Source of the DNA: an uncultured Chthoniobacterales bacterium | GTDB lineage: Bacteria > Verrucomicrobiota > Verrucomicrobiia > Chthoniobacterales > UBA10450 | Direction of reading: 5' to 3' | Assembly (NCBI GenBank): GCA_964236815.1 | Contig: CAXSFN010000020.1 | Location: forward strand, 487-64,486 | Length of the DNA: 64,000 nucleotides | Shown here: positions 1 through 64,000 of the stretch, in pieces | How the letters are laid out: every line of letters starts with the position of its first letter | Position numbering within the stretch: the stretch's first letter is position 1 | Made by a program: the position numbers and the translations under genes | Notes under the pieces: model-generated | What the model was told of the DNA's origin: nothing | The model's database searches: none | Seen by the model: the letters and a program-made list of their open reading frames with translations, nothing else

Positions 1-170
1 ATGTGGAAGAAGGGCTGATCGCTTCCTTCCCGGTGCGGATAGAAGGCGGGAAGTGGAAGATCGTGCAAGGGGTGGAGCTGAACGAGTTCAGCCGCGGCAA
101 AGTAAATGCATCGGTCGCTGAATTGGCGGAAGAGAAGCAGCTCGTCGGCGACTTGTTGCCTAAGAAGTAA
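1..170 (+). CDS. mdh: malate dehydrogenase, C-terminal fragment (5' end outside window)
   Basis: Frame 3 is open from the window edge to TAA 168-170 and reads VEEGLIASFPVRIEGGKWKIVQGVELNEFSRGKVNASVAELAEEKQLVGDLLPKK. The SFPV..G.W.IV.G..L.EFSR.K pattern is the conserved C-terminus of LDH-like NAD malate dehydrogenases. Too short for the ORF track. Confidence 0.6.
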   Translation, partial: VEEGLIASFPVRIEGGKWKIVQGVELNEFSRGKVNASVAELAEEKQLVGDLLPKK

Positions 171-176
171 CCGCGC

Positions 177-1139
177 TCAGAGGAGATCAGACAAGCTCTG
201 GTACAAAGCGCGGCGCACGCGCTGGCCTTTCCTCGCCTTCGCGTCGTCATCGATTTCGAACGGTTCCGCCATCAATTGCAGCGCGAATGGAACAAGCGCG
301 CTTTTGTCGTTAGGCATCTGGACCGCGCCGATGTTGCCGCCGCTGATTTTTCGAAAGGGCCAGCGCTCGAATAATCTTTCCGCGCCACCGGGCGCGCCCC
401 AGGGAGCAGGCGTGCCGGCGGTGGCCATTCTTCGGCCACTGGTCCCCAATTGAATATCGTGGAGCACGATCCAGCCGCCGCTGCGGACGGACGGCGCGAG
501 CCGCAAGAGATCGAGCAGTGGCCAGGGCTGCCGATGATCCGCGTCGATGAACGCCAGCTCCAATTCGTTAGGCCGAGCGAGTTCGCGCACGCGCCTCGAG
601 TCAGCGGGTATGTGCAATCGCGCCCGCCAAGCGAGGTCCGGAATGAGTTCGGCAATCTCGAAACCGGTCGGACGGGTTTCGTCGATCAGACATTGCGGAC
701 GCAGATCGATGGAATCGACCCAGGCCTGGCTTTCGTGGCCGTGCCGACGATCGAGCGCCGCCGCAATGATCGCGGCAGAAAATCCGGTCAAGGTGCCGAT
801 CTCAACAACACGCGCCGGTGACAAGATGCTGACGAACGCGGTCAGAAAATAATAATCGCTCCAGCAGATGACCCCCTCACGCGGCGACGGCCGGTGAAGC
901 ATCGACTGCAGGAATTCGATTTCCCCCGGCGGAGGGATTCGCTCCGGAGCTCCCAAAGACGCGGCGAGACGCGCGTAGGTTTCGGCATACTCGTTAGGCG
1001 AGTGGAAGGTGGCGTCCCCGGCGAGGTATGGCGGCATGCCTGCCTTTCGCGCGCGCAGGATTTGCCGCGCGAGCGAGAAACGGCGCCCCGTGGGCGCGTA
1101 GCGCAAGGCTTCGAAGAAGGGTGGAACCGCCAAGGTCAC
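177..1139 (-). CDS. class I SAM-dependent methyltransferase (family-3 O-MT / Methyltransf_24-like)
   Basis: Track ORF 177..1355. SAM-binding stretch VVEIGTLTGFSAAIIAAAL and AFIDADH...GGWIVLHDI. Start set at GTG 1139, which overlaps the purC stop by 4 nt (GTGA); ATG 1037 is the alternative. The 5' part of the track ORF overlapping purC is rejected. Confidence 0.6.
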   Translation of the reverse strand: MTLAVPPFFEALRYAPTGRRFSLARQILRARKAGMPPYLAGDATFHSPNEYAETYARLAASLGAPERIPPPGEIEFLQSMLHRPSPREGVICWSDYYFLTAFVSILSPARVVEIGTLTGFSAAIIAAALDRRHGHESQAWVDSIDLRPQCLIDETRPTGFEIAELIPDLAWRARLHIPADSRRVRELARPNELELAFIDADHRQPWPLLDLLRLAPSVRSGGWIVLHDIQLGTSGRRMATAGTPAPWGAPGGAERLFERWPFRKISGGNIGAVQMPNDKSALVPFALQLMAEPFEIDDDAKARKGQRVRRALYQSLSDLL

Positions 1140-2014
1140 GCCAGCTCGCTGTCGGTCAGGCGGAAGAATGCTTCGCGATATTTTGCGGAGGTTTTCTTGA
1201 TGATCTCCACGGGCAACGCTGGCGCAGGCGGCGTCTTGTCCCAAGCGAGTGTCTCGAGATAATCGCGCACGAATTGTTTGTCGTAACTCGGCGGACTTTG
1301 ACCGGTGACATAACGATCGGCGGGCCAGAAGCGCGAAGAATCCGGCGTGAGACATTCGTCGATCAGGATGAGCTGGCCGTTGAGCTGGCCGAATTCAAAC
1401 TTCGTGTCCGCGACAATAATGCCGCACTTCGCCGCGTGGTCCCGCCCGGCGGCGTAGATTTCCAAACTCAAACTCCGCGCCTTTTCGGCGACCTCCCGCC
1501 CGAGGAGGCGAGAGCATTCCTGCCAGTCGATGTTTTGGTCGTGTCCGGCTTCGCTCTTCGTGGAAGGCGTGAAGAGTGGCTCGGGCAATTGCGATCCGAG
1601 CTCCAATCCCGGCGGCAACTGGTGGCCGCAGATCGTTCCGTTCTCCTGATATTCCTTCCAACCGGAGCCCGCGAGATAACCGCGCACGACGCACTCGACC
1701 GGCAGCGGCTCGGTCCGGCGGACGAGCATGGAACGGCGGGCGAGCTGGGCGCGGAACGGCTTCAACTCGTTAGGCAAATCGAACTGCAGCGCGATCATGT
1801 GATTGGGCACAAAGGTGAAGCGCTGGAACCAAAAGGCGGAAAGCTGATTCAAGACCGCGCCTTTGTCGGGGATCGGATCGGGCAGGATGCAATCGAAAGC
1901 GGAAAGGCGGTCCGTGGTGACGAAGAGGAGCTCATCCCCCAGCTCGAAGACTTCGCGCACTTTGCCGCTGCGCAGTTTCGGAAGAGGAAGATCGAGCTCC
2001 TGCAACGGCTTCAT
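1136..2014 (-). CDS. purC: phosphoribosylaminoimidazole-succinocarboxamide (SAICAR) synthase
   Basis: 292 aa. GKVREVFELGDELLFVTTDRLSAFD, VRGYLAGSGWKEY and PLFTPSTK are SAICAR synthetase hallmarks. Confidence 0.95.
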   Translation of the reverse strand: MKPLQELDLPLPKLRSGKVREVFELGDELLFVTTDRLSAFDCILPDPIPDKGAVLNQLSAFWFQRFTFVPNHMIALQFDLPNELKPFRAQLARRSMLVRRTEPLPVECVVRGYLAGSGWKEYQENGTICGHQLPPGLELGSQLPEPLFTPSTKSEAGHDQNIDWQECSRLLGREVAEKARSLSLEIYAAGRDHAAKCGIIVADTKFEFGQLNGQLILIDECLTPDSSRFWPADRYVTGQSPPSYDKQFVRDYLETLAWDKTPPAPALPVEIIKKTSAKYREAFFRLTDSELA

Positions 2015-2100
2015 GTAATTAATCAGGAACGCACGAACGCAGGAAAAGAAAGGAACAATTTTCCTGCTTTCCTCTTTTCCTGATTGAAAGTTCTGCGCAC

Positions 2101-3291
2101 ATGGCCGGCCTCGTCGTTAAACCTCGCGCGCGTATTTTGCACGGACACGACTGGGTCTTCTCCGGCGAAGTCCTAAAGGCCTTTGGCGATCCGGTCGATG
2201 GCGACGTAATTTCGCTTAAGGACGGACGCGACCACTTGTTAGGCAGCGCGATTTACAACAGCAAATCGCAAATCGTGGCGCGGCGTTTTTCCCGTCAACG
2301 GCAGGAACTCGATGCGGACTTCTTCGATCGGCGCATTAAACAAGCGGCGGATTATCGCGTGCGGCGCGGGATCGATCCGCGGCTTTGTCGTGTCGTCTGG
2401 AGCGAGAGCGATGGATTGCCCGGCGTGATTCTGGATCGCTATGGCGATCACGTCGTTCTGCAAACGCTCACCCTGGCGATGGACATGCGGAAGGAGTTGA
2501 TCGTCGACGCGATCATCAAAGTCGTGGGCCGGGTGACGGTCATCGAGAGGAACGATGCCGCTGTTCGTCGCGCGGAAGGACTCCAGACCGTGAGCGGCAT
2601 CCTGAACGGCCACGCCCCGGACGCCGCCGTGACGATTGAATTACCCGTGCAGGGAGGAAAGGAGCCCCTGCAATTACAGCTGGATCTCCTGCATGCGCAG
2701 AAGACCGGTTTTTATCTCGACCAACTGCGGCATTACAGCGCGGTGGCGAGTTTCGCCGCGGGGAAACGCGTTCTTGATTGCTTCACAAGTCAGGGCGCGT
2801 TTGCGCTGGCCTGTGCGCGGGCCGGAGCGGAAGCCGTGACCGCGGTGGAAGCAAGCGGCGAAAGTCTCGCGGCGGCGCGGGCCAACGCCGAGCGCAACCA
2901 ACTGCGCGTGAATTTCGTCGAAGAAGATGTGTTCCAATTCCTGCGCGGCGCCGAGAAGGCAGAAGCGCAATACGACCTCATTATTCTCGACCCGCCCTCG
3001 TTCACGAAAACGAAGGGCGGACTGCGCGACGCCTTGCGCGGCTATCGCGAATTACATGTGCGCGCCTTCAAGTTGCTCTCGAAAGACGGATTGCTCGCAA
3101 CGTTTTCCTGTTCGCACCACGTGAACGAAAGCGTCTTCGCGCAAACCATCGCCGATGCGCTCGTCGATGCGCGCCGCTCCGCGCGCCGCTTGCGCCGTTT
3201 CGAACAAGCCGTCGATCATCCCGTTCTGCCGACATTACCGGAGACGGAATATTTCAAAGGCGTGTTGCTCGAGATGATGCCGGGTCGTTAG
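2101..3291 (+). CDS. rlmI: class I SAM-dependent rRNA methyltransferase, RlmI/YccW-like (PUA + MTase)
   Basis: 396 aa. N-terminal PUA-like part (ARILHGHDWVFSGEV, GDVISLKDGRDHLLGSAIYN) and C-terminal MTase core (VLDCFTSQGAFALACA, LIILDPPSF). Same length and architecture as 23S rRNA m5C1962 methyltransferase. Confidence 0.75.
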   Translation: MAGLVVKPRARILHGHDWVFSGEVLKAFGDPVDGDVISLKDGRDHLLGSAIYNSKSQIVARRFSRQRQELDADFFDRRIKQAADYRVRRGIDPRLCRVVWSESDGLPGVILDRYGDHVVLQTLTLAMDMRKELIVDAIIKVVGRVTVIERNDAAVRRAEGLQTVSGILNGHAPDAAVTIELPVQGGKEPLQLQLDLLHAQKTGFYLDQLRHYSAVASFAAGKRVLDCFTSQGAFALACARAGAEAVTAVEASGESLAAARANAERNQLRVNFVEEDVFQFLRGAEKAEAQYDLIILDPPSFTKTKGGLRDALRGYRELHVRAFKLLSKDGLLATFSCSHHVNESVFAQTIADALVDARRSARRLRRFEQAVDHPVLPTLPETEYFKGVLLEMMPGR

Positions 3292-3377
3292 CGCTGGCAG
3301 ACGTCACGCGTCGTCTGGGCTTCGTCATAGTCGCGGCTCAGAATAACGGGCGTCGACCAAACATTGCCAGCGAACGG

Positions 3378-4388
3378 TCATTTATCCGCGACCGCGAAAA
3401 GATGAATGTGCAACGGCAAACCATCGGGCGTGCGGAGCGGATGCGGCGCGTAACTGAACACTTCCACGCGTGCGAAATATTTGCGGAGGAGCGCGCCTAA
3501 ACTGGCGCGAGTGAAGAAATTTTTGTGGTCGGCTTCGAGCAAATGCCAGGGCACAACCTGCCAGGCGCTGAAGTAGGGGATGACTTCAATGTTCGGGACT
3601 GAGAAAAGCGCGCGTCCGCGAATGGAACGCGCGAGCTCACTGACGAAATCGTCGACTTCGAGAATGTGTTCGAGCACTTCGATGCAAATAAGGTTATCGA
3701 ATTCCGAGTCGCGCACCGGGAATGCCGCGGCGGCTTTTTCGTTCTTGCGAAACGGCAGATTTTCCCGAGACAGCATTTCGCAGCAAGTCGGATCGACTTC
3801 AATCCCGAGCCATTCGTGTCCCCTTGCGATCAAGGCCCAGCCATACGCGCCGGAGCCGCAGCCGACATCGAGGACCGAGGAGCCCGGCTCGAGGTATTGC
3901 TCGAGCAACTGCAGCGTTTCCGCTCCGGGTTCATCGATGGGCGGTCCCGATCCGTAGATATCCTGGCGATGCAAAACGCGTTCCTCAGCGGGATGCACGA
4001 CCTCTCCGTATGGTTGCCGCGAGAGCTGCGAAGGAAGCAGAAGGATCGCGCGTTTCTCGATCTCGTATTCTTCGCCATGCTCCGGCCAGAAAACCGTGAT
4101 CTTGATGTCCGCCGAACGCGGATGATCGGCAGTTGAAATTGTCCGGCCTAGAATCCGAAAGCCGGTCGCGGTTGTCGCCGGAAGATGCAGGGCTGCGCAA
4201 ACATCTGGCCGCGCGAAGGGCAGCGCTGTCTGCCCGATGAGCTCGTCGTCAATCCAAGCGCGAATCTGATAGCGCGTCGACTTCCGATCTTCCACCTGAA
4301 ACCAGCCTTCGATGGAAATGGATTCGCCATGGACGGGATCGCCCGGTTTCGGAGAATCGAGATGGCTCGCGTCCGGCATCGCCCGCAA
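3378..4388 (-). CDS. class I SAM-dependent methyltransferase with unknown N-terminal domain
   Basis: 336 aa. SAM motif VLDVGCGSGAYGWALIARGHEWLGIEVD in the C-terminal half. The ~130-aa N-terminal domain is not recognised. Confidence 0.7.
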   Translation of the reverse strand: MRAMPDASHLDSPKPGDPVHGESISIEGWFQVEDRKSTRYQIRAWIDDELIGQTALPFARPDVCAALHLPATTATGFRILGRTISTADHPRSADIKITVFWPEHGEEYEIEKRAILLLPSQLSRQPYGEVVHPAEERVLHRQDIYGSGPPIDEPGAETLQLLEQYLEPGSSVLDVGCGSGAYGWALIARGHEWLGIEVDPTCCEMLSRENLPFRKNEKAAAAFPVRDSEFDNLICIEVLEHILEVDDFVSELARSIRGRALFSVPNIEVIPYFSAWQVVPWHLLEADHKNFFTRASLGALLRKYFARVEVFSYAPHPLRTPDGLPLHIHLFAVADK

Positions 4389-4511
4389 CGTTTCACAGTT
4401 TAGAGAAAGTTTACCGGGGAAATTTGTGGAATTCTGGAAGCGAAAGTCTTATATGCTGCACGGCAGCTCGACGGTGCGCGTCCGCTCGCGGCTCCGTAAA
4501 AAATTATCGCC

Positions 4512-5141
4512 ATGGCAGAACGAATTCGTCCGATCGAACAAATGCTGGAGTTAAACGAAGACGAAGCGAATTCGTCGGAGCACCTCGACTCGCAAGTACA
4601 AAAAGCGCACGAGCAATTGCTGCAGCTAAAGCGCCAGCAAGAACAGATCGAGAAGCAAAAACGCGAGCTGGAAGAGCTGAGCCGGCGCCAGGAAGAACTG
4701 GAACGCGGGCGGACCGAAATGACGGACAAGCTCACGCGTTCACTCGTTGTCCTGGAGCGCGAGGCTTACGATTCGCAAAAGAAGCTGGAGCAAATTCGCG
4801 CCACGCGAGAAAGCTTCGAGCAGCATCTGACTCTCTTGGAATCGATCGACCCGAAGACCTGGAACCCAAGCGATCTGCACAAGGAACTGAGCCGTTCGCT
4901 GAGCGCGGTCGATGACGCACGTGCCGAATTCAGCCAGCAACGCAGCCGGCTTTCCGCAACCACAGGCGACGATTCGTCCGACGTGGCCCTGCCGGAAGCG
5001 GCGCCCGAAGTCCCGTTAGGCGGCGGCGCGAACAGCTTCGTGCAATGGATGCAGATCGGTTTCGCTTTTACTCTGCCCCTGATCGCTTTTGGTCTGATTG
5101 CGCTCTTTCTTTTCCTCTGGCTCGCCGCGCGCGGGCAGTGA
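4512..5141 (+). CDS. hypothetical tail-anchored coiled-coil protein
   Basis: 209 aa. Long charged heptad region (QLLQLKRQQEQIEKQKRELEELSRRQEELE) and a single C-terminal TM helix (IGFAFTLPLIAFGLIALFLFLWL). No family recognised. Confidence 0.5.
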   Translation: MAERIRPIEQMLELNEDEANSSEHLDSQVQKAHEQLLQLKRQQEQIEKQKRELEELSRRQEELERGRTEMTDKLTRSLVVLEREAYDSQKKLEQIRATRESFEQHLTLLESIDPKTWNPSDLHKELSRSLSAVDDARAEFSQQRSRLSATTGDDSSDVALPEAAPEVPLGGGANSFVQWMQIGFAFTLPLIAFGLIALFLFLWLAARGQ

Positions 5142-5147
5142 TTTCTC

Positions 5148-5513
5148 ATGCGCCGTCGTTCGCAAAAAACCGGGACGCCGCTGAACGAAAAACAGCAAGA
5201 GCTGGCGCGGCAGGAGGGCCGGGTGCGGGATGAGATGCAGAAGCTGGAGCGCTTGATCGCGGATGCGCCGCGAGTGGCAGAGGAAAAAACTCGCCGTGAC
5301 CGCGAAGAGCTGCTGACGCGCGCCGCGACGGATGGCAGCCGGCTGGATGTCTCGATGGCGCTGAACGATAAACGTTTTGGTGATGGCGGCGGCTATAGTG
5401 GGCGGCGCGTTTCCTTACGCAAGGAACGGCGGGAGGGTCGGATAATTTTTCTGGTTCTGGTCATTGCACTGGCCGCTGCGGTGATATGGCTGCTGACGCA
5501 CCTGCCTTTTTAG
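5148..5513 (+). CDS. hypothetical tail-anchored coiled-coil protein
   Basis: 121 aa. Charged N-half and C-terminal TM helix (IIFLVLVIALAAAVIWLLTHL). Starts 7 nt after the previous stop. Confidence 0.45.
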   Translation: MRRRSQKTGTPLNEKQQELARQEGRVRDEMQKLERLIADAPRVAEEKTRRDREELLTRAATDGSRLDVSMALNDKRFGDGGGYSGRRVSLRKERREGRIIFLVLVIALAAAVIWLLTHLPF

Positions 5514-5610
5514 AAGGCACTTGGGCCAAGGTCGAAAACGGAAAGGCTCAGAGGCAAAGGTGCAGAGTTCTCTCGTGACCTTTGTGGCCGTGGCGCCGAA
5601 ATTGTCTGTC

Positions 5611-5898
5611 ATGTCCCGTCCTGAAATCGATCTCGCTTACGCCGCAAGTCTCGCGCGTCTAAAACTGAGCGATGACGAAGCGCGCCTCTTTCAAGAGCAA
5701 CTTGGGCAGGTTCTCGAATACGCCGATAAGTTGGGCGAGGTCGACGTCACCGGAGTGGAGGCGACAGCGCATGCACTTCCAGTTTTCGATGTGGTTCGCG
5801 TGGACGAAGTGCATGCCGGGTTGAGCGCGGAGGAAGCGCTAAGGAACGCGCCGCGCGAGGGCAACGGCCTTTTTCTTCTCACGAAAGTGATCGAATGA
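5611..5898 (+). CDS. gatC: Asp-tRNA(Asn)/Glu-tRNA(Gln) amidotransferase subunit C
   Basis: ATG 5611 gives 95 aa: [50 protein letters not shown]... Stop overlaps the gatA start (ATGA). The 30 upstream codons of the track ORF are rejected. Confidence 0.9.
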
Positions 5899-7382
5899 CG
5901 CCGCGCAATCTGCCGGCGATGACGGTGAGCGCGTTGCAGGATCTGTTGCGACGGCGCGAAATTTCATCGCGTGAAGTTATCGATGCGCTCCATCGTCGAA
6001 TCGAAGAAGTCGATCCGGCGATTGGCGCGTATCTCTCGTTAGACCTGGAAGCCGCGCGCAAGGAGGCGGAACGGGCGGACGTGAATCTCCCGCTGGGCGG
6101 CATTCCGGTCGCGATCAAGGATAATATCAATCTGGCCGGGCAGCCCTGCACCTGTGCTTCGCGCATGCTGGAAAATTATCGTGCGAGTTATGACGCATCG
6201 GTCGTTAGGCAACTGCGGGCCGCGGGCGCGATTCCATTCGGCAAAACCAATCTGGACGAGTTCGCGATGGGTTCATCGACGGAGCATTCCAGTGTGCGTA
6301 CGACGATGAATCCGTGGGACGTGACACGGGTCGCCGGCGGATCGAGCGGAGGCTCGGCCGCAGCGGTTGCGGCGGATGAGGCGTTCGCCGCGCTCGGCAG
6401 CGACACGGGCGGATCCGTGCGCCAGCCGGCCTCGCTTTGCGGAGTGGTCGGGCTCAAACCTTCCTATGGGCGGGTCTCTCGTTTTGGATTGACCGCGTTT
6501 GCTTCATCGCTCGATCAGGTCGGACCGCTGGCGAAAGATGTGCGCGACGCTGCTTTAATTTTAAATGCGATCGCCGGTCCGGATGCGCAGGATTCCACCT
6601 GTCTGGACAAACCGACGCCCGACTACACCACGCGCCTTGGGCGTGATATTCGCGGCAGAAAAATCGGCATCGCCAAAGAGCATTCGATGCCGGGCGTCGA
6701 TCCAGAAGTTAGAACGCTGGTCGATGCGGCGGTAGATCATTATCTCTCGTTAGGCGCGGAGATGGTTGAGATATCGCTCCCGCATACCGAATACGCGGTG
6801 GCGGTTTATTACGTGCTCGCAACCGCGGAGGCTTCTGCAAATCTGGCCCGTTTCGACGGCGTGCGATACGGGCGTCGCGCGGAGAACCCGCAAAATTTGC
6901 TCGATCATTACGAGCAAACCCGCGCGGAAGGTTTCGGGCCGGAAGTAAAACGACGCATCATTCTCGGGACATACGTGCTCAGCTCCGGTTATTACGACGC
7001 CTATTATTTGCGCGCACAAAAAGTCCGTCAGCTCATCCGGCAGGATTTCGCCCGCGCTTTCGACCAGGTGGATGCAATCATCTCGCCGGTTTCTCCCATC
7101 CCGGCTTTCAAACCGGGCGAGCGCCAGAACGATCCGCTGCAAATGTATCTGGCGGACATTTTCACCATTCCCGCCAACCTGACCGGCGTGTGCGGCGTCA
7201 GTGTGCCGTGCGGTTTCGCTCGCAATGAAGGCGGCGCGCCGCTCCCGGTTGGCTTTCAGTTGTTAGGCAAAGCTTTCGACGAGGCCGGCATTCTGGAATT
7301 GGCTTACGCCTACGAGCAGAGCACGGAGTGGCACGAGCGGAGACCGGCACTTGCGGTTGCGGAAAAGGAGAGAGCGGCGTGA
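5895..7382 (+). CDS. gatA: Asp-tRNA(Asn)/Glu-tRNA(Gln) amidotransferase subunit A
   Basis: 495 aa. Amidase signature [13 protein letters not shown]...[13 protein letters not shown]. Follows gatC. Confidence 0.95.
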
Positions 7383-8674
7383 GGGCGAGTTGGCGAGCGT
7401 GGTTGCAGAGCCGCGCGGCCGTTCGGGTCGCGATCGGTCTCTTTGTTTTTGCCGCTCTGGTTTATGGCGCGTTTCCCATTGCCAACGATCTCCTCGGCAA
7501 GAGCATCAAAGATTACGAGCTCTGGCACGATGTCGGGCAGCAAGTCGTGCACGGTGAGCTGATCTATCCGAAGCGGAATACGAAATTCGATTTCATGTAT
7601 CCGCCGCCGGCGGCGCTGATGCTCGCGCCGGTCAGCATGCTGGGCAGAACCGGCGTGGTCGTCACGCTCGTCCTCGCGAACATCGCCGCGTGGCTCGGGT
7701 GCATTCTCCTCGCGGCGCGACTGGCGACGGGAAAATCTGCGCGCGCACAATTGCCCGTTTACGTGCTGCCGAGTTTGGCGGTCTGCGTTTTTATCTGGAG
7801 CAATTTCCACCTCGGCCAACCAAGCATCCTGCTGCTCGCGCTCATGCTGGGCGCGTTTCTCGCGCTGCGAACAGAACGGAATATTCTGGCCGGCGCGCTC
7901 ATTGCTTTGGCGGCAGCGATCAAAGCCTTCCCGTTTATTGCGATCGTTTATCTGCTTTACCGGCGCCATTGGATCGCGGCGGCGTCGCTCGTAGTCACGC
8001 TGGCGTTTCTTCTTCTCGCGCTACCTGCGCCCTTTCGCGGATTCGAGCAGGCGCGCAATGATTTGCAGCGGTGGACCCAGGGGATGCTCTTGAAATACGA
8101 CGACAAAGGCGTGGCTCAACGGCCCGGCCGCAGCAATTCCTGGAAGAACCAGTCCATTTTCGGGCTGGCGAATCGCATCTTGCGCCATGTCGATGCAGAC
8201 GAGCAGTACAACCCGCACACCCCGCGCTATGCGAACATCGCGAACCTGAGTTTCTCCGCCGTAAATCGCATCATCCTGGGAACGGCTCTGCTGTTTGGGT
8301 TGATATTCGTCGCAGTCATGCCGCGGCGAAATCGGCGCACGGAAGAGACGGATGCGATCGAGTTTGCTCTGCTCCTTCTTCTCATGCTCATCTTTACGCC
8401 GCTCGCTTTCGGTTATCTTTTTTTCTGGCTGCTCTATCCGTTCGCGGTCGTAGTCGAGCGATGGGGGCGGCGACCGAATCGCTCGTTAGGCATTTTCGTC
8501 CTGGTGGCGCTGGCGCTATTGCTGCTCAGCATTCCGTTGCAACGAACTGCCCAGACTTACGGGAACTATTTCTTCGCAACCGTGAGCCTCTTCTTCGGCC
8601 TCGCCCTCGAGCTCTGGCGGATTAAATCAGCGGCGCCGGAAGAGGGCGGCCAGCCAGCGCGCGGCGAAAATTAA
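7379..8674 (+). CDS. polytopic membrane glycosyltransferase, DUF2029/GT87-like (GT-C)
   Basis: GTG 7379 overlaps the gatA stop (GTGA). About 430 aa with 10 or more hydrophobic helices. The N-terminal DYELWH...IYP...[13 protein letters not shown] region is typical of DUF2029-type polyprenyl-phosphate-sugar dependent transferases. Confidence 0.6.
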
Positions 8675-9307
8675 CGCGACGTCCAGGTTCATTTTCGATT
8701 TGCCACGCATGCGATCGCGGAAGGCGATTGGAATTTCCAGCACCCGCAGGTTCTTGCCGCCCCGCGAGATTACTTCAAAGGCAATTTTGAATCCGGTGGC
8801 CCTCGGGGCGAGCTCGAGGAGACGCGTCCTTTTGATCGAGAAAAATCCACACATGGAATCGTGCACACCGGTGAGCGGGTAAGCGGCGCTCGCAGCTACG
8901 CGCGACATTGCTTTGCGGTAGAGCGGCCAGCCTGGAGTAGAGCCTCCTTCCACATAGCGGCTGCCGATAACCATGTCGGCGCGTCCTTCCAGCAGCGGCG
9001 TGACTAAATTAGGAATCCGATCCGGCGGATGGCTAAGATCTGCATCCATCACCACCAAAATTTCTCCGCGCGCAGCCTGAGCGCCGGCGATCACCGCTCC
9101 GGAAAGTCCGAGGGTCGGATGGTCGCGTTCGATCAACCGCACCGGCCAGGCCGCGGCCAAAGCTTGGACGCAGGCGCGGGTGCCGTCAGTGGAACCGTCA
9201 TCGACGATCAGAATCTCGGTTTCGTCCTGGACGGCGGTGACGATTTGCCTAACGAGTGGTTCGACGTTCTCGACTTCGTTCAGGGTCGGAACAATGACGG
9301 AAAACAT
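8627..9307 (-). CDS. polyprenol/dolichol monophosphomannose synthase (GT2)
   Basis: 226 aa. MFSVIVPTLNE, ILIVDDGSTDGT, VMDADLSHPP and the C-terminal basic tail match Dpm1/Ppm1-type synthases. The 3' end overlaps the convergent GT87-like gene by 48 nt. Confidence 0.85.
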   Translation of the reverse strand: MFSVIVPTLNEVENVEPLVRQIVTAVQDETEILIVDDGSTDGTRACVQALAAAWPVRLIERDHPTLGLSGAVIAGAQAARGEILVVMDADLSHPPDRIPNLVTPLLEGRADMVIGSRYVEGGSTPGWPLYRKAMSRVAASAAYPLTGVHDSMCGFFSIKRTRLLELAPRATGFKIAFEVISRGGKNLRVLEIPIAFRDRMRGKSKMNLDVALIFAARWLAALFRRR

Positions 9308-9314
9308 CTGCAGC

Positions 9315-9390
9315 TGGAGCCGAAGACGGGACTCGAACCCGTGACCTGCTGATTACGAATCAGCTGCTCTACCAACTGAGCTACTTCGGC
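9315..9390 (-). tRNA. tRNA-Thr (anticodon CGT)
   Basis: The reverse complement GCCGAAGTAGCTCAGTTGGTAGAGCAGCTGATTCGTAATCAGCAGGTCACGGGTTCGAGTCCCGTCTTCGGCTCCA folds as a cloverleaf: 7-bp acceptor stem, anticodon loop TTCGTAA, T-loop TTCGAGT, encoded CCA. Confidence 0.9.
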
Positions 9391-9485
9391 GCGGTTGCCG
9401 GGCCGCCAAGATGGCATCCTTCGCTTGGACGGGCAAGCCGGGTTGAGAGTTCATTGCTGCGCATAACGTCGTCGTAGGATTTCAT

Positions 9486-10700
9486 CTAGCGAGAGTCTGC
9501 GGGGAGAACGGCAGCGAGAAAACGATCGATCGCATAGAGACTGAGTTGTCCACTTGGTCCGCTGATATTCGCGTCGCAGCCGTGTGTCGCCCAGGGCAGG
9601 GAAAGATAGAGATGCGGTCGTCCGGCGGCGGCGAGATGGGCCTCGAGGTGTTCGCTTTGTTCCGGCCAGACAATCGGGTCGAGCTGGCCATGGATGAGGA
9701 GGGCAGGGGGAGTTTCCGCGCCAATGAAATTAACTGCGGAGCCAGCGTGATATTCCGCCGGCTTCTCGTTTGGCGGACCACCCAGATAATCTTCCAAGAT
9801 TTTTTTCGAGTCGAGCACCCAGCGGCGGCTCGGATGTTCGTAGCCGAGAATGAGATCGGCCGGTCCGTAGAAATCGACCACGCCGCGGATGGCTGGCTCC
9901 TTCCCGCTGCAGGCGACAGTGAGCGCGATCTGCGCCCCGGCCGAACGACCGATCAGGACGATACGGCTCGCGTCCAATCCAAACTCGCCGGCGTGAATCC
10001 TGAGAAATTCGATCGCGCGAAAAACGTCGTCGACGGGCGCGGGAAATTGCCATTCCGGCGCATGCCGATAATTAAGCGCCACCACGCCGTAACCCTCATG
10101 CGCGAGGTAGCGATTGAGAGCGGGCAATTGATTCTTGCTCCCGCCTTTCCATGATCCGCCGTGCACCATGATGACGATGGGGCGCGGAGCACTCGCGTTT
10201 GCCGGTTGATAGAGATCAAGCTTGAGCTGCTTCCGGCCCTCGTTGGCATAAACGTGCTCGGTCACTTTCACTTTTGAAATCGGGACGCCACGGAAAAGAT
10301 CGAGCGCGCGAAAGGGAACCGAGCGGCCAGCGTGGTGAGATGCGGCGCCGAACGCATCGGCGCATCGCGCCGGCAGAGAATGCGCGATAAAGCTCGCGCG
10401 AAGAGCCGGCGTCAGACAAAGCAGTCCGGCAAGGAGAGCGAGCAACAAAGTGATGTTTCCCAGCCGGCCTTGCCGCCAGCTCAGCGCGATGATGAGCAGC
10501 GCAGCGAGCGCAGCATAGTGTCCCCATTCCGCGATTAAAATCGCGACGATCCACAGGATCGAGGTCGGCGCACTGCAGAGGACGAGGAGCGCGCAGAGAA
10601 ATAAGAGCAGCGCGAAAGCGAACAAGAGCCAGCGTAGAAAAGAATTTCTCACAGGATCAGGTGGGAAGGCGAAAGGTTTGACCAATTTCGGAAAGCGCAA
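9486..10700 (-). CDS. alpha/beta hydrolase (esterase/lipase, Abhydrolase_3-like) with N-terminal membrane anchor
   Basis: 404 aa. Several N-terminal TM helices, then VHGGSWKGGS (HGG box) and GRSAGAQIAL (GxSxG nucleophile elbow). The ATG 10700 start overlaps the upstream gene by 44 nt; GTG 10652 is the alternative. Confidence 0.75.
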   Translation of the reverse strand: MRFPKLVKPFAFPPDPVRNSFLRWLLFAFALLLFLCALLVLCSAPTSILWIVAILIAEWGHYAALAALLIIALSWRQGRLGNITLLLALLAGLLCLTPALRASFIAHSLPARCADAFGAASHHAGRSVPFRALDLFRGVPISKVKVTEHVYANEGRKQLKLDLYQPANASAPRPIVIMVHGGSWKGGSKNQLPALNRYLAHEGYGVVALNYRHAPEWQFPAPVDDVFRAIEFLRIHAGEFGLDASRIVLIGRSAGAQIALTVACSGKEPAIRGVVDFYGPADLILGYEHPSRRWVLDSKKILEDYLGGPPNEKPAEYHAGSAVNFIGAETPPALLIHGQLDPIVWPEQSEHLEAHLAAAGRPHLYLSLPWATHGCDANISGPSGQLSLYAIDRFLAAVLPADSR

Positions 10701-11574
10701 TTCGCTCGGGCTCGTGTTGCAGCGCGGCTTGGAAGCGTTCGATCGGCTCGCGAAACGGCTCCGCGCTCAGGCGGAAAGTTTGGTGATGCACAGGAAGGAT
10801 GTGCCGGGCGCCGGCAGCATTTGCCATTGCGATCGCTTCTTCCGGATTGGCATGAGAGCGAATCCAGGGATCGTATGCGCCGATCGACATAATCGCGAGA
10901 TGGAAGGCGTGGCGCCCGCGCAAAGCAGCGAAGTTATCCGTCATCGCGCTGTCGCCGCCGAAGATGATGCGATGTCCGTTTCGTTCCAGAACGTAGCCAT
11001 TGTATCCGCGGTAGTCGTCATGCCGGAGTCGCGCGCCCCAATGTCGGACTTGGAAAGCTTGCACCTGCACGGCCCCTTTTGCGCGGCGAATCTCGTGCGT
11101 TTCGTTCCAGCGTAATTCCGTCTTGCTGCGAAAGCGCGTGACGCGCAACAGGTCGCTCGTGCGCGGCGCGGTGATGAGATCGGCCGCGCTCGGCAAGCGG
11201 TGCAGCGTGCGCATGTCGAAATGATCGAAATGCGCGTGCGAAAGAAGAATAAGATCGATCGGCGGCAGCTCATGCACTTGCAGCGCGGGCGCAGTGAGGC
11301 GCTTCGGGCCGACGGTAAATCCCGGGAAACGAATTCCGATTCGTGGAAAAAGCGCGGGATCGGTCAGGATGGTCAACCCAAAAAAATTAATCAGCACGGT
11401 GGAATGTCCGAGCCAGGCCGCGGTCAGATTGTGGTCGCTCCAACTCGACGGCTCCGGCTTGGCAAAAGCTGGCAGAATCGGACGGCGGCTCTCGACCGTC
11501 CATTCGCGCCAGAGATGCGCATACCATCGCCGCATCGGCGAACGGGTGCGGGCGGGCGCGGAAGTTTGATTCAT
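10657..11574 (-). CDS. MBL-fold metallo-hydrolase (NAPE-PLD-like)
   Basis: LLSHAHFDHFD metal-binding motif and later HQTF. Start set at ATG 11574 (MNQTSAPARTR...), because the track start at 11658 would overlap the divergent trpC. Confidence 0.75.
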   Translation of the reverse strand: MNQTSAPARTRSPMRRWYAHLWREWTVESRRPILPAFAKPEPSSWSDHNLTAAWLGHSTVLINFFGLTILTDPALFPRIGIRFPGFTVGPKRLTAPALQVHELPPIDLILLSHAHFDHFDMRTLHRLPSAADLITAPRTSDLLRVTRFRSKTELRWNETHEIRRAKGAVQVQAFQVRHWGARLRHDDYRGYNGYVLERNGHRIIFGGDSAMTDNFAALRGRHAFHLAIMSIGAYDPWIRSHANPEEAIAMANAAGARHILPVHHQTFRLSAEPFREPIERFQAALQHEPERIALSEIGQTFRLPT

Positions 11575-11626
11575 CCTGAATAGATACGCGTAGCTCGCTT
11601 GAGATGGAGAGATATCGTCAGAACGC

Positions 11627-12406
11627 ATGAACCGGCTGGATGAAATTCTGCAGGTCAAACGGGGTGAGATCGAGCAACTGCGTCCGCGACGCGACGAGCT
11701 GCGTCGGCTGGCTTTGCAGCGAAACGATTTTCGCAGCTTCGCCGCGGCGATCGATCGTCGTCCGGAGAAACTGGCTTTGATTGCGGAAGTAAAAAAGGCC
11801 TCGCCTTCCGCCGGAGTAATCGTGGAGTCCTTTGATCCAGTGGCAATCGCGCGAAATTACGCGCGGGCCGGCGTGGAGGCGATTTCGGTTTTGACCGATG
11901 AGCGATTCTTCCAGGGCAAACTGGATTACCTGGCGCAGATCCGGACGGAAGTTCAGGTGCCGCTCTTACGAAAGGATTTCATCCTGGACGAGGTGCAGAT
12001 CGTGGAAGCGAGCGTTGCCGGCGCCGATGCGATCCTCCTCATCGTGGCCGCGCTCGCGCAGGAGCGGTTGGTGCAGTTAATGGAAGAGGCGGCGCGTTAT
12101 CAAATGGATGTGCTGGTCGAAGTGCACACGCTCCAGGAGTTGGATCGCGCGCTGGCAACAGACGCGGCCATTATTGGAATTAACAATCGCAACCTGGCAA
12201 CGTTCGAGGTCGATCTCAGCGTGACCGAGGAATTGAGCGAGCAGGTGCCCGACGAAATTCTGCTGGTAAGCGAAAGCGGCTTGAAAACAGCGGACGATAT
12301 CTCGCGGGTCAAAGCTTGTGGCGTTGATGCCGTCCTGATCGGCGAAGCTCTGATGCGCGCGCACGATAATTCAATCAACGGCCTGATCGCGCGCGAAGAA
12401 GAATAA
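11627..12406 (+). CDS. trpC: indole-3-glycerol phosphate synthase
   Basis: 259 aa. LIAEVKKASPSAG, AISVLTDERFFQG, LLRKDFILD, GINNRNL. Confidence 0.95.
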   Translation: MNRLDEILQVKRGEIEQLRPRRDELRRLALQRNDFRSFAAAIDRRPEKLALIAEVKKASPSAGVIVESFDPVAIARNYARAGVEAISVLTDERFFQGKLDYLAQIRTEVQVPLLRKDFILDEVQIVEASVAGADAILLIVAALAQERLVQLMEEAARYQMDVLVEVHTLQELDRALATDAAIIGINNRNLATFEVDLSVTEELSEQVPDEILLVSESGLKTADDISRVKACGVDAVLIGEALMRAHDNSINGLIAREEE

Positions 12407-12409
12407 AGA

Positions 12410-13318
12410 TTACTTGTCGTTAGGCGCTTTCGCTTCCGGGCCGCTGCGAAAGAGGTCTCGGATCGAGCCGAAGAAACCGCCGCGCTTTTTGCTGGCCGCC
12501 CCCGCGCGCGCCACCAACACCGGGCAATCCGCGCGATCGACGATGCTCTTGGTCACGTCGCCCATGATGTAGTGCTCGAGCGGACCGCGCGTTTGGGAGG
12601 TGCCAGTGACGATCAAGTCGTGCTCCGCTTCCGCCACTTCGTCGAAGACCTGTTCCACCACCTGGCCGCGTCGGATTCGCACGTTGACGATGAGGCCGAG
12701 AGCTTCGAGCCGCTGCTTTTGACCGAGGAGATTGCGTCCGAGTTCGGAGCCGGAATTCAGAAGGTTCTCCACATCTTCATCTCTTGGCATCATGTCCGCG
12801 TAGATCGCGGGCGGCTCCGCCATGATATGCAAAAGGGTCACGGAAGCGTTGACTCCTTTCGCCAGTTTGCCAGTCAGTTCGACGGCATCGTCGATGTAAT
12901 TCTTGCCGCCGGTGCAAACGACAAAGCTCTTTAATGCCTCGCATTTGCCGATCGCAACCAGCACAGGCGAGGGGATGGCCTTGATCACCTCGTAGGTCCG
13001 ATCGGAACGAAAATAGCGGCCGCGAATTCCGCGTCGTCGCGTGCCGATTACAACCAAATCGTACGCAGTTGCCTTGGTTTGCTCGAGAATTCCGCGAATC
13101 GGTTCGCCCTCGCGCAGGACCACTTCGGGTTCGAGACCAGCTCCGCGGAGCGATTCCGCTTCGCCCTCCAGTGCCGCCCGCAACGGCTCTGTGTCTTCCG
13201 GTTTTTCCGCGATGCCGAGGAGCGTGACGGAAGATTTATCGGGCGAGGCCACCAGGGCACCGAGCCGTTTCGGTTTATCGGCCGGATCGGTGCCGTCGCT
13301 ACAAATCAAGACGTTCAT
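12410..13318 (-). CDS. universal stress protein (tandem UspA domains)
   Basis: ATG 13318 (MNVLICSDGTD...) lies just downstream of the TauE stop. Two Usp-like halves, each ending in a VIGTRRR / VTGTSQTRG ... PVLV motif. Confidence 0.8.
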   Translation of the reverse strand: MNVLICSDGTDPADKPKRLGALVASPDKSSVTLLGIAEKPEDTEPLRAALEGEAESLRGAGLEPEVVLREGEPIRGILEQTKATAYDLVVIGTRRRGIRGRYFRSDRTYEVIKAIPSPVLVAIGKCEALKSFVVCTGGKNYIDDAVELTGKLAKGVNASVTLLHIMAEPPAIYADMMPRDEDVENLLNSGSELGRNLLGQKQRLEALGLIVNVRIRRGQVVEQVFDEVAEAEHDLIVTGTSQTRGPLEHYIMGDVTKSIVDRADCPVLVARAGAASKKRGGFFGSIRDLFRSGPEAKAPNDK

Positions 13319-13322
13319 CGCG

Positions 13323-14225
13323 CTAAAGTTTCTGCCCGGTGAGCAGAGTGTAGATGACCACGGCAGCGCCAATCAACGGCAGCGGAACGAAGGCGAGGCG
13401 GATTTTCGGACCGGCGAAATATTGCGTGGCGATGGCCCCGATCTGCGCGCCAATCGCTGCTCCAGTGTGCATGACCAAGGCAATGAGAATATCGACATTG
13501 CCTTTGAGCGCGTGGGTAAACGTGCCGTAACTGGCGGAGAGAATGATCTCGAATAAATCGGTCCCGACCGCGAGATGCGTTGGGATCCCCAGAACGTAAA
13601 CCAGCATCGGCATCCGGATATAACCGCCGCCGCCCCCGAGAAATCCGCTGAGCAATCCCGCGAAAAATGAGACGAAGATAATGACCCAAGCGGAGATCGA
13701 TTTCACCCCGGAGGCCGGCAACGAAATCATCGGCGCGATGTGAATCCGCTGCACCGCACGCGTGAATCCAGGAAAGGCGTGACTGTCGCCGCGGGGCGCA
13801 CTTTTTTTCTTTTTCGAGCGCAACGCCTTGAAGCCCTCAAAAGCCATAAAGCCGGAAATGCTGACGTAAATGACTATCGAGACGATGCTGACGACGGAGT
13901 TCACGTTGCCGGCTTTTTTTAGAAACTGGATCAGCTGCGCGCCTACTTCCGCGCCGCCGATCGTCCCGATGGCCATGATCAAGCCAAGCTTCAGATCGAC
14001 ATTGCCAAGGGCGCGATGGCGTTTCGCGGCCACAACCGATTTGCCGACGATGTGGGCCAGATCAGTCCCGACGACGAAATTCCAATCCAGACCGACTGCG
14101 CGCAAAGCCGGCCCGGCAATGAAACTCCCGCCTACACCAAAGAATCCGCCGAGCACGCCGATGAGGAATCCGACCGCGGCGAGATAGATGGGGCTGATGT
14201 CCGCGCCGGAGATGGGGAAGTGCAT
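13323..14225 (-). CDS. sulfite exporter TauE/SafE family membrane protein
   Basis: 300 aa, polytopic. Repeated GGFFGVGGSFI and GFLGGGGGYI motifs characteristic of TauE/SafE. Confidence 0.85.
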   Translation of the reverse strand: MHFPISGADISPIYLAAVGFLIGVLGGFFGVGGSFIAGPALRAVGLDWNFVVGTDLAHIVGKSVVAAKRHRALGNVDLKLGLIMAIGTIGGAEVGAQLIQFLKKAGNVNSVVSIVSIVIYVSISGFMAFEGFKALRSKKKKSAPRGDSHAFPGFTRAVQRIHIAPMISLPASGVKSISAWVIIFVSFFAGLLSGFLGGGGGYIRMPMLVYVLGIPTHLAVGTDLFEIILSASYGTFTHALKGNVDILIALVMHTGAAIGAQIGAIATQYFAGPKIRLAFVPLPLIGAAVVIYTLLTGQKL

Positions 14226-14228
14226 GGA

Positions 14229-14597
14229 TTATTCGGAGCGCCCGCCTTGAAAGAGACGGAGGAGCAAAGTGGTAATCGACTCGAGCACCACCGCTTGTGT
14301 GATCACGAGAGCGATGGCGACCAGGGCGTAAAGGACGTTGTGGCCTTTTTGCAAATGTCCGAGCCAATCGCCCAGAAAATGCAGGACCGCGAAAAAATAG
14401 CCGACCACCAGCACCGCATAGATCGGCAGCTCGATCAGCATGGCGCGAAGCGTATGCTTCGCGTGCCCTTTCCCTTTCCGGCGTTTTGTCGCCACAGCCA
14501 CATTACGCTTCTGCCTCGCGAAGCGGTTGCGCGCAAGACTTTCCCAGCGCAAATAGGCATTGCGTGCCGGATGATTCTTTCTAACCTTGCACGACAT
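14229..14597 (-). CDS. hypothetical small membrane protein (start uncertain)
   Basis: Basic N-terminus followed by two hydrophobic helices (LIELPIYAVLVVGYFFAVL, VLYALVAIALVITQAVVL). Ends 4 nt before TauE. Possible starts at 14597 or 14441. Weak call. Confidence 0.3.
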   Translation of the reverse strand: MSCKVRKNHPARNAYLRWESLARNRFARQKRNVAVATKRRKGKGHAKHTLRAMLIELPIYAVLVVGYFFAVLHFLGDWLGHLQKGHNVLYALVAIALVITQAVVLESITTLLLRLFQGGRSE

Positions 14598-14613
14598 TTT
14601 TCCGAGGGAAACC

Positions 14614-14862
14614 ATGGCAGACGCAGCGAATAAATATCCCGAAAACATAGGTGGGCAGTTTTACGTCGATGATCAATGCATCGATTGCGATCTCTGCCGC
14701 GAAACCGCGCCGGCCAACTTCAAGCGCAACGACGACGGCGGACATTCCTTCGTTTATAAGCAGGCCGAATCGCCCGAGGAAGAAGCTCTCTGCAAAGAAG
14801 CGCAGGAAGGTTGTCCGGTCGAAGCGATCGGCAGCGACGGCGGCGCAGCGGTCGTCGCCTAA
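14614..14862 (+). CDS. ferredoxin (single 4Fe-4S/3Fe-4S cluster type)
   Basis: ATG 14614. MADAANKYPENIGGQFYVDDQCIDCDLCRETAP...CPVEAI carries the CxxCxxC...CP cluster motif. Confidence 0.8.
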   Translation: MADAANKYPENIGGQFYVDDQCIDCDLCRETAPANFKRNDDGGHSFVYKQAESPEEEALCKEAQEGCPVEAIGSDGGAAVVA

Positions 14863-14880
14863 ATCTGCGCAGGAGCGCCC

Positions 14881-15681
14881 ATGGCGCCGCCAGTCGCACT
14901 CACCATTGCCGGCTCTGACAGCAGCGCGGGCGCAGGTGCGCAGGCCGATTTAAAAACGTTCGGCGCGCTCGGAGTTTACGGCCTGACCGCGATCACCTGC
15001 GTAGTCGCGGAAACACCGGGTCGCGTGCAAAGCATCCAGGCGATCGATGCCAGGATGGTCGCGAATCAAATCGCCCTCTTGCTCGAGAGTTTTCCTGTCG
15101 CGGCGATCAAGACCGGCATGCTCTATTCCGCTGAGATCGTCTCATGTGTCGCGCAGACTTTGCGCGATCGACGCCGCCCGCTTGTAGTCGATCCAGTCAT
15201 GGTCGCTACCAGTGGCGATCTGCTTTTGCAAAAGGACGCAATCGCCTGCTATGAAACCGAGCTTTTTCCCGTGGCGACATTGATCACGCCCAATCTAGAT
15301 GAAGCGGCCGCCTTAATAGGCAAGCCGGTTCGCGACCTATCGGCCATGCGCGAAGCAGGGAAGGAACTCGTTAGGCGCTACGGCGTGGCCTTCCTGCTCA
15401 AAGGCGGGCATCTGCGCGAAAGCGCGGCGATCGACCTGCTGTGCACCAAGGAAGAGGTGCGCGAATTTACCGCGCCCTTCGTGCCGGGGGTGCAGACTCA
15501 TGGCACTGGCTGCACCTATTCCGCCGCCATCACCGCTGGTTTGGCCTCGGGTCGTTCACTTGGAGAAGCGGTCGAGCGCGCCAAACGTTTCGTGACCGCG
15601 GCCATCCAGCGACATTATGAATGGCCCGCCGTCGCAGGCCCCGGTAGCATCCACGCGCTCAATCATTCGCCTAACGAATGA
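14881..15681 (+). CDS. thiD: hydroxymethylpyrimidine/phosphomethylpyrimidine kinase
   Basis: 266 aa. ALTIAGSDSSAGAGAQADLKT, DPVMVATSGD, THGTGCTYSAAI. Confidence 0.9.
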   Translation: MAPPVALTIAGSDSSAGAGAQADLKTFGALGVYGLTAITCVVAETPGRVQSIQAIDARMVANQIALLLESFPVAAIKTGMLYSAEIVSCVAQTLRDRRRPLVVDPVMVATSGDLLLQKDAIACYETELFPVATLITPNLDEAAALIGKPVRDLSAMREAGKELVRRYGVAFLLKGGHLRESAAIDLLCTKEEVREFTAPFVPGVQTHGTGCTYSAAITAGLASGRSLGEAVERAKRFVTAAIQRHYEWPAVAGPGSIHALNHSPNE

Positions 15682-16405
15682 TAATAGAATCGATCCGAAT
15701 CGACTGCGATTGCACGGTCGCATCCAGCTCCCAGCGCCGGCTTTGCATCGCTTCAATCGCGGCCGCCGTCTCCGCCTGTTTTTTGCTGCGACCGGTTCCT
15801 TCCCCCAGAACTATTCCTTCCCAGAGGACGCGCACGACAAAGGTCTTCTCGTGTTCGCGCCCGCTTTCCGCGAGCAATTCATAAACCGGACTGCGCGGTG
15901 AAATGGCCTGGAGCTTTTCCTGGAGATGACCTTTCGGGTTGATGTCGATCGGTTCGATTTCGATCTGCGCCAGGTCGTCCGCGGCTAAAGCCAAAATAAA
16001 TCGACGCGCGGTTTCAAGGTTCGTATCGAGGAAGATCGCGCCCAGCAGCGCCTCAAAGGCATCGGCCAAAGTTGAAGTTCGCTCGCGCCCGCCACAGGCT
16101 TCTTCGCCGCGGCCCATCATGAGAAAATTGCCGAGATCCAGCGTCTGCGCGTGCGCGCGTAATGCTTCGCGCGAGACCAACCGCGAGCGCAGTTTCGTCA
16201 GACGCCCCTCTGCTTCGCGCGGAAAGAGGACGTAGAGATGCTCGGTGATAATGAGCTGGAGGACGGCGTCGCCCAGAAACTCGAGCCGCTGGTTATCGAA
16301 ATGATGCCGGTGGGTCTCGTGCCCGAGGCTCGGATGGGTGAGCGCTTCCGCGAGCAAAAGCGAATTACGGAACTTGTGGCCGATGCGTTCTTCGAGCGGA
16401 TTCAC
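15671..16405 (-). CDS. rnc: ribonuclease III
   Basis: 244 aa. RNase III signature NQRLEFLGDAVL and a C-terminal dsRBD (GRSKKQAETAAA). Its 3' end overlaps thiD by 11 nt (convergent). Confidence 0.95.
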   Translation of the reverse strand: MNPLEERIGHKFRNSLLLAEALTHPSLGHETHRHHFDNQRLEFLGDAVLQLIITEHLYVLFPREAEGRLTKLRSRLVSREALRAHAQTLDLGNFLMMGRGEEACGGRERTSTLADAFEALLGAIFLDTNLETARRFILALAADDLAQIEIEPIDINPKGHLQEKLQAISPRSPVYELLAESGREHEKTFVVRVLWEGIVLGEGTGRSKKQAETAAAIEAMQSRRWELDATVQSQSIRIDSIIIR

Positions 16406-16510
16406 GACTATCGTCTTTTTGTTCCTACACTTTATTTTTGAGTGACCTGTCTTTGCAAATCCGGGAAGGCGCGGGCCATCCCATTCGAAGCGAAAGGGAT
16501 ATTGTCAGCA

Positions 16511-17641
16511 TCAACGTTGCTGATAAATCGAAAGTGATGTGATCACATCGACGGCGCGCTGCAAAACCGGATCGCGTGTCGCGCTTTTCTCGCCGGCGCG
16601 ACCGCGGCGCTGGCTGGCCTCAAACGATTCGATCTCCGGATTTTTTCCGGCCAACAAAGCGGCTTCATTCAAGTGCGGCCGTTCGTTTTCGAAAATAAAT
16701 GGGCTCATCCCTTTCTCCGGCGCCTGTTGAAAGACGGAGCGTTTCTCTGCCGTTGCCATCTCAACCGGCAGATCGGGTTTGAGTCCGCCCGGAAAGAGCG
16801 CGCGCCCTTCTGGCAGAACCGCTTCGGTCACGGCCACGCGCAAAACACGGCCGCTGTTCAAGGGCAAATCCGAATATTCCACCGCCTGGCCTGCGGTCGG
16901 CTGGCCGATGATGAGCGCTTTGTTGTAGAGACGCAGCACGCCGCCGATCGTCTCCGCCGTCCCTGAAGTGTCGCCGTCCGCGAGCACAATCATGAGACCG
17001 CGATAAACCGGCTCGGCATCCGTGGTGAATGAGCGTTCCTGCCGGCTCGCCGTTTTACGCAGGGTAAAAAGCTGTTTTCCTTTCGCGACAAATCTTTTCG
17101 AAAACTCCGCCGCCAGCGCGAAATCATTTGTGCCGGTGCTTGCGCGCAGATCGATCACGACTGCGTCCACCTTCTTCGCGACGAACGACTGCAGATTCGT
17201 ATCCATCGCCTGTAAATTTGCTGTCGTCAGCGCGCCCAGTCGCAAATAACCGATGTGGCCATCGAGGATTTCGGCGAAGAACGGACTGTCCGCTTCGGTC
17301 GATTCCGGCGCGCGTTCCGGCAGGATCATGACTCCGCGACCGAGCCGCATGATTAATCCGGAGAGGAGCGCGCGATTCAGCTCGGTCTCGCTCAGCATCT
17401 CGGGGCTAATGTAATTGCTTTTCAGAAGTTGAAGCGCTTGCTGCAAATCTACCGAGCTCATCGAACCGAGGACGGCCTCAGTCGTGGGCGTCGGTGATGG
17501 CGTGGCCGAAGGTGCGGACGATACGCTCGGCGCAGGACTCGGCGCCGGGATGGAAGCGGGAGATTTTAACGGGCTTTGCGCGCCCAGCTCATCGCAAAAA
17601 CCGCCGAGCAGAATGAGGAAAAAGGCGAGCCGAAAAATCAC
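16511..17641 (-). CDS. S41 family peptidase (C-terminal processing peptidase-like), secreted
   Basis: 376 aa. Signal peptide, Ser/Pro-rich linker, IGYLRLGAL...VVIDLRASTG...LADGDTSGTAE core typical of S41. Confidence 0.7.
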   Translation of the reverse strand: MIFRLAFFLILLGGFCDELGAQSPLKSPASIPAPSPAPSVSSAPSATPSPTPTTEAVLGSMSSVDLQQALQLLKSNYISPEMLSETELNRALLSGLIMRLGRGVMILPERAPESTEADSPFFAEILDGHIGYLRLGALTTANLQAMDTNLQSFVAKKVDAVVIDLRASTGTNDFALAAEFSKRFVAKGKQLFTLRKTASRQERSFTTDAEPVYRGLMIVLADGDTSGTAETIGGVLRLYNKALIIGQPTAGQAVEYSDLPLNSGRVLRVAVTEAVLPEGRALFPGGLKPDLPVEMATAEKRSVFQQAPEKGMSPFIFENERPHLNEAALLAGKNPEIESFEASQRRGRAGEKSATRDPVLQRAVDVITSLSIYQQR

Positions 17642-18924
17642 TGGGCTGCGACGTTACCCTCAACTAACGGAAGGGCAATATCGCGTCGGTAATGCGCGCC
17701 TTCGAATTTGATGAGATCTACCGCCTGGTAGGCACAGGCCCGCGCGGCGGCGGGCGTTTCTCCCAAGGCGGTAACCGCCAGGACTCGTCCACCCGCGGTC
17801 AGTGTCTTTCCATTTTCCCGCCGCGTGCCTGCATGAAAAATCTGCACGTCGCTCAGCCGCGCGCATTCTTCCAGGCCGCCGATTGTTTTGCCCGTTTCAT
17901 ATTCTCCCGGGTAACCGCTCGAGGCCATCACCACCGTGACTGCGGCGCGCTCGTCCCATTCAATCGCGATCTCGTTCAGATTGCCATCGATGGTCGCTTC
18001 GAGCAGATCGAGCAAGTCTGATTTCAATCGCGGAAGGATCGCCTGCGTTTCCGGATCGCCGAAGCGGCAATTGAATTCCAAAACGCGCGGACCATCGCTT
18101 GTCATCATCAAACCGGGGAAGAGCAATCCGCGAAAATCGATCCCGCTTTCCGCCAAGCCATCGACCAACGGCCACATCACTTCGCGATGAAATCTCGTCT
18201 CCGTCTCCGCGTTCCAATTATCCGCTGGACTGACTGCACCCATGCCGCCCGTGTTCGGTCCGCTGTTTCCATCGAAAGCGCGCTTATGATCGCGCGCCGT
18301 CGCCAGCACCGTGTAGAGATTGCGCGCCACCATGACGTGCAGCGAGCACTCCGTTCCGCGGAGAAATTCTTCCACCACAATGCGTCGCCCGGCCTCGCCG
18401 AAGCGCCCGTCTTCCATCATCTCGCGAATCGCGATCCGCGCTTCATCGCAATCCTGCGCCACGATCACTCCTTTGCCCAGCGCGAGCCCGTCCGCTTTGA
18501 TCACGATCGGACAGCAAAGCCGTTTGCAGAAACGGAGCGCGGCCTCGCATTCATAAAATGACCCGGCCAGCGCAGTGGGGATCTGCAGTTTCCGCATCGT
18601 CTCCTTCGCAAAAATTTTCGACGATTCGAGCCGTGCGGCGGATTTATTCGGTCCAAAAATTCGCAGACCGTTCTCCATAAAAAGATCGACGATGCCAGCC
18701 GCGAGCGCGTGGTCCGGGCCTACTACCGTCAAGTCGATCGCGTTCTCTTTCGCGAAGCGCAACAGCCCGGAGAAATCGCTTGCTTCGATCGGCACATTCT
18801 CACCGGTCTCTGCCGTACCGGCATTTCCTGGCGCGCAAAATATCCGTTCGACTCGCGAGGATTGTCGCAACTTCCAGGTCAGGGCGTGTTCGCGGCCGCC
18901 ACTGCCGATGACAAGAATTTTCAC
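17638..18924 (-). CDS. purD: phosphoribosylamine-glycine ligase
   Basis: GTG 18924 gives (M)KILVIGSGGREHALTWKL..., the canonical PurD N-terminus. ATP-grasp motifs follow. The 42 upstream codons of the track ORF are rejected. Confidence 0.95.
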   Translation of the reverse strand: MKILVIGSGGREHALTWKLRQSSRVERIFCAPGNAGTAETGENVPIEASDFSGLLRFAKENAIDLTVVGPDHALAAGIVDLFMENGLRIFGPNKSAARLESSKIFAKETMRKLQIPTALAGSFYECEAALRFCKRLCCPIVIKADGLALGKGVIVAQDCDEARIAIREMMEDGRFGEAGRRIVVEEFLRGTECSLHVMVARNLYTVLATARDHKRAFDGNSGPNTGGMGAVSPADNWNAETETRFHREVMWPLVDGLAESGIDFRGLLFPGLMMTSDGPRVLEFNCRFGDPETQAILPRLKSDLLDLLEATIDGNLNEIAIEWDERAAVTVVMASSGYPGEYETGKTIGGLEECARLSDVQIFHAGTRRENGKTLTAGGRVLAVTALGETPAAARACAYQAVDLIKFEGAHYRRDIALPLVEGNVAAQ

Positions 18925-19030
18925 TGCGAATCGCCGGAGGGAGACGGCGGGAAAGATTGGGCCAGCGACCAGGGAAAGGCAAGCTGTCGCTTGGCGTGCT
19001 CGCGCCTTTGCGCCATCGTCACCGCAGAAC

Positions 19031-19423
19031 ATGGCGAAACGCCACACCACTTACGACGTGCTCAAGCCCGGCTGTCCGTCGCGTCTCCTCCTCGATCGCA
19101 TCGCTGATAAGTGGACGGCTTTGATCATTCAGATCCTGGCGCGAGAGACCATGCGCTACTCCGCTTTGCGGCGGGAGATCGGCGACATCTCGCAAAAAAT
19201 GCTGACGCAAACTTTGCGCAGTTTGGAGCGCGATGGACTCGTTAGGCGAAAAGTTTATCCGCAAGCTTCCCCCAGAGTGGAATACACTCTCAGCTCGTTA
19301 GGCCGCACCCTGATCGAGCCGCTGCAAGGCCTTTGCCAATGGTCGGAGAAGCATCTGGCGGAACTGGAGGCTCATCGTCGCGTGGCGGCCGCGAAGGCGT
19401 TCGCGCGCAACGGCGTCGAATGA
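19031..19423 (+). CDS. HxlR-family winged-helix transcriptional regulator
   Basis: ATG 19031. CPSRLLLDRIADKWTALIIQIL...MRYSALRREIGDISQKMLTQTLRSLERDGLVRRKVY...PRVEYTLS is the HxlR (DUF24) signature. The rest of track ORF 18575.. is antisense to purD and rejected. Confidence 0.85.
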   Translation: MAKRHTTYDVLKPGCPSRLLLDRIADKWTALIIQILARETMRYSALRREIGDISQKMLTQTLRSLERDGLVRRKVYPQASPRVEYTLSSLGRTLIEPLQGLCQWSEKHLAELEAHRRVAAAKAFARNGVE

Positions 19424-20028
19424 GCCGCGTCTTTCTCCTGTCGCCCGCCTACGCCGGTGGACAGCGGGCGCAGATGATTATGAACGAGCGCGCGCAATTC
19501 GATCTCGCCCGGCGACTGCGCAGTAAGAATCAGCCCACGCTCGGTGAAGTATTTACCTTCCTGAGCGGCCTCTACTTCCGCGGAAAGCTCGCTTATGCGA
19601 ACGCCTTTGCCGCGAGCGCGAGCGTCCTCGTCATTACGCCGAATCGCGGTCTGTTGCCCGCGAATCTTCCGATTGGTCCGGCCGATCTGCGCGCTTTCGC
19701 CGAGGTCGATATTCACGAAGACGATCCCCGCTATCGCAAACCACTCGAGCGGGACGTGCGCAAACTAGCCAGGCAGCTTCCAGCGAAAGGCGAAGTCGTT
19801 TTACTCGGGAGTATCGCCACCGGAAAATACGTCGACGTGCTCGTGAAAAATTTTGGAGAACGTCTGCTTTTTCCGGCGGATTTCGTCGGTCGCGGCGATA
19901 TGAGTCGCGGCGGATTGTTGCTGCGTTCCGCCGCCGATCGCTGCGAGCTCAACTACATTCCTGTTTCTGGCGCGGTGCGAAAAGGAAAGCGTCCGCCGAA
20001 ACTGACCCCGCGGCGATATACGAAATGA
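19420..20028 (+). CDS. conserved hypothetical protein, translationally coupled to hxlR and DNA ligase
   Basis: ATG 19420 overlaps the hxlR stop (ATGA), and its own stop overlaps the ligase ATG (ATGA). 202 aa (MSRVFLLSPAYAGGQRAQ...VVLLGSIATGKYVDVL...). No family recognised. Confidence 0.6.
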   Translation: MSRVFLLSPAYAGGQRAQMIMNERAQFDLARRLRSKNQPTLGEVFTFLSGLYFRGKLAYANAFAASASVLVITPNRGLLPANLPIGPADLRAFAEVDIHEDDPRYRKPLERDVRKLARQLPAKGEVVLLGSIATGKYVDVLVKNFGERLLFPADFVGRGDMSRGGLLLRSAADRCELNYIPVSGAVRKGKRPPKLTPRRYTK

Positions 20029-21056
20029 AACAAAACGCGCTCCAGCCTCCGGTCCCGCCAATGGAAGCGAAGTCCATCGCCGAAATTCCTGTCGGCGCTG
20101 AATGGCAATACGAGCCGAAATGGGACGGTTTCCGTTGCATCGCTTTTCGGGATGGAGACGAAGTTTATTTGCAATCGAAAGCCGGCCAGCCGTTGGCGCG
20201 TTATTTCCCTGATATCGTGGAGGAGCTCGCGCGATTGCCTGCTAAACATTTCGTTCTCGATGGCGAGCTCGTCATCCCAGTGGAGGGCAAGCTTTCCTTC
20301 GACGAACTGCAATTGCGTCTTCACCCCGCCGCCAGTCGCGTGCAAAAACTTGCGGCCGCTCATCCGGCGTTCTTCGTCGTCTTTGACTTGTTAGGCGAGA
20401 CCTCGGGACTCTCGCTCCTGGCGGATCCGTTGCGCACTCGTCGTTCGAAACTCGAGCAGTTCGCGGAAGCAAATCTGAAAACGAAAAGCGCGATCCGCCT
20501 TTCGCCCGCGACGACCGATCTTCAAAAAGCGAAGAAGTGGTTCGAGAAAGTCGGCGGCGATCTCGATGGCGTAATCGCCAAATTACTCGACGTCCCGTAC
20601 GCCTCCGGCGAGCGCACCGCGATGGTGAAAGTAAAACAGATCCGCACGGTCGATTGTGTGGTCGGTGGATTTCGTTACGGCACCGGCAGTAAATTGCTCG
20701 GCTCGCTCCTGCTCGGCTTGCACGGGGAAGATGGATTGCTCCACCACGTCGGTTTCACATCTGCGTTCAAGAAAGAGGATAGGGCAGCGTTGACGAAAAA
20801 GTTTGAAGCGATCCGGAAAGCGCCCGGCTTCACCGGCAACGCACCCGGCGGACCAAGTCGTTGGAGCACCGAACGCAGCGCCGAATGGGAACCGGTCGAT
20901 CCGAAGGTGGTCGTCGAGATCACCTACGATCATTTTACCGGCGATCGATTTCGTCACGGGACAAAGATCGTTCGCTGGCGCCAAGACAAAGCGCCGCAGC
21001 AGTGCACGCTCGATCAGGTTACCGGCCGCGAAGGCAAATCGCTCGTGCTGCTATAA
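20025..21056 (+). CDS. ATP-dependent DNA ligase, minimal adenylation + OB type (LigC-like)
   Basis: 343 aa. Motif I EPKWDGFR (active-site Lys), FVLDGELV, FFVVFDLL, LDGVIAK, MVKVK. No polymerase, nuclease or BRCT domains. Confidence 0.9.
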   Translation: MKQNALQPPVPPMEAKSIAEIPVGAEWQYEPKWDGFRCIAFRDGDEVYLQSKAGQPLARYFPDIVEELARLPAKHFVLDGELVIPVEGKLSFDELQLRLHPAASRVQKLAAAHPAFFVVFDLLGETSGLSLLADPLRTRRSKLEQFAEANLKTKSAIRLSPATTDLQKAKKWFEKVGGDLDGVIAKLLDVPYASGERTAMVKVKQIRTVDCVVGGFRYGTGSKLLGSLLLGLHGEDGLLHHVGFTSAFKKEDRAALTKKFEAIRKAPGFTGNAPGGPSRWSTERSAEWEPVDPKVVVEITYDHFTGDRFRHGTKIVRWRQDKAPQQCTLDQVTGREGKSLVLL

Positions 21057-21075
21057 GCCTTAACGCGTCGCACAT

Positions 21076-21201
21076 GTCATCCTGAGGCTGGCGAAGCGCG
21101 CCGAAGGATCTCGCGCCGGGACTAGCGATTCAGGGGTTGCTTCCCGCGCGACCCGCTAGCAGTTGGCGAGATCCTTCATCGTCTCCGCGATTCAGGATGA
21201 C
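21076..21201. repeat. hairpin MITE/REP-like element, GTCATCCTGAG family, copy A
   Basis: Left arm GTCATCCTGAGGCTGGCGAAGCGCGCCGAAGGATCTCGC. The right arm is the inverted GTCATCCTGAATCGCGGAGACGATGAAGGATCTCGC. Lies between the convergent ligase and tonB genes. Confidence 0.8.
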
Positions 21202-21228
21202 ACGCGGTGATGCGTATCGTGCTGCGGA

Positions 21229-22014
21229 TCACTCCGCGTTCAGCTCGAAATTAATATTCACGTCGTAGTGCCCGCCATTCCCGAGCCCGGCCGGGAGCGG
21301 ATCGACTTGCGTGACGCGTTTCGCGATGGCCTCGACCGATTCATCGACCACGATATTACCCGACGGTCTAACGAGTGAAAAATCTGAAACACGCCCATCC
21401 TTTTCGATGCGAATCCGGACCAGGGTCGACATCTTCGCGCCGGTCGCGACAACGCTCATGGGCTGATCCCAGCCGCCGAAAAAGCGGTCGTGCAACATGC
21501 TGCCGTAGCGTACGAACTGTGTGGCGCTGCCCGCTCCGTTTGCCTCTCCGCCACTCGAACCAGCCACTACCACTGCCGAGGGCCGGGCCGTCGTGTTCTT
21601 GCTTTGGGTAGATGAAGTTTCTCTTTTCTTTAGCGCGCTCCGCTTCGGCGAATCTTTCGCCAAAGCCATTTTCCTCGGAGTCGGCTTTGGGGTCGATTTC
21701 GGCGCGACCCTGGGAGTAGGAGCGAGTCGAAGAGACGCCGTGGGCGTTGGAGTTGCGAGAGGCAAATCGCTCACTTCTGCCGGAGCCATTTGTTCCTGCT
21801 CGGGAATCGCGCCTTCATCGGACTCCCCCGCTGCTGGCGTGCCGGCGGCTTCGGTCGGCAACTGCGCGGAATCCGACGCGCTCGCACTGCCTTCCATCCA
21901 AACGACGTCGGCTTTCAGCGGCGGCCGCGCCGTTTTGCTCCAGTGCGCCAGGCCCATTAGCCCCGCCACATGCAGCAGACCGACTAAGGCGAGGTTCCGC
22001 CAGAAACGCGACAT
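21229..22014 (-). CDS. tonB: energy transducer TonB
   Basis: 261 aa. N-terminal anchor, Pro/Ala/Thr-rich spacer, and a C-terminal TonB domain (...VRIRIEKDGRVSDFSLVRPSGN...DPLP). Follows exbB-exbD. Confidence 0.75.
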   Translation of the reverse strand: MSRFWRNLALVGLLHVAGLMGLAHWSKTARPPLKADVVWMEGSASASDSAQLPTEAAGTPAAGESDEGAIPEQEQMAPAEVSDLPLATPTPTASLRLAPTPRVAPKSTPKPTPRKMALAKDSPKRSALKKRETSSTQSKNTTARPSAVVVAGSSGGEANGAGSATQFVRYGSMLHDRFFGGWDQPMSVVATGAKMSTLVRIRIEKDGRVSDFSLVRPSGNIVVDESVEAIAKRVTQVDPLPAGLGNGGHYDVNINFELNAE

Positions 22015-22016
22015 GC

Positions 22017-22433
22017 TTAGGGCGATTCCGCTTTGGTTGCGATCCCAACCCGCGTGATTTGCGCGCGCTGTAACGCATCCATCAACGTAATCAGCTTTTG
22101 CACCGGCAATTCACGATCGGGCCGAATCACGACTGCCATTTCCGGATTGGCTTGCTTAGCACTCGTTAGGCGCGCAGCCAGGGTTTCGAGATCGACCGCC
22201 TCGTTGTTGAATTTGATCGCCTCGTCCCGATCGATCGAGAGCGTCAGCACTTTTGCGGGATCGACCGAAGTCTTCGCGGACGCGCTCGAGGGAACAGAGA
22301 GGTTGAGGCTGTTCTCGATCAACGGCGTAGTGATGATGAAGATGATGAGGAGGACGAAGGCGAGATCGAGCAGTGGCGTAACGTTGATCTCACTCAGGGT
22401 CGTGAGGTTGTTGCGTTGCGAGTAACGTCTCAT
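22017..22433 (-). CDS. exbD: biopolymer transporter ExbD/TolR
   Basis: 138 aa. INVTPLLDLAFVLLIIFIITTP is the ExbD signature. Confidence 0.9.
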   Translation of the reverse strand: MRRYSQRNNLTTLSEINVTPLLDLAFVLLIIFIITTPLIENSLNLSVPSSASAKTSVDPAKVLTLSIDRDEAIKFNNEAVDLETLAARLTSAKQANPEMAVVIRPDRELPVQKLITLMDALQRAQITRVGIATKAESP

Positions 22434-23185
22434 CCTCGAAACGCCGGTTCGCGCGGGCCGTGATCGACGTATTTATGCTCGAACTCCGAAGCCAGCTCGG
22501 CCGCGAAGTTATCCATCTCCACGATCAGACTGCGAATGCTAGTAACGAGAAAGTTGTAGCCGAACATCGCGGGAATTGCGACGCAGAGCGACATCACCGT
22601 GGTGATGAGCGCGCCGGAAACGCCCGGCGCCATCGTGGTCAAATTTGGAGCGCCTGCGACCGCGACATCGGTGAAGGTATCCATCACGCCCCAGACGGTG
22701 CCGAGTAATCCGAGAAAGGGGGCGCCACTGACCGCGGTCGCGAGCAGGATCATTTGCGATTCTAATCCGAGCGCGGTTTCGCCGACGGCGCGTTCCATCG
22801 CGGCCGTTACCGCCCCCATTTGCGGAGGCGAAATCTTGTCGGCGCTGTCGAGGCGCGCGCGAAAAGTTTCATCGACTTCGGATGAGCCTAACAAGTGAAA
22901 GGCCATCTCCTCACAACCAGCGCGATAGACATTGAAGAGCGGCGAACCGGGAAAGCGCGCGTTACTTTGAAACAAGCGCAGCGGTTGTCGATCCTGACGA
23001 AACGCCTCGCGAAAACGCGCGGTCTGTTGTCGCGCGAAACGAACCACGCGCATTTTCGTGATCATGACCGACCAGCTAAAAATTGAGCCGACCAGGAGAA
23101 AGGCGAGGACGATTTTTCCCGCGATGGTCGCGTGTTCGAAAGCGAACCAAAGACCGCCGGCCGCGAGAATTTCCACGGTCAACAA
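22430..23185 (-). CDS. exbB: MotA/TolQ/ExbB proton channel protein
   Basis: 251 aa. LATAVSGAPFLGLLGTVWGVM...TTMAPGVSGALITTV is the conserved MotA_ExbB core. 4-nt overlap with exbD. Confidence 0.9.
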   Translation of the reverse strand: MLTVEILAAGGLWFAFEHATIAGKIVLAFLLVGSIFSWSVMITKMRVVRFARQQTARFREAFRQDRQPLRLFQSNARFPGSPLFNVYRAGCEEMAFHLLGSSEVDETFRARLDSADKISPPQMGAVTAAMERAVGETALGLESQMILLATAVSGAPFLGLLGTVWGVMDTFTDVAVAGAPNLTTMAPGVSGALITTVMSLCVAIPAMFGYNFLVTSIRSLIVEMDNFAAELASEFEHKYVDHGPREPAFRG

Positions 23186-23236
23186 TTAGCGGACTTCAGG
23201 AAAGAAAAAAGGCGTGATCTCTATGTGCTTTCAAAC

Positions 23237-23330
23237 GTCATCCTGAATCGCGAAGACGATGAAGAACCTCTTCGTTCAGCATCGACTTCGTTACGCGAGA
23301 TACCTCGGCGTCTTTGCAGCTCGGGATGAC
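23237..23330. repeat. hairpin MITE/REP-like element, GTCATCCTGAG family, copy B (degenerate)
   Basis: GTCATCCTGAATCGCGAAGACGATGAAGAACCTC ... inverted GTCATCCCGAGCTGCAAAGACGCCGAGGTATCTC. Lies between the exbB start and the lgt stop. Confidence 0.7.
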
Positions 23331-23339
23331 ACGCGCGTG

Positions 23340-24275
23340 CTAGAGCTTCTTCGGATACACCGGCCGCATTCTGGCATAGACGATGAACCCCAGCCCGAGC
23401 GCGAAAAGGAAGAAGGAAAGAAATTGTCCATGCGTGAACGGACCGATCATGGACGCGTCCGGTTCGCGAAAAAATTCGACCACGATGCGCAAGACTGCAT
23501 AAAGCGACAGGAAGAGGCCGCAGAGAACGCCGTTCGGCGTCCGCATGCGCGTGCGCACAAACCACAGGATTCCAAAAAGCAGCACGCCTTCGAGAAAGCC
23601 TTCGTAAAGTTGCGAAGGGTGCCGCGGAGTGAGCACCTCACGCATTACTGCTTCGATTTTCGGGTTAGCCGGAAAGACGCGCAGCAGATCGTCCACTGTC
23701 GTGATGGTCGAGTCGATTGGCTGAGCCAATGCGATCGCGCGATCCGCCAAGGCCGCGCCGTGCGAGTCAGTCAATTCCTTGGGAAATTGCATCGCCCACG
23801 GCAGGTTGGCGGCACGCCCATAAAGCTCGCCATTGATGAAGTTCGCCAAGCGACCGAAGAGCAGACCGATCGTCGCGACCACGCAAAGATTATCGCCCAG
23901 ATTCGTGTAAGAAAGCTTGTACTTCCGCGTGTAATAGAAGGTGAAGAGGACGAGACCAATCATGCCGCCATGCGAGGACATGCCGCCTTCCCAGACACGG
24001 AAAACCGAGAGCGGCTCGCGCAACATTTCCGGTTTGTAAAAAAAGACGTAGCCGAGCCGGCCGCCGATCATGACGCCGAAGAGCGCGGCCCAGGTGATGT
24101 AATCGCCGACCTGCGCGGGATTGATATCGGCGTAGCCCTTCTTGGCCAAATGCGTGAGGAGGGCAAAGCCGCAAATGAACGCCATCACATAGGCCATCCC
24201 GTACCAGCGCGGGCCGAACGATTCCGTGATGTGAAAGATGAACGGATCGAGTTTGTGCAGGTAGTAGGCGAGCAT
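23340..24275 (-). CDS. lgt: prolipoprotein diacylglyceryl transferase
   Basis: 311 aa. FGPRWYGMAYVMAF, GGRLGYVFFY, GGMSSHGGMIG and GRLANFINGELYGR are Lgt motifs. Confidence 0.95.
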   Translation of the reverse strand: MLAYYLHKLDPFIFHITESFGPRWYGMAYVMAFICGFALLTHLAKKGYADINPAQVGDYITWAALFGVMIGGRLGYVFFYKPEMLREPLSVFRVWEGGMSSHGGMIGLVLFTFYYTRKYKLSYTNLGDNLCVVATIGLLFGRLANFINGELYGRAANLPWAMQFPKELTDSHGAALADRAIALAQPIDSTITTVDDLLRVFPANPKIEAVMREVLTPRHPSQLYEGFLEGVLLFGILWFVRTRMRTPNGVLCGLFLSLYAVLRIVVEFFREPDASMIGPFTHGQFLSFFLFALGLGFIVYARMRPVYPKKL

Positions 24276-24367
24276 GAGTGAAGCGACGCGCTATATCGCA
24301 GCAAGGCGCATTGGCGTCGAGCGGGCAATGTGTGCGCGCCGTTGCACGCACGATCGTTCCTGCCCGT

Positions 24368-24532
24368 GTCATCCTGAGTCGCGAAGACGACGAAGGATCC
24401 CACAATAGGTCGTTGATTTCCTTGAACCAAACGCGGAATTGCCACGCACAGACTATCGAGCCACCGCTTGGCGTACAAGAATGTCAGTGTGCTTGCGGGA
24501 GATCCTTCGTCGTCTTCGCGACTCAGGATGAC
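24368..24532. repeat. hairpin MITE/REP-like element, GTCATCCTGAG family, copy C
   Basis: Perfect 32-bp inverted arms GTCATCCTGAGTCGCGAAGACGACGAAGGATC (24368-24399 and, inverted, 24501-24532) around a ~100-bp centre. The right arm contains the last codons and the TGA of uvrA. Confidence 0.9.
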
Positions 24533-27500
24533 AACACTTTCGAACGCGCAAAGCGTTTAGGTTTGAATCCGAGCGTTTCACGCAGGAATGGCGCCGTTCG
24601 GCTAATGCGATTCTTTGCGACTTCTTCCGGCGTTCCGAAGGCAACAATCTCCCCGCCATCAGCGCCCGCTTCGGGCCCGATATCAATGAGGTAATCAGCT
24701 TCCGCGATTACGCTGAGATTATGCTCGATCACGATGACGGTGTTGCCTTCATCGACCAGCCGATGCAGCACTTTGAGCAGCAACTCCACGTCGGCCATGT
24801 GCAATCCGATTGTTGGCTCTTCCAAGAGATAGAGCGTCGATTTTGGTTTGCGCATTTTGCGGATGCGCTCGTTTTGCGCACGACCGGTGCCCCGCGCGAG
24901 CTCGGTCACTAGCTTCAATCGTTGCGCTTCACCGCCGCTCAAGGTCGGGCTCGGCTGTCCGAGTTTCAGATAACCCAAACCGGTGTCGACCAGCAGCCCG
25001 AGTGGTCGCGCGATTTTGTGATTTCCCGCAAAAAATTCCGCGGCCTGCTCGATCGTCATCTCCATCACGTCACCAATGCTGCGGTCGTTGTAGAGGACTT
25101 CGAGCGTTTGCGGATTGTAGCGACGCCCGCCGCAATCTTCGCACGGCACGTAACTGCTGGGCAGAAAACTCATCTCGAGTTTGATCACGCCCTGGCCTTT
25201 GCAGGTCTCGCAGCGGCCGCCTTCGGTATTGAAAGAGAAGCGCGAATTTACGTAACCGCGCACGCGCGAGACCGGCAGTTGCGCGTAGAGATTACGAATC
25301 TCGTCGAAGACTTTGATGTAGGTCGCGGGGGTGGAGCGCGAAGTTTTGCCGATCGGCGATTGATCGACTTCGTAGACGGTTTCAAAGGCGTCCGCGCCTG
25401 AAATCTGGGGAGCGCACGCGACCCGCGTGCTGTTCGCGGCGACTCGCCGCGAACTCTTGGAACGTCCGTAAGAAGAGTTAGTCACGTCGCTCAGTGTGAT
25501 CGGCGAGTCGCCGCTCACAGCGCGCGAGTCGCGTGCGCTCCCCAGAGATTCCTTCACCGCGGGTAGCAAAACCGAGCGCATCAGCGTCGATTTGCCACTG
25601 CCGGAAATCCCGGTGATGACCGTGAGCCGATTCACCGGAAAACGCGCGTCGATGTTCTTCAAATTATTCGCGCGTGCGCCGGTGATTTCGACCCAGTGCT
25701 CGACCTCGCCTAACGAGCGACGGCTCTTCCGTGTCGGATGACATAGCGGCGAACGCAGACACCGGCCGGTTTCAGAATTTTTGTGCGCTTTGATCTCAGC
25801 GAGCGTTCCCTCCACTACCACTTCGCCGCCATGCAGGCCCGCGCCCGGACCTAGATCGATGATGTGATCCGCGCGGCGCATCGTTTCCTCATCGTGCTCG
25901 ACAATCACGAGCGAATTTCCTTTTTCGCGCAACGCGGTCAGCGTTTCGAGGAGACGCAAATTATCTCGCGGATGCAGACCGATGGTGGGCTCGTCCAGAA
26001 CATAGAGAACCCCGCGTAAATTCGAGCCGAGTTGCGCGGCGAGACGGATGCGTTGCGATTCTCCGCCACTTAGAGTTTTCGCGCTTCGGCCTAACGAGAG
26101 ATAGCCCAGCCCGACGTTTTCCATGAACTGGAGCCGTTGCTCGATCTCCGGCACCAGATCGGCCGCGATGGTTTGCTGGTTGCCGCGGAAGCGCAATTTC
26201 CGGATGAGGAGAAATGCTTCGATCGCGGCCAGTTTAGTGAAATCGTCGATCGTTTTTCCCTGCACCCGCACGTGCCGTGCGATCGCATTTAAACGCGAAC
26301 CGTGGCAGGCCGGACAATCACGCGCTTCTTCTTCGTCGATCCATTCTGATTCGCGTTCGGCCGCGAGCTCGTTTTCCAAAACCGATTCGCCGGTTTCTTC
26401 CTCGCCGGTTTGCAGCTTCTGATTAAAGATTTCGCCGAACCCGCCGCATTCCTGGCAAGCACCGTGCGGTGAATTGAAGGAGAACAAGCGCGGATCGAGT
26501 TCCTCGAAAGCGCGACCGCAACCCGGACAACTCATCTCCGTGCTCATGACCGTGACGCGATGGTTCGCGTCGAGCAGGTGTGCAGTTCCACGACCGATAT
26601 CAAGCGCGCGCTGGACGAGATTGCGCGCTTTGCGGATTCGTTTCGCGTCGATCATTCCGACCACGACATCGATGGTGTGTTCTTTAAAGCGCTCGAGTTT
26701 TCGAAAATCCTCGATCGCGATTAGCGCTCCATCGACCAGTAACGTTTCAAACCCTTGCCGCTTCGCCCACGCCGCAACATCGGTGTGAAATCCTTTGCGC
26801 GCTTTGACCAGCGGCGCGAGCACGGTCAGCCGTCCGCGGCGCGCGGCGGTTTCCACCTGTTTGACGATCGCGGCCAGGCTTTGTTTCTCCACCGGCAGAT
26901 CGCAATCCGGACAAAACTGCGTGCCGGTTTTTGCAAAGAGCAGCCGGAGAAAATGATAAACTTCCGTCACGGTCGCGACGGTCGATTTGCCGCCGCCGCG
27001 CGTGACGCGTTGTTCGATAGCGACGCTCGGCGGCACGCCTTCGACCAGATCGACATCCGGCTTTTCAAGCTGCTCGACGAATTGCCGCGCGTAGGGTGAC
27101 ATGCTATCGAGGAAACGGCGCTGTCCCTCGGAAAATAGAATATCGAACGCGACGGTCGATTTTCCGGAACCGCTCAGCCCGGTGATGATGACCATTTTGT
27201 CGCGCGGGATCGCGAGCGAGATGTTCTTCAGGTTATGCTCGCGCGCGCCGTGAATTTGGATGGCGTTGTTGACATGGCCGTTCGTGAATGTTCCGGGGAG
27301 CACACGCGACTCGCGTGTTCCGTTCGGCGACTCGCCGAACGGTTCTTCGGCGGCGCGGAGGACAGGTTCGTGATCGTATTCCGTATAGACGCTCTGCGAA
27401 GTTCGCAGCGAGTCGCCGTGGACAGCACGCGGGTCGCGTGCGCTCCCCAAAACTTCGCGGAGATATCTTCCCGTATGACTCGCGTCTATTCTGGCCACGC

Positions 27501-30500
27501 TTTCGGGTGTCCCAGCGGCAATCAACTCCCCGCCTTCATCACCCGCCTCTGGCCCAAGATCGATCACCCAATCGGCGCATTTGATCACTTCGAGATTGTG
27601 CTCAATCACCACGATGGTGTTCCCGCGCTCGACCAATCCTTGAAACACTTTCACGAGCAACGCGACATCGTCGAAATGCAAACCAGTGGTCGGTTCGTCG
27701 AAGATGAAAAGTTTGCCTAACGAGCGATCGCCGTTCTCGCCCGTGACGTGATCGCTTAAATGCGCGACGAGCTTGAGCCGCTGCGATTCGCCGCCGGAGA
27801 GCGTGTTCAGAGGCTGGCCTAACCGGATGTAACCAAGCCCGACTTCATCGAGCACATCGAGCGGGTCGCCTAGCTTTGGCGACTCGCCGATTTGCGCGAA
27901 GAACTGGATCGCTTCACTAACCGTGAGCTGCAGCACATCGTGGATCGATTTCCCGTAAAGGTGCACGCGGAGCACGTGCGCCTGAAAGCGTTTGCCTTCG
28001 CATTCCGCGCAACGGACGAAGAGATCACTCAAAAATTGCATCTCGATTTTCTCGAAACCAGTCCCGCAGCAGCGCTCGCAACGACCGCTGCCAGAGTTAA
28101 ACGAGAAGGCGCTCGCGGTCAGCCCCTGGGCCTGCGCTTCAGGTAAGGCGGCGAACAATTCGCGCACGCGGTCGTAGAGTCCGAGATACAAAATCGGCGT
28201 GGAGCGCGGGGTGCGCGCGAGCTGCGACTGATCGACCATCACAACATCGCCGACGCGATGCGCGCCGCTGACCGATTTGGAGGCACCAGGTTCCTGTTCG
28301 GTCGATTGACCTTTGGCGCGCGCAAGATTTCGGTAGAGGACTTCGTGGATGAGGGTGGATTTGCCGGAACCGGAAACGCCCGTCACACAGGTAAAAACGC
28401 CGAGCGGAATATCGACGTCGACATTCCTGAGGTTGTGCTCGCGTGCGCCGGTGATCTTGATCGCGCTGGTCGATTTGCGACGTGATTTTGGAATCGGGAT
28501 GCGTTTTTCGCCCAACAAGTAATCGCGCGTTAGCGAGCGAGCGAGCGAGTTCTGGAGAGCGCACGCGACTCGCGTGCCGTTCGCGGCGACTCGCCGCGAA
28601 CCCTGGGAACGCGCCATGGTCACAGACGAAATTACGCTTTCCGATGTGATCGGCGGGTCGCCGATCACAGCACGCGGGTCGCGCGCGCTCCCCAGCATCT
28701 CTTCTAGCGCGCCGTTGAAAATTAATTCGCCACCTTGCTCGCCGCGGCCGGGGCCGATATCGACGACGTTGTCGGCACTGCGGATGATCGCTTCCTCGTG
28801 CTCGACCACGAGAAGCGTATTCCCCTTGTCGCGCAGGCTGTGAATAATACGGATCAGGCGACCGACATCGCGCGGATGCAGACCGACGCTCGGTTCGTCC
28901 ATGACGAAGAGCGTGTTAACGAGCGAGGCGCCGAGGCAGGTGGTGAGATTTACCCGTTGTACTTCGCCACCGCTGAGCGTGCGCGTCGAGCGATCCAGGG
29001 TGAGATAACCAAGTCCGACATCGCACAAATACGCCATTCGGGTCACGACTTCGCGGCGCAGCATTTCCGCGGTGGAGTCGTGCGGCGGAAGCGCGACGTG
29101 CGTGAGCAAATCGCGCGCGCGACCAATCGGTACCGCAGCCAGCGCGGGTAAAGTCAAAGCTGTCGGCAGCCATTTGCCGTTCGTCTCCGATGGGGGCGGC
29201 GTGACCAGTCGATAGTTCAGTGCTGCGGGTTGGAAACGCCCGCCGTTACAGCTCGGGCAGGTGGTATAAGCGCGGTAGCGGCTGAGCAACACGCGCACGT
29301 GCATCTTGTAAGTTTTGCTCTCGAGATATTTGAAAAATCCGCGCACGCCGTACCAGCGGTCACTGTCTTCGTCGTCTTCGTATTCGCCGTTTTTCTTCTC
29401 GCCGTTAATGACGAAATCCTGGTCCGCTTTTGGTAGCTCTTCGAAAGGTGCGCGTACATCGATCTCTTCGCGGGCGCAGGCCCGCAGGAGATCCTTTTGC
29501 GATTCGCCCATTTCTTCGCCACGGAAGACGCGGACTGCGCCGTTGACGATGGAGACGGAACGGTCCGGGATCGCGCGATCCAAGTCGATCGCGATCGTCC
29601 GTCCGAAGCCGCGGCATTCCGGACAGGCGCCGAGCGGACTGTTGAAAGTGAACAAGCCCGGCGTGGGCGGACGAATATCGAGATCGCAATGCGCGCAATG
29701 CCAGCCGGTCGAGAAGGGGATTTCGGAAATCGGAGCGCGGGTTGCGGAGGTGTCTTTTAATTCCGCATTCCGTATTCCGCGTTCCGCAATCACATTGATC
29801 CGGTCTTTGCCGAAGCGGAGCGCGACTTCGAGCGCTTCGACAAGACGGGATCGATTCTCTTCCGCAATCGCGATTCGATCCTGGATGACCTGCACGCGCG
29901 CGCCGAGTCGGCCGATCTTTTTGTCGGTGTCGGCACGAATGACTTCGCCGTTTAGCCAGACGCGCAGGTATCCCTGTTGCTGGATGAATTTGAAGAACTC
30001 CTTCGCTTCCGTTTTCGGCGGAACGGAAACCCAGAAGGTGATGAGAACGGTCTGGGGAGCGCACGCGACTTGCGTGCCGTTCGTGGCGACCGGCCGCGAA
30101 CTTTGGGTGATCGACGGGGCGCCGATCACGGCACCCGGGTCGCGTGCACTCCCCGGAGCTTCTCCTTCGCTGCCGAATTCGCGAAAAATTTCGTTGGCGA
30201 TTGATTTCGCGGTTTCGGGACGAATCTCCCGTTCGCAACTCGGGCAGAACGCATGCGCGATCCTCGGCCAGAGCAATTTCAAATAATCGTTGATCTCCGT
30301 CATCGTGCCGACGGTGGAGCGGGACGATTTTACCGGGTTTGCCTGCTCGATCGCGATCGCGGGCGGGATGCCGCGGATTTCATCGACGCGCGGCTTGTCC
30401 ATGCGGTCGAGAAATTGCCGCATGTAGGGACTGAAGGTTTCGACGTAACGCCGCTGGCCTTCCGCATAAATCGTTTCGAAGGCGAGTGATGATTTTCCGC

Positions 30501-30663
30501 TCCCGCTCGGGCCGGTGATGACAGTTAGTTGACCCAGCGGCAGGTCGAGATCGATACCCTTAAGGTTGTTCTGACGGGCACCGCGGATCTCGATCGAATC
30601 GGAGCGCGGCGGCGGTTCTACCACCGCGCTGGCGTTTCCTTTTTTCCCTTTCGTTCGAGCCAC
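24523..30663 (-). CDS. uvrA: excinuclease ABC subunit A, tandem-fused double UvrA (2046 aa)
   Basis: One uninterrupted ORF starting at GTG 30663. Four Walker A boxes ([32 protein letters not shown]), four LSGGE signatures and paired Cys zinc modules in each half. Both halves start with I.I.GAR.(H/N)NLK and end with the SxTG/APFL-type UvrA tail. Confidence 0.9.
25405..25542. repeat. in-frame palindromic element in uvrA, copy 1 (codons 1708-1753)
   Basis: Inverted arms GGGGAGCGCACGCGACCCGCGTGCTGT...ACAGCGCGCGAGTCGCGTGCGCTCCCC. 138 nt, translated as [46 protein letters not shown]. Confidence 0.85.
27292..27447. repeat. in-frame palindromic element in uvrA, copy 2 (codons 1073-1124, inter-unit linker)
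   Basis: Arms GGGGAGCACACGCGACTCGCGTGTTCCGTTCGGCGACTCGCCG ... CGAGTCGCCGTGGACAGCACGCGGGTCGCGTGCGCTCCCC. 156 nt, translated as [52 protein letters not shown]. Confidence 0.85.
28552..28692. repeat. in-frame palindromic element in uvrA, copy 3 (codons 658-704)
   Basis: Arms GGAGAGCGCACGCGACTCGCGTGCCGTTCGCGGCGACTCGCCG ... CGGCGGGTCGCCGATCACAGCACGCGGGTCGCGCGCGCTCCCC. 141 nt, translated as [47 protein letters not shown]. Confidence 0.85.
30052..30153. repeat. in-frame palindromic element in uvrA, copy 4 (codons 171-204, short form)
   Basis: Arms GGGGAGCGCACGCGACTTGCGTGCCGT ... ACGGCACCCGGGTCGCGTGCACTCCCC with a shortened centre. 102 nt, translated as [34 protein letters not shown]. Confidence 0.8.
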
Positions 30664-30795
30664 CGGAGATTATCCGGGATGCGACACTGCTCCGCAACTT
30701 GAGCGGTGATTTAGACAGGATTTACAGGATGAACAGGATTTCGGAATCGCGAAACTCAGCGTCGTCGCTGGTTCGCACACCAACGCTATTTGCGT

Positions 30796-30920
30796 GTCAT
30801 CCTGAGCCGCGAAGACGGCGAAGGATCTCGCGCACGCTATCGGCCTGCGCGTTAGGGAAGATGGGATTGGCTAGAAAAGGCGTGAGTTCCTTCGGCGCGC
30901 TTCGCCAGCCTCAGGATGAC
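30796..30920. repeat. hairpin MITE/REP-like element, GTCATCCTGAG family, copy D
   Basis: Left arm GTCATCCTGAGCCGCGAAGACGGCGAAGGATCTCGCGC. The right arm is the inverted GTCATCCTGAGGCTGGCGAAGCGCGCCGAAGGAACTC, the same two arm types as copy A in the opposite order. Lies between the uvrA start and the pckG stop. Confidence 0.85.
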
Positions 30921-30979
30921 ATGCGCACGGTTACCCGCGGGTCGAGCGTACAGGATTCAAAAAATCCTGAATAATCCTG

Positions 30980-32794
30980 TTAATCCTGTCCGAATTTCTC
31001 TGCCAGCGTGTCGTGTTGCGCGGTCAACTCTTCCGGCATGTCCTGGCCGATTGTGTTGAAGAACTCTTGCTGCGTTTCCAGCTCTTTCTTCCACTCGTTA
31101 GGCTTGACCGAAAGCAATTCGTCCATCGTTTCTTTCGTCACGCCTGCGAGGCCTTCGGTATCGATGTCGGCCGCGCGCGGGATGAACCCAATCGGCGATT
31201 CGGTTGCGCCGCCACGGCCTTCCGCGCGGTCGATGATCCATTTCAAGACGCGCATGTTGTCGCCGAAGCCGGGCCACAAAAATTTTCCATCCGCGTCTTT
31301 GCGGAACCAGTTCACGTTGAAAATCAGCGGCGGATTTTTCAGGCGCGGGCCAATCTTGAGCCAATGCTTGAAATATTGGCCCATGTTGTATCCGCAGAAA
31401 GGCAGCATCGCCATCGGATCACGCCGCACTTTGCCGACATCGCCAGTCGCGGCCGCGGTCGTCTCGGAACCCATGGTCGCGCCGATGTAGGTGCCGTGTT
31501 CCCAATCGCGCGCCTGAAAAACGAGCGGCATGGTGTCGCTGCGGCGTCCGCCAAAAATGATCGCACTGATCGGCACGCCTTCGCCTTTCTCCACCTCGGG
31601 ATCGAGGACCGGATTGTTCCGCATCGGCGTGGCGAAACGTGAATTCGGATGCGCAGCTTTCTCTTTTGAATCGGGCGTCCAATCGTTGCCCTTCCAATCA
31701 ACCGCGTGTCTCGGCGGTGCGCCGTCTTTGCCTTCCCACCAGACATCGCCGTCATCCGTCAGCGCGACGTTGGTGTAAAGCGTGTCGCGCGCGATCGACT
31801 TCATCGCGTTCGGATTTGATTTCATGCTCGTGCCCGGGACGACGCCGAAGTAGCCGTTCTCCGGATTGACCGCGTAAAGCCGGCCATCTTTCCCGATCTG
31901 CATCCAGGCGATGTCGTCGCCGATGGTCGTGACTTTCCAGCCTTTGAAATGCTCGGGCGGAATGAGCATGGCGAAATTCGTTTTCCCGCACGCGCTCGGA
32001 AACGCGGCCGCGACGTAATGCTTTTTTCCTTCCGGCGATTCGACGCCGAGGATGAGCATGTGCTCGGCAAGCCAGCCTTGCTTGCGCGCAAGATACGAAC
32101 CGATCCGCAGGGCGAGGCATTTTTTCGAAAGCAAAACATTCCCGCCGTAACCGGAGCCGACGGAGATGATCGCGTTGTCCTGCGGGAAGTGGCAGATGAG
32201 CCGGCGCTCCGGATTCACATCGAGCAGGGAATGCGTGCCGCGATTCCACTCGCCGTTCTCGCTCTTCTCGAGCCGTTTTACCGCAATCTCACCCATCCGC
32301 GTCATGATGCGCATCGAGAGCACGACGTAGATGGAATCGCTGATCTCAAACCCGACTTTCGCGAGCGGCGAATCGGGCGGACCCATGATGTAAGGAATGA
32401 CGAACATCGTCCGCCCCTTCATCGCACCTTTGAGCATGCCGTTTAATTTCGTGTAGGTCTCGGCCGGTTCGGACCAGTGGTTGGTCGGGCCGGCTTCCTC
32501 CTTCGTGGGGGTGCAGATAAGGGTGAACTGCTCGACGCGCGCGACGTCGTTCGTATTCGAACGATGCAAATACGAGCGCGGCACTTTCTGTTCGTTTAAC
32601 TTCTCAATCACGCCCTGCTTCTGAGCTTCGCCTAACAAGTAATCGTTTTCCTTTTCCGAGCCGTCGCACCAGAAAATGTTCTCCGGCGTAGTCAGGCGCG
32701 CGACTTCCTGGACCCAATCGAGCACCGCTTGATTGGTCGGTTTCGAATCGCCGATGCCGCTCGGCGGTTGGATGGCGGGCGCGAGATTTTCCAT
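30980..32794 (-). CDS. pckG: phosphoenolpyruvate carboxykinase (GTP)
   Basis: ATG 32794 (MENLAPAIQPP...VLDWVQEVARLTTPENIFWCDGS). FPSACGKTN kinase-1a motif, GDDIAWM, and FGGRR nucleotide motif. The 71 upstream codons of the track ORF are rejected. Confidence 0.95.
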   Translation of the reverse strand: MENLAPAIQPPSGIGDSKPTNQAVLDWVQEVARLTTPENIFWCDGSEKENDYLLGEAQKQGVIEKLNEQKVPRSYLHRSNTNDVARVEQFTLICTPTKEEAGPTNHWSEPAETYTKLNGMLKGAMKGRTMFVIPYIMGPPDSPLAKVGFEISDSIYVVLSMRIMTRMGEIAVKRLEKSENGEWNRGTHSLLDVNPERRLICHFPQDNAIISVGSGYGGNVLLSKKCLALRIGSYLARKQGWLAEHMLILGVESPEGKKHYVAAAFPSACGKTNFAMLIPPEHFKGWKVTTIGDDIAWMQIGKDGRLYAVNPENGYFGVVPGTSMKSNPNAMKSIARDTLYTNVALTDDGDVWWEGKDGAPPRHAVDWKGNDWTPDSKEKAAHPNSRFATPMRNNPVLDPEVEKGEGVPISAIIFGGRRSDTMPLVFQARDWEHGTYIGATMGSETTAAATGDVGKVRRDPMAMLPFCGYNMGQYFKHWLKIGPRLKNPPLIFNVNWFRKDADGKFLWPGFGDNMRVLKWIIDRAEGRGGATESPIGFIPRAADIDTEGLAGVTKETMDELLSVKPNEWKKELETQQEFFNTIGQDMPEELTAQHDTLAEKFGQD

Positions 32795-32914
32795 AGGCTT
32801 AAGGCTTGCGAGGGACTTAGGGTATTTTCGCGCGCTGGGGTTGTCCAAGTTAAATGCGCACCCTCCTTCTCGATGGTCGCTTGCACCCGTGAAAAGCGCG
32901 CCGTTTATTCCGAC

Positions 32915-33754
32915 ATGTTCGGAGTCACGACCGCCGATGACTACAAGCCCGTGACTTGGGTGGGACGTTATCCGGTCGATGTCACCACGCTGCTGGTGAT
33001 CGCCCACGCGTGCACAATGGTTTTAGGGACCATTCTAATTTCCATGCATTTCGGTTCGTTCGTAACCGATCTTCTCTTTGATAGCGCAGAAGTGCTTCGC
33101 GCCGGGCATTTCTGGCAAATTGCGACTTACGCGTTTGTGCATCAGCCATCGCTTTGGTTCGCGATCGATCTCCTGATGCTTTTTTTCTTTGGCCGGGAGG
33201 TGGAAAAATTTATCGGGCGGCGCGCCTTCATTTTGCTCTACGTCAGCTTGCTCCTTTTGCCGACATTGATTCTCACGATATGGGGTCTCGCTGGCCGGAT
33301 TGTGTATGGCGATTCCGGCGCGCTCCACTTCGGGATTTTCGTCGCCTTTGTTGCGATTTATCCTTCCGTCGAGCTGTTTTTTCGGATCCAGGCGAGGTGG
33401 ATCGCGCTCGTTTTCGGCGCCATCTCCGCCTTGCAATTGCTCGCTGCCAACGCCTGGCCGCAATTGCTCGTTTTCCTACTCAGTATCGCTTATGCGTTTT
33501 TTTTCATCTGCGCGCGCGGCGTGGGCGAAGAGCCGGAATGGTGGTCGCGTTTGAAAGAGAAATTTCAACCGAAGCCGAAATTTCAGGTCGTGCCGCGACC
33601 GAGCGCGCGACGCGTCGTCGAGCCGGAAGACATCGATAGCTTGATCGATCCGCTCCTGGAGAAAATTTCGAAGTCCGGCATTAACAGTCTGACTGCGAAC
33701 GAGCGCCGCGCACTCGATCGCGCGCGCGCGCAATTGCTCAAGAAATCGCCGTAG
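32915..33754 (+). CDS. rhomboid-family intramembrane protein (active site apparently degenerate)
   Basis: ATG 32915. Six hydrophobic helices. Rhomboid TM2 block WQIATYAFVHQPSLWFAIDLLMLFFFGREVE and TM4 GDSGALHFG, but no TM6 His motif. Charged ~90-aa C-terminal tail. Confidence 0.6.
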   Translation: MFGVTTADDYKPVTWVGRYPVDVTTLLVIAHACTMVLGTILISMHFGSFVTDLLFDSAEVLRAGHFWQIATYAFVHQPSLWFAIDLLMLFFFGREVEKFIGRRAFILLYVSLLLLPTLILTIWGLAGRIVYGDSGALHFGIFVAFVAIYPSVELFFRIQARWIALVFGAISALQLLAANAWPQLLVFLLSIAYAFFFICARGVGEEPEWWSRLKEKFQPKPKFQVVPRPSARRVVEPEDIDSLIDPLLEKISKSGINSLTANERRALDRARAQLLKKSP

Positions 33755-33776
33755 GCATTCTCTCGCAGGGGCCGCG

Positions 33777-34244
33777 CTACTCCAGCAAGAGCGATCCGGC
33801 CCGTAGCAGTTCCACGAGTTCGGCCGCGGTTTTTGCGACCATGAGCGCGTTGCGCGTGGCCTCATCTCTCGTTAGGCGAGCCAGCGTTCCCACACAAACG
33901 AGATAATCATTCGCCATCCGCTGCGGCACACCGATGAGGAAAATCAGGTGTGCCAGCTCGCTGTTCTCGCCGAATGGCACTCCCTTTTCACTCCGCCCGA
34001 TCCCGAGCACGATCCGCTCAACTAAATCCGTTCGAGCGTGCGGGAGCGCGATGCCGTTTCCCATGTAAGTAGTATGTAATTCCTCGCGCGCGCAGACTTC
34101 AGTGAGGAATTTATCCGGCTCGCGCAGGTTATTCGAACTCTGCATGGTCGTGACGATTTCTCGCAGCGTGTCCTGCACGGTCGATGCCTGCAATTCGAGC
34201 GTGACGCTCCGTTGATCGAGAACCTCCGCGAGGACGATGGCCAT
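33777..34244 (-). CDS. ptsN: PTS IIA-like nitrogen-regulatory protein (EIIA-Ntr type)
   Basis: PTS_EIIA_2 core with GNGIALPHARTD (phosphorylatable His). Start taken at ATG 34244 (MAIVLAEVLDQRSV...); ATG 34280 is the alternative. Confidence 0.8.
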   Translation of the reverse strand: MAIVLAEVLDQRSVTLELQASTVQDTLREIVTTMQSSNNLREPDKFLTEVCAREELHTTYMGNGIALPHARTDLVERIVLGIGRSEKGVPFGENSELAHLIFLIGVPQRMANDYLVCVGTLARLTRDEATRNALMVAKTAAELVELLRAGSLLLE

Positions 34245-35028
34245 GGGGTTTGCCGAGGAATTAGTGGATTCGCGCGGCAAAGCCAGTTATCCAGTTAACG
34301 ACTCCGCCGTGGCAACCGAAAACACTTCTCCGCCTAAACACGAAGAGGCGAACGTTTCCCTCCAGCGCAGCATCTACGACCCGAGCTACGTCAACGCTCT
34401 CTCGCATTTTTATCGCGGCGAACTCGGGCGGATCATGATCTGGCGGCAGCGGCTCGATATCACGACCAACTGGGCCATCACTTCCAGCACGGCCATTATT
34501 ACAATCGCGTTTTCCAATCGCGAAGTGCCGCACATCATTTTCTTTTTCAATCTCGCGATCGTCTGGGGAATGCTGTGGATCGAGGCCCGTCGTTATCGAT
34601 TTTACGACGCCTTCCGCGCGCGCGTCCGCATGCTCGAAGCGCATTTTCTCGTCCCGATGGTGATGGAGAATCGCCAGATGTTGCAGGGCGAATGGAAGAA
34701 ACTGGTTTGTGAAGATCTGATTTTGCCGCGGTTCAAAATCACCCGGCTGGAAGCGGTCGGGCGGCGGTTGAAACGCAATTACGTTTTCATTTTTGTTCTG
34801 ATCATGGTCGCGTGGGTCACCAAAATTTTCCTGCACGCGGCCGAGCCGATCGACAGCCTCGGTTCGTTTTATCGCTCGCTTGGCGTCGGTCACATCCATT
34901 CCTGGGTGGTGGCGGTCATCTTCGTCGGGACCTTTGGGATCGTGATCGGGCTCACAATTTATGTGAGCAAGAAGACCACTGGCGAGATCTCCGAGTTCGG
35001 CGCGCATCGTTCGCTCTGGCGGATATGA
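34237..35028 (+). CDS. integral membrane protein, DUF2270-like
   Basis: HFYRGELGRIMIWRQRLDITTNWAI...WIEARRYRFYDAFRARVRMLE matches my recollection of DUF2270. The start is uncertain (track start 34237 overlaps the divergent ptsN; GTG 34264 is possible). Stop overlaps the mazG ATG (ATGA). Confidence 0.55.
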   Translation: MAMGFAEELVDSRGKASYPVNDSAVATENTSPPKHEEANVSLQRSIYDPSYVNALSHFYRGELGRIMIWRQRLDITTNWAITSSTAIITIAFSNREVPHIIFFFNLAIVWGMLWIEARRYRFYDAFRARVRMLEAHFLVPMVMENRQMLQGEWKKLVCEDLILPRFKITRLEAVGRRLKRNYVFIFVLIMVAWVTKIFLHAAEPIDSLGSFYRSLGVGHIHSWVVAVIFVGTFGIVIGLTIYVSKKTTGEISEFGAHRSLWRI

Positions 35029-35804
35029 GCGAGGCTTTTGCGGAGCTGTGCAAAGTCGTTGCGCAACTTCGAGCGCCCGGCGGCTGCCCGTGGGATCGCG
35101 AACAGACTAACGAGTCGTTGCTGCCGAAGCTTCTGGAAGAAGCTTACGAAGTAGCGGACGCCATCCGCCGATCGGACGAGGCTAATCTGCGCGAGGAGCT
35201 GGGCGACGTTCTCTTGCTTGTCGTGATGCATACACAGATCGCGAGCCAACGCGGGCAGTTCGCGATTCGCGAAGTGTTGGAAGAGATCACGGCGAAATTA
35301 ATTCGCCGGCACCCGCATGTTTTCGGCGAGAGCAAAGCCCATGATGCTGGCGCGGTGGTGAAGCTTTGGGATTCGGTCAAACGGGAAGAGAAGAAGGGAA
35401 AGGATCCCCATTATCTTACCGGAGTCGCGGCCGCCCTTCCGGCTTTGATGCGCGCGCAGAAGATTCAGAAGAAAGCGGCGCATGTGAATTTCGATTGGAG
35501 CGAGGAGGCGGACGTGATCGCGAAAGTCGACGAGGAGTTAGGAGAAACGAAGGACGCGATCGCGAGTGGCATCAAGGAAGACGCGGCAGAAGAGATCGGC
35601 GATTTGCTTTTCGCGGTCGTGAATCTGGCGCGGAAACGCAAGCTCGACGCAGAAACATTGCTGCAAGCGGCGACCGATAAATTCGTGCGGCGGTTTAACA
35701 AGCTGGAAGACGAAGTGCGCGGCCAAGGGAAGCGCCTCGGCGATCTTGAGCTGGACGAGCTGGATGTAATTTGGAACGCGCACAAGGCAGCCGGCCATGA
35801 CTGA
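35025..35804 (+). CDS. mazG: nucleoside triphosphate pyrophosphohydrolase MazG
   Basis: ATG 35025. LRAPGGCPWDREQT...LLEEAYEVADAI...EELGDVLL, and a second EExGDLLF repeat (tandem MazG domains). Confidence 0.9.
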   Translation: MSEAFAELCKVVAQLRAPGGCPWDREQTNESLLPKLLEEAYEVADAIRRSDEANLREELGDVLLLVVMHTQIASQRGQFAIREVLEEITAKLIRRHPHVFGESKAHDAGAVVKLWDSVKREEKKGKDPHYLTGVAAALPALMRAQKIQKKAAHVNFDWSEEADVIAKVDEELGETKDAIASGIKEDAAEEIGDLLFAVVNLARKRKLDAETLLQAATDKFVRRFNKLEDEVRGQGKRLGDLELDELDVIWNAHKAAGHD

Positions 35805-35844
35805 TCCCGGGGAGAGCGCACTCGTTGCGCGCGCTCTGCGTTCC

Positions 35845-36948
35845 TTAGACTGAAGGTTCGCTCGAGGTGTGCTCCGGGAACATCGCCAGAATGCTCGATT
35901 CGTTCGCCGCACAGATGCCGCGTTCCGTAATTAGTCCTGTGACCAATCGCCGCGGCGTAATATCGAATCCGTAGTTCGCCGCCGGACTGCTCTCAGGCGC
36001 GAGACGCACCTCCACCTGCCGGCCGTCGCTCCAGCCGTCCGCATGCTTCACCTCGTCCGCGCCGCGTTCTTCGATCGGAATTTCCGTGAGGCCGTCACGC
36101 ATTTTCCAGTCGAACGATGAGGACGGCAGCGCGACATAAAACGGCACGCCGTTATCCTTCGCCGCCAGCGCCTTCAAGTAAGTGCCAATCTTGTTCGCGA
36201 CATCGCCGGTGTAAGTCGTGCGATCCGTTCCGACGATTACGAGATCGACCTCGCCGCGCTGCATGAGATGTCCGCCCGTGTTATCGGCGATGACGGTATG
36301 AGCCACGCCATGTTGGCCCAGTTCCCACGCGGTCAACTTGGAGCCCTGGCCGCGCGGCCGCGTTTCATCGACCCAAACATGAACCGGCAGGCCGAGATCG
36401 TGCGCGGCGTAAATCGGCGCGGTCGCTGAACCGTGATCTACGAATGCCAGCCAACCAGCGTTGCAATGCGTCAGCACATTCACCGGGTGGCCGCCTTTAC
36501 GTCCGGCGATTTCGCGAATCAACTCGAGCCCGTGCTCGCCGATCAGCCGGCAATAGCGCGCATCTTCTTCTGCAATTTGCTCCGCCGTCTCACGCGCGAA
36601 ATAAATTTTCTCTTCCGGCGTTTTCCCGCGCGCCAGACTTTGCATCTGCCGCTCGATCGCCCAAGCCAGATTCACCGCGGTCGGGCGCGTCGCCTTCAGT
36701 TGCGTGGCAGCTTCATCGAGGTCGGCCTTCGCGCATGCCGCCAGATACATTCCGTAACCGGCGGCAGCGCCGATCAGCCCCGCTCCACGCACGTGCATGT
36801 CGCGAATGGCGCTGGCCATACGTTCGAAGGTCGCGACATCTTCGATCACAAATTGATGCGGCAGGAAACGCTGGTCGATAAGTTGGACGACCCTTTCGTC
36901 GCCCGGTTTAAGCCAGATGGTTCGGTAATGTCGTCCGCTTACATTCAT
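35845..36948 (-). CDS. mtnA: S-methyl-5-thioribose-1-phosphate isomerase
   Basis: 367 aa. LIDQRFLPHQ, MHVRGAGLIGAAAGYG, TRPTAVNL, THCNAG and VGTDR are motifs of the eIF-2B/MtnA family. Confidence 0.9.
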   Translation of the reverse strand: MNVSGRHYRTIWLKPGDERVVQLIDQRFLPHQFVIEDVATFERMASAIRDMHVRGAGLIGAAAGYGMYLAACAKADLDEAATQLKATRPTAVNLAWAIERQMQSLARGKTPEEKIYFARETAEQIAEEDARYCRLIGEHGLELIREIAGRKGGHPVNVLTHCNAGWLAFVDHGSATAPIYAAHDLGLPVHVWVDETRPRGQGSKLTAWELGQHGVAHTVIADNTGGHLMQRGEVDLVIVGTDRTTYTGDVANKIGTYLKALAAKDNGVPFYVALPSSSFDWKMRDGLTEIPIEERGADEVKHADGWSDGRQVEVRLAPESSPAANYGFDITPRRLVTGLITERGICAANESSILAMFPEHTSSEPSV

Positions 36949-37094
36949 GCTTCATCCCGCTCTTTGATCATAATCTGCTCCGACCCGAAAGACGCGGCAA
37001 TTTGATCAGACGTGCAATCGGCTTCATGCGCGGGAGGGGCGCGGCAACCCGCCGTTTACAAAGGAGCTAGTTTCGCCATATTGGCCGTCCTCCA

Positions 37095-37592
37095 ATGGGA
37101 ATTTTGCTCAACATTGTTCTGGTTGTTTTTGTCCTCGTCGCCTTGCTCATGATCCTGGTCATCCTGATGCAACGCCCCAAAAGCGAAGGCCTGGGTGCGG
37201 CCTTCGGCGGCGGCATGACGGATAATCTTTTCGGCGCGCAAACCACCAACGTGCTGGTGAAATTTACCGGCTGGCTGGCCGGCCTTTTCTTCGCGCTCAC
37301 TTTCCTGCTCTCAATTCTCTACGCGCACAACACCAATGCGAACAGCAGCGGTCTGCGGCGTGAGTTGATGAAAACGGAAGGCGGCGCCGCTGCCTTGCCC
37401 GGCGCATCGGCCGCTCCCTCCTCTGCGGTTGGCGCCCCAAATACCGTCACAAATCCGACGCCGGGAGCGGATCAACCTGCGATCGATCAGGCGCAACCGT
37501 TGACTCCGGCGGATCAGGCGGTCGGCATCACGGCGCCAGCTGCTGCGCCTGCGGCGCCGGTGCCCGCGGCGTCCGCCAAGCCTTCTCCCTAG
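37095..37592 (+). CDS. secG: preprotein translocase subunit SecG with long Ala/Pro-rich C-terminal extension
   Basis: N-terminal 75 aa (VLVVFVLVALLMILVILMQRPKSEGLGAAFGGG...NLFGAQ...) is canonical SecG. About 90 extra low-complexity residues follow. Confidence 0.8.
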   Translation: MGILLNIVLVVFVLVALLMILVILMQRPKSEGLGAAFGGGMTDNLFGAQTTNVLVKFTGWLAGLFFALTFLLSILYAHNTNANSSGLRRELMKTEGGAAALPGASAAPSSAVGAPNTVTNPTPGADQPAIDQAQPLTPADQAVGITAPAAAPAAPVPAASAKPSP

Positions 37593-37693
37593 CCTGTTGC
37601 TTGCGGTGTTGATCGTGACGGCGATGTCTCGTCGTTCGTAGGCCCCACAGATCGCGCACTTGCTGCGGTTGCGTCGCGCTGCTTGGTTGCATC

Positions 37694-38512
37694 TTGATGG
37701 CAATTCCACTCGAAGATAACGCTGGGGACATTATCGGGAAGGCGCAACGCGGCCTCGCCCTTTCCGATAGTCAGCTTGCGGAAAAATCGGGTCTGAATCC
37801 TGAACAAACCCGGCGTCTGCGTGACGGGAATGTGGATCAGGAGATCGCGCGTCGCGTAGCGCCCGCTTTGAATTTGCAGCCCGATGCGCTCGCAAAACTG
37901 GTGAGCGGAAAATGGGAGCCGGAGACGGTCGACGAGATCGATGGCCTGGCCCAGTTCAATACGCCGTTCGACGACATGACGGTAAACTCTTATCTGGTCT
38001 GGGACCCGGCTTCGCGCGCCGCAATCGCGTTCGACAGCGGCACTGACTGCAGCGGAATGTTAGCGCGCGCCCGCGACGAGCAACTCGAGATCACACTCAT
38101 TCTGCTCACGCATTCGCATTCCGATCACGTTGCCGATTTAGCGCGGCTTAAATCGGAAACCGCCGCGCCGGTTTATATTTCCGGCCGCGAATCGATCTCC
38201 GGCGCGGAAAAAATCGAGGAGGGAAAAACCTTCCAGGCCGGCGCGCTCGCGATTGAATCGCTCCTTACCTGGGGTCACTCGTTAGGCGGAATGACTTTCG
38301 TGGTGCGCGGTCTGGCCCGCCCGATCGCCATCGTGGGCGACGCTATTTTCGCCGCGTCCATGGGCGGGGGCGCCATTTCGTTTCAGGCCGCCTGGCATAA
38401 CAACCAGGAAAAGATTCTCACTTTGCCTAACGAGACCATCATCTGTCCGGGCCACGGGCCGATGACCACGGTGGAGAAAGAGAAACGCGAAAATCCATTC
38501 TTCGCCAAATGA
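37694..38512 (+). CDS. MBL-fold metallo-hydrolase (glyoxalase II-like) with N-terminal HTH-like domain
   Basis: 272 aa. N-terminal Xre-like stretch (LALSDSQLAEKSGLNPEQTRRLRDGN), then LLTHSHSDHV metal motif and ...CPGHGP. Confidence 0.75.
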   Translation: MMAIPLEDNAGDIIGKAQRGLALSDSQLAEKSGLNPEQTRRLRDGNVDQEIARRVAPALNLQPDALAKLVSGKWEPETVDEIDGLAQFNTPFDDMTVNSYLVWDPASRAAIAFDSGTDCSGMLARARDEQLEITLILLTHSHSDHVADLARLKSETAAPVYISGRESISGAEKIEEGKTFQAGALAIESLLTWGHSLGGMTFVVRGLARPIAIVGDAIFAASMGGGAISFQAAWHNNQEKILTLPNETIICPGHGPMTTVEKEKRENPFFAK

Positions 38513-39402
38513 ACATCGGGTTTGTCGGAGTTGGACGGATGGGCGCGAACATGGCGCGGCGGCTGAAGGATCGCGGGCATCATGTGACGGCGCTCTTCGA
38601 TTCGAATCGCGCCACGGTCACCGCGCTCGCGCAGGAAATCGGAGCAACCGCCTGCCCGACTCTCGGCGATGTGACGGCGGGCGCTGACGTGATTTTCACT
38701 GTCGTCTCCGACGACGCGGCGATGCGCCAGATTTTCAGCGGCGACGATAATTTGCTTATCAATGCGCAGGGGAAATTGTTCATTAACTGCGCGACGATCT
38801 CGCCCGCGGTGCATCTCGAAGTTGAACAGCTCGCGCACGAAGCCGGCGCCGAAACGCTCGAAGCCTGCATGGCCTCAAGCATCACGCAGGCGCGCGAAGG
38901 TTCGCTCTATTTAATGTGCGGTGGAAGCGAGGAAGCGTTTCGGCGCGCCGAGCCGTTCCTGAAAGATCTCAGCGCATCGCTGCGTTTCGTCGGAAAAAGC
39001 GGTGAGGCTGCGAAGGTAAAGGCGCTTGTAAACATGGTGATGAATATCAACACCGCGGGCTTGGCGGAAGGTTTGGGATTGGGCGACGCGCTTGGTCTCG
39101 ACCTCTCCATGCTGCGGGAAGTTTTCGGCCAGACCGGCGCGGCTTCGCGTGTCCTGCAAACCGACGGCGAGGACATGCAGAACCGCGAGCACAGCTGTTT
39201 CTTTTCGGCTGCGCACGCAGCGAAAGACAGCGGCATCGCGCTCGATCTCGCGGAAGAAGTTGGCCTCGATCTTCCGCTCGCGCGCGCCACCAAAGAACAA
39301 TATGAAGCGATGAACGCGGAGGGTCTCGGTGAGCTCGATAAGTCAGGGATAGCCGAGATGACTTTTAAAGGGCGGCACAAACATTCCGGCGATCGCGTGT
39401 GA
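38509..39402 (+). CDS. NAD(P)-dependent beta-hydroxyacid dehydrogenase (3-hydroxyisobutyrate dehydrogenase family)
   Basis: 297 aa. MNIGFVGVGRMGANMARRL dinucleotide fold, GKSGEAAKVKALVNM, AHAAKD. 4-nt overlap with the upstream gene. Confidence 0.85.
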   Translation: MNIGFVGVGRMGANMARRLKDRGHHVTALFDSNRATVTALAQEIGATACPTLGDVTAGADVIFTVVSDDAAMRQIFSGDDNLLINAQGKLFINCATISPAVHLEVEQLAHEAGAETLEACMASSITQAREGSLYLMCGGSEEAFRRAEPFLKDLSASLRFVGKSGEAAKVKALVNMVMNINTAGLAEGLGLGDALGLDLSMLREVFGQTGAASRVLQTDGEDMQNREHSCFFSAAHAAKDSGIALDLAEEVGLDLPLARATKEQYEAMNAEGLGELDKSGIAEMTFKGRHKHSGDRV

Positions 39403-39445
39403 GGGTTAAAACGACTTATGTACGACGATTTTTTTCTCCGGCACA

Positions 39446-40840
39446 TCAGGCGACGATGCGTTCGTTCCCTGCGTAGATGTTCATCGTTTCGCCGCGAATG
39501 AATCCAACCAACGTCTGATTGCTTTCACGCGCGAATTCGACCGCGAGCGAAGTCGGCGCGGAAATGGCAGCGACGATCGGAATACCAGCGGCGAGCGCCT
39601 TCTGCATCATCTCGAACGAGACGCGACCGCTTAAAAACAGGACGCGGTCGCTCAGCGGCAATTCTTTTCTGAGCAATGCCTGACCGATCAGTTTATCGAG
39701 CGCATTATGCCGTCCGACGTCTTCGCGGATCGTCTTTAGGTTGCCGTCGAGATCGAAAAGCGCGCAGGCATGCAGACCTCCAGTGCGATTGAAGGTCTCC
39801 TGGTTTTCACGCAGAGCATTCGGGAGGGTGAGCAACATCTGCGCGGAAACGCGGCATGCATTTTCAATCGCAGGAAAATTTTGCCGCACTGCCTCGATCG
39901 TCGCTTTGCTGCAAATGCCACAGCTCGATGAGCTGAATACATTTCGGGTTAGCTTCGAAGGATCGAACGATTTTGGATTGGTTAGGGCGACGTCCACGAG
40001 GTTGTCCGCGGTCGCGCTGCCGCACTGTGTGATATCGAAAATATCCGGGGCGCCCTGGACGATATTTTCGCTCAGGAGGAAACCGGCGGCGAGCTCGCGG
40101 TCGTGGCCCGGAGTTCGCATCACGACTGCGATACTGCGGCCTTCGATGCGGATCTCGAGCGGTTCTTCGACCGCGACCTGATCGGTGCGGGATTCGTTCC
40201 CCGCCTTTGCATCGTGACGAATTAAGTTTGTCGTTAGGATAGAAGGGAGCGCATCTCCGCCGGGCTCGGAGGGCCGGTTTGATCGCAGCGCATCGAGATC
40301 ATTCGGCGTGTTCATGTTAAAAAAGAGCGGCTCAATTTTTTGCTCGATCTCTTTTAGCCTAACAAGTCCTGCCGCGAGCGCGCGCCGGCAAAACTCCTGC
40401 ATGGAATAGTCACCCGACCGAAGAGAGTCTTCCGCCAGCGCGCGGACCAAGCGCGGATAGACGGCGGCGAGAGGTTCGAGCCGGTCCGGCATACCTGGAA
40501 CGACTCCGCAGCTCGCCGCTGAAAGTGAGAGCAACTCTTGCAGAAAACCGGACGTCATCTGCGGAAGATCGATCGCAAGCACGACAAGCAACGGCGTCGA
40601 GCAAATGCGGAGGCTGGCTACAATACCGCCGAGCGGGCCGGCGTGGTCGCATGCATCGGGAATGTGCGGATAGCGATCGCACGGGAGCAAGCCGCTAAGA
40701 AAAATTTCGGCCGGCTGAAGTTCCTCCAGGACGCGAAGCTGTCGCTGCCAAAGCGGAAGACCGTCAATTTCAATCAGCGCTTTGTCGCGTCCCATGCGGC
40801 TGGATTTTCCGCCTGCTAAAAGGACTGCGCTGAAGTTCAC
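39446..40840 (-). CDS. bifunctional molybdenum cofactor guanylyltransferase MobA / sulfurtransferase FdhD fusion
   Basis: 464 aa. N-terminal AVLLAGGKSSRMGRDKALIEIDG (MobA). The C-terminal ~270 aa carry SSSCGICS, GGLHACALFD and VGRHNALDKLIG (FdhD). Confidence 0.85.
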   Translation of the reverse strand: MNFSAVLLAGGKSSRMGRDKALIEIDGLPLWQRQLRVLEELQPAEIFLSGLLPCDRYPHIPDACDHAGPLGGIVASLRICSTPLLVVLAIDLPQMTSGFLQELLSLSAASCGVVPGMPDRLEPLAAVYPRLVRALAEDSLRSGDYSMQEFCRRALAAGLVRLKEIEQKIEPLFFNMNTPNDLDALRSNRPSEPGGDALPSILTTNLIRHDAKAGNESRTDQVAVEEPLEIRIEGRSIAVVMRTPGHDRELAAGFLLSENIVQGAPDIFDITQCGSATADNLVDVALTNPKSFDPSKLTRNVFSSSSCGICSKATIEAVRQNFPAIENACRVSAQMLLTLPNALRENQETFNRTGGLHACALFDLDGNLKTIREDVGRHNALDKLIGQALLRKELPLSDRVLFLSGRVSFEMMQKALAAGIPIVAAISAPTSLAVEFARESNQTLVGFIRGETMNIYAGNERIVA

Positions 40841-41325
40841 TTCTGAGCGGCGTGGGCCAGCTCGGGCACGCCGATCTCAAGCCAACCACTCGTTAGAATT
40901 CGCGCCCTCAGGCCGCCCTTGCCGCGGAGCCACTCTTCGGCGCCGGGCGCGAAAGCCTGGTTCATCCAATAGCAAGGTTTGCAATGCGCCGCGCCGAAGA
41001 GGCGGATGCCTTGCAGCATGAATTCCTGGCCAATGAGCGAATTTAAATCCACGCCGGATACCATGACGTTACGGCGCAACACGCCGGGTGACTTTTCCTC
41101 GGCGGAAGGAAAGGCCTCGCGGAGGTCATTAAAGATTTCGCGCGAAAAAAATGTGATCTGTCCCTTGTAATCGTCCTTGTAGTCAAAGAAACGATCGCCG
41201 CGCAAACCGGACCCGGCGACGCATTCGACCCGATCGACTTCAAGGAGCGGAAAGTCATCCGCCGGCCGACCGGCGTGCCCAAAATAATTGTGACCGGGCG
41301 AAATGAAAATCTGCTCGATGACCAC
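40837..41325 (-). CDS. MOSC domain-containing protein
   Basis: 162 aa. ISPGHNYFGH...GLRGDRF..., CKPC and RARILTSG resemble the MOSC (Moco sulfurase C-terminal) fold. 4-nt overlap with mobA-fdhD. Confidence 0.75.
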   Translation of the reverse strand: MVIEQIFISPGHNYFGHAGRPADDFPLLEVDRVECVAGSGLRGDRFFDYKDDYKGQITFFSREIFNDLREAFPSAEEKSPGVLRRNVMVSGVDLNSLIGQEFMLQGIRLFGAAHCKPCYWMNQAFAPGAEEWLRGKGGLRARILTSGWLEIGVPELAHAAQK

Positions 41326-41359
41326 GGAAGAAAAGTAGCATGTGCTAGGTTATGCGCGC

Positions 41360-43117
41360 ATGGGAACAGTCTGGCGCGTCTTCAGTTATTTGCGGCGGTA
41401 TCCGATTCTGGCGCTCTCGACCCTGGCATGCGCGATCGTGGGCACGCTGATGGTGGTGGTCTTTCCGGCAGTAGCAAAGCTGGTCATCGATCAGGTGCTG
41501 GTGCAACACCGGCCGGAGCGTCTTACTCCGCTGCTGCTAATCGCGACGCTGGCGTTTTTCCTTCAGCACGGCCTGAATTCGTTGCGCATTATTCTGAACA
41601 ACACCTTCGAACAAAAGGTGGTTTTCGATCTGCGGAGCGATCTCTACCAGCACATCCAATTGCTGCCGCTGCGCTGGTTCGATAATCGCGCCACAGGGGA
41701 TCTAATGACGCGCATTCTCGAGGATGTGAACTCGGTCGAGCGCATGCTGATTGACGGGATCGAACAAGGTGTCGTCGCGCTCCTGCAAGTAATCATTGTC
41801 CTGAGTATGATGATCTATGTGAGCGGGACGCTGGCATTGGTCGGCCTGGCGCCGATGCCACTTCTGGCCGGCGGCGCGCTTTGGTACACGCTGACCGCAC
41901 ATCGGCGCTATCGACTGCAACGGCGCGCCTCCTCGGCGATGAATTCGTTGCTGCACGACAATCTCTCCGGCATTCGCCAGATCAAAAGTTTCGTGCGCGA
42001 AAAAGAGGAGCACAGCCGGTTCAACATGGTCAGCGCTCAGCTCCGCGTGGCCACGCTGGTGGTGATGAAAGTTTGGGCGATTTACAACCCGGCGATGCTA
42101 CTCATCAGCTCGCTCGGAGTGATGGCCGTTGTCTGGGTGGGTGCGCGCGAAGTGCTAAGCGGCGCGATGCAACTCGGGGACCTGGCCGCGTTCCTCGTCC
42201 TTGCCGGTTTTCTTTACGAGCCGATCGGGAAATTGCATCAGCTCAATCAATTGGTGCAGGCCGGACGCGCGGCGGGCGAGCGGGTTTTCGAGATCATCGA
42301 CGAGCCGATCGAGCCGGGCTGGGATTCCGGCGAGGCGAGCGCGACGGAAATCGCCGGTGACGTGCGTTTCAATGACGTCGGTTTCAGTTACACGGAAGGA
42401 AGTTTGCCGGCGCTGCAGCACATCAGCTTCCACGCACGTCCCGGTGAAACGATCGCGCTCGTCGGGACCACCGGCGCCGGTAAGTCCACCCTGGTGAATT
42501 TGCTGACGCGCTTTTACGAATACGACGCTGGCGAAATTCTGATCGACGACACGCCGATCCGTCAGTTCGGCACGCGCCGTTTGCGCGAAATGATCGCGGT
42601 CGTGACGCAGGAGAGTTTTCTCTTCAACGGAACGATTCGCGAAAACCTGCTCATGGGAAAACCGGAGGCGAGCGACGAAGAAGTCCTGCGCGCGGCGGAC
42701 GCTGCGAACGCACGGCCATTCATCGACCGGATGCCGGACGGATTGAACAGCGTGGTCGGTGAGCGCGGGGTCAAACTAAGCGTTGGCGAAAAACAGCGGC
42801 TCTCGATTGCGCGCGCGCTTTTGAAGGATCCGCCGATTCTGATTTTAGACGAAGCAACCGCGAGCGTGGATACAACGACGGAGCGCTTGATTCAGGAAGC
42901 GCTCGAGCATCTGATGGCGGACCGGACCTGCTTCGTCATCGCGCATCGGCTTTCGACGATCTTGCGGGCGGATCAGATTCTGGTCGTGGAGCGCGGCCGT
43001 ATCATTGAGCGCGGCACGCATGGCGAACTCGTGGAATTAGGCGGAAAATACGCGCGGCTCTGGGAGCAGAGTTTCCTGGAGACGGATGTGGAGAAGAAGC
43101 TGACCGCGAATGTGTGA
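41360..43117 (+). CDS. ABC transporter permease/ATP-binding protein (type I exporter, MsbA-like)
   Basis: Six-TM domain plus NBD (GTTGAGKST, LSVGEKQRLSIARAL, ILILDEATAS, AHRLST). ATG 41360 preferred; the track start is GTG 41342. Confidence 0.9.
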   Translation: MGTVWRVFSYLRRYPILALSTLACAIVGTLMVVVFPAVAKLVIDQVLVQHRPERLTPLLLIATLAFFLQHGLNSLRIILNNTFEQKVVFDLRSDLYQHIQLLPLRWFDNRATGDLMTRILEDVNSVERMLIDGIEQGVVALLQVIIVLSMMIYVSGTLALVGLAPMPLLAGGALWYTLTAHRRYRLQRRASSAMNSLLHDNLSGIRQIKSFVREKEEHSRFNMVSAQLRVATLVVMKVWAIYNPAMLLISSLGVMAVVWVGAREVLSGAMQLGDLAAFLVLAGFLYEPIGKLHQLNQLVQAGRAAGERVFEIIDEPIEPGWDSGEASATEIAGDVRFNDVGFSYTEGSLPALQHISFHARPGETIALVGTTGAGKSTLVNLLTRFYEYDAGEILIDDTPIRQFGTRRLREMIAVVTQESFLFNGTIRENLLMGKPEASDEEVLRAADAANARPFIDRMPDGLNSVVGERGVKLSVGEKQRLSIARALLKDPPILILDEATASVDTTTERLIQEALEHLMADRTCFVIAHRLSTILRADQILVVERGRIIERGTHGELVELGGKYARLWEQSFLETDVEKKLTANV

Positions 43118-43149
43118 ATCCGAAACGCGCGGAGCGTGTTTCAGTCAGA

Positions 43150-43713
43150 TTAATCGCTACTGCTACGAGAAGCGGCCGCGGCGTTTAGGAGCTCCTCGTG
43201 TTTTTGTTCGAGCTCGCGGTAGCGCGCTTCCGCTTCCACCAGCGCGCGGCGTTCCTCGCGCAAGGCTTGCTCGAGCTCGCGAATCCGGTCTTCCAATTTG
43301 ATGGAAATTCCGGCGGCGGCAGGGCCGGAAAAATTATCTGGCGTTTCCTCGATCGGTTCCTGCGCGGCCAGTAAATCGGCGATGCCGCGGATTTGCTGAC
43401 GGCTCCCATCGCAGGCGTTGATGACAAAAGTGTCGTCGTCGATTTCGCCGAGCCGAATGAATTCCCGAATGGCGCCGAGAGTGGTCGGGCCGTAGAGCCG
43501 CTCGCTCGTCACTTCCACGATCCAATCCATGGCCAGCTCCGGCAGCATGGGCGCCTTCATCCACGTGAGTTGATCGGTCGAAAGCGAATCGTGCGGCGCG
43601 ACCTGCGCGGTCGAGGCCCAGCGGCTCAGTTGCGCGAAACTGAGCGGACCGAAGGTGCTGCCATCTTCGTGTTTGCGCAGAAACCAACCGTGCGCGGCCG
43701 GCGCTTCCATCAC
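43150..43713 (-). CDS. GYF_2 (DUF4339) domain protein with C-terminal coiled coil
   Basis: 187 aa. WFLRKHEDGSTFGPLSFAQLSRWA...LTWMKAPMLPEL and a second GYF-like repeat (LYGPTTLGAIREFI). ATG overlaps the LysM gene stop. Confidence 0.6.
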   Translation of the reverse strand: MMEAPAAHGWFLRKHEDGSTFGPLSFAQLSRWASTAQVAPHDSLSTDQLTWMKAPMLPELAMDWIVEVTSERLYGPTTLGAIREFIRLGEIDDDTFVINACDGSRQQIRGIADLLAAQEPIEETPDNFSGPAAAGISIKLEDRIRELEQALREERRALVEAEARYRELEQKHEELLNAAAASRSSSD

Positions 43714-44168
43714 TCGTTAGGCGAAGCCGCGGGCGCGGCGCCAGGCGCGGGAATCATGATTGTCTGCCCGATCTGCAAGGCGCGGTCGTTCTCGATGTGA
43801 TTGAATTTTTGCAGCTCCTGCACGCCGACGCGGTTGGCTTTGGCGATGGAAGTGAGGGTCTCGCCTTTGGTCACGACATGCGCGTTGCCGGCGCCGGCCG
43901 GAGCGGATGATGGCGTGGCTGCAGTGCTCGCAGTGGAAGGAGTGCTTTCGCCGATCATCACGCCAGGGCGGATGTTAGAAATCTGCTGTTCGAGCTTGAG
44001 GAGTTGCTGCGAAAGCGCGTCGATCTTGGTGTTTTGCTGATCGATTTTTTTCGTGAGGGCTTCCAACTGGGCCGCGGTTTTATCGCTGCCGCCAGGCGCG
44101 AAGGTTTGCGCGGAGATTTGCAGGCAAAAAACGAAAAGAAGGCAGAACGGGAGAACGAAGCGCTTCAT
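43710..44168 (-). CDS. LysM peptidoglycan-binding domain protein, secreted
   Basis: ATG 44168 (MKRFVLPFCLLFVFCLQISAQ signal peptide). C-terminal LysM HVVTKGETLTSIAKANRVGVQELQKFNHIENDRALQIGQTIMIP. Confidence 0.75.
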   Translation of the reverse strand: MKRFVLPFCLLFVFCLQISAQTFAPGGSDKTAAQLEALTKKIDQQNTKIDALSQQLLKLEQQISNIRPGVMIGESTPSTASTAATPSSAPAGAGNAHVVTKGETLTSIAKANRVGVQELQKFNHIENDRALQIGQTIMIPAPGAAPAASPNE

Positions 44169-44268
44169 TTGCGGAGGATGGTGACATTTGACGCGGATTG
44201 AGGCAAGCGCGTGGAGCTGGGCCGCCGCCATGGCTTGCGTTTGCGGGAATCGTATTTAGTTTTTTCGC

Positions 44269-44442
44269 ATGCCCGAGCGCATCGAACGACCGACGGTTCC
44301 GTGGGCACCGAAGCAGGGCGGCGAAGGCGAGGGACCCAAGGCTCCGGATATCTCGCGGCCCAATACGGAGGAGCTGCTAAAGAAGATGCGCAAGGTCGAT
44401 CCCAATCAGTCCAAGCGCTATCGACAGCGCACGGGCCAGTGA
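44269..44442 (+). CDS. UBact / Pup-like prokaryotic ubiquitin-like modifier (57 aa)
   Basis: ORF below the track cut-off, hidden under the GTG-extended prcB ORF: MPERIERPTVPWAPKQGGEGEGPKAPDISRPNTEELLKKMRKVDPNQSKRYRQRTGQ. Gly/Pro-rich N-half, helical LLKKMRKVDP..KRYRQRTGQ C-half, terminal Gln. The stop overlaps the prcB ATG (TGATG). Sits where pup sits in actinobacterial pup-prcB-prcA operons. Confidence 0.75.
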   Translation: MPERIERPTVPWAPKQGGEGEGPKAPDISRPNTEELLKKMRKVDPNQSKRYRQRTGQ

Positions 44443-45236
44443 TGGACGGACCAGCTGCGGCGAGCAGCGATGACTTCGTCGGATTGCTGCGGCAAAAAGG
44501 GCTCATTGGTCATTCGGGTCCCGTCGGGCCGGTGACCGCGGATATTCCGCAGACCCAAGCGACCACCATTCTCGCCTTCAAGTTTCAGGGGGGCGTTCTC
44601 GTGGCCGGCGACCGGCGCGCAACCGCGGGAAATACGGTGGTCTTCGACCGCGCGGATAAAGTTCTCGAAATCGACCGGCATTCAATCATGGCGATCGCCG
44701 GTGTGCCGGCGACGGCATGGGAAATGGCGCGCGTGCTCGAACATTCGTTCCAATTTTTTCGGCGGACGCAATTGCAGGAAATGAGCGTGGACGGAAAGGT
44801 GCGCGCGCTTTCGAAATTGCTGCGGGACAACTTTGGTTTCGTCATGCAAGGGGTGGGGATTGTGGTGCCGATCTTCGCCACTTACGACAATGGCGCGGAG
44901 CCGGCGGCGCGTTTGTACTTTTACGATGCGATGGGCGCGAATTTTGAAGTTACCGATTACGCGGCGACCGGCTCCGGTTCACCCGCGGTCCGCGGCGTTC
45001 TTTATTACGAAAATAACTGGGGCAAGAAATCGCTCTTGCAGCTGGATGAGGATGAGGCGGTCACGGTGGCTCTGCGCGCTCTCGACACCGCGGCGGAATC
45101 CGACACCGCCACCGGCGGAGTGGATCGCAACGGGAAAATATTTCCCGTGATCAAGATTGTCGCGCGCGAGGGAATCAGGACGCTGCCGGACAAGCAGATC
45201 AGCGCGTTGTTTAAACGCGGAGTGGGCTTGCGATGA
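44442..45236 (+). CDS. prcB: 20S proteasome beta subunit
   Basis: Propeptide followed by TTILAFKFQGGVLVAGDRRATAGN (N-terminal nucleophile Thr), ...ATGSGS..., ...DTATGG. Collinear with actinobacterial PrcB. ATG 44442 preferred over the track GTG 44211. Confidence 0.9.
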   Translation: MDGPAAASSDDFVGLLRQKGLIGHSGPVGPVTADIPQTQATTILAFKFQGGVLVAGDRRATAGNTVVFDRADKVLEIDRHSIMAIAGVPATAWEMARVLEHSFQFFRRTQLQEMSVDGKVRALSKLLRDNFGFVMQGVGIVVPIFATYDNGAEPAARLYFYDAMGANFEVTDYAATGSGSPAVRGVLYYENNWGKKSLLQLDEDEAVTVALRALDTAAESDTATGGVDRNGKIFPVIKIVAREGIRTLPDKQISALFKRGVGLR

Positions 45237-46021
45237 TTGAAGAACCGTATCGATGGGTCGAAGCGGTCTCGAATCGCCGCGAGTATATCGAGACCCAACT
45301 CGCGGCCGGAAGTCCGATCGCGGCGGTCGGATGTCGTGAGGGAATTTTGTTCCTGACGCTCGGTCGAAATCGCCAGAAAATTTTCGAGATTTACGATCGA
45401 ATCGCGATGGGTGCGATCGGACATCCCGGCGATATCGAACGTTTGCGAATGGCGGCAATTGAGCTGGCGAGCGCAGAAGGATTCACGCGCTCGGCCGCGG
45501 ATGTATCGCTGCGCCGACTGGCCTACTACTCCCTGAGCCCGATGCTGAAGGCGGCCTTCGAGCAAATTTACGGCGCGCCCTATTTGGCCCGCATGTTGTT
45601 CGCGGAGCTGGGCGATAAACCGGAGAACGATCTTTTTCTGCGAGTCGAGTACGACGGCGCGATTGCAACCAATGGCGCCACACTGGCGGCGGAAGCGCGG
45701 CAGGATTTCGGCGCCCTGAGCGGAACGCGGATTTCGACGGAGCTGATGGAAACTTTTCTGAAACGAGAACACGATGGGACTGCGACCAAACAGCGCGCGC
45801 TGAAGACGGCGCTGCAAGCGTGGAGCGTCGGCAATCTTGCTCTCGGTGAAGGTGGCGCCCGAGAGCTGCCGGCGAAAGATGCGATTGCATCAAACGTGCA
45901 GGAGCAGTTGCGGAGTAACGCGGTGGAAGCAGCGATCCTGGAGCGCGACGGCAAAATGACGATCCGTTACCGCCCATTGACCGAGGACGAAATTCAAGCA
46001 GCGTGGCGGCCTAACGAGTGA
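45233..46021 (+). CDS. prcA: 20S proteasome alpha subunit
   Basis: 262 aa. ATGA overlap with prcB. IAAVGCREGILFLT...KIFEIYDRIAMGAIGHPGD resembles PrcA and lacks the catalytic Thr. Confidence 0.85.
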   Translation: MIEEPYRWVEAVSNRREYIETQLAAGSPIAAVGCREGILFLTLGRNRQKIFEIYDRIAMGAIGHPGDIERLRMAAIELASAEGFTRSAADVSLRRLAYYSLSPMLKAAFEQIYGAPYLARMLFAELGDKPENDLFLRVEYDGAIATNGATLAAEARQDFGALSGTRISTELMETFLKREHDGTATKQRALKTALQAWSVGNLALGEGGARELPAKDAIASNVQEQLRSNAVEAAILERDGKMTIRYRPLTEDEIQAAWRPNE

Positions 46022-46794
46022 TGAAACGCGCGCTGGCTTGGGCGGGCGTAGCGCTGATGGCGTTGTCGCTGCTCTGGCTTGAGCTGCTGCCGGCGCTTCC
46101 GCATTCGCGACTGACGCATCCTAATGAGAAACAAGGCGGTCCGGTTTCGCTCGTGATCATCGACGCGGGTCACGGTGGAAAAGATTCCGGTACGATGCGG
46201 AATGATATTCTCGAGAAAGATCTGGCACTTGATGTCGCTCGCCGTCTGGAGCGACTGACGCAGGCGAGGGGTTTCGCGACTTTGATGACGCGCCGCGGCG
46301 ACGAATCGATTTCACTGGCGAATCGGGCGGCAGCGGCAAATCGCGAGCGTGATTGCATCTTCGTCAGCATTCATTTCGACGAAGGAGCGCGCGCGGAAGC
46401 GACAGGCGTGCAGACGTTTTATGCGGTCCGGCAAATCCCAAGAACGATAGGTCTTCCGTCATGGCTTCCGTTTCTGCAGCCGGTCGTGGTCGCTCCGAAC
46501 AACCTCGAGAGCCAAAGCCTGGCGGGTTTTGTCCAAGAATCGCTCGTGGCCGGCACGCGTGCGTTCGACCGCGGCACGCATGCCGAACAATTTTATGTAG
46601 TCGCGAATGTCCGGCACCCGGCGGTACTGGTGGAAGGTGGTTTTCTCACCAACAATGACGACCTGACGAAGCTAGCGACGAACGAATATCGAGAGCAACT
46701 GGCGGGTGCAATCGCGGAAGGATTGGTGCGTTACCGCGCGGTCGCGAGCGAGCGATCACTCAACCTGGCCGTGGTGCACGACTCGTCTGAATAG
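46021..46794 (+). CDS. N-acetylmuramoyl-L-alanine amidase (Amidase_3)
   Basis: Signal/TM segment, then VIIDAGHGGKDSGT, FVSIHFD, ...PAVLVEGGFLTN. ATG 46021 shares one base with the prcA stop (GTG 46018 is the alternative), so it is probably co-transcribed. Confidence 0.85.
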   Translation: MKRALAWAGVALMALSLLWLELLPALPHSRLTHPNEKQGGPVSLVIIDAGHGGKDSGTMRNDILEKDLALDVARRLERLTQARGFATLMTRRGDESISLANRAAAANRERDCIFVSIHFDEGARAEATGVQTFYAVRQIPRTIGLPSWLPFLQPVVVAPNNLESQSLAGFVQESLVAGTRAFDRGTHAEQFYVVANVRHPAVLVEGGFLTNNDDLTKLATNEYREQLAGAIAEGLVRYRAVASERSLNLAVVHDSSE

Positions 46795-46825
46795 CGGATT
46801 ACGCGGGGCGTCGAATCAAACAGTC

Positions 46826-47542
46826 ATGAAAGCAGCAGCATTTTATTTCGCGAGCTTACTGCTCATCGGCGTGGCGCGGGGCCAGTCGGACTCGACTCTC
46901 GCTTCCGTGCAACAAACATTGAAAGACCAGGGTTTTTACTACGGTGAGGTGACGGGGAAGAAAGATGCGGACACGACCGCTGCAGTTCGCCGATATCAGA
47001 TTCGCAACGGGCTCCAGATTACAGGCGAACTTAATGCGGAGACGCAAAAATCTCTTGGGATCAAGGGCGCCACTTACGCGCCGCCGCGCGCGACGCCTCC
47101 ACCTTTGCCGCGTGCGATTGCCACCCCGGCGATGTCACCGAAGTTGCGCGTCGATCGAGAGCCGCTACAGCTCTCGCCGGGATATTCGCCGAGTGAAATG
47201 GTCCCGACGGCGAGCGGAATTTTCGATGGAACGCCCTACGAAAAGGCGCCGGCGGAATCGCAACGCCGGGTCGTCGCGAGTGCGCAAGGAGTGCTGGCGC
47301 GCCGCGGATATTATCACGATTTAATTGACGGAGATTTCGGACCCGGGACGCAATTCGCGTTGCGTGCTTTTCAATCTCGTTTTGGGATGCAGCCGGATGG
47401 AAAATTGAACACGCAAACGCTGGGCGCCATGGGTCTGCTTCCCGGCCAGCGGGTGCCGGGATTAACCGCGAGTCCGCAACGAAGCGGGCGGCGAGCAACG
47501 AGTGTGGCGCCGAACGGCGAGGCGATCTACGAGCCTCGTTAG
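46826..47542 (+). CDS. peptidoglycan-binding (PG_binding_1) repeat protein, secreted
   Basis: ATG 46826 (MKAAAFYFASLLLIGVARG signal peptide). Two LKDQGFYYGEVTGK...AVRRYQ / LARRGYYHDLIDGDFGPGTQFALRAFQ putative PG-binding repeats. Confidence 0.7.
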   Translation: MKAAAFYFASLLLIGVARGQSDSTLASVQQTLKDQGFYYGEVTGKKDADTTAAVRRYQIRNGLQITGELNAETQKSLGIKGATYAPPRATPPPLPRAIATPAMSPKLRVDREPLQLSPGYSPSEMVPTASGIFDGTPYEKAPAESQRRVVASAQGVLARRGYYHDLIDGDFGPGTQFALRAFQSRFGMQPDGKLNTQTLGAMGLLPGQRVPGLTASPQRSGRRATSVAPNGEAIYEPR

Positions 47543-47552
47543 GCCGAACGCT

Positions 47553-48362
47553 TCAGGGCTTATTTTCGAATTGGACTGATTGCAGCTCGGCGAAAACCGT
47601 TCCGATAAAGATCTGCGCTTCGATTCGGAGAACGAGATGGTCCGCGTCGTTCGAAACCCAAACGGTGGCGCGTTTGAATTTCTTATGCGGTGTTAGCTCA
47701 CGATCCTTCCCGATTTTGCTGAGCTGCACGTCAAGTTTGATCGTCTCGTAGTTGCCGGTGGGAACAACCAGAGGTTCGCGTCCCAAAACGGTGATGGTGC
47801 AGAGATATGGCGTCGTCCCGGGATAAACGACGACGTGCTCGACCGCGCCTTCCGCGAGCGTCCCGCTCCGCAAATAAAGCATGGCGGAGTTGAGGCTGAG
47901 CACATTCGTGAAATCGAAAGTGCGTGTCTTCGTCTTCACGTTCGCGCCGTGGCGTTCCTCGCGGCGGCTGGTGGCGCGTTCCGGCGTAAAGTCCACTTCG
48001 GTCTCAAGCGTTTTGTTTCGCGTCGTTTCCGTTTCACGGGACTGGATGGGACGAAAGGTGTGCGCATCCGAAAGGCTGATGTTGTGGACATCGAACTTCC
48101 ATAAAGTGCGGGCCCATCCGGTCGTGCCGCCGGTGGTTTCGAGACGGAAATGGCCGTCGGCAGTTTTGCTGAGGCGCAAGTCCGCCGTCGCGGCGGTGAG
48201 TCCGTTCCAACCGAAATTATATTGCACGTGCGCGGGTCTCAGCGCTGATGGCCCGGGTGCCAAAGGTTTGATGGCGCTTTCCCAATCCGCGGCGCCGATT
48301 GAGTTCGGAGCGAGAAGCGCGAGTGAGAACGCGAGGAAGAAAATCGATTTCAAACGGCCCAT
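47553..48362 (-). CDS. DUF3108 domain-containing protein, secreted
   Basis: Start moved to ATG 48362 (MGRLKSIFFLAFSLALLAP signal peptide), because the track ATG 48395 directly abuts the U-tract of the skp terminator. Beta-rich body resembling DUF3108. Confidence 0.65.
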   Translation of the reverse strand: MGRLKSIFFLAFSLALLAPNSIGAADWESAIKPLAPGPSALRPAHVQYNFGWNGLTAATADLRLSKTADGHFRLETTGGTTGWARTLWKFDVHNISLSDAHTFRPIQSRETETTRNKTLETEVDFTPERATSRREERHGANVKTKTRTFDFTNVLSLNSAMLYLRSGTLAEGAVEHVVVYPGTTPYLCTITVLGREPLVVPTGNYETIKLDVQLSKIGKDRELTPHKKFKRATVWVSNDADHLVLRIEAQIFIGTVFAELQSVQFENKP

Positions 48363-48395
48363 GGTCCCTGGCGCGGATTGACGGATTTTATTCAT

Positions 48396-48430
48396 AAAAA
48401 AAACACACGCGGGATTGCGCCCGCGTGTGT
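48396..48430 (-). terminator. rho-independent terminator after bamA-skp
   Basis: On the minus strand: ACACACGCGGG-CGCAAT-CCCGCGTGTGT (perfect 11-bp stem, 6-nt loop) followed by TTTTTTT, 27 nt downstream of the skp stop. Confidence 0.7.
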
Positions 48431-48456
48431 TCCTTTTCGAAATTGTAAGCTGAACC

Positions 48457-49095
48457 TTACGGCTTTGCTGGTTTTGCGGGAGTGGCGGCGGCCGGGGAAG
48501 AGGAAGTCGCAGAGTCGCTGGAAGTGCGGCTGGCTTTGTTCAGGACCGTCATAACGTCGGTAGTGAACTCGACGTTATCGCGCGAGAACAGAAGAAGCGG
48601 CACGCCGTTCAAGCTCATGCCCGATTTGTCGAAAACGAGATCAAGATTGTTGGCTTTAACTTTCTCCATGACCACGTCGGTGATTTCTTTGACGATGCCT
48701 TCGCGCATCCGCAGCGCTTGTTCCTGGAGCTGACGCTCACGCGTCTGGCGGAATTCATTGATCTCGCGCTCCATGTTTTTGATGTTGGCGATCTTTTCGT
48801 CGCGCTCTTTGGCTTTGGTGGATTTCGCATCCGCGCTCAGGGCCGGAGCTTCGAGCTGCTGATTGAGTTTGTTGATTTCGTCGAGCGCTTTTTTATAGGC
48901 GTCGGCGCGGTCATCGTATTCTTTCTTCGCCGCATTCTTGGCGTCATTGATTTTAGCCTCGGCGTCCTTCGTTTTGTTGAATTCCTTGAAGGCACGATTC
49001 ATATCGACGGTGCCGATTTTCATCGTGCCCTGCGCAAAGGTGGCAATCGGCAAGGCGAGCGAAGCGAGCAGGACGGCGGAGAGGATCTTTTTCAT
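48457..49095 (-). CDS. skp: OmpH/Skp family periplasmic chaperone
   Basis: ATG 49095 (MKKILSAVLLASLALPIATFAQG). Lys/Glu-rich coiled body typical of OmpH. Located directly after bamA. Confidence 0.8.
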   Translation of the reverse strand: MKKILSAVLLASLALPIATFAQGTMKIGTVDMNRAFKEFNKTKDAEAKINDAKNAAKKEYDDRADAYKKALDEINKLNQQLEAPALSADAKSTKAKERDEKIANIKNMEREINEFRQTRERQLQEQALRMREGIVKEITDVVMEKVKANNLDLVFDKSGMSLNGVPLLLFSRDNVEFTTDVMTVLNKASRTSSDSATSSSPAAATPAKPAKP

Positions 49096-49142
49096 AAAAT
49101 GGTAATTCGGAAAGGGTATAGACCCTGAGGGCATGGGTTCGT

Positions 49143-51449
49143 TCAAAATTGATAACCGACGTTGAAATTAAATTTCCCGCCGCGGCCATTGTTCCCGCCC
49201 GTCTGGACAGGGATGCCGTAATCAAGACGTAAAGGTCCCACGGGCAGGTCAAGACGCAAACCCAATCCCACGTCGGAGGCGAAGCGCCCATTGAAATCGA
49301 ATGCTCCGGTAGCAACGAAACCCGTGTCGTAAAAGACCGCGCCGCGCACTTTTTCGATGATCGGGAAAGTGAACTCAACTGTGCCGCGCGCCAGTGTGCC
49401 TCCACCGAGCGGCTCGCCGTTGTTATCCTTCGGACCGACGTCGCGGTAATTGAAGCCCCGCAAATTGTTTGTGCCCCCAAGAAAAAGCCGGTCGAAAATC
49501 GGCACACGGTCGTCGCTGCCCCATGCGTCCACTGCTGCCACCTCGCCGTTGAAGAGCAGGATCGTATCGAAAGGCAGGTGAAAATACTGAGACGCTTCCA
49601 GGTCCAGACCGTAAAGCTGAGTGTCTCCGCCGAGGAACCCGCCCGAGACCGAGGGCGTAAAAACAATCCGCTGTCCACTATGGGTGAGGAACGGATTATC
49701 GCGCGTATCAAAGACCAGGCTGGGGGTAATCTGGCTTTTGGTTCGCGTTCCTTGGTCGATCAGAATGGCATTCGAAACGCTGCTGGAAACGTTAAAGATA
49801 TCGATCTCCTCCAAGCGATACTCAACGCTGGCCGATAGAAATTTGGTGATGGGCTTGCGGGCCGTGAGCGAGATGCCGTAGTTCCGCTGATCGTAAACTG
49901 AACTGAGGAAATTTGCCTCGTTGTAAAAAAGCGTGCCGCCGACGGAAAGCGCGCGATCGAGGAAATACGGTTCGGTTAAGGCCAGGACAAAATCTTTACG
50001 CTGCGAGCCGCCCTGGAGACGAAGCCGGAATTTCTGGCCGCCGCCGGTGAAATTCGGCCAGTTCAACAAATCGAAATTTCCCTGGGTCAACTCCGCGAAG
50101 CCGACAAAGCTGTCGATCGTGCTGAATCCGACACCGAAGTTGAGCGAGCCGGTGCGTTTCTCCTCTACCTGCACGACTAAATCTTTCCGTGTTGGCACCG
50201 CGGTGTCGTCCGGATAAGTCTCGACGTGTGAGAAGTAGCCGAGGTTATCGAGCCGCTTTTTCGAAACGTCGACGCGTGTCGTGCTGTAAATATCTCCAGG
50301 CGCAATCAGCACCTCACGGCGGATGACTTTATCTTTCGTGCGGGTGTTGCCGATGATGTTGATGCGCTGCACGAAGGCGCGCTCGCCTTCTTGAATCGTG
50401 TATGTGACATCGATTTTGGCTGGGCCTGCCGGCACGCCTTGCGGTTGCACGACCAGATCGACGAAGCCGCCGCTGCCGTAGCCGTCGGCGATTTTCTTCG
50501 CGTCGTCTCGGATCGCTTTCGGCGAATAAATATCGCCTTCCTTCACTTTAAGAATGGCGCGCACTCGTTCCGGTGTGGTCACTTTCGTGCCCTTCACCGC
50601 AATCTTGCCGACATGATATTTGGCCCCCTGCACCACTGGGATCACCATCATCATGTGGCCGCCGGTTCGCTCCCGGCGGATGTCGTTGATCTCAATGTCG
50701 ATGTAGCCGTGGTTCTGATACCACTCGCGCACCGCATCGAGATCCTGCTGGAATTGCGATTCGTCGAGCCGGCCTGATTTATCGAGGAAGGAGATGATCG
50801 TTTTCGGCTTCGTTTTCATCTGCTTGCGCAGAACCCGATCGCTAAACGCGGTGTTCCCTTCGAATCGAATCCGGCTCACGGTGCCTTTTGCGCCTTCGTT
50901 CACCGTGAAAACGAGGCGGGAAGTGCCGCGGGCCTCATTTGCATCCACGCGATACTGGACGTCGATGTCGTTGTAGCCCTTGGCGCGGTAGGCATCGATG
51001 ATGTCTTGCTTGGCCGTGCCGATCGCGTCCTCATTCAAGGGCGCATTGACCTTGACCTTGATCATCTTGCGTAGCGCCTTGGCCGAAACCCGCGTGGCGC
51101 CATCGATTTCGATCTCATTCACGATCGCGCGCGTTTGCACGGCTACGATCACTTTCACTTCATCAGGGTTGCTGGCGGCTTCGCCGAAGATACGGACATT
51201 CTGCACCTGCCCGGTGGCATAAAGCCCGCGGATGTCCTGCTCCACGATCGTATCGGAATAAATCTGTCCGACCTTGGTGCGCATCTGGGCCAGAATTTTT
51301 TCGCGGCTGATTGTTTCCGGGCCGGTGTACTGGACCTCGATGGAATGAATCCGGATACCGGAGGTCTGGGCGCGCGCGGCAGGCAGGAAAGCCAGGGCTA
51401 AAAGAAAGAAGCAGAGGGTACTGCGGACAAAACCGGCGAAATTTTTCAT
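49143..51449 (-). CDS. bamA: outer membrane protein assembly factor BamA
   Basis: 768 aa. Signal peptide, five POTRA-like repeats, C-terminal 16-strand barrel ending ...FNFNVGYQF. Confidence 0.95.
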   Translation of the reverse strand: MKNFAGFVRSTLCFFLLALAFLPAARAQTSGIRIHSIEVQYTGPETISREKILAQMRTKVGQIYSDTIVEQDIRGLYATGQVQNVRIFGEAASNPDEVKVIVAVQTRAIVNEIEIDGATRVSAKALRKMIKVKVNAPLNEDAIGTAKQDIIDAYRAKGYNDIDVQYRVDANEARGTSRLVFTVNEGAKGTVSRIRFEGNTAFSDRVLRKQMKTKPKTIISFLDKSGRLDESQFQQDLDAVREWYQNHGYIDIEINDIRRERTGGHMMMVIPVVQGAKYHVGKIAVKGTKVTTPERVRAILKVKEGDIYSPKAIRDDAKKIADGYGSGGFVDLVVQPQGVPAGPAKIDVTYTIQEGERAFVQRINIIGNTRTKDKVIRREVLIAPGDIYSTTRVDVSKKRLDNLGYFSHVETYPDDTAVPTRKDLVVQVEEKRTGSLNFGVGFSTIDSFVGFAELTQGNFDLLNWPNFTGGGQKFRLRLQGGSQRKDFVLALTEPYFLDRALSVGGTLFYNEANFLSSVYDQRNYGISLTARKPITKFLSASVEYRLEEIDIFNVSSSVSNAILIDQGTRTKSQITPSLVFDTRDNPFLTHSGQRIVFTPSVSGGFLGGDTQLYGLDLEASQYFHLPFDTILLFNGEVAAVDAWGSDDRVPIFDRLFLGGTNNLRGFNYRDVGPKDNNGEPLGGGTLARGTVEFTFPIIEKVRGAVFYDTGFVATGAFDFNGRFASDVGLGLRLDLPVGPLRLDYGIPVQTGGNNGRGGKFNFNVGYQF

Positions 51450-51582
51450 AGGTAAAACTCAGGCGGCACGAAGCCCGGCCTGAAAGGAGCGCATATTAGT
51501 TGGTAAGGAGCGAGGAGTCGTCAAGGCACGATTTTCGCAGGCCGCGCAGTTCCACGAGGGAGAATGAACGCACTCAGGAGGG

Positions 51583-52683
51583 CTAATTCAAGAGTTCGTA
51601 CCAATTATTCCGGCGGCGTGGTTCGTAGCCAGCCTCGCGGATGAGCCGTTCGATTTGCCCCGCATCCAGGCGAAAAGTTGTGCCCGCGCTGCTCACCACA
51701 TTTTCTTCCATCATGACGGAACCGAAATCGTTCGCACCGTATTTTAACGCCACCTGTCCGATGTCCGGACCCTGCGTTACCCATGAGCTTTGCACGTTGG
51801 GAAAATTATCAAGGAAGATGCGGGCCAGCGCCTGCATCCGCAGGTATTCCGCCACGCCAACGGGATGCTTCACTTTCAGGACGGTGTTTTCGGGTTGAAA
51901 GGTCCAACAGATAAATGCGGTGAAGCCGCCGCTCGCATCTTGCTGATCGCGCAAGCGCTGCAAATGCTCGATCCGATCTTCGATTGTCTCCACGTGACCG
52001 AACATCATGGTCGCGCTCGACTTTAATCCCTCTTCGTGCGCGATCTGCATCACCTGCAGCCATTGGTCGCTCTTGCACTTCAAGGGCGCGATGCGTTGCC
52101 GCACCCGATCAACCAGGATCTCGCCACCGCCGCCAGGAATCGAGCCGAGCCCCGCCGACTTGAAGGCGCGAATAATTTCTCGCAACGGCATCGCAAAAAC
52201 TTCCGCGAAATGCTGGAACTCCGGCGGACTGAATCCGTGGATATTGATCTGCGGATATTTTTCGCGGATGTGGTGAAGAAGATTGATATACCAATCGAAT
52301 TGCAGGTCCGGATGGTGCCCGCCTTGCATAAGAATTTGAACACCGCCCGCGGCGGAAAGTTCGTCGAGCTTCTGATCGAGCTGCTCGAAACTCAGCACGT
52401 AATGATCGGCATCTTTTTTCGTGCGATAGAACGCGCAAAACTTGCAGTAAACATTGCAGACATTCGTGTAGTTGATGTTGCGATCGATGATGTAAGTCAC
52501 GATTTCCCTTCCGCGGTCATCGTAGCTGGCGCGCTTGGCCAGGTCGCGCCGAGCATTGGCCAGCTGGCCTAATTCTCCGAGCGGCGCGCGGTAAAGCTCG
52601 AGCGCCTCAGCGCCGGTGATGCGCTCACCGTCGAGGATTTTGTCGGTCAAAGATTTCGCTGCCAGTGCCACCATCATCTCCAA
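51583..52683 (-). CDS. radical SAM menaquinone (futalosine pathway) enzyme, MqnC/MqnE family
   Basis: 366 aa. NINYTNVCNVYCKFCAFY (CxxxCxxC), QGGHHPDL, GSIPGGGGEIL, MMFGHVE, GGFTAFICWTFQPENT. I lean towards MqnC but cannot separate it from MqnE by eye. Confidence 0.8.
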   Translation of the reverse strand: MEMMVALAAKSLTDKILDGERITGAEALELYRAPLGELGQLANARRDLAKRASYDDRGREIVTYIIDRNINYTNVCNVYCKFCAFYRTKKDADHYVLSFEQLDQKLDELSAAGGVQILMQGGHHPDLQFDWYINLLHHIREKYPQINIHGFSPPEFQHFAEVFAMPLREIIRAFKSAGLGSIPGGGGEILVDRVRQRIAPLKCKSDQWLQVMQIAHEEGLKSSATMMFGHVETIEDRIEHLQRLRDQQDASGGFTAFICWTFQPENTVLKVKHPVGVAEYLRMQALARIFLDNFPNVQSSWVTQGPDIGQVALKYGANDFGSVMMEENVVSSAGTTFRLDAGQIERLIREAGYEPRRRNNWYELLN

Positions 52684-52862
52684 CTTAAGCGAGCGCGCTC
52701 CTCAGCGCACGAAGATCATTCAATTTCCACCTGCACCTGCGCGAGGAATACGCCGCATGTTATTTGAGACGGCGAGAAAACTCTCAAAAGAGCATCCAGC
52801 CAGAGTTGCGAAACCCCCATCGTCTTCACGGTTCGGGGCTATCGGTCGAACGCCGAAGCGTG

Positions 52863-53756
52863 TTACTTCGGCAGCTTGTGCTGCTTCAGAAATCGCAACA
52901 ACGCCGAATCAAATTCAGCCGCCTTGTCGATCATCACGAAATGCGAAACGCCTTCCCAAATCTGATAGTCGAGCGCGGGAACGAGGGAGCGCGCGAATTC
53001 CTCATACTCCGGCGTCCACGCCGGTTGTTTTGCCAGGATCATTAGCACCGGCACGTCGATTTGGTCTTGTTCCCACAGCGCCGGATCCATCAACCCTTCC
53101 ATCTCGCTCACCGCCACCTGCTGCGGCGTGCGCATCATCATCGTTTTGATCTGCTCACGTTGTTTCGCGTCTTTGATCGGGGCGGTCATTCCGCTGATGA
53201 AACGACTGGCCGTCTGCTCGTAATCCCGGCCGCGAAGAGGCGCGATGAATTTCTCCATCATCGCCCGGTCACCGAACGGCCGCAGCGCGCCATCCACGAT
53301 CACGAGCGCGCGCACGTATTCGGAAAAACGCCGGTAGAATTGGCGGATCACCGGCGTGCCGTTGCTGTGACCGACCAGGACCGCGGACTTCACTCCCGCC
53401 TCGCGCAGTACCGCCTCGATCGCGCGTGCGTGCAGGTCCATCGTGTACGCGATCTCCGGTTTGTCGCTCTGGCCGTGCCCTGGCAGATCGACCGTGATGA
53501 CATGAAATTGTCGCGCCAAGAAAGCGGCCTGACCGTTCCAAACTGACTCATCACAGTTCCAGCCATGAACGAAGAGCAACGCGAAATCGCCTTCGTTATA
53601 ATCGGTATAATGAACGTGGATGTTATCGAGCGTAGCAAACCGTGCCCGGCCTTTTACCGATTCCGTCGCCGTCGTTTCATGAGTGGAAAGAAACGAAAGA
53701 AGGACCACGCCGGCCAGGATCGTTTGGCCTAACGAGTAGCGACCGGTCGATTTCAT
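52863..53756 (-). CDS. alpha/beta hydrolase, secreted
   Basis: 297 aa. Signal peptide, LLFVHGW, VLVGHSNGTPV (GxSxG), C-terminal ...GVSHFVM. Confidence 0.8.
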   Translation of the reverse strand: MKSTGRYSLGQTILAGVVLLSFLSTHETTATESVKGRARFATLDNIHVHYTDYNEGDFALLFVHGWNCDESVWNGQAAFLARQFHVITVDLPGHGQSDKPEIAYTMDLHARAIEAVLREAGVKSAVLVGHSNGTPVIRQFYRRFSEYVRALVIVDGALRPFGDRAMMEKFIAPLRGRDYEQTASRFISGMTAPIKDAKQREQIKTMMMRTPQQVAVSEMEGLMDPALWEQDQIDVPVLMILAKQPAWTPEYEEFARSLVPALDYQIWEGVSHFVMIDKAAEFDSALLRFLKQHKLPK

Positions 53757-53800
53757 CCGCGACTTATAACCCCGCGCTTCGATGCGGCTAGATCATTTTC

Positions 53801-54741
53801 GTGAAAAAGCGTGTCGCCATCGTTGGTGCGGGAGTCTCCGGCTTAACCTGCGCTGTTTCTTTCGCCGAAGCCGGTTGGCTCGCGCGTATTTTCGCGGAGG
53901 AAACCGGGGCAGCGACTACCTCCGCAGCGGCGGGTGCGATCTGGTTCCCATACGATGTAGAGCCGATTGTATCGGCGGTCGCATGGGCGCTGAAAACCTA
54001 CGATGTCTTGTGCGAGCTAGCGCTGCCCGCGAGAGCGGCGTCTCTATGATTGAGCTGCGGTCTTTCGCCCGCGCCGGAAAGGTGGAAATTCCCGTCTGGG
54101 CAGTGCCGCTCGGTGCGAAACGGCTCGCGTCTTCCGACATTCCGGCATCTTTTCGCAGCGGATTTACTCTCGAAGTTCCGCTCACCGATACCACGATTTA
54201 CCTCGACTACCTGACGGCGCGGTTGCGCGCCGCCCGAGACGAGATCGAATCAAATATTCGCTTCGAGCGGCTTGAAGAGGTTAGCGACGAATTCGATTTA
54301 GTTGTGAATTGCGCAGGCATCGGTGCGAAAGCGCTCGTCCCGGATCCCGAGGTCGAGCCGCATCGTGGACAAGTCGTTCTCATCCCGAGGATCGCGACTA
54401 GACATGCGATAGTTTGCGACGATTCGCCGCTCATGTATGCGATCCCGCGTTCCAGCGACTGTCTTCTTGGCGGCACAAACGATGTTTCGTTCGATCGAAA
54501 TCCAGATCCGGCAGTTAGTCAGCAGATCGTGGCCGAATGCACGCGCGTTTTAGGGATGGACTCGCCGAAGATCCTGGCCACGCGCGTCGGTTTGCGGCCT
54601 TTCCGGCGCACCGGTGTGTGCCTGCGCGCGGATCGGCTGGCTGACGGCCGGAGAGTTATCCATAACTACGGCCATGGCGGCTCGGGATTCACCTTATCGT
54701 GGGGCTGCGCGCTAGAGGTCCTCTCGCACGCTAGCCGATAA
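53801..54741 (+). pseudogene. D-amino-acid oxidase-like FAD oxidoreductase, frameshifted
   Basis: N-terminus (GTG 53801: KKRVAIVGAGVSGLTCA...AAGAIWFPY...) runs into TGA 54047-54049. The rest (SGVSMIELRSF...VVNCAGIGA...HRGQV...VIHNYGHGGSGFTLSWGCA) continues in the frame of track ORF 53782..54741. One indel near 54010-54040. Confidence 0.7.
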
Positions 54742-54765
54742 GCTGACCAGACTCGTTAGGCAGAC

Positions 54766-55428
54766 CTACCCGAAAGCAAGCATCGCGTCCTGGTAAACTC
54801 CAGGAACTTCCGTCAGTGCGCTCACTGTAACCTTCAAGTCTCTAAGCAAGCCATCGTGCAGCCCGTAAATCCAGCCATGCACGGAAAGCTCTTGTCCACG
54901 CTCCCATGCGTCCCGCGCGATCGTGGTGTAACAAACGTTAACGACCTGCTCGATTACATTCAGTTCACAAAGCCGATCTGAAATCTTATCGTCAGCTCCG
55001 GCCTGGTAGAGGCGCCCTTCGTGTTTTTGCCGCACATCCTGGAGGTGACGCAGCCAGTTGTCACTTAGGCCAAGCCGATCCTGGCGAAGGGCCGCGGTTA
55101 CCCCGCTGCAACCATAATGTCCGCAGACGATAATGTGGCTTACCTTTAATATCTCTACCGCGAATTGCAGGACCGAGAGACAGTTAAGGTCGGTGTGCAC
55201 GACCAGGTTAGCTACGTTGCGATGCACGAACAGCTCACCAGGGAGCAAGCCGACAATCTCGTTAGCCGGGACTCGGCTGTCCGAGCAACCAATCCAAAGA
55301 TAGCTGGGAGATTGTTGCTGCGATAGCTTGGAAAAGAATTGCGGATCCTTCTCGCGAATAGCTTGCGCCCAGGCTTTGTTTTTCTCGAAAAGCCGATTGA
55401 GCGACCGGGCCTTGCCAGGATCGCCCAT
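54766..55428 (-). CDS. can: beta-class carbonic anhydrase
   Basis: 220 aa. WIGCSDSRVPANEI, FVHRNVANLV, IVCGHYGCSGV, HGWIYGLHDGLL. Collinear with enterobacterial Can as I remember it. Confidence 0.9.
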   Translation of the reverse strand: MGDPGKARSLNRLFEKNKAWAQAIREKDPQFFSKLSQQQSPSYLWIGCSDSRVPANEIVGLLPGELFVHRNVANLVVHTDLNCLSVLQFAVEILKVSHIIVCGHYGCSGVTAALRQDRLGLSDNWLRHLQDVRQKHEGRLYQAGADDKISDRLCELNVIEQVVNVCYTTIARDAWERGQELSVHGWIYGLHDGLLRDLKVTVSALTEVPGVYQDAMLAFG

Positions 55429-55601
55429 ACCTAACGAGAGCTGAAAATGCAGGTGTAGTTAATCTCCATGACTGAGCAGCGCTAGCCTGGTTTGTTGGTC
55501 AGCTTACTAGGATAACACGGACGGCAGACTCCCACGCTCGTGCGACCGTCCTTCGCCCGGAGATGCCGCGCCGTCGGTTAAGCGATGAAAGCGCGTGCGC
55601 T

Positions 55602-55997
55602 TCAGGTCAATTGCACTGCCTGGAAAGAGCTGACCACGTCGTCCGGACCACGGTCTTTGAAGAAGCATTCATAGAATCCCGGGCCGAGGTCCCAATGGTC
55701 GCCTTTGTAGTAATCGTCGCGATAAAAACGCCAGACGCCGCTGACGATAATGAGCGAGCTGATCCGGTCGTTCCAAAAATCGCCCAGGTAAAGAAAACTC
55801 AGATTGGTCCGCGCGAAGGCTCCACGAAAACCGACGTGATCGAAGACGATGACTTCCGGCATGGGCGCGTCATGCACGACGGCCTCGTTACCGATTTCGC
55901 TCGCGCAGGAATGATAACTTAACGGACCGACTTTCCATTTCGTATCGACGATACAGCCATTGTCTGGCGACAGCTCAGTTTTCGGTATTTCTCTCAT
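55602..55997 (-). CDS. beta/gamma-crystallin domain protein
   Basis: 131 aa. Two Greek-key motifs: VFDHVGFRG...WNDRISSL and FYRDDYYKG...PDDVVSSF (Y/F-x4-Y/F-x-G plus N/D-N/D-x-x-S-S). Confidence 0.7.
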   Translation of the reverse strand: MREIPKTELSPDNGCIVDTKWKVGPLSYHSCASEIGNEAVVHDAPMPEVIVFDHVGFRGAFARTNLSFLYLGDFWNDRISSLIIVSGVWRFYRDDYYKGDHWDLGPGFYECFFKDRGPDDVVSSFQAVQLT

Positions 55998-56085
55998 AAG
56001 CGATGGTGGTTTGGTCGGATTTCAACAGACGGTTTGGCCGATGTCGAGGATTCGATTTGCGCGATTTTTCGAAGGAAAATCCGGT

Positions 56086-56895
56086 TCAATTGGGTGAATC
56101 CTGTCCGCTTTTCGTTTTGGCCAGGGTCTCGCGCCGCTGGAAATGATCCAGATCGAGATCGTGCAATTGTCGAATGGTGTAGACCGGGGTGCTGAGGGTG
56201 AAAGCGATTTTCATCTTCGCATGTCCGAGAATTTCGCCGGGCGAGATCAGTTCGTATTGAATCGAAAGATCCTTTAGCGCGGCGAAAATCCAAAGGAGCT
56301 GGAAAGGCCGCAGCAGATGCAGTTCGAATTTCACCAGTTTGCTCCGGTCTTCCGTCACCCAGGCTTCGCCGCCGATCATGTCGAGAAAACGATCGGCCGT
56401 GTTCTTCTCCGGCTGGCCGGATTTTGCCTGAAACAAAACATGCCGTGCGGATTCGCCCGCAATTCTCTCCACACCGCCGGCCTCGAAAGTGAAGCGTTCG
56501 GCGATCCGATGTTCGCGCGCGAATTCCTGCAGCGGGACTTCCTTCTCGTCGTTTTCCTTTGAGTCTTCCTTATCGTCGGGTAGCCGCACTTTTCCCTCTA
56601 TTTCGCGCGAGGTGAAAATCATGGAGCGCTTCTCGCCCGGTCGCACAATTGCGCTCGCTTTGGCCGTACCGCGCAGACGTCCACGCCCGTCCCATTCCTG
56701 CACGCGCATCGTCACATCATATTGAATATGTGGCAGCTCCTTGCGGAAATTTTCCGCCTCTGCCAAGGCGCGCTCCAGTAAGCGCCCGGTCTCCGGATCG
56801 ATCGATTGCGCGCGACTCATTTCGCAGCGCAGAAACATCAAGGAGAGAAGAAGTGCAGTCGTGACTCTGCGGGCCTTGCCGATTGCGCGCATCAT
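56086..56895 (-). CDS. hypothetical secreted protein
   Basis: Start at ATG 56895/56892 (MMRAIGKARRVTTALLLSLMFL signal-like), avoiding overlap with glpX. No family recognised. Confidence 0.5.
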   Translation of the reverse strand: MMRAIGKARRVTTALLLSLMFLRCEMSRAQSIDPETGRLLERALAEAENFRKELPHIQYDVTMRVQEWDGRGRLRGTAKASAIVRPGEKRSMIFTSREIEGKVRLPDDKEDSKENDEKEVPLQEFAREHRIAERFTFEAGGVERIAGESARHVLFQAKSGQPEKNTADRFLDMIGGEAWVTEDRSKLVKFELHLLRPFQLLWIFAALKDLSIQYELISPGEILGHAKMKIAFTLSTPVYTIRQLHDLDLDHFQRRETLAKTKSGQDSPN

Positions 56896-56965
56896 GAAGT
56901 CTGCGGGAAATTTCGATTGCAGCGTGAGCGCCGCCCACTCATCCGCGGCTAACCTATGCGCGCCT

Positions 56966-58033
56966 TTAGATGCCGTGTTCGCGGCTGTCGGAACGCAGGC
57001 GAATTGTCTTGTTTTGCAAATCATGCGACGCGCGAATGAAACGAACCGTTTTGCTCTTCGCTCGCATCAGAATCGAATGAGTGATCGTCGCTGGCCCTTG
57101 CGTTTTGATTCCGGGCAAGAGCGCGCTGTCACTGATCCCGGTCGCGCAAAAGATGATGTTCTTACCGTGGGCCAGATCGTCCGCAAAAAAAACGCGTCCG
57201 AGATCTTTCTCATATCCATCGGCGATCAACTGCGCGCGTTCGTTTTCGTCGCGCGGCCACATCGCGCATTGCATTTCGCCGCCCAGACATTTGAGCGCCG
57301 CCGCTGCCAGGACGGCTTCCGGCGCGCCGCCAATTCCGAGATAAAGATCGATGCCGCTATTCTGAATCGCCGGCCCGATCGCTGCCGCGATATCGCCATC
57401 GCTGATCATGCGCAACGACGCCCCCACACGCCGGATTTCCAGGACCAAATCTTTATGCCGCGGCCGATCCAGCATCATCACCACCACGTCCTGCACGCGC
57501 TTGTTTAACGCCTTCGCCACCGTAATTAGCGTCTCCTCGATCGGGCTTTCCAACTTCAGGGTGTCGATGCCCGCGATCTCCATCGCGCGCGTGACCGACG
57601 GACCGTAGGAGAGCTTCATCATATAGAACGACGGGATGTCGCGCAGCGCTTCTTTCACGCCCTCTTCCGGACTGGCGGCCGCGATGCAGGCGATGGAATT
57701 CGGCATGCCTTTCGAGATGTTGGTCGTGCCATCGATTGGATCGAGCGCGATATGAAACGGCGGCGAACCCGGCATCCAGGTGCCGAGCTGTTCGCCTTTG
57801 AAAATACCGGGCGCGTCGTCCTTGATTCCTTCGCCGATCACGACTTCGCCACAGATGTTCATGAGATCGAACATGCCGCGAATCGCATCGCAGGCCGCGG
57901 CATCGGCCAATTCCTTTTCGCCGCGCCCGAGCCACTGCAATGAATTCAACGCCGCGGCTTCGGTCGCGCGGACGAAATCGAATTCAATGATGCGCTCGAT
58001 GTCTTGATAATTCTGGCGTTGGAGGCGTGGCAT
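56966..58033 (-). CDS. glpX: class II fructose-1,6-bisphosphatase
   Basis: ATG 58033. VRATEAAALNSLQWLGRG, ALDPIDGTT, LGIGGAPEAVLAAAALKCLGG are GlpX motifs. Confidence 0.9.
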   Translation of the reverse strand: MPRLQRQNYQDIERIIEFDFVRATEAAALNSLQWLGRGEKELADAAACDAIRGMFDLMNICGEVVIGEGIKDDAPGIFKGEQLGTWMPGSPPFHIALDPIDGTTNISKGMPNSIACIAAASPEEGVKEALRDIPSFYMMKLSYGPSVTRAMEIAGIDTLKLESPIEETLITVAKALNKRVQDVVVMMLDRPRHKDLVLEIRRVGASLRMISDGDIAAAIGPAIQNSGIDLYLGIGGAPEAVLAAAALKCLGGEMQCAMWPRDENERAQLIADGYEKDLGRVFFADDLAHGKNIIFCATGISDSALLPGIKTQGPATITHSILMRAKSKTVRFIRASHDLQNKTIRLRSDSREHGI

Positions 58034-58104
58034 AGCGGCGGTGAGCTTGGCGCGATGGCCGTGGCAAAACAAGTCCCCTGCGCGGATAGGAATTCTTACG
58101 TGTC

Positions 58105-59616
58105 GTGCTAAACTTCCGCATGCGCGGCCAGCACCTCATTGCACTTCTTCGACTTCGAATATTCCACTGCGCGCTTGGCGCAGTTTTCCTTTTCGGCTTT
58201 GCGCCGAATCACTCGTTAGGCCAAACCGTTACCGGACTGCAGGCCATCCGGGTGGCGAGCGGATTGACGGCGCCCTTGTTTGTGACCGCCCCGCCCGGCG
58301 ACTACGACCGCCTCTTCATCGTCGGGAAAGGCGGAGTGGTTCAGATTTTGAATCTGCAGGACAACACGATCAACCCCACACCTTTTTTAGATATTTCTAA
58401 CCGCGTCGCGACCGCGAGTGAAGAAGGCCTTGTCGGCATGGCTTTTGATCCTAACTACGCTACGAATGGAAAGTTTTATCTTTATTTCGTCGTTGGCGGC
58501 GGCGCGTTTGGCCAGGGCGTCTCGCGTGTATCGCAATTCAAAGTCTTAAGTGATAACCCGAATGTGGCGGATACGAGCGACGAGAAAAACCTGATCGTGT
58601 TCGATCAGCCGCAGCCGAACCATAATGGCGGCTGGATCGGATTCAGCCCGCGGCCGGGCGATGAAAACAATCTCTACATCGCGAGCGGTGACGGCGGGGG
58701 CGGTTACGACCGGGACGAAGGTCACGATGGGATAACGGGTAACGCGCAAAACCTGACCACGTTACTGGGAAAAATGCTGCGCCTCCATGTCGATTCCGCG
58801 ACCGGCACCTCATCCATTCCTGCAAGTAATCCCTTCATTAACGTGAGCGGCGCGCGTCCTGAGATTTTCCTCTACGGCCTGCGTAATCCATTTCGCGACA
58901 GTTTCGATCGCGCCACGGGCAATCTTTTTATCGGCGACGTCGGGCAGGATACGCGCGAGGAGGTGGACGTGCAGAAAGCTTCAAATCCCGGCGGGGGCGA
59001 AAACTTCGGCTGGCGTTTGCGCGAAGGCACGATTGCCACGCCGTCCGTGGGCGGCGCCCAGCCTGCCGATGGCGTGAATCCGATCATCGATTATGGACGA
59101 TCAACCGGCGGCACGGTCACCGGCGGATATGTTTACCGCGGCCGACAAATTCCCAGCTTGCGCGGGACCTATATTTTCGCGGACTACGTGGCCTCGAAGA
59201 TTTTCGCGCTCAACTACGATGGAACGACCGCTTCGAATTTCCAAAATATCACCTCGCAGCTTTTCCCAACCAGCGCCGGCAACATCTCATTGAACGCGGG
59301 TTACGATCCGGCCTCGTTGGGTGAAGATGCCAATGGCGAAATCTACATCGTGGCCTACGGATCGAGCAGCATCTTCAAGATTGTGCCAACCACGCCGAAT
59401 GTCAGCGATGCCGCGGTGATGAAGGTTCCCGGGGGCAGTAGTTTTATCACGGCGGTGGGCGTCCCCTTCGCAAACCACATTCTTCAATTCACAGACACGC
59501 TGGTGGAGGCGTTTGGCCCTCTTGGGTCGCCGGTCAAAGCCGATGGCGCCGGAGTCGTCCAATTCGTCGATATGAATCCACCCGACCGGCGCTTTTACCG
59601 CGTCGTTTATCCGTAG
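58105..59616 (+). CDS. PQQ-dependent sugar dehydrogenase (SGDH/sorbosone dehydrogenase family), secreted
   Basis: 503 aa. Signal peptide, EEGLVGMAFDPNY, QPNHNGGWIGFSP, LYGLRNPFR, GDVGQD. Confidence 0.85.
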   Translation: MLNFRMRGQHLIALLRLRIFHCALGAVFLFGFAPNHSLGQTVTGLQAIRVASGLTAPLFVTAPPGDYDRLFIVGKGGVVQILNLQDNTINPTPFLDISNRVATASEEGLVGMAFDPNYATNGKFYLYFVVGGGAFGQGVSRVSQFKVLSDNPNVADTSDEKNLIVFDQPQPNHNGGWIGFSPRPGDENNLYIASGDGGGGYDRDEGHDGITGNAQNLTTLLGKMLRLHVDSATGTSSIPASNPFINVSGARPEIFLYGLRNPFRDSFDRATGNLFIGDVGQDTREEVDVQKASNPGGGENFGWRLREGTIATPSVGGAQPADGVNPIIDYGRSTGGTVTGGYVYRGRQIPSLRGTYIFADYVASKIFALNYDGTTASNFQNITSQLFPTSAGNISLNAGYDPASLGEDANGEIYIVAYGSSSIFKIVPTTPNVSDAAVMKVPGGSSFITAVGVPFANHILQFTDTLVEAFGPLGSPVKADGAGVVQFVDMNPPDRRFYRVVYP

Positions 59617-59624
59617 CGGAATTT

Positions 59625-60914
59625 CTATTCAACCGGCGGCGTGGCCGCGGATAATGGACCATCCGCCATGCGCGCAAGGTCGTGATTGGTCTCGTTAGGC
59701 GCTTCCCCGCCATCCGGCATCTTGGGAATGCGCGTTGACATTAACATCGCGAAGAAGAGCAGAGCCGCGCCAAGAAACCAGGGCGCGCCCGGAAGATGCC
59801 AGCGGCTTTGTTGATCGATGAAATACGCGAAGGTAAAGGTGAAGAGTCCCGGGCCGATGATTACGGCCAGGCTGCGCACGCTATTGATCGCGCCCTGCAG
59901 TTCGCCTTGTTCGGATTCGCTCACCCGCCGCGTCATCATTCCTTGCGCGGCCGGCCCGGAAATTGTCCAGAGCATCATCACCGGAATGGACGCGAAATAA
60001 CCGAAGCCGGTCCGCGCGATCCCGGCGATCAACATTCCCAGGCCGCCGAAGAATTGGCCGACGTAGAGCGTCTTGCGTTCACCGAGTTTCGCTACAATCG
60101 GACCGACCAAGCCCGCGGAGATCGCGACCGAGCAGGCGCCGACGACCGCAAGTGAAAGCCCGACCATTCCTTCCTTCCAGGCATAACGAAAGATCGCGTA
60201 AAGCGCCCAGACGTTGAAGACTTCGTGCGCGACCCAGCCGATGAATTGGATCGCGGCCAGCTGGAATAATTCCGGATGCGAACGCAGTAAGACGAGCGAA
60301 CCGATCGGATTCGCTCGCTGAAGAGTGAAGCTTCTTCGCCTTTCGAGCGGGAGAGATTCCGGCACGAAGAAGTATCCGAAGATTGCATTTCCCAGGCTAA
60401 GAACGCCTGCGACCCAAAATGGCAGTCGGGGATCGGAGGTGCCGAGCAAACCACCGAGCGCCGGTCCGAGTACGAAGCCCACGCCGAAGGCCGCGCCGAT
60501 CATGCCGAAAGCGCTCGCCCGTTTTTCCGGTGCGACCACATCGGAGATGTAAGCCATCGCGGTCGAAATGCTGGCGGCCGTGATCCCGGAAATGACACGC
60601 CCAATAAATAACCAGCCGATCGACGGGGCGACCGCCATCACGATGTAGTCGAGACCAAGTCCGAGATTCGAGGCAAGAATGATCGGCCGGCGTCCGAAGC
60701 GATCCGAAAGCACACCGAGCACCGGCGAAAAAACAAACTGCATCAAGGCGAAAACCGTCCCGAAAATTCCAAACCATTTCGCTGCGCTGGTCGCATCGCC
60801 GCCAAGGAAATTGAGCACTAGCTTCGGCAAAACCGGCGCGATCAATCCTAGCGCCAGCATATCGAGCGTGACGGTGACGAAAATGAAAACGACCGCGGCT
60901 TTGCGTGGCTTCAT
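59625..60914 (-). CDS. MFS transporter (TCR/Tet-like)
   Basis: 429 aa, 12 TM. GVLSDRFGRRPIIL (motif A). Confidence 0.9.
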   Translation of the reverse strand: MKPRKAAVVFIFVTVTLDMLALGLIAPVLPKLVLNFLGGDATSAAKWFGIFGTVFALMQFVFSPVLGVLSDRFGRRPIILASNLGLGLDYIVMAVAPSIGWLFIGRVISGITAASISTAMAYISDVVAPEKRASAFGMIGAAFGVGFVLGPALGGLLGTSDPRLPFWVAGVLSLGNAIFGYFFVPESLPLERRRSFTLQRANPIGSLVLLRSHPELFQLAAIQFIGWVAHEVFNVWALYAIFRYAWKEGMVGLSLAVVGACSVAISAGLVGPIVAKLGERKTLYVGQFFGGLGMLIAGIARTGFGYFASIPVMMLWTISGPAAQGMMTRRVSESEQGELQGAINSVRSLAVIIGPGLFTFTFAYFIDQQSRWHLPGAPWFLGAALLFFAMLMSTRIPKMPDGGEAPNETNHDLARMADGPLSAATPPVE

Positions 60915-61073
60915 CCCAAGATCGTAGTGCCGTCTCTAGGCGGAACAAACCGCGATTGATCATCCAAAACGCCAGTGGTTCGAGCAATTTTTTAGCGAAC
61001 CATCATCTCAGTCCCGCTCTCGCAGGGAGAGGAGATGCACGCACGGAAACTTGGCCCGCGAGCTGGCTCGCGA

Positions 61074-61379
61074 TTATTCCACCTCCACCTCGATGCCACC
61101 GATCCATCCCGCGATCAGATTGTAGAGGGCGGCACTGATGATCCCGAAGATGAATCCGAAAACGCCGTAGAACACCGGCATTGCTACAGCCATCACAAGC
61201 CCAGTGCCCATCGCAAACGCCCCTGCCGCCGCGCTCTCGTTCGACCCGTGCTGCGCGAAGGCGCCAATCACGGCAAAGAGAAGAAAGAAGGGCACGATGA
61301 TTAAACCCATAATCGCGTAAAGCACACCGAGCATTTTTCCTAATTGAAGAGGCGCGATGCGCTTGAGGCGGCGAGTCAT
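61074..61379 (-). CDS. hypothetical small membrane protein
   Basis: ATG 61379 (MTRRLKRIAPLQLGKMLGVLYAIMGLII...). Three hydrophobic helices. No family recognised. Confidence 0.5.
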   Translation of the reverse strand: MTRRLKRIAPLQLGKMLGVLYAIMGLIIVPFFLLFAVIGAFAQHGSNESAAAGAFAMGTGLVMAVAMPVFYGVFGFIFGIISAALYNLIAGWIGGIEVEVE

Positions 61380-61447
61380 CCTTCCGTTGTGCTTATCCCG
61401 CCGGACCACGTCAAGCCGTCGCGCGCGACCTTCCAAGGAAATTTCGC

Positions 61448-62308
61448 ATGGCCGGGAATCGAACGCGCAGACATGCTACGGCTATGGCGACGGAAGAAGG
61501 AGAGAGCGATTACGTCCTCGGCACGCACGACGACGAAGTAGAGCGGCTTGGCTTGCAACACCGCGTCTGGCGCGCTCGAGTTTTGCAATGTTGGCGGCGG
61601 GCCGGCATCACGATCGGATCGCGGGTCATCGATATTGGCGCGGGGCCGGGCTACGCCACCGCGGACCTGGCCGAGATCGTCGGCCCCACTGGAGAAGTCC
61701 TCGCAGTGGAACGTTCTGAGCGGTTCATCGAAGTGGCGAAAGCGAGCTGCGCGACGCGCGGCTTGAGCAACGTGCGATTTCGCGAGCTCGATCTGATGGA
61801 GGATTCGTTAGGCGCGCAAAATTTCGACGCGGCCTGGTGCCGTTGGGTCGCTTGTTTTGTCTCTTCGCCGGAAAAGTTGATCAGGGAAATCGCAGGCGCT
61901 CTTCGCGTTGGCGGGGTCGCCATTTTTCATGAATACAGCCACTACCGAACGTTTCGTCTCGCGCCGCGCCGGCCTGCCCTGGAAAGTTTTGTCGATGAAG
62001 TGATGGCGAGCTGGCGGGCGACCGGAGGCGAACCGAACGTCGCGCTCACTTTTCCTCCGCTCCTGCAAAAGGCCGGGTTACGCATGGTCGATGTTCGGCC
62101 GCATGTGCTCACGGTCACGCCTCCCGAGTTCGAATGGCAATGGGCGGCCAGTTTCATCGGGATTAATCTCGATCGGCTGCTCGAGCTCGGCCGGGTGAAG
62201 CAGGAGTGGACGGAGACAGTGCGTCGGGAATTCGCCGCGGCCGAAGCCGATCCAACCACGATCCTGACCACGCCGATGTTTCTCGAAATCATCGCGCGCC
62301 GCGATTGA
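61448..62308 (+). CDS. class I SAM-dependent methyltransferase
   Basis: 286 aa. VIDIGAGPGYATADLA SAM motif and GGVAIFHEY. Confidence 0.8.
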   Translation: MAGNRTRRHATAMATEEGESDYVLGTHDDEVERLGLQHRVWRARVLQCWRRAGITIGSRVIDIGAGPGYATADLAEIVGPTGEVLAVERSERFIEVAKASCATRGLSNVRFRELDLMEDSLGAQNFDAAWCRWVACFVSSPEKLIREIAGALRVGGVAIFHEYSHYRTFRLAPRRPALESFVDEVMASWRATGGEPNVALTFPPLLQKAGLRMVDVRPHVLTVTPPEFEWQWAASFIGINLDRLLELGRVKQEWTETVRREFAAAEADPTTILTTPMFLEIIARRD

Positions 62309-62348
62309 ATTCGAGCGACAGGTTCGGCGGCGTTGCTATTCTGCGCTC

Positions 62349-62786
62349 ATGAATTTCCGCTTCTCTTGTTACGTCCTGTTCTTCGTCACGAGCAGTATGT
62401 TCGCCCAAGACTCTACGACGGAGCAGGCCGTGATCACGGCCGAGCGCCAGGGTTGCCTCGCCTATCAAAACAACGACGCGGATAAGATTCGGAAGTTCCT
62501 GACAAGTGATTACACGCTCACGAACTCTAAGGGCGAGATCACCACGGCGGCTGATGATATCGCGGACGCGAAGACCGGTAAGGTTCACTACGATGTGTTC
62601 GAAAACTACGAGATGAAAGCGCGTGTCTATGGTGATGCGACGGCGGTTGTAACCGGCAAGACAAATGTCCAGGGCACGAGCGAGGGAAAGCCAATCGATA
62701 TCATCGTGCAATTCACCGACACCTTTGTGAAGCAGGATGGGCAATGGCGGCTCGCGGCTGGCCATGTCTCTCGCCTAAAGGACTAA
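62349..62786 (+). CDS. NTF2-like (DUF4440/SnoaL-like) protein, secreted
   Basis: 145 aa. Signal peptide, then ...FLTSDYTLTNSKGE...DTFVKQDGQWRLAAGHVS, typical of DUF4440. Confidence 0.65.
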   Translation: MNFRFSCYVLFFVTSSMFAQDSTTEQAVITAERQGCLAYQNNDADKIRKFLTSDYTLTNSKGEITTAADDIADAKTGKVHYDVFENYEMKARVYGDATAVVTGKTNVQGTSEGKPIDIIVQFTDTFVKQDGQWRLAAGHVSRLKD

Positions 62787-62882
62787 CGGGAGATGCTGAA
62801 GCCGGTTTCGATGGCGAGGAATCCAGCGTCAGCACGTTGAGATGAGCGAAAGCGGTCGCTCAGCCATGTTTCCGAAGGCACG

Positions 62883-63005
62883 ATGAAAAGACAGCGGCGA
62901 AGCGATTACGTCCTCCGGACGCACGATGGCGGCGTCGCGCGGCTCGGCTTGCAACATCGGTCTGGCGTTCGGCCGTGACGATGGTTCTAGAGATCATCGC
63001 GCGGA
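62883..63005 (+). pseudogene. remnant of a paralogue of methyltransferase 61448..62308 (5' and 3' ends only)
   Basis: ATGAAAAGACAGCGGCGAAGCGATTACGTCCTCCGGACGCACGATGGCGGCGTCGCGCGGCTCGGCTTGCAACATCGGTCTGGCG aligns with 61490-61572 (SDYVLRTHDGGVARLGLQHR vs SDYVLGTHDDEVERLGLQHR). GGTTCTAGAGATCATCGCGCGG aligns with the 3' end TGTTTCTCGAAATCATCGCGCGC at about 62276-62300. Confidence 0.5.
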
Positions 63006-63025
63006 AAAATCCGTATTAACTCAGC

Positions 63026-63775
63026 ATGATCTCTTTTCAACTCACTACGTTCTCTTCCGCGTTTCTGATTGTTCTTCTCGGTCTGGCTCAGCCGCCTCCT
63101 TTGCGCGCTGAAGTGTCGCCTGAAACACGTCCTGCGATGGTCGGCTCCGGTCCGGATTCGCTGATCAATCTGATCAAAACCGGCGAACTGTTTCAGAAGG
63201 GTCAACGCGACGCATGGGTGATGTTTCAATGCCGGGTGACGGGCGGCGGGGTCGTTTTCGGGAGCGACTTCTTCACCGCCTCGCCGGGCGCCGATCTGCT
63301 GAAGAACGAACTCCGTCGGCGCTTGCGGCAGTCCAGATTCATCCCCGCGATCTACAATCACAAACAAGTAAACGCCTACTTCGCTGGAACCGCTTTTTTT
63401 GTCGTCGCGAACGGAAAGCCACACCTCCGCGTGTACGCCCATCAGGAGCTCGATGAAATCAAACGCGGAACGGACTTCATCGCGCCCCAGTCCATTCTTG
63501 TCCCGAACCACGGCGTCTCAAACTTTCCAGAATTCCCCGCCGGCTTTGTCCACGAAGAAACAGCCGCCATGGTGAAACTGCGTCACAGCGTCGATGCGAA
63601 TGGCAAGACAAGTGATGTGCAAGTGATCAGCGAACGACCGCCGGGCCATGGGCTGGGTGACTGGTTGAAGAAGGCCCTACCGCTGGTCGATTTCCTGCCC
63701 GGCTACCGCAACGGCCGACCGGCTGCGACGAGTTATACATTCACGTGGGTTTACGGACAGACAGTGGGATGGTGA
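63026..63775 (+). CDS. hypothetical secreted protein (two TonB-C-like halves?)
   Basis: 249 aa. Signal peptide. The two halves resemble each other loosely (...RFIPAIYNHKQV... / ...DFLPGYRNGRPA...), reminiscent of TonB C-terminal folds. Weak functional call. Confidence 0.5.
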   Translation: MISFQLTTFSSAFLIVLLGLAQPPPLRAEVSPETRPAMVGSGPDSLINLIKTGELFQKGQRDAWVMFQCRVTGGGVVFGSDFFTASPGADLLKNELRRRLRQSRFIPAIYNHKQVNAYFAGTAFFVVANGKPHLRVYAHQELDEIKRGTDFIAPQSILVPNHGVSNFPEFPAGFVHEETAAMVKLRHSVDANGKTSDVQVISERPPGHGLGDWLKKALPLVDFLPGYRNGRPAATSYTFTWVYGQTVGW

Positions 63776-64000
63776 CACGAGCTGCGATTGTTACGTTCAG
63801 CCTTTGCTTTGCTTTTGCGGCAAGGATGCAGGCGGAACCGCCGGTCATGCTTCACCCGGCCGCCGTTTTTGATGGTGAGGAAATCCACGTCGGTTGGTCG
63901 GTCCTCGTCGTGGGCGATAAGATTCAATACGCAGGCGGGGCGATCGATCAGATCGCGCCTTTGGGAACGCGAACAATCGAATTGCCTAACGAGACGTTGA
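63772..64000 (+). CDS. amidohydrolase-family protein, N-terminal fragment (continues past window)
   Basis: GTG 63772 overlaps the previous stop (GTGA). Reads VTRAAIVTFSLCFAFAARMQAEPPVMLHPAAVFDGEEIHVGWSVLVVGDKIQYAGGAIDQIAPLGTRTIELPNETL: signal peptide plus the typical amidohydrolase N-terminal beta-sandwich start. Not in the ORF track; the track ORF 63788.. is in another, Arg-rich frame. Confidence 0.55.
   Translation, partial: MTRAAIVTFSLCFAFAARMQAEPPVMLHPAAVFDGEEIHVGWSVLVVGDKIQYAGGAIDQIAPLGTRTIELPNETL

Follow-up and report, generated by a model that had tools for sequence, protein, structure and literature searches.

A UBact gene directly upstream of the proteasome genes prcB and prcA in a Chthoniobacterales genome

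The locus raises two questions: what is encoded by a small ORF of 57 codons directly in front of the proteasome genes prcB and prcA, and by which route its product would act. They were investigated in the window (the whole 64-kb stretch of DNA that was analysed), in related loci and in public databases. The ORF is the gene for UBact, a small Pup-like protein modifier of Gram-negative phyla, in the genome of a soil bacterium of the order Chthoniobacterales (Verrucomicrobiota). The UBact family has already been described and curated, and the protein encoded in the window is already present in public databases. UBact is the subject of Lehmann, Udasin, Livneh and Ciechanover (2017, BBRC 483:946), where Verrucomicrobia is reportedly among the phyla named.

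Profile analysis in Pfam showed that the protein matched UBact (PF20513) with 84 bits against a gathering cut-off of 27.8 (E 6e-24), covering profile positions 2-43 of 43. In NCBIfam, it matched the equivalog ubiq_like_UBact (NF033388) with 87.2 bits against a cut-off of 35 (E 6e-25), covering positions 6-54 of 54. The original prediction had taken the ORF for a UBact tag and had proposed a profile search; both curated UBact profiles were strongly matched, far above their cut-offs. The protein shared four properties with the UBact family: the full-length match to PF20513 and NF033388, the size of ~55-60 aa, the gene position immediately 5' of prcB and prcA, and the motif LLK[KR]MRKVDP..[KR]YRQR[TS]G[EQ] at the extreme C-terminus.

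A search of 5.8 billion proteins revealed 663 clusters of UBact homologues. The top match was the identical sequence, located on a contig of 73,677 nt and present in each of NCBI, ENA and Logan, and several near homologues from Verrucomicrobiota or Chthoniobacterales MAGs carried the name 'MAG: ubiquitin-like protein UBact'. A Logan contig of 6.4 kb also had the ORF, called by a gene caller with a length of 57 aa. It had been described as unlisted; this was right for the ORF list used then, which had a cut-off of 60 aa, but not for NCBI, ENA and Logan, where the identical protein had already been called. When 1.84 billion representatives were searched exhaustively with HMMER, 144 clusters at 50% identity were obtained. 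When one genome per GTDB species was scanned, a UBact relative was found in at least 573 genomes, and the best 80 of these (at least 573) were all MAGs of Chthoniobacterales, Spartobacteria or 'Candidatus Udaeobacter'; the window was therefore assigned to Chthoniobacterales. Homologues annotated with a length of 80-100 aa had miscalled starts, and the MPER... core was present in all of them.

The UBact gene and the genes around it were organized as follows.

43150..43713, minus strand: GYF_2-domain protein, cytoplasmic, with a C-terminal coiled coil (PF14237, 33.2 bits; conserved neighbour)
43710..44231, minus strand: LysM protein with signal peptide, coiled coil and LysM domain (PF01476, 50.5 bits)
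44233..44268, plus strand: conserved upstream element (position-specific conservation in 86 related loci)
44269..44442, plus strand: UBact gene, 57 aa and a TGA stop
44442..45236, plus strand: prcB, proteasome beta subunit, 264 aa (PF00227, 103 bits, cut-off 22.4)
45233..46021, plus strand: prcA, divergent proteasome alpha subunit, 262 aa (sub-threshold profiles and invariant position after prcB)
46021..46794, plus strand: N-acetylmuramoyl-L-alanine amidase, Amidase_3 (PF01520, 160 bits; signal peptide, seen as a hydrophobic N-terminus; conserved position)
46826..47542, plus strand: PG_binding_1 protein (PF01471, 100 bits; signal peptide; order conserved)

The coordinates of the 57-codon ORF were reproduced exactly, and its translation, MPERIERPTVPWAPKQGGEGEGPKAPDISRPNTEELLKKMRKVDPNQSKRYRQRTGQ, was identical to the residues first quoted. 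An in-frame TAG was located upstream at 44257-44259; therefore, the ATG at 44269 was considered as the sole possible start. The last base of the UBact stop codon (TGA, 44440-44442) doubles as the A of the prcB start codon (ATG, 44442-44444), in agreement with the TGATG stop/start overlap proposed originally. The tag gene had also been placed directly upstream of the proteasome genes, and prcB indeed begins at the UBact stop, with prcA next. Masking by a GTG-extended prcB ORF was likewise found, as the GTG-started mechanical ORF 44211..45236 (341 aa) spans the whole UBact gene in another frame. A minus-strand ORF (44165..44506) also overlaps the UBact ORF completely. Of 84 related loci, only 12% had a GTG extension of the prcB frame that remained open over the entire UBact gene; the extension is thus an artefact of ORF listing, and in 88% of relatives, the prcB frame was closed by stops 5' of its ATG.

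Conservation was analysed in 86 related loci, with counts over 84-87 where stated. The UBact ORF was intact in 85 of the 86 loci, and in the remaining one it was cut by the contig end. Per-site diversity was 0.10, 0.07, and 0.46 at codon positions 1, 2, and 3, respectively. The mean pN/pS over all pairs was 0.11, with 0.06 in the C-half (residues 33-57) and 0.15 in the N-half (residues 1-32). Conservation of the ORF with mainly synonymous substitutions had been named beforehand as a check, with frameshifts or stops in relatives as the opposite outcome, and it was the former that was observed. The stop/start overlap between UBact and prcB (TGATG or TAATG) was kept in 79 of 84 loci. These results showed that the UBact ORF is a genuine gene on which purifying selection acts strongly. 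The reading that the ORF is not a gene, being a chance open frame or an N-terminal extension of prcB from another frame, has on its side the small size of 57 codons and the complete overlap by ORFs 44211..45236 and 44165..44506, but was refuted by the conservation analysis and has a practically negligible probability, given UBact profile E-values of ~1e-24, codon-position and pN/pS signatures specific to the UBact frame, stops upstream of the prcB ATG in 88% of relatives, and calls of the ORF by the gene callers of three public sources.

The N-terminal half contained the invariant residues P11, P14, G22, P23, P26, and P31. It had been described as disordered, and no secondary structure was predicted for residues 1-32; however, this half was itself conserved (pN/pS 0.15), and it is therefore constrained in this lineage rather than a freely drifting linker.

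The protein ends with KRYRQRTGQ at residue 57, and the predicted C-terminal motif, found as LLKKMRKVDP..KRYRQRTGQ, closes the protein with a terminal Gln. The family core at the C-terminus was GP..P....P[DN]t..lLkRMrkVDP.qa.rYRQR[TS]G[EQ]. Among 108 representatives of the 50%-identity clusters, the endings were TGQ (60), TGE (24), SGQ (11), and SGE (11). The terminal residue was Gln in 73 and Glu in 12 of 85 related loci; in the nearest 120 of the 663 clusters, it was Gln in 95 and Glu in 24. Among close relatives, RYRQRTG[QE] was invariant at the extreme C-terminus. The UBact tag was basic, with a pI of 10.1 and a net charge of +5 in the last 25 residues.

Comparison with Pup of Mycobacterium tuberculosis and other Actinobacteria (PF05639, TIGR03687) showed that both proteins are small and consist of an N-half without structure and a helical C-terminal half. 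Both end in G-[Q/E], of which both variants occur in nature, and in both systems the tag gene lies directly 5' of prcB-prcA. The AlphaFold2 model of UBact had low confidence (pLDDT 66, pTM 0.26) and contained coil at residues 1-32 and short helices at 33-41 and 47-55. A bihelical unit with an extended tail was predicted for Pup by Iyer et al. (2008; PMC2588565), and the modelled two helices of UBact resemble this predicted bihelical core. In the same study, the G[EQ] end of Pup was regarded as suited to conjugation via Glu or deamidated Gln (PMC2588565).

At the sequence level, UBact had no detectable similarity to Pup. Only PF20513 was reported in Pfam, even at E<=10; TIGR03687 (Pup) gave no match in NCBIfam at E<=0.01; and a PDB profile search returned no Pup chain, the only matches being chance plasmepsin matches with E ~0.4. 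Pup is acidic. The charge of the two tags was thus opposite: the pI of UBact was 10.1, while that of M. tuberculosis Pup, as calculated from its sequence, was ~4 with a net charge of -6. The ends also differed (RTGQ in UBact, GGQ in Pup), and no dop, pafA or mpa gene was located near UBact in the window. The earlier term 'Pup homologue' describes a relationship that was undetectable by sequence (Pfam at E<=10, PDB), and a basic tag stands against an acidic one.

The proteasome genes were analysed in the same way. On TIGR03690, prcB had 174.6 bits, slightly under the equivalog cut-off of 191.9. PrcB consisted of a propeptide of ~40 aa followed by TTILAFKF..., and the mature TTILAFKFQGGVLVAGDRRATAGNTVVFDRADK carries Thr1, Asp17, and Lys33; judged from these residues, the 20S proteasome is plausible as a catalytically competent enzyme. 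For prcA, the scores were 75.6 bits on TIGR03691 (cut-off 139) and 21.5 bits on PF00227 (cut-off 22.4), and it was assigned because of these sub-threshold matches together with its invariant position behind prcB. In related loci, prcA was always 3' of prcB, and the order UBact-prcB-prcA was kept in ~85 loci. The prcB/prcA junction was a 4-nt ATGA overlap, and the prcA/amidase junction was TGATG at 46019-46023. These overlaps showed translational coupling of UBact with prcB and prcA, which in the window extends to the peptidoglycan amidase gene. In one related GTDB locus (L074), no long prcB ORF was present because prcB was broken at ~10500-10560 by a run of N, which is a masking or scaffold gap and not a biological disruption.

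Upstream of UBact, the conserved element at 44233..44268 contained TTGCGT at ~-35 from the ATG, TAGTTT at ~-12, and a T-run from -7 to -4. In relatives, the corresponding features were TTGC(C/G)tTT ~35 nt from the ATG and TAnnnT 11-13 nt from the ATG; TTGC was located 34-35 nt from the ATG in 49 of the 86 loci, and the T-run had 1.8-1.9 bits. No Shine-Dalgarno sequence was found upstream of the UBact ATG, a generic sigma-70 scan gave no promoter at its thresholds, and Rfam analysis of 43000-47600 gave nothing at E<=0.1. Judged by sequence, the element is a putative promoter, and because it is so near the ATG, the transcript would be leaderless or nearly so.

The genes on both sides of the module belong to an envelope-gene neighbourhood. 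The LysM gene is divergent from UBact, with 37 nt between the two ATGs, and was present in 84 of 87 sources. The GYF_2 gene overlaps the stop of the LysM gene, and its product had no hydrophobic segment or signal peptide. The LysM, amidase and PG-binding proteins had signal-peptide-like N-termini. In related loci, a near-invariant order was observed: ABC exporter (plus), GYF_2 (minus) and LysM (minus); then UBact, PrcB, PrcA, Amidase_3 and PG_binding_1 (plus); then DUF3108, OmpH/Skp and BamA (minus). The envelope block spans 43150-51449 of the window and was seen in L001, L004, L005, and most of L007-L086. The amidase gene is probably co-transcribed with prcA, because its ATG overlaps the prcA stop (TGATG); it is regarded as a neighbour and not as a component of the tag system. 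A cytoplasmic proteasome is thereby apparently co-operonic with a secreted peptidoglycan amidase.

In eukaryotes, proline-rich peptides are known ligands of GYF domains. The UBact N-half is conserved and rich in proline (P.VPWxPK...GPKxPDxSRP), and the UBact gene lies beside the GYF_2 gene. By analogy, the GYF_2 protein might interact with the UBact N-half, which is pure speculation.

Two further ORFs of the window were recorded. The 2046-aa ORF at 24523-30663 (minus strand) had UvrA interaction and DNA-binding domains and at least four ABC/P-loop regions; with ~2x the normal UvrA length, its product seems to be a UvrA-like protein that arose by tandem duplication or fusion. At 39446-40840 (minus strand), a MobA-like NTP transferase and an FdhD sulfurtransferase were found in one 464-aa ORF. 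In L001, MobA-like and FdhD were two adjacent genes of 192 aa and 279 aa; the 464-aa ORF is possibly a gene fusion or an artefact of a mechanical ORF start.

The locus of the tag-proteasome module was then compared with known UBact loci. The published UBact locus of Lehmann et al. from 2017 is said to have the order Mpa-Dop-UBact-PrcB-PrcA-PafA. Compared with this order, the window keeps only UBact-PrcB-PrcA, followed by the peptidoglycan amidase and with envelope genes around. Pfam analysis of the window ORFs of at least 390 aa showed no Pup ligase and no proteasomal ATPase. Tblastn with M. tuberculosis-type PafA and Mpa probes revealed no ligase in the window and 86 related loci (1.4 Mb), where the related loci extend 10 kb around UBact. 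The two probes were validated in Pfam (Pup_ligase with 570 bits over the full length; AAA and proteasomal OB domains). The sole match of the ATPase probe was the FtsH gene of L004. According to Iyer et al. (2008), the tag gene is 'invariably' adjacent to the PafA gene (PMC2588565); this adjacency does not hold in the window.

For the sister comparison, 80 loci were taken from metagenomes; they belong to the UBact group closest to that of the window (MPDQAQK...), whose UBact was ~64% identical overall to that of the window, with 22/25 identical residues in the C-terminal region. PrcB and PrcA shared 46-51% and 38-44% identity, respectively. Six sister loci (L090, L136, L146, L151, L160, and L163) had the full order of Mpa, Dop-like, UBact, PrcB, PrcA, and PafA-like; the window is without the Mpa-like, Dop-like and PafA-like genes of these loci, while the envelope-gene neighbours of the window were absent from the sister loci. 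The ATPase of the sister group was Mpa-like (TIGR03689, 416 bits). Of the two paralogues, the upstream one was Dop-like, with 444 bits on TIGR03688 against 344 for PafA, and the downstream PafA-like one was ambiguous, with 282 bits on the Dop model and 276 on the PafA model. In the sister loci, the M. tuberculosis-type PafA and Mpa probes gave matches with E values from 1e-50 to 1e-96 and revealed all three genes. Probes made from the sister group gave nothing by tblastn in the window and 86 related loci.

Partial sister loci with UBact-PrcB-PrcA-PafA-like were also found (L097, L099, L101, L105, L112, L115, and L121), and neither Mpa nor Dop lay in the 10 kb upstream of them. The upstream genes of the partial loci were unrelated, e.g., glycine dehydrogenase in L099. 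Since full, partial and minimal loci were all seen, Verrucomicrobiae show a series from the full cluster through the partial cluster to the minimal UBact-PrcB-PrcA module, in which the operon is fragmenting stepwise. Another locus variant may be represented by L094, L096, and L104: a ~300 nt gap separated UBact and prcB in L094 and L096, all three had no prcA or PafA-like match of at least 80 residues downstream of prcB, and a Dop-like gene was located upstream in L094 and L104.

The ligase was also searched for in the set of 5.8 billion proteins. A PafA-like profile of minor sister-group proteins found sister-group ligases only. A masked ligase query, with 167 invariant positions and X elsewhere, gave 3161 clusters, and the top 120, which were tied, all belonged to sister groups. 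A search of the available literature found no experimental study of UBact conjugation; beyond reference-list citations, it returned a passing mention in a 2024 review and unrelated tokens. The literature on Chthoniobacter or Udaeobacter together with the proteasome gave nothing specific.

The best explanation, which we hold to be likely, is that the UBact gene would serve a canonical Pup-like conjugation and proteasome route whose enzymes are encoded elsewhere in the genome. The mechanism was inferred from the Pup system (PMC2588565, PMC7947786; established knowledge) and from the sister loci. On this analogy, UBact would need conversion of its terminal Gln to Glu, carried out by a Dop-type deamidase, as first suggested, or by the ligase paralogue. 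A PafA-type ligase (glutamine-synthetase fold) would then join the C-terminal side-chain carboxylate to target lysines, and an Mpa-type AAA ATPase would hand the tagged proteins to PrcAB, the 20S proteasome. In this lineage, all three enzymes would be encoded outside the locus. The same chemistry can be argued to be retained, because RYRQRTG[QE] is near-invariant and 22/25 C-terminal residues are identical with sister groups that encode the enzymes. For conjugation speaks the fact that sister Verrucomicrobiae encode the machinery for the same type of tag beside UBact. Against it, the window (64 kb) and the 10 kb around UBact in the 86 loci showed no gene of the Pup-ligase family and no Mpa gene, the 'invariable' PafA adjacency of Iyer et al. 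was broken, similarity to Pup was undetectable, and the charge was opposite to that of Pup.

Alternatively, UBact might act without covalent conjugation, as a non-covalent cofactor, a gate or assembly factor, or a degron-like adaptor of PrcAB, with the ligase, deamidase and unfoldase lost. Such a role would fit a locus that retains only UBact-prcB-prcA of the canonical cluster in the window and 86 related loci, the translational coupling of the three genes, which suggests matched production, and an N-half that is also conserved, with several invariant Pro and Gly. However, it is considered unlikely: RYRQRTG[QE] was invariant, the C-half had a pN/pS of 0.06, and the motif was the same as in sister groups that encode Dop-like and PafA-like proteins. 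Without conjugation, it is difficult to see why a terminal G[EQ] should be conserved. In addition, the absence of the enzymes is limited to +/-10 kb around UBact, and the partial sister clusters indicate dispersal, not loss.

Within conjugation itself, a single bifunctional enzyme of the Pup-ligase family might both deamidate and ligate UBact-Gln, so that a separate Dop-type deamidase would be unneeded. In Actinobacteria, the deamidation of Pup is done by Dop, and the full sister clusters have two paralogues, of which the upstream one is clearly Dop-like (TIGR03688 444 against PafA 344). The single enzyme is therefore quite unlikely here, although a single homologue of both Dop and PafA was described in some Planctomycetes by Hecht et al. 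(2020; PMC7947786), possible deamidation by the ligase was suggested by Iyer et al. (2008; PMC2588565), and the downstream paralogue of the sister group fitted both models equally (282 bits for Dop, 276 for PafA), so that it is not clearly either. The preferred reading thus remains a Pup-like conjugation and proteasome route with enzymes encoded elsewhere.

A further proposal concerns the position of the module in Chthoniobacterales/Udaeobacter, where UBact and the 20S proteasome would be detached from the ligase, deamidase and unfoldase genes and fixed in the envelope block. There, the module would share an operon with the secreted amidase and the PG-binding protein, diverge from the LysM/GYF_2 pair and lie beside Skp and BamA. 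This arrangement could reflect a lineage-specific functional link between tagged proteolysis and envelope remodelling, or a ligase-independent use of UBact, with the GYF_2 protein as one speculative route; a low probability was given to this proposal.

In Gram-negative bacteria, UBact has been defined by bioinformatics as the counterpart of Pup and ubiquitin. The window provides no new family; it places the UBact gene in Chthoniobacterales, to which 'Candidatus Udaeobacter' belongs, and the current curated models already catch the small UBact ORF. Modest novelty is confined to the minimal locus, which is specific to this lineage and set among envelope genes. The locus is useful for the study of how the Pup/UBact-proteasome operon fragments, and, being reduced, highly conserved and without nearby conjugation enzymes, it is useful for choosing test systems for UBact conjugation.
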